Shown here piece after piece: positions 1 through 64,000 of a stretch of 64,000 nt of DNA (positions are counted from its first letter, which is position 1; every line of letters starts with the position of its first letter). The stretch covers positions 45,942,001-46,006,000 of the forward strand of contig NC_083288.1 in NCBI RefSeq assembly GCF_963506605.1, given 5' to 3'. A program made the translations under genes and the position numbers. Origin of the DNA: Zootoca vivipara. Its lineage: Eukaryota. The notes below the pieces were generated by a model, which saw only the letters and a list, made by a program, of their open reading frames with translations, was not told the origin of the DNA and did not search any database.

Positions 1-659
1 CTCCCCAAATTAGAAGACACTAGATTCTCTTTCTGCATAGCATCTAGTCAGCATAGGAAAGATCAGCATTATTTCTCAGTAGCTTTAGTTGCTTCAGGAG
101 GGGTGATCTCAGAAGGTGATGCTGGGAGACTGCTTTTCCACACAATCAATGTTGTGAAAACATAATAATGGCCTATATCCCAGTATCACATTGGCCAACA
201 CAGTACCTTTGAGAAGTTCACAATCAAGCCTTGAATGCAAAGACGTTCTCCCCATTAATGATTCCCAGTGCCTGGTATTCAGAGGCATACTGAAATGGAC
301 AGGTGAGGAACCATCAAGTGTCTGTCATCTACCTGACAATTCTAGGGGAAATCATCAGTATTGTGATTTAAACCAATTTCAGAACTCATCATCTGATTAC
401 AAGGTGTTTGAAATTGGTGCTAGTTCAGGAAAGGATAAGAGTGAATAAGCTGAATCTTTTCTGAATCAAGAACTGTCCGAGAACTTCCATCACCCACAAT
501 ATCTGAGGACCCAAGTTTGAAGAACATCATTATCAGGTAGCTTGGGCAGCAAATGACAATGATCATAACAATTAAATCATTTTACATGGGTGTGAGTGAT
601 AGGTGCTCTTTCACTTTCTACTTTACCAGAATAAAACCATTTCATTTGGGAGACATTAC

Positions 660-3484
660 CTGCCAAGGTTGAACACTGTGAAGGTCAAGACTTTCAAACG
701 CCATCACTGCTCTGTACTTGACCCAAGAGGAGTAAGTGGCATGCAAAGCATGTGCTATAGCATAGACGGCATTATAGACACTGTAACTGTGGCCAGTCAT
801 GCCCATTTCAAACACAGACCTGGGAAGGCTTTCCGGTTTCTCATCTCCAGTACATGTTGCATTCAGTATCTCCGACAACACGGAATTTGAAAAAGAACAT
901 TCAAACGCCTGCTCCCAGAAAACTTTGAAAAATCCATCTTCATCTGCAGAGTTGGGTTTTTTGTTCTGGATATATGTTTGGAACCCATTAGGTTCATTTG
1001 AGTGAATTGCGAAAGATATGGCTCCATGGAATAGTTGAAAATTCCATGTCCTTATCATGGATGTTACAGAAAAATCTATCTGAGCTGTCATAATCCATAC
1101 TTTCCCAACAGAAGTGACTTCATTATATTCATGGAAGAATATAGCTACTATGGTGGTCAACCACATGATGGTCATAGTTTCACCATAAGTGACAAAAGCT
1201 GTGGCTTTGCTCTCCATGAAAGGGATGTTAATACTCCACCCCATATCAATCAATTCATCAAAAGAAAGGAAATTGCCTTGGTTTGGGATTCTTTGTATGA
1301 AAGCTGGACAGATTCTATTCTGGGAAAGCAGGGGCTCTAAAGCCTGCAAAAAATGGTCTCCACTGTCATCATCCACAGCAAAGAGCCCAATCCATGTCCA
1401 TCCAAAATGCTGAAGCAAATGGATAATGCCCATATACTGCTGGGATTCACTGGGCACCATGCGGTAAAAGGAAGAGGCATGTTTTGTATGACCCTCTTTC
1501 AGGGCAAAGGATCCATACGCAAGCTGAAAGACCAAAATAAAAATAAAGATTGCTTGTATAGAGCTTGGATATTAAGAAAACCTGAGTGCATTCTTATGTG
1601 ATTGCCTTTTATACCGCATATGTGGAGGTAAAATTCTTCTTTTAATTTCTACCTTTGCTTAAACACAACAGTGTTATCTTCAATGGTTCATTGGGATATT
1701 GCATTTGGAAGAAACGTGGTAACATAATTTAATCTATACACAGTCTCATGATAAAGGGTGTGTGTGTGTGCTAGACTCCCCTTACTCTGTCCCCTCTTTT
1801 TTACCAGTTTTGAGAAGCCATTCCCCAGTTTCCCAGTTTTGAGAAGCAATTCCCCAGTTTACCAGTTTTGAGAAGCCATCCCCTAGTTCTTTAAATATTG
1901 GACAATTATTATTATTATTTTATTATTTTTTTACAGACAGCCTTTCCTTTGTGGCAGGGGTCAGCAAACTTTTTCAGCAGGGGGCCGGTCCACTGTCCCT
2001 CAGACCTTGTGGGGGGCCAGACTATATTTTTTTTTTGGGGGGGGGGAAATGAACGAATTCATATGCCCCACAAATAACCCAGAGATGTATTTTAAATAAA
2101 AGGACACATTCTACTCATGTAAAAACACCAGGCAGGCGCCACAAATAACCCAGAGATGCATTTTAAATAAAAGGACACATTATACTCATGTAAAAACGCA
2201 CTGATTCCCGGACCATCCGGGGGCCGGATTTAGAAGGCAATTGGGCCACATCCGGCCCCCGGGCCTTAGTTTGGAGACCCCTGCTTTGTGGCTTTCATAG
2301 CTCCAGCATCACCCCAGAATTAGAAAACATGAATTACATGTAAGATTAGCCCACCAGTCCACCCCCATTACCTGTGGGATCTTGTAGAGGACTAAGATGT
2401 CTGCCATGTGGAAAGAGATATCAGAGCCAAGTGCCCCAATAATGGCTACTAGGTTCTTCTGGGTGCCACATGTATAGTTGGGAACAAACCGCTGTGATTT
2501 GAAGAGCAAGTCTAGCATAGTACGATAGAACATCTTCTCCTGGTAGTAGCTGTCATAGATGTGGAACCCAAGTGTGACATTGGGCAAAATCTTGGGATTC
2601 TCGTTGATTTCACTGATGGCAAATGCCAAAGCTAGGATGTGTTGGTAGAACTTTGTCACCATGCTGCAAGGAGTCACACGTCCTTTCAAAAATGAGTTAT
2701 TCAGTGTGTGTACAATGGAGTTTTCAGAACTCAGGAATGCTATGACTTCCATAACTTTGCATAAACCGTATCTAAATTTTGAAATGCTCCTATTTAAATA
2801 TAGTATAATAGTCTTTCTGCGTTTTTGAATAGGTGGAGCGGGGGAAGGGAGACAATCACAATGGCAGTGAAAAAGAACTAATTTCAAAGCTGATCAGAAA
2901 TAGAGAGGGAGGACCACAAACAGATAGCAAAATATGTGGTATATTTGTCCCTTCAAAACAGTTTGTCTATTCAGTCTTTTACTAGTTCTCTGCCCCTGAA
3001 GCTAAGGTCTTATCCATGCAAAGCCAGTGCTTTATTATAAAGCAGTGGCAATTCTTTTAAGGCTGGTTGATAATTGACCTCTTAAACTGGGAGGGGTTTT
3101 TAATCATTTTTTTTTCATTAGGGAGGGGGAATTCTTCTAATGCTGCAGTAAATGCATCTCATATGTATTTTTAAAAAAGAAATACCATGTCTTATATCTT
3201 ATAATCCCTCTGCTTCCCAATTCAAATGTTATCAGATGTGGAAGTGGAAGAATTTCTTACATTGGAAGATCAATGCCCAGCTCCTGAGAAGGATATACCT
3301 GGAAGGAAAATTTGGGGGAAATATAAAGGATCTGAGAAGCAATCCCACCAATGAGGAGGTTCCCGGGCTCGTACCACTCATGGGGAACGGGGAGGGAGTC
3401 CATTCCAGGGCACTTCACGGAATGTATTTTGCACCCCGTCAGAGGCAGCAACAGCAACAGCAACAACAACAGGTACTTCACCAT
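660..3484 (-). CDS. V2R gene A, partial: exon1 3484-3261, exon2 2663-2372, exon3 1523-660; exons 4-6 presumably lie left of the window
   Basis: Poly-Leu signal peptide and PVPHEWYEPGNLLIGG (ex1); [33 protein letters not shown]...YKIPQ (ex2); LAYGSF...FWEQAF...[17 protein letters not shown]...QPWQ (ex3). GT-AG junctions; exon sizes 224/292/864 are phase-consistent. Confidence 0.93.
1804..1885. repeat. Short tandem repeat, three ~29-bp units (ccagttttgagaagc...)
   Basis: Directly visible. Confidence 0.85.
1955..2283. mobile_element. Non-autonomous hAT (Charlie-like) element
   Basis: TIR caggggtc/gacccctg, 8-bp TSD ctttgtgg, internal ~60-bp direct repeat. Confidence 0.9.
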
Positions 3485-4264
3485 CTCTGCATAAATGTTG
3501 TTCCCTTGAGCAGAATCTCCTGTGTCCACCTAAAGCCTCGCCACTGGCACCTATCTCAGTTTTAAAAGGAACTAACAATTGATAGCAAAGGAATCTGTCA
3601 CTATACACTGCAAAGAGAAGCACTGAAGACAGGAAGCATACATGGATTTGAAGCCAGAAGTCTCGTATCATGGAAAGTGGAGGAACTTTCACAATTCAAT
3701 GTGTCAAAGCCCTGCCAATCTCTTGTCCCTCATTCCGGCTCTAAATGTCACAACAGGAAGGTTTTATAGACACTTTCTGAATTGGTTACTGGTGCTATTT
3801 CTGGTGCCTTCTGGGAAACAGTCCACTAAACTGATTATTATGATATGGATAATTATAGGGAGATATAATCACCTGCTCTGAGTTCTAGTCCTGGGTGGCA
3901 CCATTAGTAGCTGGTGTGTCTAACTTCTACTCAGGTTCTCCTGAGTTTCAGACAGGGGGCATTTTCAGGCCTATCTGGAGATGCCAGGAATTCAACTTAG
4001 GACTGTCTGCATGCAAAGCAGATGTTATACCACTGAGCTACAGCTCTTTCTGAATTACCACAATGGTGGTATTGCTTTGAGAGGAGCATTGACTGGCTTC
4101 ACGGCTTTTGCACAGCACACACATACATTGTGATTCATGATATACTGACAAGGTGGGCTTCAAACCAGTTTTGTATGATGTATTGATATATCAGCCATCT
4201 TTATATGGGGTTAGGCTTTCTCACGTATTTATTCCCTAATCCTGTAATTCCTTATTTGCTTTTC

Positions 4265-4895
4265 TAATAATAGTAATAGTAATAGTAATAATAATAATAA
4301 TATTTATTTATACCCCACCTTTCCCAGTATAAAAACCGGGCTCAGGGCGACTAACAGCAAATATAAAACATTGATTAAAATGTGACTTTAAAATTCAAAA
4401 ATTCAGGGGTCGAGGATAAAAAAAAAACCCAGTCAATAGACATCAAATGATCACCAGGGCTAACTGGCCAAGTTGGTCCTACTAAGGCCAGCAAGGAGAC
4501 CAGGGGAGAATTTAAATGTGGGGTCCCAGAAAGGGTTTATTCATAGAAGGGGAAAGGGAAAAGGGAATAGAGGACCAGGCTAATTCAAATTGAAGGCCAA
4601 GTGGAATAGCTCTGTCTTACAGGCCCTGCGGAAGGAGATCAAGTCCTGCAGAGCCCTAGTCTCATGGACAGAGCATTCCACCAGGTCTGAGCCGTCACTG
4701 AAAAAGCCCTGGCCCTGGCGGAGGATAGTCTGGCTTCCTTAGGAACCGTGACCTTTAAGCTATTATCATTCATGGACCTTAGGGACCTCTGCGGGACATA
4801 CCAGGACATACCCTTAAGTATGAGGGTCCTAGGCTGCATAGGGCTTTAAAGGTCAAAACCAGCACCTTAAACCTGACCCTATACTCCACTGGGAG
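4265..4895 (-). mobile_element. Degenerate L2-like LINE 3' end
   Basis: RVRFKVLVLTFKAL and ARAFSV...WNAL on the minus strand; (aat)n tail. Confidence 0.75.
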
Positions 4896-5566
4896 TATAC
4901 CCTCTACTTCTTCATTTTTCATTTTTCTTCCCTCTCACCCACCAACACCAGCAAAAAAGAAAAAGGGGAAATGTTTTTTATTATTTTCTGGTGATGGTTA
5001 AATTGTTGGTTCCCCCTGAATAGCTTCCCTCTATATTAAAAAGGAAGGTGGTTGTTGTTATTGTTGTTAAAAGGAGGTTATCTCTTTGATATATTGATAC
5101 AAAGGGAGAGACTGGTGGAATGGGTACTTGGGGGAGGGGGGGGCTTTTGTCTGTCTACTCACAAGCAAGCCCTATTAAATTCAATAGTGCTTTCCCCTGA
5201 GGAAAGGAGAAATTAATTTAGTAGAACACAGTGGAGTTTAATCCTGCAGAGAATTGCTCTTGAGCCTCTGTTGTCAAGACATTAACCTGTTTGCTTCTAC
5301 AGAGCTCCATCTTTATTTCAGACATTATGGTATATTGGTATTTCGCATTGTTAAGCTGGTGAAATATTATGATGTTGAAAAGCAGATATTGCCCAGCTCA
5401 AATTCCTTATATCCCCGCTCTGATACCTTGAGGTCTTCAGGGAAGCCACTATTAGCGGTCCATCAAGCCTTGGATGCAGGATCATGTCCACCAGGATTTA
5501 TCAATATCAACGTATCAGTTTATTTTTTGTTTCTTAAGTATAGAACTTCATCTCTTATAATAATAG

Positions 5567-5700
5567 TTGTTGTTGTTTAGTCGTTTAGTCGTGTCCGACT
5601 CTTCGTGACCCCATGGACCAGAGCATGCCAGGCACTCCTGTCTTGCACTTCCTCCCGCAGTTTGGTCAGACTCATGATCGTAGCTTCGAGAACACTCATC
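5567..5700 (-). mobile_element. RTE/BovB-type LINE 3' end
   Basis: Minus strand reads ...DRSAWHALVHGVTKSRTRLND followed by a (caa)n tail. Confidence 0.85.
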
Positions 5701-6518
5701 AAAGTTTGCATTAATTCCACAGACCCTGCACTTACAGAAGTTAGTTCAGGGGCAGACATCTGCCCAATACCTTCCTTTGTAGCAACAAATGGATTTTGAA
5801 GAAAGCTTATTGCCTCTAATATCTTATTTGACTATAATCAGTAACCACATCAATACCCCCTTGATCCCTGGTACCACCTTTGCAGAGCAGAAGTATATAG
5901 TTTAATAACGTATTTTTAGACAACTCCTAGCATTTTGGAGGGACTTTATTTCATTGATTTTGCTTACCAACTTCCTTTTTACTCTTCTTCTCTTTTATTG
6001 CGGAGTTGAAATCACCCACCACAACAAGAATTTCACTTTTAAATGCTTCTTTGATTTCTGCCTCTCAAGATTTTCCTGAGCATTGTTGTAAGGTGCACAA
6101 TAGCACAAATACTAAATTACATTAGGGGTCCTGAATCACCGCTCATAATGTTTCCCCTTTTGGGATTTCTAGTTTGCTGGACTCAGTGTTCACATTGACA
6201 TACAGAGTGGCATCCTTCTCCAGTGCATCCTTTCCTGTCCTTCCTATAGAAGTCATAATATGACATAATAAGTAAATTTCTATAAATAATGTTATATAAA
6301 TGTATCTCTCCCCCAAATATCTGGACATCCCATAGACATTTGGTTAGCCACTTAGGGAGTAGGATGATGACTAGAATGTTGGTAATATGACCAATTTGAG
6401 ATTTCCTACATTTTTATGAAATAAATTAATGAAATAATGGGTGGGGACGACGAAGATTGATCAGTACCTAAAATGCTTGCCAAACACACATGTCAGTGAA
6501 ACAGAAGGGACACATCCT

Positions 6519-9500
6519 TTAATGTTTTCTTCTTATTAGCTGCTCCCTGCTGTTCAGCTCAGGTCTCAACACAATGATGTAGCATTTGGGGCAAAAGATG
6601 CAGCCCAGTAGCCCAGCACTGGAGGCCAAGATAGAGAAGACTTCCACGGCCACCATGTCTTTTCCTCTGGTGCTCAGGTAAGTAGGAACAAAAGAGGCCC
6701 AAACACTACAAAATGCTAACATGCTGAATGTAATGAACTTGGCTTCATTGAAGCTGTCAGGTAACTTGCGGGCTAAGAATGCTACAACGAAGCTGGTGAT
6801 GGCCAAGAGGCCCATGTAGCCCAAAACTCCATAGAACATGGTGACTGACCCTTCATTACATTGCACAATAATTTCTCCACTTACTAAATGAAAGTCCAAA
6901 TCGGGGAAGGGAGCCGAGGTTGCCAGCCACATAGTACAAATGCTTGCTTGAATAAGGGAGCAGGTTAAAACAATGAAGATGGCCAGTCTTTTCCCCACCC
7001 ACTTCCTCACACTGGAGCCTGGTCTGGTGGCCATGAAAGCTGTAACCACAGTGATGGTTTTGGCCAGGATGCAAGAAACAGCCAATGAGAAAATTATGAC
7101 AAAAGTTGGTTGTTGGAGAAAGCAGGTCACTATACAAGGTTGGCCAAGGAATAACAAAGAAGAGAGGAAGCAGAACAAGAGGCAGAGGAGAAGAGTGTAG
7201 GTGAGGTCCCGATTGTTTGCTTTGACTATGGGTGTGTCCTTGTGCTTAATAAATATCCCTAGCACCACAGCTGTGATGATGGACAAAAAAACAGCAACTG
7301 AAGCTAAACTGATCCCCAGAGGTTCTTTATAAGAGAGAAAGTTTCTAATTTTGGTGATGCAAGCATCTCTGTTTTTGTTTGAATATTGGTCTGCCGGGCA
7401 CTGGAAACAGTCTTCTGTATCTGAAATACAAATAGAAGAGACATTTTAGTGGCAATTCGCCTGAGACATCAAACTGAATAGATTGTGTTTGATTGCAAAA
7501 GAGACATTATAGTGGCAATTCATTTGCCACATCATGCACACTGACATAATTTTAGGAACCTACCTTTCTGGTCTGAAATCTTCCCTTCTGGACATGGAGC
7601 ACAATCATAGCAGCAGAACTTTTTCTCTTCCTTCTTCTTCTTATGATGACCAGTGTGGCAGTGTTCATTACACAAAGAAAGTGGAAGCACCTACGCACAA
7701 ACATGGGAGGGCTTTGAGATTTGGGGTGGGAGATTGTAGATAACTTTTATATGAATCATCCCAAAGCCACATGATTAGCTATGCTTGAGTTCATAGTTTT
7801 ATCATCTATGGAGATAAAATATGAATATGAACAGGGCCGTCTCAAGGATATCTGGCGCCCTGGCACCGTGGTTCAAAAATCCCTCCGGTGCCCCGCCCCC
7901 CACATTCAAAGACCCCTCCGGCACACAAACACAGAGACACACACACACCATGTCACCTTTTTATAGTGGGGAAAGAGGCAGAGTCTCCGGGGCTCACCCT
8001 CAGCGGCCGGCTGCCTCCTGGCAGCCCTCCCGCGTTGCAAGGGTTTGGCGAAGCGTGTGTACATTGTGGTGGGCCTTGGCGCTTCAGCAGCTCCTGCCGC
8101 CATGCCCTGAGGGCCGCTCCAAGCAGGCAGCACTCTGATGGGACAGAGGCTCCGGGCGCCGCTCAGTATGGCGGAGGCGGGCGAGGGCAGCAAGCTGATG
8201 CGGGGAGGTGCCACGTCCGGTCTCCACCACACGGCTGCGCCCCCTGATGGCCCAGAGCCCTGCCGCATTGCGCCACCCAGCCTTACCTTAGGGCTGGCCC
8301 TGAATATGAATGTAGTTCTATAGTCTTTCGTTCTGCAGCCTAGTCGTATTTGTGGGGTTATTTACAAGGTTACATTAGGTAGAACTACGGTAGTACCTTC
8401 GCACATCCTCATTGCCTATTTGCCCAAGAAATCCCCACTATCTCTACCTGATTAAATGTTTTATGCCAGACAATTAGATCTTCATTAATGGTGAAGACTT
8501 CTTCTTCACTGGGATCCACTCTCCCAACTTTCACTCTCTGGAAAGAGTTGTTGTGGAATGTGACCAGGTTCGTAATGTCATATCCACCACTCAATTCCCC
8601 TTTATCATTGAAGGACACCATCACCCCAGCAGAGTTGTTAAATGCAACAGCTTGCAGAAATAAGCCAACCTAGTATAAAGAGAGAGAGAAAAGTTTTCAG
8701 ACTGAACTTAAGTATGTCTTCCAATGGCATAATGAAATGTCCTGTAAGCCCCATGAAGGTCTTTGAATGTATAAGATTCATTACAATAGTCACCTGTTTC
8801 AGCTGTTTCTCACATATGATAATTTAAAATAATAATAAACTGTGAATTGAAATGGTTGTTTTTTATGTAAAGACATTAACTGCCATGGATGCAGTGACTG
8901 AAGGTCATCAACATTACTCAACAATATTGCTCTTTGTATGGATCTAGATGTGTAAATGGCATTATGTGATGAATTGACGCAGTTTTGAAATGTTTATTCC
9001 TACCTGGCTGGCAAAGAGTTAATCCACCTCCAGCCTGACTGACATAGAATTCTGATGGGGGTGGGACTGTTCCCAGTTTAAAAAGAAGGGAGAGTCGGTT
9101 TGGTCAGTTAGGGAGAGGGAGGAGGGTGTGGTGTGATATAGGAAGAAAGTGGAGAGGTCAGGAGACTGTGAATTTAGTTAAGATTTAGGAAAACTTGAAG
9201 TTAAATGTTTGACTGAGTTTTTTTATTGTACAACTGAAACAAAGCGGATAAACGCATGAAACGTTAAAGAAACACTTATGCTTTTAAGACAATAAAACTT
9301 CATCTCTGTTTTGCCAAAAAAGGTTCGTCTTTATTATTCCAGCGAGGTATCAGGACTCACAGCCGTGGGGGCTCAAGAGAGGGCAAAACTCACCTCAGGC
9401 AGGGAGGTGGCAGTTTGTGTCCTGGAGTTACACGGAGGAGGCTTAGTAGGGTAACCTGAGGCGCCAAGAAGTTGCCAGAGTGAAAAGGGCAAACTTTTAC

Positions 9501-12106
9501 AGTGGGGAATCAAACTGAGGGAGACCCTTTACTGTAGGCAAGAGGTTATTCCGTCGGACAGCCTAGAGTTTCTTAAGGTACCGGGCCACGTAAGCTGGAA
9601 GGCTCTCCTTACTAAGAAACCCACAAGTAAAAGGGGTTTATTTTTGAGGTGGCAGGAGAAGAGGGTGGGTGTTTTCCCCTCTGAATTCCTGTACCCCATT
9701 TTTGTAGTAGAGAGTGGGACCCATCGTCACACATGCAAAGCATAAGCTGAAGGATAAACAGCATTGCTGTACTTTGCAATGAGATTATTTTGTTGTGAAG
9801 ACGTTACCTGCCAAGGCTGCAGAGACTGAATTTCAATACTTCTACCATATGCCCTTGGTCTTTGCTTGGATTGGGATGAGTAGAAGGTATGCAGAGCATG
9901 AGCCAAAACATAGACAGCATTATATACACTGTAGCTATGGCCTGTCACGTGCATTTCAAAAATACCCGCAGGAAGACTTTCTAGCCTCTCCTCTCCAGTA
10001 CACATGTCTCCATCCATAATAGACATCCCTGGATCTGGAAATAAACAGTCAAATGCTTGCTCCCAGAAGCCCTTGAAAAAACCATCTGCTTGGGTCCTGG
10101 AAGGCTTGATACTCTGGAGAAATTCTGAAAAGTCTGGAAGCTCTCTTGACTGAATTGTGAAGGAAAGTGCACCTTGGAAAAGCTGGAAATCCCAGTTTCT
10201 CTGAGGGCCAGTAGATGTGAAATCTATCTGGGATGTCATAACCCATACCTTTCCAAATGAACCACTTTCCTTATGCCCATGATCATGAAAAAGATTAACA
10301 ATTCTCAGCCAGGCAATTGTCAAAGATTCTCCATAGCAGATAAGGGTTCTGGCCTTGTTATCCGTGAGAGATACATAAATTCTTTCAATTTTATCCAGTA
10401 TTTCATCTACATTTTCCATAGAAACTTGCTCTGGGATTCTTTTTGTGAAGGCTGAACAGATTCCATGCTTGGAAAACAGTGGCTCCAGGGTCTTCAAGAA
10501 ATGTTCCCCCGTGTTATCATCCACAACAAACAGCCCAACCCATGTCCATCTGAAATACTGAAGTAAACGGATAATGCCAATATATTGATGGCTTTCATTT
10601 GGGACCATGCAGAAAAAGGAAAAGCTCTGCAATGCTTGAATCTCTTCTGCAGCAAATGAACCATAGGTGAGCTAAAAGAGAACATAGGTTTATTGCAGCA
10701 ATAAGATAAGATAATTATTTCTGTGCCCATTTTGCTAGATGTATGTGACTTCATAACACAATATTTATTTAAGAACTTTGTGGGTTCCAAAAGAATGACA
10801 ATTAATTTAATTTTTGAGAAATATAAGCGTTTTCCAACATATTTTTTTCTGCTTTACCTAAGCCTGGCAGAATTAATAAAGATGTTCCATGTTGAGTTCT
10901 CAGGTCATGTGAGCAAACTGAACAGGTTTAGGATCCAGCCAAAGCCCCTGGCTCAGTAGCTAAACCATAGCTGAGATGAGATGAGCAAATTATAGTAGCA
11001 TATCTTCAGCTGATCCAGGATTGGGGACTTAACACTCTCTGAACCTGTCTGAGGCCGGAGTTCCTCTGCATCATATGTCACTCATCCCGGAAGATCTTGC
11101 CACAGGATTGCTCACCCAACTCTGCCCTTTTTTTAAAAAAAATAAGGATTCTTTTAATTTGCATTCTCCCTCATTTTCCAAAACACAGATCCTACCTGTG
11201 GGACCTTGTAGAGGGTTAAGACCTCTGCCATATTGATAGATATGCCAGATGTAAGTCCCCCAATGACGGCTATGAGGTTTTCCTGGATATCACATATGTA
11301 GTTGGGGACAAATCTGTGTGATTTGAAGAGCAGGTCCAAAGTGGTACAATAGGTCATCCTTGCATCATAATAGCTGTCATAGATGCGGAACCCAAGTGTA
11401 GCATTGGGCAAGATCTTTTGATCATCGTTGATCTCCTTAATGGCAAACACCAAGGCCAGGATGTGCTGATAGAACTTTGTCACTATACTGCCAATGGAGT
11501 CGATACATTAATACTTTGATTCACACTTAAGCATTTGATACCACCTTTCCTCAATCCTATTCATTTTTGTTAGAGTAGGCTTATATTTCTTGCTGTTTTC
11601 ATTTTTGAAATCCTGCATCATAGTGAAAATTTCTCCTGATCCAATTTAATTTCCTCTAATGCAATTCTATCATCAATATATTTTGTCTTCTCATTTTTTA
11701 TTTTTATGTCGTGAACTCCCCTGTAATCTTTGAATGAAGGGTAGTATACAGATTTAATTAACAACAACAGCAACAGGTATGTGGGAGTGAAGTTGCTGTT
11801 GGATGGGTATCGCTAGCCACTCCTGCTTCACACAAACATGCAGCCTTGTAAAAGACAAGTTTCTTTCATTTAAATAGTGGGGAATATAAGTACTTACTGT
11901 GGAACCTCAAGTAGCTCCTGAGCAGGATCTTCCTTAAATTGAATTTCTGAGGAATGGTAAAAGATCTGAGAAGCAATCCCACCAATCAGGAGGTCACCTG
12001 GCTGGTACCATTCATGTGGAACAGGGATTGGATCACCTCCAGGGCACTGCATTGTATTGTCTTTGCACACAATGGGTAGCTGAAGCAGTAGCAAAAGCCT
12101 CTGCAT
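6519..12106 (-). CDS. V2R gene B, complete, ~871 aa: exons 12106-11898, 11487-11196, 10671-9808, 8669-8448, 7690-7564, 7420-6519
   Basis: Venus-flytrap exons 1-4, Cys-rich exon 5 (CNEHC...[12 protein letters not shown]), 7TM exon 6 ([25 protein letters not shown]). Exons sum to 2616 nt in one frame. Confidence 0.95.
7832..8302. mobile_element. Non-autonomous hAT element, GC-rich
   Basis: TIR cagggcc/ggccctg and 8-bp TSD aatatgaa. A related end fragment lies near 15770-15805. Confidence 0.9.
8965..9731 (+). mobile_element. Probable solo LTR in gene B intron 3
   Basis: tgtgatg...cgtcaca inverted termini and internal AATAAA at 9291. No clean TSD. Confidence 0.5.
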
Positions 12107-12612
12107 AGTTGCAATAAATCTCCTCCTAGGGTGCAGATTCCTTGGTGTTCATATACACCAACTGCCTGACTTTGACTATGTTAAATGTTGCCTCACTCTC
12201 ACAATTCACTTCCTAAGGTGAAACATATCACCTTTGCTTTTAGCATAAGCATAGTTTGAATATATTTTTAAAATAGACAATCCTCCTTTTTTGTTTAATG
12301 CTTGTTATCAATGTGAAAAAGTGGAGTTATGTGTAATCATTATCACAGACTGCCTTCTCACCCCACCCCAACTTCATTTCCCTAATACTTTTTCCAAGCT
12401 GTTTATATACTGTTTTCTAGTGTCTTTGTGAAGGCCTTTTGATATTTGGGTGACTGAACCAATTATTTTGAATTGGATAATTGCAGACGGAGATAATTAC
12501 TCCTTCAGACTTTAGATTCTGAAGTAACTGAAAATAAGTTGCCTTGTTTTTGTAGGAGAGAAAACTTCAGATTTCCCTGAAGATCAAAGCCCTGCAAGAA
12601 AATCAGGACCTG

Positions 12613-14913
12613 GCTTCCGGTTCAGCGCCAGCGCCATCCGGCGGGGTTTGTCTCGAGCTCTGAGGCAACCCGACTTTGTGAGGGGGGGGGGAAGAGCAGC
12701 GAGAGCAACGCTGCGCCCCAAAGAGCCCCAGATTGAGCGTTCTGGGGATGAAGAAAGCTCGGCAGTGCCCCATTTTTGACTCCCTGACCCTTCGGCAGGC
12801 TCTAATAAGAGCTCCAGAGCGGGAAGGGTTGTAGTCGTGGGGGCCATCTTTGAGCGCCATCGTTACCCTCGTGAAGGGAAGCTCCGTACCGGAGGTGGAG
12901 AGCGCTGGATACTTCCCAAGAAAGATTTGGAAAAGGTGGTGACCGTGAGTAAAAGGACTTAAAATTTTCATTGGATTTTAAATTTGGAATGGGGGTGAGA
13001 TTTAAAGAACGGAAGCCGATCTCCCCTCTTTGATTGAAGTAGGAAGCAATCAAAGGAAAATATGCCCGATGCCGGGGAAAGGAAGTTTATTTCTGGAATA
13101 CTTCCAAGGATTGATGAAATATTCTCCCCTCAGAGGCAGGGAAGAGGGGGAGAACTGTTTTAAGACTGGAAAAATACCTGCAATTTGAGTTAATTGAAGA
13201 CGGAAGAGCCTCTGCCTATCCTGAAATCGGCAACCCAGACAGAACAGTGAGCTGATTGTGATGTCACAAAGGAAGGAAAGGAATTAACTTTTAGAGATTT
13301 TTTAAGAGACTGAGCTGAGGAAAATCTAAAAAATTGGATAGTTTAAAATGAAGAACTGTTGCAGCCTGTTTGAAATAGCTATAAAAACTAATGTAACAAG
13401 ATCTGGAATGGATATATTGCATCCAGTTTGCAGTAATTGGAACAGTTGCAATTTGTAACCACTTCCTGTTTCTCAAGCTTTACTCTGCGCTTGGAAAGTC
13501 TGAACCTGCACCTGGGTTCCAGGAGAAAGTCATGAGACTCTTGTGGGAAATTAAAATCGAAATATATAAGACTGAGCAGCAAATGGAAGAAATATATCAA
13601 GATTCACAAAAATAGGACATAAGTAAAGGCATAGTGGCAGAAGACAACAAGATATATGAACTGAACTTTAATATCATTGAAGAACATGAAGAAGTCTTTC
13701 AGGAATTGCAAGAGGAAAAAGATCAACCCTGGATTTGGAATACCCCCCCTTTGGGGGGGGGAAGCAAGAGTCGTTTGAGGGACAGAAAACCCACAAGAAA
13801 AACAGTGTGCAAAGAAGAAGGGAACATTTGGGGGGCGGGGACAGAGGCGTTTGGATTGTAAAACATGCCAGGAAGGGAGTGGGATGAAGGAGGAATGGAT
13901 ATTTTGTTTATTGGGATGCATAAAAAGGATTGAAAATTGGATTGCTGACTCTGGAGCTTGCTGGAATGGAAGGGAATAGCCGTGATCAGGGGAGGAGGAG
14001 GCAAAATTGAAGATAAAAGAGAAATTTAAAAATTGGGAAAGTAAAAAGGATTTAAAATACATGGATATTCTAGGAAGGAAATTGTGGCAAGGGAAGAAAA
14101 GGAATGCTAATTATGCTAGAAGTAAGATGCAGAATTTAAATGAGAATACTAGAAAGATAATTTTTGTAAGATGAATAATTTGTGGGACGGTTGGGTGTTC
14201 CCCCCTCTCCTGTCGGTTGCCTCTGTGCTGGGAGCTCTTGGTGGCAGGGGGGGGGCTTCTGGGGCGGGGAAGACGGGGAGTGGGGAAGGATTCAATTGGA
14301 ATAAGAACCATTTCCTCCCTCCCTTTTTCCTCTAAGGACTCTTCGTGGCAGGGGGAGTCCTGGGGGATGGGGGAGGGAGGGGGTGCAAATTGATAATAAA
14401 AGAGAGATTAATAAAAAATATGGATAGTATGTCAACATAAGATTGGAAAGTTTGGAAATAGATTGGGGGAAATGATGAGAAAATTGCTAAATGATATTCT
14501 AAAATGAAAATCAGAAAGGGGAAGCCTATAAAATAATGTTTATGAAAAAATGAATAGTGATATAAATTATTATTTTTTTCTTTTTTTTCTTTTTGTCTTT
14601 TTCTGTTTTTGTAGTGTATTGTATTTGTAATGTAAGTTTGGATAGATAGTTGGGTGGACACTCGCCTGCATCTCTCCTTGTCATCCTAGAGCCTTTTGGT
14701 GGCAGGGGGAGGCTCCGGGGGGAGGGAGGGAGGGAGGGGTGGGGACAAACCCAATTATAAAATGAATTGCCTTCGACTGCCTACTCTTCAGGGGATTCTC
14801 TCGTGGCAGGAAGGGGCTCGTGGAGGGGGGTTGGAAGAAGGGAGATAATATGTTATGTATGTATATGGTGTTTTTTTCTATTATGCAAAATCAATAAAAA
14901 ATTATTTCAACAA
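12613..14913 (+). mobile_element. Non-autonomous L1-mobilised retroelement (~2.3 kb, HAL1-like)
   Basis: 17-bp TSD aagaaaatcag(g/a)acctg with one mismatch (12596-12612 / 14914-14930); 5' GCTTCCGG CpG-rich head; AATAAA and A-rich end; no RT ORF. Confidence 0.8.
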
Positions 14914-15386
14914 AAGAAAATCAGAACCTGACACAGAGCCATAATCTTACCTAAGGAAACAAATGAGTGCTAAATCCTAAAATGAAACCCACTGTCCAAC
15001 TCCAGTTTTGCAATAAAATTGTAACCTAGAAAGTATTGACATGGGATCAACAAGAGGACCAGTGATACTTGCTGTAAACTAAAAATGTTCCTGCAGTCTG
15101 GTGTGAGCTGTTTTGTTGAGCCAGGTCAAGAATATCAGAACATCAGGCTCATGTAGCCCAGAACTCAGAACTCACAATGTTCAACCATATCCTCACCCAC
15201 AGTAGCCAAGTGTTCTCCACCTTAACCCCTATGCATTTGCCTAACCACCTTTTAAAGGCATTAGAGTTGCTGAGCATCACTATCTCTCACGGGATAAATT
15301 CCATAGTTCAACTTTGTGCTGTGTGAAGAAGCCTTTTACTTTATAAACAAACAAAATGTACTCGCCTTCAGGTCTACAATCTAAAA

Positions 15387-15522
15387 CAGACATCCCCAAA
15401 CTTGGCCCTCCAGATGTTTTGGGACTACAGTTACCATCATCCCTGACCACTGGTCCTGTTATCTAGGGATAATGGGAGTTGTAGTCCCAAAACATCAGGA
15501 GGGCCAAGTTTGGGGATGCCTG
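15387..15522. mobile_element. Palindromic hAT MITE (136 bp)
   Basis: Long inverted arms and 8-bp TSD atctaaaa. Confidence 0.92.
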
Positions 15523-15844
15523 ATCTAAAATGACATAGCACAAAAGGAAAATAGATTTGGAGAAAGAGTTTTATTGCTTTCTTGGCTCTAAGAAGAAAAT
15601 GGGAGGGGTCTTGTATGCTGCCAGAGCCCATGCTCCTTCTTCCCAAAGCTGGATATCTCATTACCCACCTTTGGGAAGGCAGCATGAGGGCGGGGGGGGG
15701 GCATGCCAAAACGTGGCCTTGCACAGGGTCCCAAGTCCACAACTGTGAAAGTTTCATATTGTAGCAGAAGCAGGGCCGCCCCTACGACAAGACTGGGTGG
15801 CGCAGGGCCAATTTCATTGGGATTTAAAGGAGAACACACCTAAT

Positions 15845-17530
15845 TCAATCTTTCTGAAACAATACATGAACCAAGGTAACCGTATTTCAAAATTCATACT
15901 TCATACTTCATATGAACAAGAAAAAAGGGGGGAAAGCAACAATATTCTCCTATAACATATATCATCTTCAACCATCCAACTTTAAGAAAAAAAAGAAGAA
16001 AAAGAAAAAAAAGAATAATTAACAATGAAAATAAGAATAAAAATCAGCATTCCAATATCCTAATTTCATAATTCCATAATAGACCTCCACGAGAATTCCT
16101 TTTTAACGGTTCCTTACATCTCTAACTTAGCAGGTTCTAATCAAATTTCCCTCTTCTTATTTTTTTTAATAATTACATTTTTTCCTTAAATTCCACTGTC
16201 CAACTTACATTTCTAACCTATATAATTTTACACCCTTAATTCCTAACCTACAACCTACACAGTTGCTTATAATCCTCTTCAAATATCAATTCTACAATAT
16301 TTTTAGAGTAAATTCTAAACTTCTTCCACTCCTCTTCCATCTTCTCCTCTCCCCGGTCGCGTAGCCTTCCGGTCAGGTCAGCAAGTTCCATATAGTCCAA
16401 CATCTTCATCTGCCTGTAGGTATCTTCAGTGTCTTCCAGTACTTTGCTAATAATACTCTCGCCGCAGTTGTGGCATACAAAAACAAATTCACATCTATAC
16501 TAGGCAATTCTTTTCCTACTATGCCCAATAGGAAGGATTCTGGTTTCTTAAGAAAGGTGTTCTTCAACACTCTTTTCATTTCATTATAAATATTTTCCCA
16601 GAAATCCTTGACTAATGGGCATGTCCACCACATATGATAGAATGTTCCTTCCACCTTTTTACATTTCCAACATTTATTATCCTGGTTATGGTATATCTTA
16701 GCAAGTTTCATTGGCGTCAAATACCATCTATACATCATTTTCATCATATTTTCTCTTAAAACAGTGCATGCAGTAAATTTCATGTTCTTTTCCCACATCT
16801 TTTGCCCAATCTATCATAACCTTTTTTTGTCTGTTCGTCTTTCGTGTGCCACTGCAACAATAAACTATACATTCTGGAAAGATTCTTTGTCTTTGGATAT
16901 AACAATTCTGTCTCCAGCTTGGATTTTTCTAATAGAAAACCATTTTTCTTATCAATTTTATACAACTCATTTATCTGGTGGTATTGGAGCCAGTCATCTA
17001 AATTGCTTCTTAACTGCTCGTAAGTCTTTAACTTTAACTGGTCTCCTTCCTCCACCAGAATATCTCTATAGGCCATCTGGTCTCCATGTTTAGCTTTTTT
17101 CTAGCCTTAGCTAGCGGTGAAATCCAAAGAGGTGTCCTTCTCTCTAATATCTCTTTATACTTATTCCAAATGTTTATCAGCGATTTCCTAATTATATGAT
17201 TTTTGAAACCTTTGTAGCTTTTAACCTTGTCATACCATAGATAGGCATGCCATCCAAATACATTATTATATCCTTCCAAGTCTAAGACATCTGTATTTTC
17301 TAATAAACACCATTCTTTCAACCAGCAAAAGGCAGCTGCTTCATAGTAAATGCTAAGATCTGACAGGGGAAAACCCCCTCTATCCTTACTATCTGTCAGC
17401 AATTTATATTTAATTCTGGGTTTTTTCCCTTGCCATATAAACTTTGAAAGTGCCTTTTGACACTCTTTAAAGCATTCCACCTTGTCTTCAATTGGCAATG
17501 TTTGAAACAAGAATAACATTTTTGGCAATG
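15845..17530 (-). mobile_element. 5'-truncated, frameshifted L1 (ORF2 C-terminus and 3'UTR)
   Basis: LPKMLFLFQTLP, FIWQGKKPRIK and CWKCKKVEGTFYHMWWTC are homologous to the ORF2 ending at 55656. Ends are approximate. Confidence 0.9.
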
Positions 17531-17964
17531 AGGCATGATATTTTTGATCATGCAAATCTGGAGTCAAGGTCCCATATCTCATCTGCTTGGGGACCAGAGA
17601 AGACTTCTGCTCACAAATGGAAGACAAGAACTAACATGTTTTCTACCATAAGGGTCACTTAGCATCAAAACACCGAGAAAGTAATTTCCCCTCTCTCACA
17701 CACACAGAGAGAGTTATTCACAGCACTGCCATTTGCTCATGTGGTCAAAGCTCCAGAGACTTTCAAAAGGGTAGGGGAAAAAACAATCAGTAAGTAAGTC
17801 TGAAAGTGATGATAAATTAACACCAGTGCCATGGGAAGTTGGGATTAAATGCAAGAGGCAAGCAAGGACATCTCTGACAATTTTCTCCTATTGCCTTGTC
17901 AAAGCAAGTTAGATCGAAATAGGTGCAGGGCAGCTTATATTTAGAGAGAAATTTTGAGGAAAGC

Positions 17965-20900
17965 ATGTTAGGAAAAACAATGTTTCTTCTTCTTCTGCCT
18001 TATACTGTGTCCAAAGTAGGTCCCATGAAATGTCACACAGGTGGTCCCCTACCTATACCACATGAATGGTACCAGCCAGGGGGTCTCCTCATTGGTGGGA
18101 TTACTTCTCAGATCATTTACCTTTCCCATGAAATTCTGTTCAAGGAACATCCTTCCCAGAATCTCTTTGACATTCCACAGTAAGGATCGTCTTTGCCAAA
18201 TCTGTTAAGTTGCTTATATTTTGTAAATGTAGAGGAAATATGGGGTAGTATCCAATGCTGTAAGGATTTGTGAATGGGGAAATGTAAAAACCGTAAAAGA
18301 TATCATCTTTATGTACATACCTTCTGCACTGAGATAGAGGTGAAGCATATTATTATATTATTTTCAAGATATCACAGTGTTTCTAAAAACACTAGGCATT
18401 ATAGATGAAAAACATATATGTTATATGTAATAAAATATAAATAAAGTTAGGTGAGGATTGCAACAGTTGTCTGTAGGGATATTTCAGACTACACCAGCCC
18501 CTTATCTTGCGGAAATCCACTATGTAGAATACTGTAGACTCCTCACTGCTGCTAGGTTAAATGTCCTGGAATCGGAGGTATTGTTGGGAAGGTACAGGGG
18601 AGTCCCATATGTCCCATTTTGTCATTGTGCCCTGAGAGTGGTTGAGTCAACTGAACATATTCTTTTGATCTGCCCATTCTATGCAGATCTTAGACAAAAA
18701 ATAATAGCTCCACTTAACCCTGTCAGCAGAGAAAGACAGGTTTTGTTTCTGCTGAACAAGTTTCTGGAACAACGGCCTCCTTGGTGGCCAAATTTCTTTT
18801 CCTGGCCCTTAAGCGTTGTAAAGTCAAAATTGACAGTATTGACATGGGTATAAATGTATAGCCTACTTCTTAATGTCGGTTCAAAGTTTTTTTTAGATGT
18901 TTAGATGTTTTAATTTTTGTACGGATAAATGTTTATTTCTGAATGACGGTCAAATAAAATCTGATTGATTGGTTGGTTGGTTGGTTGTCTGTAGGGAATC
19001 AAGAGCAATCGGAGAAGATATTTCCACTGCTGTAAGATTCAATTGCTCATGTAGACTAATGGGGTTATAGAGTAATAGTATCATACATTGTAGGTAGATC
19101 TTCCGAATTAGAAAAATGATTCTATTCTCAGTGTGGTGACCAAGTTCCAGCAGGATACATTTCTCTTGGCTTTTGCTGTAAATAAACTTAATTCTGTTAG
19201 ATCAAAGAAACTATGAGGTTTCGTAGCATCAATAATTCCTGCATTGTAGACTCATTTCTGTATTAATGAAAGTAATACTATTGGCAGAGTCATTATCAAG
19301 TTTTACCAGCATGTCCTGGCCCTGGTGTTTGCCATAAATGACATCAACAAGAATCCCAAAATACTGCCTAATGTGACACTTGGTTTCCACATCTCTCACA
19401 CCGATTATGATGCAAGGATGAACTATCGCACCACACTGGATCTGATCTTCAAGTTACATAGGTTGCTCCCAAACTACAAATGTGCCACAGAGAAGAAACT
19501 CCTAGCCGTCATTGGAGGACTGGGCTCTGTGACTTCTTTCCATTTGATGGATATCTTAGCTCTGTATAAGATACCACAGGTAGGATATGTGCATGGGCGC
19601 TGGTGGTAATATCATATCTTTCTGTATTTATAATTTGGAATAATGTTCAGAAAAAAGAACTAGTGACATTGAATTTGCTTCTTTTGCAAACATAATAAAA
19701 GACCAGATAAAGACCCCAAAGAAAAGAATAGTCTATTTCAATGATAACACAATATTTATGTTTTCTTACAGCTTACATATGGCTCATTTGCCATAGATGA
19801 GACCAAAATAATGGAAGTTCCTCCCTTTTACCGCATGGTCCCCCACGAAAACCTTCAGTATATGGGAATTATACGGTTACTTCAGCATTTCAGGTGGACC
19901 TGGGTTGGGCTCTTTGTTATAGATGATAACAGTGGAGAGCAATTCCTAAAAATACTGGAGCCATTGTTTTCCAGAAATGGAATCTGTTCAGCTTTCACCA
20001 AAAGAATCCCACAAGAAAATCATATGGAGGATTTCATGAATATATTTTATGATACCAGTGCAATTAATTTGTTTTTCCAAGATCGTAAAGTTGGGACAAT
20101 TGTCATGTATGGAGAATCTTTAATAATTTTGCGGCTGACGATTTTTATACATTCACAAGATTCAGGAAATATGAAAAATCCATTCCTTGGAAAGGTGTGG
20201 ATTGTGACAACCCAGACAGATTTTATATCAACAGGTGCCACAAGAGGATGGGATTTCCAGTTGTTCCAGGGTGCTATTTTATTTTCTATTCACACAAAAG
20301 AGGTTCCCGGTTTCAGGGAATTTCTTCAGGATATAAACCCGATGAGGACTGAAAGAGATGGTTTCCTTAAAATTTTCTGGGAGCAAGCATTTGATTGTTC
20401 CTTTCCAGATCCAGGTATGCCTGTGATGGACGATGACATTTGCACTGGAGAGGAGAGGCTGGAGAGTCTCCCTGCAGGTCTTTTTGAAATGCACATGACT
20501 GGACACAGTTACAGTATCTATAATGCTGTTTATGCTTTGGCCCATGCTTTGCATGTCATGGAGTTGGCTATATCCAAACCTAAATCAAGGGCAGTTGGTA
20601 ACCGTGTCAAACTTCAGTCTCTGCATCCTTGGCAGGTAATGTCTCGTCAACAAATATTTCATATTTCAATGCACAGTTTGGACAGGGTGAGAATAGATTA
20701 ATTTTTGTCCTGTTTGGATAAATAATAACAGTTGTATACATATTCTCATTTTAAAAAATGGGGTTTACATTTCCTTTCTATGAATAAACTTGAAAGGAAG
20801 GCCATTCTGAAATCTCCAATATGCTGTTATTCTGGTTTTATTTCTTCCCCTCTTTTCAAATAGCTCCACCAGTTTCTTCAAGCCATCTCATTTAACAATT

Positions 20901-23876
20901 CAGCTGGAGAAACTATGTCCTTTAATGATCAATGGGAAATGAGTGGTGGGTTTGACATCAGGAACCTGGTCACCTTCCCCAACAATTCCTTTCAGAAAAT
21001 TAAAGTCGGAAGTGTTGCTCCACATGTTGCTGATAGTAAAGTAATTACCATTAGTGAAGATAAAATTGTGTGGCACAGATATTTTAATGAGGTATTTATT
21101 CTGGGTCTATCTTGGAGAGCCCATTGTATTGAATTATGAAGTATGGTGTAATCTTTTCTCCACAAACTGATATGGCAACGGCACATGAAGCTCTTGAGTG
21201 AAATCATTGATTCCTTTCACATTCAGAAACCAAATATGGTTTTAGGACAGCGCAAATTATTACTCCCACACTGGACACAAAGCAGAGAGGGCTCCCAGTA
21301 AGCCCTTGCCCAGCTATGGGTAGTAGGTGTAAGGGCTCTGGAAGGGTCATAGAATCTTCAACGTCCTCCCCAAACCCTAGTTATCACTTGTCCAACTTGG
21401 GAAGGAGCTGGGAGCGATCTATGAGCCTGTTGATGCTCTTTCCCCTACTTCACTCTTGGGTGGGTGGGTATTATGTCATCATGTTTTCTGGGCTCCAGTT
21501 GACATTAAGACTAATGCCAGTATCAATACATTTCATACACGGGGTCTCTTTGTACATCATATTATGCCAACATGGATGTCATGATGTACCAAAATAAACC
21601 ATAGAAAATGTTCGGATTAGCACACACCATTACACAAATATTGTGTCTTTCTGACAACATTGTCTTAGTGACCTGTCTTGCCCGTCTTCCTCCTTTGTCC
21701 CTTTTCTTTGTTTTTGCAGTGCAGTATCTCAACAATGAAATCTACAGTACCATATCACTTCAGCAGAAATTGGAATGTACTAGATGACCCATATGGTCTC
21801 TTAGGGTCTTTTCCAGTTCAACAATATATGACTCATTACAGTGTCTTTGCATGTTACATGTGAAAGAGTTGGAGCTCAATTGTAGAGCATATGTTTTCCA
21901 TGCAATGGGTTCCATGCTCAATCTTTAGCATCTCCAGGAATGACTGAGAAAAACGCTGCCTGACATTCTAGAGAACTGCCAGTGCTAAGTTTCAACATTA
22001 CTGTGTCAAAGGTCTGAGTTACTATCTAATAACAGTGTAAGGTCTTCAGTGTTTCTGCTCTTTAAAAAACAATTCATATTCCACTTAAATGCAATAGTCT
22101 CTAAGTGGTTTACAAGGATATCATACAAAAATAATCAGTTTTTACTATGAAAACAAACCACGTTAAGAAGCCCAATGGGACCAAAGAAGAACAACGTTAT
22201 GCGTTGGGAGTTAATTCGGAGCATGATGGCAATTCTACTAGTAGTAAAGACACACTCAGTCATGTTAGGATGGAATAAAGTAGAATCAGGAATAAATGGG
22301 GGAAAATTTCTAGGGAAATATTGTCTATTCAAGTTCTGCCAGATCATAGTAACATCCTCTGGCATTTAAGGTCACCTTGAAGACAATCATGATACGAACA
22401 AAAGCTTCAATCTGTATTCCGTTCATCATGATTTTATCATTCCTGCATGTATTCTTCTGAACATTTTCAGGCAACTTACCTACAGGCACGTCTATGAGAT
22501 CTGCCATGATAATTATAATTTCGCATAAACCAATGGGAGAGGAGAAACAGACTACTTATTGCTGTAACTCAAACATGTTAAACTAGCAGAAACATCCTGC
22601 ACCTCTATACCATAGATAATTTAATTTCATTTGAATGTGCTGCACGGCTGTCTCCATTGTTATGATATTACATCAGTAAGTGGGAAATATTTTTTCAATG
22701 TAATTAATTCTTTAAAAAAACAAAACAAAAAATGTATATGGACAGGTGGTTCCCCTTTCTCTGTGTAATGAATGTTGCCAACCTGGTCATCAGAAGGAAA
22801 CGAAGGAGGGTGAAAAATTTTGCTGCTATTATTGTGCTCCATGTCCAGATGGGAAAATTTCAAACCAAACTGGTAGGTCATGTCATCTTGCCATAACAAA
22901 GGGTAAAAATAATTTGCTGTATTCCAATGAATGGTCAATAAGTTGAATCTCCCCCACTCCATCACTTTTTTCAGATATGGAAGACTGTTTCAAATGCCCA
23001 GATGATCAGTATCCAAGCAAAAATAGACGTCAATGCCACCCGAAAATCATACATTTTTTGTCTTATGAAGAACCTTTAGGGAAAGGCTTAGCTTCAGCCA
23101 CGGCTTCTTTTTCTTTCATCACAACCTTGGTGTTTGCTACCTTCATTAAACATAAAGATACCCCCATTGTCAAAGCCAACAATCGGGACCTCACCTACAT
23201 TCTCTTGGTCTCCCTACTACTCTGCTTCTTCTCCTCGTTGTTATTCCTTGGCCAACCTGGGAAAGTGACCTGCCTTCTCCGACAACCAACGTTTGGAATC
23301 ATTTTCTCAGTGGCTGTTTCTTGCGTGTTGGCCAAAACCATCATTGTTTCTCTAGCATTCATGGCCACAAAACCAGGATCAAGAGTGAAGAAATGGATGG
23401 GGAAGAAAGTGTCTTACTCAATTGCTGTTTGCTGTTCACTTGTTCAATTGGGCTTTTGCATGGTGTGGCTCTCAACCTTTCCCCCTTTCCCTGATTTAGA
23501 CATGCATTCAGTGAATGAAGAAATCATTGTACAGTGTAATGAAGGGTCTGTCACCATGTTTTATTGTGTCCTGGGCTACATGGGTCTCCTGGCCATCAGC
23601 AGCTTCATTGTGGCATTCCTTGCCCGCAAGTTACCTGACAGTTTTAATGAAGCAAAATTCATTACATTCAGCATGTTGGCATTTTGCAGTGTTTGGTTGT
23701 CCTTCGTTCCAACTTACCTGAGCACCAGAGGGAAAGGCATGGTGGCTGTGGAGATCTTCTCCATCTTGACGTCCAGTGCTGTGCTTCTGGGATGCATCTT
23801 TTTCCCTAAGTGCTACATCATTTTGCTGAGGCCTGAACTGAACAGCAGGGAGCAGATAATGAGGAGACAGCATTGA
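17965..23876 (+). CDS. V2R gene C, complete, ~875 aa: exons 17965-18179, 19288-19579, 19772-20635, 20864-21091, 22746-22872, 22975-23876
   Basis: Same six-exon class C GPCR layout (215/292/864/228/127/902 nt), GT-AG junctions, no stops seen. The start could alternatively be the ATG at 17980. Confidence 0.95.
18480..18983 (+). mobile_element. 5'-truncated LINE 3' end (RTE-X-like) in gene C intron 1
   Basis: 14-bp TSD gttgtctgtaggga; CHC...HILLICPFY zinc-knuckle remnant; (tgat/tggt)n tail; absent from D and E. Clade assignment is tentative. Confidence 0.8.
21868..22020 (+). mobile_element. Degenerate tRNA-derived Squam3-like SINE (also ~34720, ~45207, ~59935; minus-strand copy 3905-4045)
   Basis: A-box-like gagctcaattgtagagcat, B-box-like segment and gcatctccagg body. 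Family name recalled from memory. Confidence 0.65.
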
Positions 23877-24317
23877 GGAAATTGTCTTCATTTCCACAGT
23901 TATGCTGATTTGCACGATGGACAAGAATTTTGCTTACATATCAGTTAGAAAAACAGGGGCATATTCAATTTTATGTCTCTCCCCTGCATTGTTAGCATAG
24001 ATAGCTGTCTCTGCAACATCTTTATTTGCTAATTTATATTTCTCTTAGTTGGAGATTGCTCCAGTTCTTTTTCTTTTCACCTAATCACACACCAAACTTT
24101 TTGTAGTTTCTCTGGTCTCTTTCTTTCCTTTTTATGGAATAACTTCTTATGTAAGCTTGACTTGCATCCCAAACTGTCTGTATCCCTATGCCTTTATTAA
24201 ACTTATTTTCAAAGAATTATTTTAACCTTTGTTTGCATTCCTGTTCAACCTTCTCTTGTTGTAACAACAATTCATGAAACCTCCGTCTAATAAAACTTAT
24301 GAGTGTCATAATGACTA

Positions 24318-24770
24318 AACCACATAACACCGGTCTTGAAAGACCTACACTGGCTCCCAGTACGTTTCTGAGCACAATTCAAAGTGTTGGTGCTGACCTT
24401 TAAAGCCCTAAATGGCCTCGGCCCAGTATACCTGAAGGAGCGTCTCCACCCCCATCGTTCTGCCCGGACACTGAGGTCCAGCGCCGAGGGCCTTCTGGCA
24501 GTTCCCTCACTGCGAGAAGCAAAGCTACGGGGAACCAGGCAGAGGGCCTTCTCGGTAGTGGCACCCGCCCTGTGGAACACCCTCCCATCAGAGGTCAGAG
24601 AGATAAACAACTACCTGACATTTAGAAAATACCTAAAGGCAGCCCTGTTTAGGGAAGTTTTAAATCTGTGATATTTGATGTATTTTAATGTTTGTTGGAA
24701 GCCACGCAGAGTTGCAGGGGAAGCCCAGCCAGATGGGTGGGGTATTAATAATAATAATAATAATAATAAA
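24318..24770 (+). mobile_element. L2-like LINE 3' end, carried in the duplication unit (also 38160-38615, 47665-48135, partial 25944-26177)
   Basis: HITPVLKDLHWLPV...FKVLVLTFKALNGLGP...RAFSVVAPALWNTLP and an (aat)n tail. Confidence 0.85.
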
Positions 24771-25457
24771 TTGTGATCTGAGAAAAGGTTTGGTAAGTTG
24801 TCTCCTTTATGCATCTCAGTAGCTAGCATCTTAGTCAACCAGATCTTATCTCCTATTGAGAAAGAGCAGGCAAAAATGTATAGGACAAATTCAAATATAT
24901 CCTGGAAATGTACAGAAAAAGAAGGTAACTATTATGATATGTGTTGGACTTGTAAGGTAATCAAACCTTCTTGGGAGATGATACATAATGAAATGGAAAA
25001 AAAATGTTTAAATTAAAATCAGTTAAGAAAAACCCAGAAGCCTTTTTATTTGGAATTACTGGTGTTTCTAAAGGCACTAGGCATTATAGATGAAAAACAC
25101 ATATGTTATATGTAACAAAATATGAATAAAGTTTGGTGAGAATTGGGACAGTTGTCTGTAGGGAATCAAGAGCAATCGGAGAAGATATTTCCACTCCTCT
25201 AAGATTCAATTGCTCATGTAGACTAGTGGGATTATAGAGCAACAGCTTCATACATTGTAGGCACATCTTCTGAATTTGAAAAAAAAATGATTCTATTCTC
25301 AGTGTGGTGACCAAGTTCCAGAAGGATACATTTCTCTTGGCATTTGCTGTAAATAAACTTAATTCAGTTAGATACAGGAATTACGTGGTTTGTAGCATAA
25401 ACTATTCCTGCATTGTAGACTCATATTCTGAATTAATGAAAGTAATACTATTGGCAG

Positions 25458-25749
25458 AGTCATTATCAAGTTTTACCAGCATGTTCTGGCTCTGGTGTTT
25501 GCCATAAATGACATCAACAAGAATCCCAAATTACTACCTAATGTGACATTTGGTTTCCACATCTGTGACACCTATTATGATGCAAGGATGAACTATCGCT
25601 CAACATTGGATCTGATCTTCAAGTCACATAACTTTCTCCCAAACTACAAATGTGCCACAGAGAAAAACCTCCTAGCCGTCATTGGAGGACTGGACTCTGA
25701 GACTTTTTTCCATTTGATGGATGTCTTAGCCCTATATAAGATACCACAG
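25458..25749 (+). pseudogene. Orphan V2R exon 2 with flanking intron sequence (25064-25930)
   Basis: 292-nt open exon ([23 protein letters not shown]...YKIPQ) with intact AG/GT. It has no exon 1 or exon 3 of its own. Confidence 0.9.
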
Positions 25750-26264
25750 GTAGGATATGTACATGGGTGCTGGTGGTAATATCATATCTTTCTGTATTTT
25801 TAACTTGGAATATTGTTCAGAAGAAATAACTAGTGACATTGAATTTGTTTCTTTTTGCAAACATAAAAGACCAGATGAAGAACCAAAAGGAAAAAAAACA
25901 TTTCAAAGATAACCCAGTATCTTTATGTTCATATCTTTATGTCAGTAGTGGCACCCACCCTGTGGAACACCGTCCTATCAGAGGTCAGAGAGATAAACAA
26001 CTACCTGACATTTAGAAAATACCTAAAGGCAGCCCTGTTTAGGGAAGTTTTTTAATCTGTGATATCTGATGTATTTTAATGTTTGTTGGAAGCCACCCAG
26101 AGTGGCAGGGGAAGCCCAGCCAGATGGGCGGGGTATAAATAATGATTACTACTACTACTACTACTACTACTACTATTGTGATCTGAGAAAAGCTTTGGTA
26201 AGTTGTCTCCTTTATGCATCTCAGTAGCTAGCATCTTAGTCAACCAGATTTTATCTCCTATTGA

Positions 26265-26935
26265 GAAAGAGCAGGAAAAAATGTATAGGACAAATTCAAA
26301 TATATCCTGGAAATGTACAGAAAAAGAAGGTAACGTTTATGATATGTGTTGGACTTGTAAGGTAATCAAAGCTTCTTGGGAGATGATATGTAATGAAATG
26401 GGAAAAAATGTTTAAAATAACCTCAGTTAAGAAAAACCCAGAAGCTTTTTGATTTGGAATTACTGGTACTGACATTCCAAAGGAGCAGAAAATACTTTTT
26501 ATGTATGGAATAACAGCTGCCCGGATGTTAATATCCCAGGGATGGAAAGAAGAGAAGTTCCCTATCCGAGAGGAATGGCAAACCAAGCTAATGGACTATT
26601 TTGAAATGGCAAAACAGACTGGAAAACTCCAAAACCAAGAGGACAAAAAACTTTATTAAAGAATGGGGAAAATTTATAAGTTATTTAGGAGACCATTGTA
26701 ATCAGATGGAAAGAATGGCAGGATTTTGATTTCACTTGTAGTGTAACAAATACCATGGACAATATGGATTGAGATAAAAGTTAGAGAATGGAAGAATATG
26801 CAGTTGTAAATGTTCAAAATGGGACCCCATGGAGGAGGTGGGGGGAAGTCACGTGATTCAGAGAAATCTTTGTATATGGATATATATTTGGATTTTTATA
26901 ACTCTGTATTTGTAAAACCAAATAAAAATGATTTC
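26265..26935 (+). mobile_element. Degenerate L1 3' end (also 24860-25063, 38705-39380, 48230-48870)
   Basis: WKCTEKEG..YDMCWTC and KKNPEAF...EEWQ remnants, AATAAA at the end. Confidence 0.8.
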
Positions 26936-27019
26936 ACAGAAAGAGACAGAGAGATAGAGAGAGCTGGGTCTCTCAGTGAGATATGTGAATCGCTTTGCAG
27001 CTCCATTTCTATATCTCTA

Positions 27020-28861
27020 CTAGCTGACCCGGCCACACGTTGCTGTGGTTCTTTCCTGTGATTCTCCCCCCCCCCTGTCATGATCCATGACGTATCCTGC
27101 CCCTCCTCCCTCCACCACGGCTCATCCCTGTGTTTCGGTAGGATACCCTTCCCTCTGTTGTCCCTGGGGAGTGTTGGCCCCTCCCCCCTGTATCTCCATA
27201 CCTTGGCCCCTACCCTTCGAAAAGGAACTGTTAGGTTCTGGGTTCCATTTCCCAGTATTTACTTTTGTCTGAGCCCTCTGTTGTCCCCTCCCCCCTGTGT
27301 CTCCCTACATTGGCCCCTGCGCACGCATTGTGAACATTTCTATATATTGCGATTAAGGATCGGGAGTGATGATGCGCCCTGGGACCCAGAGAACTACTTA
27401 AAGAATCCCAACCCGGGAAGGGGGGTCAAATAGCAAAGTCCCATAGCCCCGTAGCAACAGACAGGCCCAGACAGAAGGAGGGGGGTCATATGGGCCACTT
27501 GGCGCTGGCCTCCGAATCTAAAGGGGGCCTCGGTCAGCATATTCACAATCAGTAAAATGATAAAAGTGACAAAAGGGTTAAAAACAGGGCCACATTATCT
27601 ACCTGGCCCGGGCCCTGTAAGGGCCTGGCAACAGAAGGCACGTTCTGAAGTACCCAAGTTGTTCAGTTCCATAAAAAACCCAGGAAGTGGCAAGGGGAAG
27701 GTAGGGGATTGAAAAGGGGGGGGGAGCTGCAAATATCTGAGGACTTAAACTGGGGAGAGAAAATAAGACATAGCGATAGGCGCAGTTCTGGAGGGCCCCA
27801 AGGAAGAGGTAAGGCTGGACGCGTAATGAAAAATAAGACATCCCCTGAAAATACGCTACGTCAGCCCATGACCAATTTGGGCTCCTCCTCCCCCCACCTC
27901 CCACCCAGGGCTCCATTTGGGATAGTATTTAAAGGGCTGTAGACCTGAGGCCTAGTCTGTAAAATGGAGCCTTGGCCTCCTGTTTTACAGGATCTCGTGG
28001 CAGAGGCGGGGTTTGTGGCATAGCTGCCAAGTTATCCCCTTTTTTAAGGGATTTTCCCTTATGCTGAATAGGCTTCCTTGCGAGAAAAGGGTAAACTTGG
28101 CAGCTATGGTTTGTGGGTGTGGCGCGTTGTTGTGCCTAATCCCTGTGACTGCCCCCACGTGTCCCGATCCAAGATCTATTCAGTTTGTCCTCCCCCCCCC
28201 CTCCATGACCGGCGTATCTCATGACGTTTTGAAGGATGGTATTTATTTTTGTTATCTTGTGGATTTGGGGGGGGGGGGTAGTGTTGCTAAATGGTAAAGT
28301 AAAAACCCCTTGCCATTCAGGGGCCTACATAAATCAAAAGCCGTGCTGCATTATGTGCCACACCCCCCCCCAGGCAGGCCCCTACCTCCACTTGGAAATG
28401 TTGGTTTTTTGGTGGGGTTTTTTTGGTGGGGGTAGTGGTGCTAAAAGGTAAAGTAAAAACCCCTTGCCGTGCCCCCAAGTGTGTTGCTGTGGGTCCCCCC
28501 CCCAGGCCTGTCAGGGGCCTACATAAAACAAAAGCCTAGTGGTTGGTCTGATAATGCCCACCTTGGTGTTTCAGTTGCTTGGTTGATGATGATGTCATTT
28601 GGTTTGTGGATGTGGCTTAGATTTCACAGGAAGCGAGGGGGTGTACTGTGGGAGGAATTCCACTTGAGGGCGCTGTTTGACTTGGTGGAAAAGCAGGTCT
28701 AAACCTGCCGAGGTGTGTGATTTGAGGTCTTTCTTGTCCCCTGCAACCCTCGGGGAGTGGCCTGGATCGTTGTGTCAAAATTTCAGGACGATCGGTCAAG
28801 CGGTTATGGAGAACATAGCGGCCAACAATTTCAAGATTTTTACATTTTTATATAAATAAGA
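27020..28861 (-). mobile_element. Non-autonomous Helitron (1.84 kb)
   Basis: Minus strand runs TC...CTAG with a subterminal ccac/gtgg hairpin. Inserted between A and T with no TSD; empty site atctcta|tatgtc near 39457 and 49003. Confidence 0.9.
28019..28108. mobile_element. 90-bp hAT MITE nested in the Helitron
   Basis: 15-bp TIR catagctgccaagtt and 8-bp TSD gtttgtgg. Confidence 0.92.
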
Positions 28862-30043
28862 TATGCCAACAATTTCCACATTATCCATAATTTCAACGAA
28901 AACCTTACTGTAGGTAGTTTACCTTGGAAAACTTTAATATTTTCCCCTAGAGCTCTGTCCTGTATTGGAGAGACCACTCCATTCCAGTCTCCCATAAGGC
29001 AGCCATTTTCATATGAAAAGCCCAGCAACCTGACCATAAGTCCTTCATAAAATATAGATTTCTCTCCATTTGGTGCATATATGTCTACAACCAAAGTTTT
29101 ATTCCCTGGGATATTAACTCCCACCCCAACATTCACCATTTTAATGAATCAATCAATTTTATTGTATATAGACCAAAGGCCTTTACAACAGACAATAGGG
29201 AATAAAATGAGGTGTTTTTTTATATAATGTAAAATCATACAATGTAACCTGTAGCAGTTTACAACATAAAAAGAAATTTACAAGGTTAAAACTTAAGATT
29301 GGAGTATATTCACACAGCTACATATCTACCTTAGTTTGGAGTAAAAGTTGGAATGCATAAATAGAAAAACTCCATCCTCCCCCCTCTCCAATCAGTCCTG
29401 CAGAGATAAATTCCTCACATGGCAACCCATAAAAATTAAAATCTTAAAAACTAATCTGTTGCTGTATATTGCCTAAAGAACATCAATCCACTTACAGTTA
29501 AAAAATAAATATATGCTTATTTCAGTACAGTATGAAGAAATCATTGAATGTAATAATTAGCCATACATGAGGTAGAAATTACACTTTTTGATTCATATGA
29601 AAAACTACTTGTTCAGTCAGGCATGATATTTTTGATCATGCAAATCTGGAGTCAAGGTCCCATATCTCATCTGCTTGGGGACCAGAGAAGACTTATGCTC
29701 ACAAATGGAAGACAAGAACCAACATGTTTCCTACAATAAGAGTCACTTGGCATCAAAACACTGAGAAAGTAATTTCCCCTCTCACACACAAAGTTATCCA
29801 CAGCACCATCATTTGCTCAGGTGGTCAAAGCTCCAGAGACTTACAAAAGGGTATGAAAAAAAGAATCAGTAAGTAAGTCTGAAAGTGATGATAAATTAAC
29901 ACCAGTGCCATGGGAAGTTGGGATTAAATGCAAGAGGCAAGCAGGGACATCTCTGACAATTTTCTCCTATTGCCTTGTCAAAGCTAGTTAGAAGGAAATA
30001 GGTGCAGGACAGCTTATATTTAGACAGAAACTTTGAGGAAAGC

Positions 30044-33000
30044 ATGTTAGGAAAAACAATGTTTCTTCTTCTTCTGCCTTCTACTGTGTCCAAAGTAGAT
30101 CCCATGACATGTCACACAAGTGATCCCCTACCTATACCACATGAATGGTACCAGCCAGGGGGTCTCCTCATTGGTGGGATTACTTCTCAGATCGTGTACT
30201 TTTCCCATGAAATTCTGTTCAAGGAACAGCCTTCCCAGAATCACTTTGACATTCCACAGTAAGGATCGTCTTTGCCAAATCTGTTAAGTTGCTTATATTT
30301 TGTAAATGTAGAGGAAATATGGGGTAGTATCCAATATTGTAAAGATATGTGAAAGGGGAAATGTAAAAATAGTAAAAGAAATAATCTTTATGTATATACC
30401 TTCTGCACTAGGTAGAGGTGAAGCATATTATTATATTATTTTCAAGATATCACAGTGTTTCTAAAGGCACTAGGCATTATAGATGAAAAACACATATGTT
30501 ATATGTAACAAAATATAAATAAGGATTGGTGAGATTTGGAACAGTTGTTGGTAGGGAATCAAGAGCAATCAGAGAAGATATTTCCACTCCTGTAAGATTC
30601 AATTGCTCATGTAGACTAGTGGGATTATAGAGCAACAGCTTCATACATTGTAGGCACATCTTCGGAATTAGAAAAAAAAATGATTCTATTCTCAGTGTGG
30701 TGAATGAGTTCCAGCAGGATACATTTCTCTTGGCTTTTGCTGTAAATAAACTTAATGTAGAAGAAATATGGGGTATAATGCTGTAATGATTTGTGAATGA
30801 TTTATGTATATTCATCGTGCATTAGGATAGAGCTGAAGATTATGGTTATATTATTCTCAATAATATATTGAGTTTCTAAAGGTACTAGGCATGATCGATG
30901 ACAACCCCATATGTTATATGAAACACAATATAAATAAAGGTTGGCTGGGGAAATCATGACAATGCAGGGGATCAGGAGCAATTGGGGAAAAACTTCCACT
31001 ACTGTAAGATTCAATTGCTCATGTAGACTCGTTGGATTATAGAGCAACAGCTTCATACATTGTAGGCACATCTTCTGAATTAGAAATATTATTCCATTCT
31101 CAGTGTGGTGACCAAGTTTTAGCAGGATGGATTTCCCTTGGCTTTTGCTGTAAATAAACTTAATTCAGTTAGATACAGGAATTACGTGGTTTGTAGCATA
31201 AACTATTCCTGCATTGTAGACTCATTTCTGAATTAATGAAAGTAATACTATTGGCAGAGTCATTATCAAGTTTTACCAGCATGTCCTGGCCCTGGTGTTT
31301 GCCATAAATGACATCAACAAGAATCCCAAATTACTACCTAATGTGACACTTGGTTTCCACATCTGTGACACCTATAATGATGCAAGGATGAACTATCGCA
31401 CCACACTGGATCTGATCTTCAAGTCACATAGCTTTCTCCCAAACTACAAATGTGCCACAGAGAAAAACCTCCTAGCCGTCATTGGAGGACTGGGCTCTGA
31501 GACTTCATTCCATTTGATGGATGTCTTAGCCCTATATAAGATACCACAGGTAGGATATGTGCTTGGGTGCTGGTGGTAATATCATATCTTTCTGTATTTA
31601 TAACTTGGAATATTGTTCAGAAGAAATAACTAGTGACATTGAATTTGTTTCTTTTTGCAAACATAAAAGACCACATGAAGACCCCCCCCAAATAAAAGAC
31701 ATTTCAAAGATAACACAGTATCTTTATGTTTTCTTAAAGCTTACATATGACTCATTTGCCATAGTTGAGACCAAAATAATGGAAGTTCCTCCCTTTTACC
31801 GCATGGTCCCACACGAAAACCTTCAGTATATGGGAATTATATGGTTACTTCAGCATTTCAGGTGGACCTGGGTTGGGCTCTTTGTTGTAGATGATAACAG
31901 TGGAGAGCAATTCCTAAAAATACTGGAACCATTGTTTTCCAGAAATGGAATCTGTTCAGCCATCATCAAAAGAATCCCACAAAAAATTCGTATGCAGGAT
32001 TACATAAACCAGTTTTATGATTCCAGTACAATTAACTTGTCTTTCCAAGATTGTAAAACTGGGACAATTATAATGTATGGAGAATCATTACTAATTTTGC
32101 GGATGATAGCTCTTATACTTTCACAAGATTCAGAAAATATGAAAAAACCATTATTTGGAAAGGTGTGGATTTTGACAACCCGGACAGATTTTATACTAAC
32201 AGGTGCCACAAGAATATGGGATTTCCAGATGTTCCAAGGTGCTATTTTATTTTCTATTCACACAAAAGAGGTTCCAGGTTTCAGGGAATTTCTTCAGAAT
32301 ATAAACCCTACCAAGTCAGAAAGAGATGGTTTCATTAAAATTTTCTGGGAGCAAGCATTTGATTGTACCTTTCCAGAACCAGGTATGCCTGTGATGGACG
32401 ATGACATTTGCACTGGAGAGGAGAGGCTGGAGAGTCTCCCTGCAGGTCTTTTTGAAATGCACATGACTGGACACAGTTACAGTATCTATAATGCTGTTTA
32501 TGCTTTGGCCCATGCTTTGGACATTGCTAGATCCAAACCAAAATCAAAGGCAGTTGGTAACAGTGTCAAACTTCAGTCTCTGGAGCCTTGGCAGGTAATG
32601 TCTCCTCAAGAAATACTTTGTATTTCAATGAACAGTTTGGACAGGGTGAAAATAGATTAATTTTTGTCCTGTTTGCATCAATAATGACACTTGTATATAT
32701 ATTCTCAATTAAAAAATGGGGTTTACATTTCCTTTCTATGAATGAAAATTTAAAGGAAGGCCATTCTGAAATCTTCAGCATGCTGTTATTCTGTTTTGAT
32801 TTCCTTCCTTTTTTCCCAAATAGCTCCACCAGTTTCTTCAAGCCATCTCATTTAACAATTCAGCTGGAGAAACCATGTCCTTTGATGATCAATGGGAAAT
32901 GAGTGGTGGATTTGACATCATGAACCTGGTCACCTTCCCCAACAATTCCTTTCAGAGAATAAAAGTTGGAAACATTTCTACTTATGTTCCTGAAGGGAAA

Positions 33001-33899
33001 GTATTCACCATTAGAGAGGATAAAATTGTGTGGCACAGATATTTTAATGAGGTATTTTTTCTGGCTCTATCCTGGAGAACCCATTGTATTGAATTATGAA
33101 GTATGGTGTAATCTTTTCTCCACAACCTGATATGGCAACGGCACATGAAGCTCTAGAGTGAATTCTATTTTTCCTTTCACATTCAGAAATCAGATATGGT
33201 TTTAGGACAGCGAAAATTATTACTCCCACACCGGGCACAAAGCAGAGAGGGCTCCCAGTAAGCACTTGCCCAGCTATGGGAAGGTTGATGCTCTTTCCCC
33301 TCCTTAGCCTGTTGATGCTCTTTCCCCTCCTTCACTCTTGGGTGTGTGGGTATTATGCTGTCATGTCTTCTGGGCTCCATTTGACATTATGGCTAATGCC
33401 AGTATCAATACATTTTATATAGGTTCTTCTTATCCCTGTGATTCACCCCTCCCTGTCCTGATCCATGACCTATTCTGTTCTCTACCCCCCCCCCAGCTCA
33501 TCCCTGTGACTTCCCCATATCTGTCCCAACCTATGACCTATTATGCCCCCTCCTCCCCCTACCCTGGGTTATCCCTGTGATTTTCCCCACCCTGTGTCAA
33601 TCCATGACGTTTACCGCCCCCTCCTCCCCACCCCCGGCTTATCCCTGTGATTCCCCCCTTCCTGTACCTCCATTCGGCCTAGTCTGTAAAGGCTTCAGCC
33701 TAGTATGTAAGTGGGAGCTGAGGTGTTGAGTGTATGTACTGAAACATGGGGTTTCGTGGGTCTTACCTGGCATAGGCAATGCATCTGTCTTAGCACACTT
33801 CATAAGATCCCTCAGATATTTGCTTGGGACATTGTGTCTGAATTTGAACAAAATCGGTCAAGCAGTTTCGGAAAAAAGTGGAGACCCACCCACATGCTC

Positions 33900-33947
<48 letters not shown>

Positions 33948-34635
33948 GTCCTTGCAATTCAACAGTTCTATAATCTGCTAGCTGGCCCTGCCACGCGTTG
34001 CTGTAGCTTATCCGTGTGATTTCTCCCACCCTCTGCTGATCCACAATGTGCCGTGCCCCCTCCTCCTGCCACCCCCCGCTTAGGCCTGTGATTCTCCCCT
34101 CCCTGTCCCGATCCATGACCTATTCTGTTACCTCCCCCCTGGATCATCCCTGTGACTCCCCCAAATCTCTCCCGACCTATGAACTATTATGCCCCCTCCT
34201 CCCCCTACCCCGGGTTATCCTTGTGATTTCCCCCACCCTGTGTCAATCCATGACGTTTACTGCCCCCTCCTCCCCACCCCCCGCTTATCCCTCTAATTCC
34301 CCCCTCCCTGTACCTTCATTCGGCCTAGTTTGTAAAGGCTTCAGCCTAGTATGTAAGTGGGAGCTGAGGTGTTGAGTGGGAAGGTTTTATAGGTGCAGTA
34401 CCTGTGTACCTCTTTTGCAATCTCTTGTGGCTTCTTTTTCCCAGCATGCACTTTCGTCTGAGTTGTGTGTTCTGAAACACAGGGTTTTGGGGGTCAAACC
34501 TGGCGTAGGCGATGCATCTGTCTTAGCAAACTTTATAAGATCCTTGGGACATTCACTAGGAACATTGTGTCCAAATTTGAACGCAATCGGTCAAGCGGTT
34601 TTGGAGAAAAGTGGAGACCCACCCACATGCCATTT

Positions 34636-34684
<49 letters not shown>

Positions 34685-37600
34685 CTCATTACAGTGTATT
34701 TGCATTTTAGATGTGAAAGAGTTGGAGCTCAATTGTAGAACATATGTTTTCCATGCAAAGGGTCCCATGTTCAGTCTTTAGCATCTCCAGGAATGACTGA
34801 GGGAAAACCCTGCCTGAAATTCTAGAGAACTGCCGGCGCAAAGTTTCAACATTATTGTGTCAATGGTCTGAGATACTATCTGACAACGCTGTAATGTCAT
34901 CTGTGTTTCTGCTCTTTAAAAAACAAATCATATTCCACTTAACTGCAATAGTTTCTAAGTGTCAGGTAGGTAGCCGTGTTGGTCTGAGTCGAAGCAAAAT
35001 AAAAAAAATTCCTTCAGTAGCACCTGAAAGACCAACTAAGTTTTTATTTTGGTATGAGCTTTCGTGTGCATGCACACTTCTTCAGATACACTTGAAACAG
35101 AAGTGTCAGACCCTTATACAGAGGGTGGTGGGGGTGGGTGGGAATGGGTGATGGCAGACAGCCACCCAATCTTAAACAACTCCTCACCCACAATAATACA
35201 ACCACCAGACTTAACATGGACACTGGTACCAGAGCCTGCAATAAACCCAGATGCCTACTTTGCTGCCACATACACCCGGACAACATCATTACTGGCCCCA
35301 ACAACATCCAACATACCATCTCAGGACTATTTAATTGCTCATCTTCCAACATTGTGTATGCCATCAAAAGCCAACAGTGCCCTTCAGCTCTCTATATTGG
35401 ACAAACAGGCCAGACCCTATGCCAAAGGATAAATGAACATAAATCTGACATCAGGAACCATAAGACAGAGAAACCAGTAGGAGAACACTTCAATCTCCCA
35501 GAACATTCTATACAAGATCTCAAAGCAGCTGTTTACAGAGAAATTTCAGGAACAGACTGGAAAGAGAAGTTGCTGAATTGGAACTCATTTAAAAGCTTAA
35601 AACCATGGAGCCACCTGGGATGAATAAAGGCATCGGATTCTTATCTCATTATGCATGATCAAGCTTTCTTTAGCGCCTCAGCCCTTGCTCCCCCCCCAGA
35701 ACTAATTGCAGTAACCAGCAGTCGTTAACAGCCATCTACAGGTTTACCACTCCCATCAGCCCATCACCCATTCCCACCCACCCCCACCACCCTCTGTGTA
35801 TATATATAAGGGTCTGACACTTCCGTTTCCAGTGTATCTGAAGAAGTGTGCATGCACACGAAAGCTCATACCAAAATAAAAACTTAGTTGGTCTTTAAGG
35901 CGCTACTGAAGGAATTTTTTTATTTAGTTAATAAGTGGTTTACCAAGATATCATACAAAAAGAATCAGTGCATACTATAAAATCAACCACATTAGCAAGA
36001 CCACTGGAATCAAACAAGAACAACTCTATGTGTTGGAAGTTCAAAAGGGGCATTATGGGAATTCTGCTACTAGTAAAAAACACACTCGGTCATGGCAGGA
36101 TGGAATAAAGTAGAATCAGGAATAAATGGGGGGGGGAGCGGGAAATGAAATATTGGCTATTCAAGTTCTGCCAGATCATAGTACCATCCTCTGACATTTA
36201 AGGTCGCCCTGATGACAATCATGATAAGAACAAAAGCTTGAATCTGTATTACATTCAACATGATTTTGTCATTCCTGCATGTATTCTCCTGTACAATTTC
36301 AGGCAACATACCTACAGGCACATCTATGAGATCTGCCATGATAATGACAATTTCACATGAGCCAACAGGAGAGGAGAAAGAGAATACATTTTACTGTACC
36401 TCAATCAAGTTACACTGGCAGAAACATCCTGCACATACCATAGATAATTTTTTTTCATTTGAATGTGCTGTACGGCTGTCTCCATTGTTATGGTACTTCA
36501 TCAGTAAGTGAGAAATATTTTTTTTTTCCAATAAACAAATTCTTTAAACAAAAACCAAAACCAAAAATGTATATGAACAGGTGGTTCCCCTTTCTCTGTG
36601 TAATGAATGTTGGCACCCTGGTCATCAGAAGAAAAGGAAGGAGGGTGAGAAGTTTTGCTGCTATGATTGTGCTCCATGTCCAGATGGGAAAATTTCCAAC
36701 GAAACTGGTAGGTCATGTCATCTTGCAAAGGGTAACAATAATTTGCTGTATTCAATGAATGGTCAGTAAGTTGAATCTCCCCCACCCCACCCCACCCCAC
36801 CCCACCCATATTTCAGATATGGAAGACTGTTTCAAATGCCCAGAAAAAGAGTATCCAAGCAAGAATAGAAGTCAATGCCACCCCAAAATCATACATTTTT
36901 TGTCTTATGAAGAACCTTTAGGCAAAGGCTTAGCTTCAGCTACGGCTTCTTTTTCTTTCATCACAACCTTGGTGTTTGCTACCTTCATTAAGCATAGAGA
37001 TACCCCCATTGTCAAAGCCAACAACCGGGACCTCACCTACATTCTCCTGGTCTCCCTCCTGCTCTGCTTCCTCTCTTCATTGTTATTCCTTGGCCAACCT
37101 GGGAAAGTGACCTGCCTTCTCCGACAACCAACGTTTGGAATCATTTTCTCAGTGGCTGTTTCTTGCATGTTGGCCAAGACCACCATTGTTTCTCTAGCAT
37201 TCATGGCCACAGAACCAGGATCAGGAGTGAAGAAATGGATGGGGAAGAAAGTGTCATATTCAATTGCTGTTTCCTGTTCACTTGTTCAAATGGGTTTTTG
37301 CACAGTGTGGCTCTCAACCTTTCCCCCATTCCCTGATTTAGACCTGCATTCAGTGAATGAAGAAATCATTGTACAGTGTAATGAAGGGTCTGTCACCATG
37401 TTTTATTGTGTCTTGGGTTACATGGGTCTCCTGGCCACCAGCAGCTTCATTGTGGCATTCCTTGCCCGCAAGTTACCTGACAGTTTTAATGAAGCAAAAT
37501 TCATTACATTCAGCATGTTAGCATTTTGCAGTGTTTGGCTGTCCTTTGTTCCAACTTACCTGAGCACCAGAGGGAAAGGCATGGTGGCTGTGGAGATCTT

Positions 37601-37718
37601 CTCCATCTTGACATCCAGTGCTGTGCTTCTGGGATGCATCTTTTTCCCTAAGTGCTACATCATTTTGCTGAGGCCTGAACTGAACAGCAGGGAGCAGATA
37701 ATGAGGAGACAGCATTGA
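30044..37718 (+). CDS. V2R gene D, complete, ~872 aa: exons 30044-30258, 31258-31549, 31740-32594, 32824-33051, 36581-36707, 36817-37718
   Basis: Close paralog of C. Exon 3 is 9 nt shorter (855 nt). Frame is intact. Confidence 0.94.
33429..33945 (-). mobile_element. Truncated second Helitron copy in gene D intron 4
   Basis: Same minisatellite and body, ends in (CA)n, lacks the CTAG terminus. Confidence 0.75.
33978..34680 (-). mobile_element. Non-autonomous Helitron in gene D intron 4
   Basis: ctagctggccctgccacgcgttgct terminus matches the 27020 element; internal C-rich ttatccctgtga minisatellite; (TA)n at the other end; absent from C and F. Confidence 0.82.
35052..35089 (-). ncRNA. Second hammerhead motif, inverted copy
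   Basis: Exact reverse complement of 35834-35871. Confidence 0.8.
35834..35871 (+). ncRNA. Minimal hammerhead ribozyme motif (Penelope type)
   Basis: gtat-CTGAAGA-a-gtgtgcatgcacac-GAAA-gc-TC-atac: stem I, catalytic core, palindromic stem II, vestigial palindromic stem III. Confidence 0.8.
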
Positions 37719-39419
37719 GGAATATGTTTTCATTTCCACATTTATGCTGATTTGCACGATGGACAAGTATTTCACGTACATATCAGTTAGAATAACAGGG
37801 GCATATTCAATTTTATGTCTCTCCCCTGCATTGTTAGCATAGATAGCTGTTTCTGCAACATCTTTATTCGCTAATTTATATTTCTCTCAGTTGAAGATTG
37901 TTCCAGTTCTTTTACTTTTCACCTAATCGCACACCAAACTTTTTGTACTTTCGCTGGTCCCTGTCTTTCCTTTTTATGGAATAACTTCTTATGTAAGCTT
38001 TACATGCATCCCAAACTGTCTGTATCCCTATGTCTTTATTAAACTTATTTTCAAAGAATTATTTTAACCTTTGTTTGCATTCTTGTTGAACCTTCTCTTG
38101 TTGTAACAACAATTCATGAAACCTCCGTCTAATAAAACTTATGAGTGTCAAAATGACTGAACCACATAACACCGGTCTTGAAAGACCTACACTGGCTCCC
38201 AGTACGTTTCTGAGCACAATTCAAAGTGTTGGTGCTGACCTCTAAAGCCCTAAATGGCCTCGGCCCAGTATACCTGAAGGAGCGTCTCCACCCCCATCGT
38301 TCTGCCCGGACACTGAGGTCCAGCGCTGAGGGCCTTCTGGCGGTTCCCTCACTGCGAGAAGCAAAGCTACGGGGAACCAGGCAGAGGGCCTTCTCGGTAG
38401 TGGCACCCCCCCTGTGGAACACCCTCCCATCAGAGGTCAGAGAGATAAACAACTACCTGATATTTAGAAAATACCTAAAGGCAGCCCTGTTTAGGGAAGT
38501 TTTTAATCTGTGATGTTTGATGTATTTTAATGTTTGTTGGAAGCCACCCAGAGTGGCAGAGGAAGCCCAGCCAGATGGGCAGGGTATAAATAATAAATAT
38601 TATTATTATTATTATGAATTGAGATCTGAGACAAGATTTGGTAAGTTGTCTCCTTTATGCATCTCAGTAGCTAGCATCTTAGTCCACCAGATCATATCTC
38701 TTATTGAGAAAGAGCAGGCAAAAATGTATAGGACCAGTAAAAATATATCCTATCCTAGAAATGTACAGAAAAAGAAGGTAACTTTTATGATATGTGTTGG
38801 ACTTGTAAGGCAATCAAAGCTTCTTGGGAAACGATATATAATGAAATGGAAAAAAATTGCTTAAAATAACCTCAGTTAAGAAAAACAGAGAAGCTTTTTT
38901 ATTTGGATTTACTGGTACTGACATTCCAAAGGAGCAGGAAATACTTTTTATGTATGGAATAGCAGCTGCCCAGATGTTACTAGCCCAGGGATGGAAAGAA
39001 GAGAAGTTCCCTACCAGAGAGGAATGGCAAACCATGCTGATGGACAATTCTGAAATGGCAAAATGGACTGGAAAACTCAAAAACCAAGAGGACAAAAAAA
39101 ATTATTAAAGAATGGGGGAAAAGTATAAGTTATTTAGGAGACAATTGTAATCAGATGAAAGAATGGCAGGATTTTGATTTCACTTGTAGTGTAACAAATA
39201 CCATGGACAATATGGATTGATATAAAAGTTAGAGTATGGAAGAATGTGCAGTTGTAAATATTCATCATGGGACCCCATGGAGGAGGTGGGGGGAAGACAT
39301 GAGATTCAGAGAAATCTCTGTTTATGGATATATATTTGGATTTTTATAACTCTGTATTTGTGAAACCAAATAAAAATGATTTCACAGAAAGAGAGAGAGA
39401 GAGAGGAAGAGCTGGGGCT

Positions 39420-39745
39420 CTCAGTGAGATATGTAAATCGCTTTGCAGCTCCATTTTTATATCTCTATATGTCAACAATTTCCACCTTATCCATAATTTC
39501 AACGAAAACCTTACTGTAGGTAGTTTACCTTGGAAAACTTTAATATTTTCCCCTAAAGCTCTGTCCTGTATTGGAGAGACCACTCCATTCCAGTCTCCCA
39601 TAAGGTAGCCATTTTCAGATGAAAAGCCCAGCAACCTGCCCATAAGTCCTTCATAAAATATAGATTTCTCTTCATTTGGTTCATATATGTCTACAACCAA
39701 AGTTTTATTCCCTTGGATATTAACTCCCACCCCAACATTCTCCAT
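39420..39745 (-). mobile_element. L1 endonuclease-region fragment (also 28862-29140, split by the Helitron, and 48955-49285)
   Basis: VDIY(A/E)PN and LMGDWNG APE motifs. Confidence 0.7.
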
Positions 39746-40645
39746 TTTAATCAATCAATAAATTTTATTGTATATAGACCAAAGGCCTTTACAACAGACA
39801 ACAGGGAATAATGTAAAATCATACAATGTATCCTGTAGCAGTTTACAACATAAAAAGAAATTTACAAAGTTAAAACTTAAGATTGGAGTATATTCACACA
39901 GCTACATATCTACCTTAGATTGGAGTAAAAGTTGGAATGCATAAATAGAAAAAACTCCATCCTCCCCCCTCTCCAATCAGTCCTGCAGAGATAAATTCCT
40001 CACGTGGCAACCCATAAAAATTAAAATCTTAAGAAAATACTCTCTTGCTGTATATTGCCTAAAGAACATCAATCCACTTACAGTTAAAACACAAATATAT
40101 GCTTATTTCAGTACAGTATGAAGAAATAGCACACATACAGAAATCATTAAATGTAATAATTAACCATACATGAGGTAGAAATTACACTTTTTGATTAATA
40201 TGAAAAACTACGTGTTCAGTCAGGTATGATGTTTTTGATCATGCAAATCTGGAGTCAAGGTCCCATATCTCATCTGCTTGGGGACCAGAGAAGACTTCTG
40301 CTCACAAATGGAAGACAAGAACCAACATGTTTCCTACCATAGGAGTCACTTAGTATCAAAACACTGAGAAAGTAATTTCCCCTCTCACACACAAAGTTAT
40401 CCACAGCACCATCATTTGCTCAGGTGGTCAAAGCTCCAGAGACTTTCAAAAGGATTGGAAAAAACAGTCAGTCAGTAAGTCTGAAAGTGATGATAAATGA
40501 ACACCTGTGCCATGGGAAGTTGAGATTAAATGCAAGAGGCAAGCAAGGATATATCTGACAATTTTCTCCTTTTGCCTTGTCAAAGCTAGTTAGAAGGAAA
40601 TAGGTGCAGGACAGCTTATATTTAGAGAGAAGCTTCGAGGAAAGC

Positions 40646-43600
40646 ATGTTAGGAAAAACAATCTTTCTTCTTCTTCTGCCTTCTACTCTGTCCAAAGTAG
40701 ATCCCATGAAATGTCACACAGGTGATCCCCTACCTATACCACATGAATGGTACCAGCCAGGGGGTCTCCTCATTGGTGGGATTACTTCTCAGATGATATA
40801 CATTTCCCTTGAAATTCTGTTCAAGGAACAGCCTTCCCAGAATCACTTTGACATTCCACAGTAAGTATCGTCTTTGCCAAATCTGTTAAGTTGCTTATAT
40901 TTTGTAAATGTAGAGGAAATATGCGGTAGTATCAATGCTGTAAAGATTTGTGAACGGGGAAATGTAAAAACAGTAAAAGAAATCATCTTCATGCACTAGG
41001 TAGAGGTGAAGCATATTGTTATATTATTTTCAAGATATCACAGTGTTTCTAAAGGCACTAGGCATTATAGAAAAAAACACATATGTTATATGTAAAGTTT
41101 GGTGAGAATTGGAACAGTTGTCTGTAGGGAATCAAGAGCAATCGGAGAAGATATTTCCACTCCTGTAAGATTCAATTGCTCATGTAGACTAGTGGGATTA
41201 TAGAGCAACAGCTTCATACATTGTAGGCACATCTTCTGAATTAGAAAAATAATTCCATTCTCAGTGTGGTGACCAAGTTCCAGCAGGATGGATTTCCCTT
41301 GGCTTTTGCTGTAAATAAACTTAATTCAGTTAGATACAGGTTATTACGTGGTTTGTAGCATAAACTATTCCTGCATTGTAGACTAATGTTCTGAATTAAT
41401 GAAATTCTATTGGCAGAGTCATTATCAAGCTTTACCAGCATGTTCTGGCTCTGGTGTTTGCCATAAATGACATCAACAAGAACCCCAAATTACTACCTAA
41501 TGCGACATTTGGTTTCCACATCTGTGACACCTATCTTGATTCGAGGATGACCTATCGCACCACACTGGATCTGATCTTCAAGTCACATAGGTTTCTCCCA
41601 AACTACAAATGTGCCACAGAGAAAAACCTCCTAGCCGTCATTGGAGGACTGGGCTCTGACACTTCATTCCATTTGATGGATATCTTAGCCCTATATAAGA
41701 TACCACAGGTAGGATATGTGCATGGGTGCTGGTGGTAATATCATATCTTTCTGTATTTATAACTTGGAATAATGTTCAGAAGAAAGAACTAGTGACAATG
41801 AATTTGCTTCTTTTTGCAAACATAAAAGACCAGATAAAGACCCAAAAGGAAAAGAAAAAAGACATTTCGAAGATAACACAGTATCTTTATGTTTTCTTAA
41901 AGCTTACATATGACTCATTTGCCATAGATGAGACCAAAATAATGGAAGTTCCTCCCTTTTACCGCATGGTCCCACACGAAAACCTTCAGTATATGGGAAT
42001 TATATGGTTACTTCAGCATTTCAGGTGGACCTGGGTTGGGCTCTTTGTTGTAGATGATAACAGTGGAGAGCAATTCCTAAAAATACTGGAGCCATTGTTT
42101 TCCAGAAATGGAATCTGTTCAGCCATCACCAAAAGAATCCCACATAAAATTCGTATGGAGGATTACATAAACCAGTTTTATGATTCCAGTGCAATTAACT
42201 TTTCTTTCCAAGATTGTAAAACTGGGGCAATTATAATGTATGGAGAATCACTAATAATTTTGCGGTTGACAGCTCTTATTTATTCACAAGATTCAGGAAA
42301 TATGAAAAACCCATTATTTGGAAAGGTGTGGATTTTGACAACCCGGACAGATTTTATACTAACAGGTGCCACAAGAGTATGGGATTTCCAGTTGTTCCAA
42401 GGTGCTATTTTATTTTCTATTCACACAAAAGAGGTTCCAGGTTTCAGGGAATTTCTTCAGAATATAAACCCTACCAAGTCAGAAAGAGATGGTTTCATTA
42501 AAATTTTCTGGGAGCAAGCATTTGATTGTTCCTTTCCAGAACCAGGTATGCCTGTGATGGACGATGACATTTGCACTGGAGAGGAGAGGCTGGAGAGTCT
42601 CCCTGCAGGTCTTTTTGAAATGCACATGACTGGACACAGTTACGGTATCTATAATGCTGTTTATGCTTTGGCCCATGCTTTGGACATTGCTAGATCCAAA
42701 CCAAAATCAAAGACAGTTGGTAACAGTGTCAAACTTCAGTCTCTGGAGCCTTATCAGGTAATGTCTCCTCAACAAATACTCTGTATTTTAATGAACAGTT
42801 TGGACAGGGTGAAAATAGATTAATTTTTGTCCTGTTTGCATCAATAATGACAATTGTATACTGTCACAGTGGCCGGAGTGGGCTACTTCAGAGTAACGAC
42901 TCTACACAGCTCTGCATTTTATCTTTTTATTGGTGCTGCGTATTTACAGTGCTAAAGGCAGTGCCATTTACAGAGACACATCTTATCCGCTTGAATCAGA
43001 ACCTCCGAATGGCGTTTGGCGTGTTTTTCTCCAACATAACAACTTGGGGAGACCCATCCTCTTCACCCTACGTTTTCTGCGCAATTCCGGAGTTGGGGGG
43101 ACAGGTCTGCCCCCCTTGCTTCCCCCTTCCTGTCCCACCTGGGATGCTGGCTCCGCTACCCTGCCTGAGCCTCGGATCCCACTTCCTGCTTCCCCACTTG
43201 AGGCGGAACTCTCCCTGCTTTCCCCTGCGCTCGGGGATGGGCTGGAACTCAGGAGGGGAGGGACTTCGCGATATCCCCTGTCCCTCACATATACATACCA
43301 TATTCGCAATTAAAAAATGGGGTTTACATTCCCTTTCTATGAATGAGAATTGAAAGGAAGGCCATTCTGAAATCTTCAGCATGCTGTTATTCTGTTTTGA
43401 TTTCCTTCCTTTTTTCCCAAATAGCTCCACCAGTTTCTTCAAGCCATCTCATTTAACAATTCAGCTGGAGAAACCATGTCCTTTGATGATCAATGGGAAA
43501 TGAGTGGTGGATTTGACATCATGAACCTGGTCACCTTCCCCAACAATTCCTTTCAGAGAATTAAAGTTGGAAACATTTCTCCTTATGCTCCTGAAGGGAA

Positions 43601-46600
43601 AGTATTCACCATTAGAGAGGACAAAATTGTGTGGCACGGATATTTTAATGAGGTATTTATTCTGGCTCTATCCTGGAGAACCCATTGTATTGAATTATGA
43701 AATACGGTGTAATCTTTTCTCCACAACCTGATATGGCAATGGCACATGAAGCTCTAGAGTGAATTCTATTTTTCCTTTCACATTCAGAAATCAGATATGG
43801 CTTTAGGACAGCACAAATTATTACTCCCACACTGGGCACAAAGCAGAGCGGGCTCCCAGTAAGCACTTGCCCAGCTATGGGAAGGTGCTGGGAGGATTCT
43901 GGAAGGGTCACAGAATCTCCAATCTCATCCCCAAACCCTAGTTAGCACTTGCTCAGCTTGGGAAGGGATCTATGAGCCTGTTGATGCTCTTTCCCCTCCT
44001 TCACTCTGTATCAATACATTTTATATAAGTTCTTTTCTTTTCTTTTTTACATTGCATTATGTCAACTTCATGGATGTCATGATATACCAAAATAAACCAT
44101 AGAAAATGTTCGGATTGGCACACACCATTACACAAAGATTGAGTCTTCCTGACAACATTATCTTAGTGAGCTGTCTTGCCTGTCTTCCTCCTTTGTCCCA
44201 TTTCTTTGCTCTTGTAATGCAGTATCTCAGCAATGAAATCTACACCACCATATCACTTCAGCAGAAATTGGTTTGTACTAGATGACCCATATTGTCTCTT
44301 AGGATCCTTTCAATTCAACAGTTCTATAATCTGCTAGCTGGCCCTGCCACGCGTTGCTATGGCTTATCCGTGTGATTTCTCCCACCCTGTGCCGATCCAT
44401 GATGTATCCTGCCCCCACCCCCAGCTTATCCCTGTGATTTCCCCCCTCTCCTCCCCCCAATCCCCAGCTTATCCCTGTGATTCACCCCTGACTATCCTGA
44501 TCCATGACCTATTTTGTTCTCTACCCCCCCGCTCATCCCTGTGAATCCCCCAAATCTGTCCCAACTTATGACCTATTATGCCCCCTCCTCCCCCTACCCT
44601 GGGTTATCACTGTGATTTTCCCCACCCTGTGTCAATCCATGATGTTTACCGCCCCCTCCACCCCATCCCCGGCTTATCCCTGTAATTCCCCCCTCCTACC
44701 CCCACCCCTGGCTTATCCCTGTGATTCCCCTCTCCCTGTACCTCCATTCGGCCTAGTCTGTAAAGGCTTCAGCCTAGTATGTAAGTGGGAGCCGAGGTGT
44801 TTAGAGGGAAGGTTTTAGAGGTGCAGTAACTGTGTAGCCACTGCTAAGGGGCGCTCTTTTGCAATCTCTTGTGGCTTCTTTTTCTCAGCATGCACTATCA
44901 TCTGAATTTCGTGTACTGAAACACGGGGTTTTGGGGGTCTTACCTGGCATAGGCAATGCATCTTTCTTAGCACACTTTATAAGATCCCTCAGATATTTGC
45001 TTGGGACATTGTGTCTGAATTTGAACGCAATCGGTCAAGCGGTTTCGGAGAAAAGTGGAGANNNNNNNNNNNNNNNNNNNNNNNNNNNNNNNNNNNNNNN
45101 NNNNNNNNNNNNNNNNNNNNNNNNNNNNNNNNNNNNNNNNNNNNNNNNNNNNNNNNNNNNNNNNNNNNNNNNNNNNNNNNNNNNNNNNNNNNNNNCATGT
45201 GAAAGAGTTGGAGCTCAATTGTAGAGCATATGCTTTCCATGCAACAGGTTCCATGCTCAGTCTTTAGCATCTCCAGGAATGACTGAGGGCAAACCCTGCC
45301 TGAAATTCTTGAGAACTCTAAGTTTCAACATTATTGTGTCAATGGTCTGAGATACTATCTTACAACACTGTAATGTCATCTGTGTTTCTTCTCTTTAAAA
45401 AACAATTCATATTCCACTTAACTGCAATAGTTTCTAAGTGGTTTACCAAGATATCATACAAGAATAATCAGTGCATACTATGAAATCAAATCACATTAGC
45501 AAGACCACTGGAATCAAACAAGAACAACTTTATGTGTTGGAAGTTCAAAAGGGGCATTATGGGAATTCTGCTTCATGTAAAAAAAAAACACAGTCATGGC
45601 AGGATGGAATAAAGTAGAATCAGGAATAAATGGGGGGAGCGGATTTTTTTTTCCTTTTCAAATTTTGGCTATTTAAGTTCTGCCAGATCATAGTACCATC
45701 CTCTGACATTTAAGGTCACCCTGATGACAATCATGATAAGAACAAAAGCTTGAATCTGCATTACGTTCAACATAATTTTGTCATTTCTGCATGTATTCTT
45801 CTGACTATTTTTAGGCAACATACCTACAGGCACGTCTATGAGATCTGCCATGAGAATTACAATTTCACAAAAACCAATGGGAGAAGAGAAACAGAATACA
45901 TTTTACTGTACCTCAAACAAGTTACACTGGCAGAAATATCCTGCACATACCATAGATAATTTGTTTTTTCATTTGAATGTGCTGTACGGCTGTCTCCATT
46001 GTTATGATACTTCATCAGTAAGTGAGAAATATTTTTTTTTCAATAAACAAATTCTTTAAACAAACAAAAAACAAAAATGTATATGAACAGGTGGTTCCCC
46101 TTTCTCTGTGTAATGATTGTTGCCACCCTGGTCATCAGAAGAAAAGGAAGGAGGGTGAGAAGTTTTGCTGCTATGATTGTGCTCCATGTCCAGATGGGAA
46201 GATTTCCAACCAAACTGGTAGGTCATGTCATCTTGCCATAACAAAGGGTAACAATAATTTGCTGTATTCAATGAATGGTCTGTAAGCTGAATCTCCCCCA
46301 CCCCACCCCACCCCATATTTCAGATATGGAAGACTGTTTCAAATGCCCAGAAAAAGAGTATCCAAGCAAGAATAGAAGTCAATGCCACCCCAAAATCATA
46401 CGTTTTTTGTCTTATGAAGAACCTTTAGGGAAAGGCTTAGCTTCAGCTACGGCTTCTTTTTCATTCATCACAACCTTGGTGTTTGCTACCTTCATTAAGC
46501 ATAGAGATACCCCCATTGTCAAAGCCAACAACCGGGACCTCACCTACATTCTCCTGGTCTCCCTCTTGCTCTGCTTCCTCTCTTCATTGTTATTCCTTGG

Positions 46601-47225
46601 CCAACCTGGGAAAGTGACCTGCCTTCTCCGACAACCAGCATTTGGAATCATTTTTTCAGTGGCTGTTTCTTGCATGTTGGCCAAGACCACCATTGTTTCT
46701 CTAGCATTCATGGCCACAAAACCAGGATCAGGAGTGAAGAAATGGATGGGGAAGAAAGTGTCATATTCAATCGCTGTTTGCTGTTCACTTGTTCAAATGG
46801 GTTTTTGCACAGTGTGGCTCTCAACCTTTCCCCCATTCCCTGATTTAGACATGCATTCAGTGAATGAAGAAATCATTGTACAGTGTAATGAAGGGTCTGT
46901 CACCATGTTTTATTGTGTCCTGGGCTACATGGGTCTCCTGGCCATCAGCAGCTTCATTGTGGCATTCCTTGCCCGCAAGTTACCTGACAGTTTTAATGAA
47001 GCAAAATTCATTACATTCAGCATGTTAGCATTTTGCAGTGTTTGGCTGTCCTTTATTCCAACTTACCTGAGCACCAGAGGGAAAGGCATGGTGGCTGTGG
47101 AGATCTTCTCCATCTTGACGTCCAGTGCTGTGCTTCTGGGATGCATCTTTTTCCCTAAGTGCTACATCATTTTGCTGAGGCCTGAACTGAACAGCAGGGA
47201 GCAGATAATGAGGAGACAGCATTGA
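40646..47225 (+). CDS. V2R gene E, complete, ~872 aa: exons 40646-40860, 41417-41708, 41903-42757, 43425-43652, 46091-46217, 46324-47225
   Basis: Closest to D (shares the 9-nt exon-3 deletion and an intron-4 Helitron). Frame is intact; the N gap is intronic. Confidence 0.94.
42862..43289 (-). mobile_element. Solo LTR (428 bp) in gene E intron 3
   Basis: TGT...ACA termini, 5-bp TSD tatac, AATAAA on the minus strand; absent from C, D and F. Confidence 0.87.
44334..45061 (-). mobile_element. Helitron in gene E intron 4 (same site as in D), running into the N gap
   Basis: Same flank (caattcaacagttctataatctg) and CTAG terminus as 33978. Confidence 0.82.
45062..45195. other. Assembly gap (134 N)
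   Basis: N run where the Helitron's microsatellite end is expected. Confidence 1.
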
Positions 47226-48090
47226 GGAATTTGTCTTCATTTCCACAGTTATGCTGATTTGCACGATGGACAAGTATTTCACGTACATATCAGAAGTACA
47301 GGGGCATATTCTATTTCATTTCTCTCCCCTGCATTGTTGGCATAGATAGCTGTCTCTGCAACATCTTTATTCGCTAATTTATATTTCTCTTAGTTGGAGA
47401 TTGTTCCAGTTCTTTTTCTTTTCATCTAATGGCACACCAAACATTTTGTAGTTTCTCTGGTCTCTTTCTTTCCTTTTTATGGAATAACTTCTTATGAAAG
47501 CTTGACTTGCATCCCAAACTGTCTGTATCCCTATGTCTTTATTAAACTTATTTTCAAAGAATTATTTTAACCTTTGTTAGCATTCCTGTTCAACCTTCTC
47601 TTGTTGTAACAACAATTCATGAAACCTCCGTCTAATAAAACTTATGAGTGTCATAATGACTGAACCACATAACACGGTCTTGAAAGACCTACACTGGCTC
47701 CCAGTACATTTCTGAGCATAATTCAAAGTGTTGGTACTGACCTTTAAAGCCCTAAATGGCCTTGGCCCAGTATACCTGAAGGAGCGTCTCCAGCCCCATC
47801 GTTCTGCCCGGACACTGAGGTCCAGCGCCGAGGGCCTTCTGGCGGTTCCCTCACTGCGAGAAGCAAAGCTACGGGGAACCAGGCAGAGGGCCTTCTCGGT
47901 AGTGGCATCCGCCCTGTGGAACACCCTCCAATCAGAGGTCAGAGAGATAAACAACTACCTGACATTTAGAAAATACCTAAAGGCAGCCCTGTTTAGGGAA
48001 GTTTTTAATCTGTGATATTTGATGTATTCAAATGTTTGTTGGAAGCCACCTAGAGTGGCAGGGGAAGCCCAGCCAGATGGGCTGGGTATA

Positions 48091-48132
<42 letters not shown>

Positions 48133-48881
48133 TATGAATTGTGATCTGAGAAAAGATTTGGTAAGTTGTCTACTTTATGCATCTCAGTAGCTAGCATCTT
48201 AGTCAACCAGGTCTTATCTCTTATTGAGAAAGAGCAGGCAAAAATGTATAGGACAAATACAAATATATCCTGGAAGTGTACAGAAAAAGAAGGTAACGTT
48301 TATGATATGTGTTGGACTTGTAAGGTAATCAAAGCTTCTTGGGAGATGATATGTAATGAAATGGGAAAAAATGTTTAAAATAACCTCAGTTAAGAAAAAC
48401 CCAGAAGCCTTTTTATTTGGAATTACTGGTACTGACACTCCAAAGGCGCAGGAAATACTTTTTATGTATGGAATAACAGCTGCCTGGATATTACTAGCCC
48501 AGGAATAGAAAGAAGAGAAGTTCCCTAAGAGGGAGGAATGGCAAACTAAGCTGATGGACTATGCTGAAATGGCAAAATGGACTGGAAATCTCAAAAACCA
48601 AGAGGACAAAAAAAATTATTAAAGAATGGGGAAAATTTATAAGTTATTTAGGAGACCATTGTAATCAGATGGAAAGAATGGCAGGATTTTGATTTCACTT
48701 GTAGTGTAACAAATACCATGGAAAAAAGGGATTTATATAAAAGTTAGAGTATGGAAGAATGTGCGGTTGTAAATGTTCAAAATGGGACCCCATGAAGGAA
48801 GTGGGGGGAAGACACTTTGTATATGGATATATATTTTTTATAACTCTGTATTTGTAAAACCAAATAAAAATGATTTCACAG

Positions 48882-48884
<3 letters not shown>

Positions 48885-48936
<52 letters not shown>

Positions 48937-48938
48937 GA
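48885..48938. repeat. (GA)n microsatellite, much longer than at the paralogous loci near 26940 and 39390
   Basis: Directly visible. Confidence 0.9.
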
Positions 48939-50731
48939 AATAAAGAGCTGGGTCTCTCAGTGAGATATGTAAATCGTTTTGCAGCTCTATTTTTATATCT
49001 CTATATGTCAACAATTTCCACATTATGCATAATTTCAAGGAAAACCTTACTGTAGGTAGTTTACCTTGGAAAACTTTAATATTTTCCCCTAAAGCTCTGT
49101 CCTGTATTGGAGAGACCACTCCATTCCAGTCTCCCATAAGGAAGCCATTTTCATATGAAAAGTCTAGCAACCTGCCCATGAGTCCTTCATAAAATATAGA
49201 TTCCTCTCCATTTCGTGCATATATGTCTACAACCAAAGTTTTATTCCCTTGGATATTAACTTAACTCCCACCCCAACATTCACCATTTTAATGAATCAAT
49301 CATTTTTATTGTATATAGACCAAAGGCCTTTACAACAGACAACAGGGAATAAAATGAATTTTTATGTAAAATCATACAATGTAACCTCTAGCAGTATATA
49401 ACATAAAAATAAATTTTCCCCCATCAGTGCTGCAGATATAAATTCATCACGTGGCATCCCATTACATTTTTTATTTTTAAAAAATACTACTTTAATGTAT
49501 ATTGACTATTGAACATCAATCCACTAACAGTTAAAACACAAATATTTGCTTATTTCAGTACAGTATCCAGAAATAGCATGAATGTAGAAATCATGAAATG
49601 TAATAATTAACCAGACTTCCGGTCTGGGTGCGCTAGACGACGAGTCGCTGAAAGACGGAGCTCTGAAAAGTGGAGCTCGTTTTTCGAGTCGGTGGTCTGT
49701 CCGGAGGGGGGTTTTGGCACCGCAAACCCGCCCAAACGAAGGGGAGAGTACGGGTCTCTCACCGAGTTAAAAGACGAACCAAAAAAGGGCGTTAAGAGGC
49801 AGAACTTCGTCCCGGCACCGTGGGTGGAGGAGACGGAGAGGAGCCAGACGCCATAGAACGAGGACGCTCCGACGAGGTGCCCGAGGACGCGCAATAGCTA
49901 GCACCCAAGACACACCAACCAGAGGAAAAATCAAGATAACCGACCTGTGAGAAAGCAACAAATATCCGAACGTGCTGATTAAGAAAACTCCAGGCGGAAA
50001 GCAAGGTTGGTGAACTATTTTACAACCGCGGAGGGATACTGCTACTAACGGAACTCTTTTTAATATCTATACTCGCAGTGGGAGTGAATACGTTACGGTT
50101 AAAGAGCCAAAAATAAAGAGAAACGGAGGCGAAATTGAGGTATCGTGGCTAGTTTCCAGAGGGAGAGAGAAGATAAATAAATAAATAAATAAAAAACCTA
50201 ACAACGCTAAAAGGGTATTTTGAGAAGGATAAAAGGAAGCGACTAATAGAAGAGAAAAGAGGTGAAAGGAGGCGAGGGGGGACGTAAAACGCGGAACAAG
50301 GGAAAGCAAGGGAAGGAGGTGCTTGGGAACTATAAAACGGTAAAACCAGGCAAGAAAAAAATGGAGGAGGAGATCTAATAAGAACTGCATAAATTGCCAA
50401 GTCACGACTTCCGCCTTCTTCACAGAGGTAGAAAAGAAACGAAAGGAGGGGAAGGAGAATAAAAGAGCCTAAGAATAGCGACCCCTGCTGGCGAGTTAAA
50501 AAATTGCACAAGAGTGAACAAAAAAAGAAAAGAAAAGCAATGCAGCCTTGAAACCAAGATCTTACCCCCCTCCCCCCTGGTGTTTGGACATTTCAAAAGT
50601 AATAACTATGGACTTTTAATGAACCTTTAATTTCAGGAAGAAGGAAACTCCCAGTGATTGAACAGGGGCAAAAGAAAAGAACAAACCTCATAAGAGGGGA
50701 AAAGAAAAATTAAATCTAAAATAAAGAAAGG

Positions 50732-51637
50732 ATGGGAAGCAAGAAGAACATGGATCTGAAAGCAAGGAGACAATCCACCTCAGGTGATGGTGATGCATTG
50801 TCCGATATAAAAGAACTCATCACCGAGATGAACAAATCACTAGGTGAAAAACTAGACGCTGTAGAAACAAAAATTGAAAGTAATTCAAAGGTGATAATGG
50901 AGATGACTGGGCAAATCAAAGAGCTATATGGAAAGAACAATGAGCTTGATAAAGCAGTTAAGGACTTAAACACTAAAATGCAAAAGCAGGAAGAATCCAT
51001 TTAAAAAGTCATAACAGTCAACAAAGAGATAAAAGAAGCACAAGAGGATGAAGACGTGGAACGCCAAAAAATTAAGAAAATGCAGGAGGATCTTGCTGAT
51101 CAGATCGCTCTGCTGGAGATGAAGCAGAAATCGTTGTGGCTGAGATTAAGAGGGATTCAGGAAACGCCGAATGAACAAATTGATGAAAAGATCATCAAGG
51201 AGCTGGCAAAATGGCTCAAAGTGAAGGAGGAAGACCTAGCTTATGACGTAGACAAAATATATAGGATCCGATTAGACAAATCAAAGAACAGGAGAGGCCC
51301 AGGAGACTGCATGATCATTTTAAATTCCAGATTATTGAAAGACAAAATTCTACAAAAAAAGAAACAAGAGGAACTAGTGATTGATGGAAGAATGGTGGCC
51401 ATCTTTAAAGAGATCCCCAAAAGATTTGTTCTTAAACGACAAAAGTATAAAGAACTGACAGAAGCCCTAGGAAAGAGAGGCATATGGTTTATCTGGGAAT
51501 ATCCGGAGGGCCTGACCTTCTTTTATAAAGAAAGAAGAAAAACAATCAGAACAAAGGATGAAGCTGAAAAATTTCTGAGAAGACTGAAGAATGAAGTGGG
51601 AGAAGAAGAAGAAGGGGAAAGAGGCAGTGAAAGTTAA
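50732..51637 (+). pseudogene. L1 ORF1 with one in-frame stop (TAA 51002-51004)
   Basis: ORFs 50732-51004 and 51056-51637 share a frame. Coiled-coil followed by LRLRGIQE and WEYPEGL, as in L1 ORF1. Confidence 0.88.
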
Positions 51638-51902
51638 GGGAACAGAGGGTAGAGATTAGAAATCTAGGATTAAGAGAAATTATGTTGTATTAAAAAGGTT
51701 TTCTTTCTTTTTTTTTCCCAGGGGGGGGGGGGAGTAAGGGAGGGACAGGTTGGATTTCCGTTGTAGGATTGAACCTCGCTTTCATCTCTTCTTTTTTCTT
51801 TTTTTTTGAAGTATCTTGAGATTTTGTATATGGGAATATTTTTAGGAGTAGCCAACAGAAAGTAAAATTTATAATTGTGTTTATTAAACTAAACAATAAA
51901 GA

Positions 51903-54900
51903 ATGAGATTTAATTTGATTTCCTGGAATGTAAATGGATTGAATAAGAAAAGCAAAAGAAACAAGGTGGTACATTTATTGAAAAAGAGATCATGGGATAT
52001 AATATGTATTCAAGAAACACATATTTCACAAAAATATGAAACGTTATTAACAAAATGGGAAATTGGGAAATGAATTCGTTTCAGCTGATAAAAAGAAAAA
52101 AAGGGGAGTAGTCACGTATGTGAATCCTAAATTAAAAGCAGAAAAAATATTCCAGGACAATGAAGGGAGAATAGTAGGAGTTAAAATTGGATTGAGTATT
52201 GGAGAAGTAATAGTAGTCAATGTCTATGCTCCAAACGGATGTAAAGTAGAATTTTTTTAAAAAGTAGAGAAGCTGATAGGAGAAAACGTAAAAGAAGAAG
52301 GAATCATACTGGCAGGGGATTTGAATGGTATCATCAAACCAGATCTAGATAGAACAAATGCGGGAAGAAAGAAAGGAGGAAAATTACCCGGAAGCTTCCA
52401 ACAGTTGATTACAAATTTTGAAATGAAGGATATTTGGAGGGAAAGGAACCCAGGGGTGAAGAAATTTACCCATTATTCGGATGCAAAAAAATCCGCAGCC
52501 AGATTGGATGCAATATGGCTGACAAAAAGTCTACTGCCAGGAATAATAGAGTGTGATATATTGCCAAAACTTATCTCTGACCACAATCCAATTATGATTA
52601 AATTGGAAGATCAAAAGGAACATATAAAAAGATGGAGATTGGATGAAGATATTTTAAGGGATGAGGCCTTTGTAGAAAAATTAAAATTATCATTAAAAGA
52701 ATTTTTTGAAATAAATATTAGGGAAGAGACAAAATTAACAACAATCTGGGATACCAGTAAAGCATTCCTGAGAGGGCTTTACATACAACAAAAAGGAAGG
52801 AAACAAAGAGAAAGAAAAGAAAAAATAGAGGAGATTAAAAAGAAAATTGAAGAAAAAGAAAAAGAGTTAGGGAGAAATCCAAAAAAGGGAAAATTGGCAG
52901 ATCAAATTAAAATATTACAAAAAGAATTGGAAAATGTGGTAGACCAGGAATTGGAGAGAAAGTTGAGATGGAATAGACAAAGATATTTTGAATCTGGAAA
53001 TAAGGCCGGGAAATTCCTAGCCTGGCAATTGAGGAAAAAGCAAAATGAAAAAATCATAACAAAAGTTAGAGAGGGAGAAAAATGCTGGACAAAAATTGAG
53101 GATATACAAAGATGTTTAATGGATTTTTATAAAAATTTATATAAGGGAGAAGTAGGAAAGGAATTGGCAATAAAAAAATATCTAGCGAAATGTAAGGGAG
53201 AATTAATAAAGGAAGAAGAAAGGGAATTCTTAAATAACCCAATATCAAAAGAAGAGATAAGTATGGCAATAAAGAAATTAAAATTGGGAAAATCGCCAGG
53301 AACGGATGGATTGGGGAGCAAACACTATAAGATATTAAAAGAGGAATTATTGGAAATATACCAGAAAGTAGTGAATGAAGCTTTAAGAAAGGGAAATATT
53401 CCTCAATCCTGGCAAGAGGCATATATAACTCTACTGCCGAAAGAAAAAGGGGGGGAAATATCGGTATCAAATTTTAGGCCAATATCCCTCCTAAATATTG
53501 ATTATAAAATATATGCAAATATATTGGCAGATAGATTAAAGATAGTGTTGAATAGAATAATTGGCCAAAATCAACAAGGGTTCCTTCCAAAAAGGAAAAT
53601 AGCAAACAATATACGAATGCTCTTGAATATATTTGAATTCCTGGACTGGAACCCCGGGAAAAAAGCGGCTTTTGTATTTTTGGATGCGGAAAAGGCTTTC
53701 GACAGCCTATCGTGGGAGTTTATGAGAAGTGTGATGGGGAAAATTGGTATAAGGGGTAATTTTGCAGAAGGTGTGGGAGCAATATACAGAAAACAAACAG
53801 CCAAATTAATTGTAAATGGGAGAATTACGGAAGAGTTTGAAATTAGCAAAGGAACGAGACAGGGTTGTCCGCTTTCGCCCTTGCTGTTTATTTTATCAAT
53901 CGAATGCTTATTGAATGGAATTAAAGATGATGAAGAAATTAAGGGAATCAGAGTAAGAAAACATATAATAAAGGTGAGGGCGTTTGCGGACGACGTGGTG
54001 GTCATGTTAGAAGACCCGGAAGAGTCAGTAATTAAATTAAAAAAGAAGTTAGAGGAATTTGGCGAAGTATCAGGCTTTAAAGTAAATGTAAATAAGACAA
54101 AAATTATGACGAAAAATATAAGAAAAGGAGAGATAGAAAATTTGGAAAAATTGACAGGCTGGCAAACAGTTAAAAAAGTGAAGTATCTGGGCATAATGAT
54201 GACTACAAAAAATATAAATTTATATGAGAATAATTATTTAGAATTATGGAAAGAATTAAGAGAAGATCTGGAAAGGTGGAAAAATTTATTTTTATCAATT
54301 TCAGGAAGAATAGCGGCGATAAAAATGGTGGTGTTGCCAAAGATCTTGTTCCTTTTCCAAACTCTCCCGATAATAGGTAAAAAAACGGTATTTGATGATT
54401 GGAGAAAAATTTTAAGTAAATTTATCTGGGCAGGGGAGAAACCTAGAATTCAGTACAAACTATTAACAGAAATAAAAGAAAGAGGAGGTTGGGGTGTACC
54501 TGATCTGAGACTGTATTATGCTGCAGCGGGGTTTTGTTGGATCAAAGATTGGCTTACGCTGGAGAATGAAGAACTCTTAGATGTAGAAGGATTCCGCAAT
54601 ATTAAAGGTTGGCATTCATATTTATTGATGGAGCAAAAAGGGAACCCAAGAGAATTCTCAGATCATGTAATTAAAAAATCTTTGTATCAAATTTGGCAAG
54701 AATTCAAAAATTTAGTAGAGCCACAAAGCCCTTGGTGGGCATCCCCTGTGGAAATGACGGTAATGGGTAACATCAGGAGAGAGGGTAAGTGGCCCACCTA
54801 CAAAGATCTGATAATAAAGGAAGGGGACAGTCTGAATTTGAAACCATATGAAGAAATAAAGACATATTGCTCAAGCTGGTTGCATTATAATCAGATACAA

Positions 54901-55656
54901 AGTCTATTTAAAACACATATGAAAATTGGCTTCTCCAAAAAGGAATCTAAATTGCAAGAAATAATAATAAATAATGACAAGAAAATATTGGGGAAAATGT
55001 ATAAATTTTTATTAGATTGGGAATTAAAAGATGAATTAACCAAAAAGGTAATGATAAATTGGGCTACAGACATTGGAAAACCAATTTTAGTAAATCAGTG
55101 GGATAAATTATGGAAATTAGATACAAAATTTACAGCCTGTGTAACAATAAAAGAAAATATATTAAAAATGTTCTATAGATGGCATATAACCCCGGAGAGG
55201 ATTGCTAAATTTGATAGATCAGGGGATAACAAATGTTGGAAGTGTAGAGAAAAGACGGGGTCCTATTACCATTGTTGGTGGACATGCCCTAAGGTGGCAA
55301 AATTCTGGAATGATGTATATGAAAAATTAAAGAAGATGATAAAACATACATTTGAAAAAAGACCAGAACTATTCCTTTTAAGTATGGTCCCGGTAGATAT
55401 ACCAAAGGATAGAATAAATATTCTACTATACGCCTGTGCGGCAGCAAGGATACTGATTGCTTCAAAATGGAAAGAAGAAAAGGTACCGACAGTCCAAGAA
55501 TCGTTAGAAAAACTAATAGAGTATCTAAAATTGGCGAAACTAACGGCAATAGTAAGAGATGTACCTAAGCGCAAAATAATAGAAGAATGGAAATATGTAC
55601 AAAATTATCTGGAAAAGGAGAGTATAGAAAACAATATAGTAACGTGTCTAGAATAG
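51903..55656 (+). pseudogene. L1 ORF2 (APE endonuclease, RT, CCHC); one frameshift near 52050 and one stop at 52258-52260; last 1111 codons open
   Basis: ISWNVNG, IQETH, NVYAPN, GDLN, SDHNP (EN); FRPISLLN, LDAEKAFD, QGCPLSP, FADD (RT); CWKC...HCWWTC. Confidence 0.95.
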
Positions 55657-56606
55657 AGATATAAAAGGAGAGGGGAAAAGACCAGACAGTAGAAAAAATT
55701 AATAAAGGAAGGAAAGAGAAATAGCAGGAAAAGTGATCAGACAAAGGGAAGCGTGTTGTAAAAAGTAGGAAGAAATCTTCCTCTTCCTTTTCTTTTTTCT
55801 TTTTTTCTTTTTTATCTGCTTTTTTACTTACCTTTCTACTCTTATGTTGTGGATTCGCTGTTTTGCTCTTTTTGTTTGAATTTTCTTTCAATGTTGGATA
55901 TGATTTATAAGATTTATTTTGAGTTATTGAATCTTTATGTTTGAATGAATGGATTAGATAGGTATGAGTTATAAGGTTATATGATTTATATAATTTAGTT
56001 AAATTTTATGTTTTGTGTGAATGGATCTGACATGTATGAGATATATGATTTAAGGATTTGTAAATTTTTAAAAGATTAATAAAGTATATTTTTAAAACTT
56101 AAAAAAAAAATGTAATAATTAACCATACATGAGGTATAAATTACACTTTTCGATTAATATGAAAAACGATGTGTTCAGTCCGGCATGATATTTTTGATCA
56201 TGCAAATCTGGAGTCAAAGTCCCATATCTCATCTGCTTGGGGACCAGAGAAGACTTCTGCTCACAAATGGAAGACAAGAACCAACATGTTTCCTACCATA
56301 GGAGTCACTTAGTATCAAAACACTGAGAAAATAATTTCCCCTCTCACACACAAAGTTATCCACAGCACTGTCATTTGCTCAGGTGGTCAAAGCTCCAGAG
56401 ACTTTCAAAAGGGTCGGGGGGAAAACAGTCAGTAAGTAAGTCTGAAAGTGATTATAAATCAACACAAGTGCCATAGGAAGTTGGGATTAAATGCAAGAGG
56501 CGAGCAAGGAGAACTTTGACAATTTTCTCAAATTGCCTTCTCAAAGCTTGTTAGAAGGAAATAGGTGCAGGAGGGCTTATATAGAGAGAGAAACTTTGAG
56601 GAAAGC

Positions 56607-59600
56607 ATGTTAGGAAAAACAATGTTTCTTCTTCTTCTTCTGCCTTCTACTGTGTCCAAAGTAGATCCCATGAAATGTCACACAGGTGATCCCCTACCTA
56701 TACCACATGAATGGTACCAGCCAGGGGGTCTCCTCATTGGTGGGATTACTTCTCAGATGATATACTTCTTCCATGAAATTCTGTTCGAGGAACAGCCTTC
56801 TCAGAATCTCTTTGACATTCCACAGTAAGGATTGTTTTAGCCAAATCTGCTAAATTGCATGAATTTTGTAAATGCAGAAGAAATCTAGGGTATAATGCTG
56901 TAATGATTTGTGAATGGGGACATACATCTTTATGTATATTCATTCTGCATTTGGATAGAGGTGAAGTATATTGCTATATTATTACCAATAATATATTGAG
57001 TTTCTAAAGGAACTAGGCATGATTGATGGCAAAGCCATATGTTATATGAAACACAATATAAATAAAGGTTGGCTGGGGAAATCATAACAATGCAGGGGAT
57101 CAGGAGCAATTGGAAAATATATTTCCATTCCTGTAAGATTCAATTGCTCATGTAGACTAGTGGGATTATAGAGCAACAGCTTCAAACATTGTAGGCACAT
57201 CTTCTGAATTAGAAAAATAATTCCATTCTCAGTGTGGTGACCAAGTTCCAGCAGGATGGATTTCCCTTGGCTATTGCTGTAAATAAACTTAATTCACTTA
57301 GATACAGGAATTATTCTATTCCTGCATTGTATACTCATATTCTGAATTAATGAAATTCTATTGACAGAGTCATTACCAAGTTTTACCAGCATGTTCTGGC
57401 TCTGGTGTTTGCCATAAATGATATCAACAAGAATCCCAAATTACTACCTAATGTGACACTTGGTTTCCACATCTGTGACACCTATCATGATGCAAAGATG
57501 ACCTATCGCACCATACTGGATCTGATCTTCAAGTCACATAGGTTTCTCCCAAACTACAAATATGCCACAGAGAAAAACCTCCTAGCCGTCATTGGAGGAC
57601 TGGGCTCTGACACTTCTTTCCATTTGATGGATGTCTTAGCTCTATATAAGATACCACAGGTAGGATATGTGCTTGGATGCTGGTGGTAATATTATATATT
57701 TCTGTATTTACAACTTGGAATTATGTTATGGTTCTGACGAAAGAGCTAGTGATATCAAATTTGCTTGAATTTCAAAGACCAGAAGAAAACCTAATGGAAA
57801 AAATAGACTACTCCTAACTTATTTACGCAGTATCTGTATGTTTCCTTATAGCTTGCATATGGCTCATTTACCATAGATGATACCAAAATAATGGAAGTTC
57901 CTCCCTTTTACCGCATGGTCCCAAACGGAAACATTGAGTATATGGGAATTATATGGTTACTTCAGCATTTTAGGTGGACCTGGGTTGGGCTCTTTGTTGT
58001 GGATGATAATAGTGGGGAGCAATTCCTAAAAATATTGGAGCCATTTTTTTCCGAAAATGGAATCTGTTCAGCTTTCACCAAAAGAATCCCACAAGAAGCT
58101 CATATGGAAGATTTCATACATCAGTTTTATGATTCCAGTGCAATTAATTTGTGTTTCCAAGATCGTAAAGCTGATACAATTGTCATGTATGGAGGCTCTT
58201 TAATAATTTTGCATCTGAGAGTTTTTATATATTCACAAGATTCAGGAAGTATGAAAAACCCATTATTTGGAAAGGTGTGGATTGTGACAACCCAAACAGA
58301 TTATATATTAACAGGTGCTGCAAGGGGATGGGATTTCCAGATGTTCCAAGGTGCTATTTCATTTGCTATCCACACAAATAACGTTCCAGGTTTCAGGGAA
58401 TTTCTTCATAATATAATCCCTTCCAGGATGGAAAGAGATGGTTTCCTTAAAATTTTCTGGGAGCAAGCATTTGATTGTTCATTTCCAGATCCAGGTATGC
58501 CTGTGATGGACAATGATATTTGCACTGGAGAGGAGAGGCTGGAGAGTCTCCCTGCAGGTCTTTTTGAAATGCACATGACTGGACACAGTTACAGTATCTA
58601 TAATGCTGTTTATGCTTTGGCCCATGCTTTGCATGCCATGGACTTGGCTAGATCCAAACATAAATCAAAGGCAGTTGGTAACAGTGTCAAACTTCAGTCT
58701 CTGCAGCCTTGGCAGGTAACGTTTCCCCAACAAATGATTTGTATTTCAAAGAACAGTTTGGACAGGGTGAGAATAGATTAATTTTTGTCTTTTTTGGATA
58801 AATAATGACAATTGTATAAATATTCTCATTTAAAAAATGAGGTTTACATTTCCTTTCTATGAATAAACTTGAAAGGAATGCCATTCTGAAATCTTCAGCA
58901 TGCTGTTATTCTGTTTTGATTTCCATCCTTTTTTTAAAAAAATAGCTCCACCAGTTTCTTCAAGGCATCTCATTTAACAATTCAGCTGGAGAAACCATGT
59001 CCTTTAATGATCAATGTGAAATGAGTGGTGGATTTGACATAATGAACTTGATCAGCTTCCCCAACAATTCCTTTCAGAGAATTAAAGTCGGAAGTGTTGC
59101 TCCACATGTTCCTGATAGGAAAGTAATTACCATTAGTGCGGATAAAATTGTGTGGCACGGATATTTTAATGAGGTATTTATTCTGGTTCTATCTTGGAGA
59201 GCCCCTTGTATTATTGAACTATGAAATAAGGAGTATATTTTCTCCATTACTTGATATTGCAATGGCAACTGAAACTCTAAAGTGAATTCTATTTTTCCTT
59301 TCACATTCAGAAACCAGAGGTGGTTTTAAGAAACCACAAACAGTTCTTCCCACACTGGGCAAAAAGCAGAGAGGGCTCCCAGTAAGCACTTACCCAATTA
59401 TGGAAGGGACATAGAATCTTCAACGTCCTCCTCAAACCCTAGTTAGCAATTGTCCAGTTTGGGAAGGAGCTGAGAGGATCTATGAGCCTGTTGATGCTCT
59501 TTCCCCTCCTTCACTCTTGGGTGGGTGGGTATTATGCTGTCATGTCTTCTGGGCTCCATTTGACATTAAGACAAATGCCAGAATCAATACATTTCATAAA

Positions 59601-62047
59601 GGGTGTCTATTTGTACATCACATTATGCCAACTTCATGGATATCATGATCTACTAAAATAAAACATAGAAAATGTTCAGATTGGCACACACCATTACACA
59701 AAGATTGTGTCCTCCTGACAACATTATCTTAGTGACCTGTCTTGCCTTTCTTCCTCCTTTGTCCCATTTCTTTGCTCTTGTAATGCAGTATCTCAACTAT
59801 GAAATCTACACCAATACATATATCACTTCAACAGAAATTGGATTGTACTAGATGACCCATATGGCCTCTTAGGGTCCTTTCCAATTCAACAATATATTAC
59901 TCATTACATTGTCTTTGCATGTTACATGTGAAAGAGTTGGGGCTCAATTGTAGAGCATATGTTTTCCATGTAAATTTTCCCATGTTCAGTCTTTCACATC
60001 TCCAGGAATGAGTTAGGAAAAACCCTGCCTGAAAATCTAGAGAACTGCCAGCACTAAGTTTCAACATTACTGTGTTAATGGTCTGAATTACTATCTGATA
60101 ATAGTGTAAGGTCTTCTGTGTTTCTGCTCTTTAAAAAACAATTCATATTCCTCTTGACTGCAATAGTCTCTAAGTGGTTTACAAGGATATAATACAAAAA
60201 ATTATCAGTTTATACTATGAAAACAAACCACGTTAACAAGTCCAATAGAACCAAACAAGAACAACATTGTGTTGGAACTTAATTGGGAACATGATGGCAA
60301 TTCTACTACTACTAAAGGCACACTCAGTCATGCCAGAATGGAATAAAGCAGGACCAGGAATGAATGAGGGGTGATTTCTAGGCATAGCTGCCAAGTTATC
60401 CCTTTTTAAAGGGATTTTCCCTCATGCTGAATAGGCTTCCTCGCGAGAAAAGGGAAAACTTGGCAGCTATGTTTCTAGGGAAATATTGGCTATTCAAGTT
60501 CTGCCAGAGCATAGTAACATCCTCTGACATTTATGGTCGCCCTGATAGCAATCATGATAAGAACAAAAGCTTCAATCGGTATTCCGTTCATATTCTTTTT
60601 GTCATTCCTGCATGCATTCTTCCAATTATTTTCTGGCAACTTACCTAGAGACACCTCTGTGAGATCTGCCATGATAATTGGAATTTCCCATAAATCATTG
60701 GAAGAGGGGGTAAAGAATACTTATTACCGTAAATCAAACAAGTTACACTGGCACAAACATCCTGCACCTATATATAAATGATTTTGTTTCATTGGAATGT
60801 TCTGGAGGGCTGCCTCCATTGTTATGATACTTCATCAGTAAGTGAGAAATATATATTTTTTCAATATAACTAATTCTTTAAAATAAAATAAACAACATTT
60901 ATATGGACAGGTGGTTACCCTTTCTGTGTGTAATGCATTTTGCCACCCTGGTCATCAGAAGAAAAGGAAGGAGGGTGAGAAGTTTTGCTGCTATGATTGT
61001 GCTCCATGTCCAGATGGGAAGATTTCCAACCAGACTGGTAGGTCATGTCATCTTGCCATAACAAAGGGTAAAAATGATTTGCTGTATTCAATGAATGGTC
61101 AGTAAGTTGAATCTCCCCCACCCCACCCCACCCATATTTCAGATATGGAAGACTGTTTCAAATGCCCAGAAGATCGGTACCCAAGCAAGAATAGAAGTCA
61201 ATGCCACCCGAAAATCAAACATTTTTTGTCTTATGAAGAACCTTTAGGGAAAGGCTTAGCTTCAGCTTCAGCTTCTTTTTCTTTCATCACAACCTTGGTG
61301 TTTGCTACCTTCATTAAGTATAAAGATACCCCCATTGTCAAAGCCAACAACCGGGACCTCACCAACACTCTCCTGGTCTCCCTCCTGCTCTGCTTCCTCT
61401 CTTCATTGTTATTCCTTGGCCAACCTGGGAAAGTGACCTGCCTTCTCCGACAACCAGCGTTTGGAATCATTTTCTCAGTGGCTGTTTCTTGCATGTTGGC
61501 CAAGACCACCATTGTTTCTCTAGCTTTCATGGCCACAAAACCAGGATCAGGAGTGAAGAAATGGATGGGGAAGAAGGTGTCATATTCAATTGCTGTTCCC
61601 TGTTCACTTGTTCAAATGGGTTTTTGCACGGTGTGGCTCTCAACCTTTCCCCCATTCCCTGATTTAGACATGCATTCAGTGAATGAAGAAATCATTGTAC
61701 AGTGTAATGAAGGGTCTGTCACCATGTTCTATTGTGTCCTGGGCTACATGGGTCTCCTGGCCATCAGCAGCTTCATTGTGGCATTCCTTGCCCGCAAGTT
61801 ACCTGACAGTTTTAATGAAGCAAAATTCATTACATTCAGCATGTTGGCATTTTGCAGTGTTTGGTTGTCCTTTGTTCCAACTTACCTGAGCACCAGAGGG
61901 AAAGGCATGGTGGCTGTGGAGATCTTCTCCATCTTGACGTCCAGTGCTGTGCTTCTGGGATGCATCTTTTTCCCTAAGTGCTACATCATTGTGCTGAGGC
62001 CTGAACTGAACAGCAGGGAGCAGATAATGAGGAGGAAACAACATTGA
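56607..62047 (+). CDS. V2R gene F, complete, ~877 aa: exons 56607-56824, 57368-57659, 57852-58715, 58946-59173, 60911-61037, 61143-62047
   Basis: Six exons (218/292/864/228/127/905 nt), GT-AG junctions, intact frame. Confidence 0.94.
60383..60471. mobile_element. 89-bp hAT MITE, same family, in gene F intron 4
   Basis: Same TIR, 8-bp TSD tttctagg; empty site near 22307 in gene C. Confidence 0.93.
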
Positions 62048-63779
62048 GGAATTTGCCCTCTCTTCTCAAATTATACTGGTTTGCGTGATGAGCATGTATA
62101 TCAGGTAGAAATCAGAAGAACAGGGGCTACAAACCTTTGGTCTCCCCGTGTGACTTGTGAGGCTGTTTCCCCTAAACCACTCTTGCCAGCCGTTCACCTT
62201 TCTTTATATATGAAGTCAAGGTAGCGGCAGGTTGAGACCTGACTGCAGACAGCGGGATGTAAGTCCTTGCACAACAGCTGATTTGTGGGGAGCTCACTGC
62301 TACTTACCCCAACTATGCTATGGATCTCCAGTAGGGCCACAACCATGCAAGAAACATAATTGAATCCCTAGATATCAGCTGTTACACTGACTATTTTTTA
62401 TTTGGGTGTAGTTGCCAATTTTGCTAGAAACTGGATTTTATTCCCACACTCTCCAGATAGCAGGATTGAACTCTCCACACATCGCCTGCTGCATGAGACT
62501 TTAATCCTGCTAGGCCATATCTCTCCCACCCACAAATGCCAATGTTGATTTTTACTTCTGATTATCTTTAAGTCTATCAAGAATGCTTAAATAAAGAGTC
62601 AAAGGGGAAAACCCCCAAAACCTATGATTTCCCCTTAGTTTAATTACCCCTCCACCTATCTTAGAAAAATATTATTTGTAAATAAGCCAATGTGAGCAAG
62701 GGATAAAATAAGATTAATGAAAAAGAACAGGATTAACAACCAAACAATAGTAAGAGAAATTGGTCAAGACCTAAGAGGAATCACTGAAATTATATCAAAT
62801 TGTCTATAGGAGCTAGGGATGGAGAGATAAGGATTTTGTTTTTGCATTTAGGTGAACCCAGCTAATTAAAACTCTACTAAACACCGAGAAATAAAATGCA
62901 GCTTTTATCTGAAAATTTCATAGATTTTTGTTGCAGTTCTCCAAATAGAATCCTTTTACATTAAGAAAGAAATATTGCTTGCAAATTGTGAACATTAGTG
63001 GATATTATATACAAGATGTGCTTATTAGCTGAAATCCATGCAAAAATGATAATGAATTTAGATTATTTGGGCTATAGAACACTAAAGGCAATATTCTCTA
63101 GAAAAAGGTGATAATGGCATTTCTGTTTTCACATGAAATATAATGACTAACATATTAATAAAGCCTGAAATTAAGGATAGACGCCTATGTCAATATATGT
63201 TTGTTGTTGTTTGCTGTTTTTTGGCCACCATGGTAAGATCAACCAAAGCATAATGATAGTGATAAAAACAATGGTATAATATTGAAGAATAGTTTTGACC
63301 AAAATACGTATTTATGTTGAAATATACCAAAATACTACTACTAATATACTTAATATAAAAAGGTTGAAAAGAATGAAACAAAATATATATTAAAATAAAA
63401 GGGGGTAAGAAAACGAATACATGTTAAAGCATCCAGATATATATTAAAAATAAAATTTAGATATCTATTAAATTTAGATATCTATCTAATTTAAATTTAA
63501 ATTAAATTAAATTAAATTAAATTTAGATATCTATTAAAAATAAAATTTGAATTTACCATATTAGCCTCAATTAAAATAATAATAATAATTCATTAGCTTT
63601 TGTTCTGCCACTAAAAATACTGCAACTATTTATTTCATCATTTTGTTGGAATCAGACAACAAATATGCAATTGTTGCTAGATGATGTTTTGTGGTTTCAA
63701 ATGCAGGAACAATTATTTTCAGTTTCTTGATGTTGTATAACTAATATGCTGACCTCACGATCAGTAAACTCAAGAGGGC

Positions 63780-64000
63780 CTCTGGTTTAGACCACAACAA
63801 TACCCATGTTCGAATCAGTGTGACGGGGTGAGCTCCTGTTGCTTTGTCCCAGCATTACCAGCAACAGCAGATGAATAGGTACCGTTACGGCAGGAAGGTA
63901 AACAGCGTTTTCATGCACTCTGGCTTCCATCACGGTGTTCTGTTGCACCAGAAGCGCATAGTCATCTGGCCACATGACTCAGAAAGTTGTCTGTGGACAA
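63780..64000 (+). mobile_element. Sauria-type SINE, runs off the window
   Basis: gttcgaatc...gacggggtgagctcc...ataggtaccg...ggaaggtaaac...ctggccacatgac, matching the family as I recall it. Confidence 0.8.

What the first reader, a model, noticed from the sequence alone, without database searches (positions are those of the whole stretch)
14231..14835. Four covarying hairpins with an invariant GTGGCAG loop, each followed by G-tracts, in the 3' part of a non-coding retroelement
Seen: hairpins at 14231-14259, 14335-14361, 14689-14715 and 14793-14819. Copies 2-4 have a 10-7-10 layout, e.g. aggactcttc-GTGGCAG-ggggagtcct and gagccttttg-GTGGCAG-ggggaggctc. Between copies 2 and 3, stem positions 1, 2 and 4 change on both arms (A-T/G-C, G-C/A-T, A-T/C-G) while the loop stays fixed. 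Many pairs are G-U, which favours an RNA structure on the + strand. Copy 4 has two mismatches. Each hairpin follows a pyrimidine-rich stretch, and copies 1-3 precede four or more G runs (G-quadruplex capable). Inference: a reiterated RNA module under selection, perhaps for recruiting L1 proteins, RNA stability or 3' processing. I do not recognise it as a described motif.
Basis: partly seen in the sequence, partly recalled or inferred. Interest (0 to 1): 0.7.

Follow-up and report, generated by a model that had tools for sequence, protein, structure and literature searches.

The report
Twin RNA hairpins in L1 parasite
The tail of a 2.3-kb jumping element that has no copying enzyme of its own carries pairs of long, predicted RNA hairpins whose stems change in step while one seven-letter loop stays nearly fixed, and this loop is likely a docking site for a host protein that would help the element borrow the LINE-1 copying machinery.

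Summary
The four hairpins are real and under selection, but larger than read: the pyrimidine tracts and G-runs are the outer arms of ~80-nt, 27-33-bp stems. They lie in the 3' UTR of a 2.3-kb retroposon with L1-type ends (TSD in 34 of 36 copies) and no reverse transcriptase. It is not non-coding: a ~130-aa orphan ORF is intact in 44 of 81 copies (dN/dS ~0.45), broken in this one. On a tree, inherited changes keep pairing (79/92, against 52/95 at tips), double changes are 9 against 1.3 expected, and the loop GUGG(C/G)AG changes about 20-fold less than the UTR. Lineages keep one or both hairpin pairs, loops ~100 nt apart. 5'-truncated copies start near the hairpin apex (5/19, 1.6 expected, independent set) and not in the G-arm (0/40). 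No autonomous L1 sampled (0/20), Rfam family or searched paper has the motif. Likely role: a bivalent protein-docking module aiding L1 hijack; partner unknown. A G-quadruplex switch remains a rival. This scan found the same module before in another copy (e1-9516807).

The parts
12596..12611 (+). 5' target-site duplication (16 nt, 1 mismatch to the 3' copy)
12612..14913 (+). Whole non-autonomous retroposon, ~2.3 kb; lies ~460 nt upstream of and antisense to a V2R first coding exon (11894-12148, -)
12612..12620 (+). L1-like start GGCTTCCGG (autonomous L1s here start GACTTCCGG); start of a GC-rich 5' UTR
13502..13887 (+). Broken copy of the family's ~130-aa ORF (start codon lost, in-frame stop at 13613-13615, last codons in another frame)
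14199..14286 (+). Hairpin 1, 32 predicted pairs (9 G-U), loop GTGGCAG 14241-14247
14309..14385 (+). Hairpin 2, 33 predicted pairs (9 G-U), loop 14345-14351; 104 nt after loop 1
14504..14526 (+). Conserved block ATGAAAATCAG...GGGAAGCC between the two hairpin pairs, followed by a T-rich tract (~14570-14635)
14661..14743 (+). Hairpin 3, 31 predicted pairs (11 G-U), loop 14699-14705
14768..14843 (+). Hairpin 4, 27 predicted pairs, loop 14803-14809; weakened in this copy; 104 nt after loop 3
14893..14913 (+). AATAAA signal (14893-14898) and A-rich tail
14914..14929 (+). 3' target-site duplication

Best explanation
The four elements are two pairs of long, predicted RNA hairpins, kept by selection in the 3' UTR of an enzyme-less retroposon with L1-type ends, and their near-fixed GUGG(C/G)AG loops likely form a two-site dock for a conserved host RNA-binding protein that would help the RNA get copied by L1 ORF2p. 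Shown: element anatomy, stem covariation, loop constraint, 100-nt loop spacing, at least one pair kept in almost every lineage sampled, a small ORF under purifying selection. Inferred: transcription from the L1-like 5' end, mobilisation by L1, folding in vivo, a protein on the loop that stays on the RNA during reverse transcription (hence truncations at the apex), and a benefit in competing for ORF2p, as Alu gains from a stem-loop and from host SRP9/14. A host reader is preferred over the element's own protein because the loop is unchanged across lineages whose proteins are only ~30-40% identical, and over ORF2p because L1s lack the loop.
For: L1-type ends: TSD in 34 of 36 full-length copies, AATAAA plus A-tail, G(G/A)CTTCCGG start. 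Structure: + strand folds better than - in 175 of 175 distinct units; swapping arms costs 2.9-3.9 kcal/mol between diverged copies of one hairpin and 4.7-11.4 between hairpins. Hairpin 4, 26 sequences: 91.9% paired vs 86.4% shuffled, 11 of 24 pairs with double changes, 0/500 shuffles; C-A opposite pairs avoided, 0.077 vs 0.192. Tree built from non-hairpin columns, 44 copies, 88 pairs: internal changes keep pairing 79/92, tip changes 52/95 (Fisher 3e-6); double changes 9 vs null 1.3, 0/300; loop 0.04 changes per column vs 0.63 stem and 0.83 other UTR. Spacing within a pair: median 100 nt, n=142; lineages keep the upstream pair, the downstream pair or both. Truncations at -16..+12 of a loop: 9 of 21 in the discovery set (post hoc, 1.9 expected), 5 of 19 in an independent set (1.6 expected, P=0.018). 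In RNA run X9, 89 of 173 first mates begin at 14693/14694 and 13 of 35 at 14703, beside and in loop 3. Precedent: a template stem-loop binds human ORF2p and is proposed to explain why Alu outcompetes L1 RNA (PMC10830416, passages).
Against: No binding or function was tested and no partner identified. Much pair-keeping is compositional (C/U opposite G): re-paired nulls already give 0.77 against 0.86 observed, with a null maximum of 0.87; hairpin 3 shows no C-A avoidance (0.44 vs 0.46) and three window hairpins are only z -1.7 against arm-wise shuffles. With quadruplexes allowed, ViennaRNA prefers a G4 in 37/37 H1, 55/60 H3, 9/32 H2 and 12/46 H4 units. Truncations are not enriched over the whole hairpin (7 vs 5.2), two of the five independent apex cases have short TSDs and extra 5' letters, and cDNA fold-back explains apex stops without a protein. 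The read pile-up is one other copy in 1 of 3 runs, strandedness unknown, and may be a library effect. The ORF2p stem contact in PMC10830416 is largely sequence-independent and next to the A-tract; here the last stem ends ~50 nt before the AATAAA, and in some lineages ~300 nt. Mobilisation by L1 is inferred from the ends only.
Confidence: 0.5

Rival explanations
1. The loops are read by the element's own ~130-aa protein, which bridges its RNA to L1 ORF1p/ORF2p: a self-encoded adaptor and its operator hairpins.
For: ORF and hairpins occur together in all deep lineages with an ORF hit, with few exceptions; conserved N-terminal helix (AlphaFold helix 10-55) and conserved basic/aromatic tail W-x-x-K-x-x-(R/K)KG(V/E)G-stop; dN/dS 0.44 overall, 0.32 N-terminal, 0.48 in frame vs 0.58-1.09 in five other frames. 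A 664-nt ORF-less copy with start, hairpins and TSD exists, as expected for action in trans (L227).
Against: No RNA-binding fold or homologue (pLDDT 56); most of the protein is acidic and fast-evolving while the loop is fixed.
Confidence: 0.25
2. A hairpin/G-quadruplex switch: the C/U arm masks G-tracts that can form a quadruplex, as in the mammalian L1 3' UTR, controlling stability, translation or copying; the loop binds a remodelling factor.
For: Canonical G4 motif in 36/37 H1, 28/32 H2, 59/60 H3 units; energy model prefers G4 for H1 and H3. G4s in the human L1 3' UTR stop ORF2p in vitro and are cited as stimulating retrotransposition (PMC10830416 passages; Sahakyan 2017 seen only as a reference).
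Against: H4 mostly lacks the motif (6/46) yet has the best covariation; no truncation starts in the G-arm (+13..+44): 0 of 40, ~4 expected, one at +45; G4 alone needs no complementary arm or fixed loop.
Confidence: 0.12
3. Processing sites: the ~30-bp stems are cut near the apex (Dicer/Drosha-like or other RNase) to give small RNAs or defined ends.
For: Stems are close to pri-miRNA size (recalled ~35 bp); genomic starts at +2..+10 and RNA fragment ends near loop 3.
Against: Rfam miRNA hits are far below gathering (29 vs 63 bits at best); arm sequences drift freely while the loop is fixed, the reverse of a miRNA; cutting would destroy the element's template.
Confidence: 0.06
4. RNA stability, export or 3'-end control element with no direct role in capturing ORF2p.
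For: Intronless-type retro-RNA with a long UTR; hairpins sit ~90 and ~190 nt before AATAAA in many lineages.
Against: Distance to the poly(A) signal is not fixed (upstream-pair-only lineages). Not separable from the best explanation by sequence alone.
Confidence: 0.15
5. Neutral by-product: a duplicated C/T-rich plus G-rich segment that folds by composition.
For: High compositional baseline of pairing; strong purine skew of the region.
Against: 20-fold loop constraint, double changes 0/300, internal versus tip contrast, arm-swap penalty, fixed spacing.
Confidence: 0.04

Closest known systems
HAL1 (half-L1) and other one-protein non-autonomous LINEs (HeT-A, Ag-Sponge); PMC5753468 and PMC5786205, passages; Bao and Jurka 2010 not held
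   Same: No RT, one ORF, L1-type start, poly(A) end and TSD; plan of a coding parasite of an autonomous LINE.
   Different: Protein is ~130 aa with no detectable similarity to this genome's L1 ORF1p (HHalign probability 0.1%); no sequence shared with 21 L1s beyond the first bases and low-complexity tracts; paired loop-conserved hairpins not mentioned in the passages read.
Alu domain of Alu RNA with SRP9/14 and L1 ORF2p (PMC10830416, passages)
   Same: A folded RNA module in a non-autonomous element, upstream of an A-tail, proposed to win access to ORF2p with help of a host protein.
   Different: No 7SL homology; long simple stems in pairs; element encodes a protein.
3' stem-loops of stringent LINEs/SINEs and the human L1/Alu 3' stem-loop (PMC5135761, abstract and outline)
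   Same: Stem-loop with a 5-7 nt loop near the 3' end.
   Different: Those are single 8-10 bp stems shared with the partner LINE; these are ~30 bp, come in pairs and are absent from the 20 L1s tested.
G-rich tract/G-quadruplex of mammalian L1 3' UTR (PMC5381506, PMC10830416, passages)
   Same: G-runs able to form quadruplexes in a retroposon 3' UTR; PMC5381506 notes two anole L1 families with a G-rich tract.
   Different: Here each G-tract has a complementary arm and a fixed loop; the L1s sampled in this genome have C/T-rich UTRs.
LIN28 zinc-knuckle site NGNNG in pre-let-7 loops (PMC11011352, passage)
   Same: Both loop variants (GGCAG, GGGAG) fit NGNNG in a hairpin loop.
   Different: The consensus is too short to be evidence; lead only.

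Membership tests
HAL1 (half-L1) | No RT/endonuclease | tested here: met
   2.2-2.4 kb full-length copies with only a short ORF; no sense ORF2 adjoining the element in 60 pattern-hit loci, one unrelated fragment 2.6 kb away
HAL1 (half-L1) | L1-type insertion marks (poly(A), 10-20 nt TSD) | tested here: met
   TSD in 34 of 36 copies with both ends in view
HAL1 (half-L1) | The single ORF is an L1 ORF1p homologue | tested here: not met
   HHalign probability 0.1%, E 0.73; best HMM scores E 0.003-0.02 in a tiny database, coiled-coil level, against ~15 ORF1p of one L1 clade; no Pfam hit. Other L1/Tx1 clades not sampled
HAL1 (half-L1) | 5' and 3' parts derived from an autonomous L1 | tested here: inconclusive
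   Only the start motif and general UTR plan are shared with 21 L1s; a parent in an unsampled clade is possible
SINE | Small-RNA-derived head, non-coding | tested here: not met
   No tRNA/7SL/5S match in Rfam; ORF under purifying selection
Stringent LINE/SINE 3' stem-loop | Same stem-loop in the partner LINE's 3' end | tested here: not met
   0 of 20 autonomous L1 loci in sense; the two hits are an antisense family copy inside L188
pri-miRNA cluster | Conserved arm (mature) sequence, known family | tested here: not met
   Loop conserved, arms drift; Rfam hits below gathering
pri-miRNA cluster | Phased small RNAs | not testable with these tools
   No small-RNA run offered
L1 3' UTR G-quadruplex | Four G3+ runs | tested here: met
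   H1-H3 mostly yes, H4 mostly no
L1 3' UTR G-quadruplex | RT stop at the 3' side of the G-tract | tested here: inconclusive
   0 of 40 truncations in +13..+44, ~4 expected; one at +45; small sample
CTCF site (DNA-level reading; consensus recalled) | Match to the core consensus on the - strand | tested here: not met
   1 of 175 distinct units within one mismatch; the variable positions are the consensus core

The most novel reading that the evidence does not exclude
A lizard L1 parasite has evolved its own two-part capture system, unknown from Alu, SINEs or HAL1: a pair of loop-coded RNA hairpins 100 nt apart and an orphan adaptor protein (or a co-opted host zinc-knuckle protein) that clamps onto them and delivers the RNA to L1 ORF2p, defeating L1 cis-preference; the clamp leaves a footprint as truncations at the hairpin apex.
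Probability: 0.25. Interest if true: 0.85.

Novelty: new variant of a known kind. Interest (0 to 1): 0.6.

Why it matters
How non-autonomous RNAs beat L1's preference for its own transcript is understood mainly for Alu. This family offers a second, independent case with natural variation to exploit: a 7-nt loop fixed across lineages whose proteins share a third of their residues, stems that covary, young near-identical copies, and lineages with two or four hairpins. Loop, stem and ORF can be mutated separately in a trans-mobilisation assay. The module is also a candidate new RNA family.

Tried and rejected
Rfam: 16 weak hits, none near gathering. Protein homologues: none in Pfam, 5.8 billion proteins of 71-228 aa or 1.84 billion representatives; Atlas gave no answer; AlphaFold model too poor for a fold search, none run. 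Complex of the N-terminal 60 aa with two ORF1p coiled coils: no verdict, score 0.02. No RNA holder listed; reads on a young copy were sparse, depth 6 or less inside the element, with no intron-like joint. CTCF reading rejected. My early idea that hairpins 1-2 are a late duplication was dropped: four hairpins occur in deep lineages, and losses of either pair fit better. Rows dropped: 5 of 49 four-hairpin copies with unrelated upstream sequence; 7 rearranged or cut-off copies; of 90 loci, 19 entered the test (the rest: longer than 1.5 kb, no TSD, no poly(A) signal found, TSD and homology disagreeing, or 5 duplicates of the discovery set); the apex window was set on the discovery set (-14..+9) and widened to -16..+12. 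dN/dS pairs are not independent. Literature: no paper holds GUGGCAG as a word; searches listed no description of this family. Repbase, Dfam, subscription journals and supplements were not searched, so the family may be catalogued there. PMC5381603 passages added nothing.

Full report
Observation. The four loops and inner stems are at the stated places. Singly, hairpin 2 is strong (z -5.3) and hairpins 1, 3, 4 are modest (z -2.5, -1.9, -1.5). In a fold of the whole UTR, hairpins 1-3 persist and hairpin 4 of this copy does not. Rfam has no match near a gathering score.

Setting. The window is a V2R receptor cluster of a 1.44-Gb genome, likely a lizard by its genes and repeats (inference). The hairpins lie in an element at 12612-14913 that starts GGCTTCCGG, ends in AATAAA and an A-rich tail and is bounded by a 16-nt duplication. 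Searches with its 3' part, 5' part and protein gave 737, 1093 and 1308 candidates, of which 40, 40 and 150 were scored. Full-length copies are mostly 2.2-2.4 kb; 34 of 36 with both ends in view have a TSD. These are the marks of L1-type insertion (established knowledge); no RT is encoded. Some copies are 98% identical in protein, so the family is young in part.

The element is coding. A 130-165-aa ORF runs from a conserved start to a conserved (R/K)KG(V/E)G-stop in 44 of 81 copies. Median pairwise dN/dS is 0.44 (135 pairs of 17 copies; 0.32 in the N-terminus), and 0.48 in frame against 0.58-1.09 in five other frames. No homologue was found, nor a credible link to ~15 ORF1p of this genome. AlphaFold gives one long helix and low confidence. 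In the window copy the ORF is broken.

Selection on the hairpins. Across 175 distinct units the + strand always folds better, and arms from different copies or hairpins fit worse than a unit's own arms. For hairpin 4, 11 of 24 pairs show double changes and no shuffle of 500 reaches the observed pairing; for hairpin 3, 8 of 21 pairs do, but its G-runs align badly and it shows no C-A avoidance. On a tree from non-hairpin columns of 44 copies, changes on internal branches (inherited through active source copies) keep the pair 79 times of 92, tip changes 52 of 95; nine double changes compare with 1.3 under random re-pairing (0/300). The compositional baseline is high: re-paired nulls keep 0.77 on average and 0.87 at most, against 0.86 observed. 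The loop changes 0.04 times per column on internal branches, stems 0.63, other UTR 0.83. A loop-blind search confirms the loop spectrum, GUGG(C/G)AG. A stem+loop pattern has 950 genome matches against 5 controls; these include far more distant lineages with the same start, a related ORF and the same loops. Lineages keep the upstream pair, the downstream pair or both, with loops a median 100 nt apart (n=142); this spacing may reflect geometry or only stem length plus linker. None of 20 autonomous L1s of one clade has the module in sense.

A functional trace. Among TSD-bounded, 5'-truncated copies, 9 of 21 in the set where I noticed it start within -16..+12 of a loop (1.9 expected; post hoc). 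In an independent set anchored on the last hairpin, 5 of 19 do (1.6 expected, P=0.018), none starts in the G-arm (1.9 expected) and the whole hairpin is not enriched (7 vs 5.2). Human ORF2p stops at the L1 UTR quadruplex in vitro (PMC10830416, passages), so a dominant quadruplex should leave starts at the 3' side of the G-tracts; these were not seen, though numbers are small and the energy model favours quadruplexes for hairpins 1 and 3. Apex stops fit a bound protein, cDNA fold-back or a cut. One RNA run shows about 180 reads from another copy, with 89 of 173 beginning 5-6 nt before loop 3; the other two runs are sparse, and a library artefact is not excluded. Full-length expression was not shown.

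Mechanism. Most likely the element is transcribed from its L1-like 5' end, makes its small protein, and presents two identical loops on long G-U-rich stems to a protein that stays on the RNA and improves its capture by L1 ORF2p. A host reader is preferred: the loop is fixed while the element's protein diverges to ~30-40% identity, and L1s lack the loop. Both loop variants fit the short LIN28 zinc-knuckle consensus NGNNG (PMC11011352, passage), a lead only. I put a real, selected RNA structure at about 0.9, a protein-read loop at about 0.7, and this whole account at 0.5. Rivals: own protein as reader, hairpin/G4 switch, stability or export element, processing site.

Comparison and novelty. In plan it works like HAL1, HeT-A or Ag-Sponge, one-protein parasites of a LINE (PMC5753468, PMC5786205, passages), but it fails the ORF1p test and is not filed as HAL1. 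It is not a SINE, and the module is not a stringent-type stem-loop shared with a sampled partner (PMC5135761, abstract). PMC5381506 (passages) describes lizard L1 UTRs as C/T-rich with two G-rich exceptions and, in the passages read, no such hairpins. Searches found no description; Repbase and Dfam could not be checked. Earlier notes of this scan describe the same module and family on other DNA. New here are the full stem size tested with arm swaps, the tree-based test, the loop variant, the pair-loss pattern and the truncation map. Verdict: real, selected, undescribed in what could be searched, function inferred; new variant of a known kind, interest 0.6.

Noticed in passing
window 49613-56110 (+): Full-length L1 with a 15-nt TSD, GACTTCCGG start, one stop in ORF1 and a long open ORF2 frame.
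   Followed up: partly
window 642-62047 (-): Cluster of V2R vomeronasal-type receptor genes; the studied element sits ~460 nt upstream of one first coding exon.
   Followed up: no
L094 (G000:C3:41850300-41853450): A 5'-truncated L1 inserted inside a family copy with an unusually long (~95 nt) target duplication; L082 holds another L1 fragment, and L188 is an L1 with a family copy inserted antisense.
   Followed up: partly
L227 (G000:C1:36157700-36164700): 664-nt copy with the 5' start, a TSD and hairpin loops but no ORF: an internally deleted version that still moved.
   Followed up: partly
window 14504-14526: Block ATGAAAATCAG...GGGAAGCC, conserved across distant lineages between the hairpin pairs; it resembles the letters before the poly(A) signal and the GGAAG motif preceding the T-rich tract in autonomous L1 3' UTRs.
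   Followed up: partly
window 12946-12951 and ~13520: Splice-donor-like GTGAGT in the 5' UTR and an acceptor-like stretch before the ORF; no spliced joint seen in reads.
   Followed up: partly
window ~27000-28800, 33400-34750, 44300-45300: Another GC-rich repeat family with 40-70-nt tandem units, present three times.
   Followed up: no
window ~15900-17630 (-): 5'-truncated L1 (ORF2 3' part and UTR) 1 kb downstream of the element, opposite strand.
   Followed up: no
L226 and L231 (C1): Two different family members inserted at near-identical target sequences, probably within one repeat.
   Followed up: no
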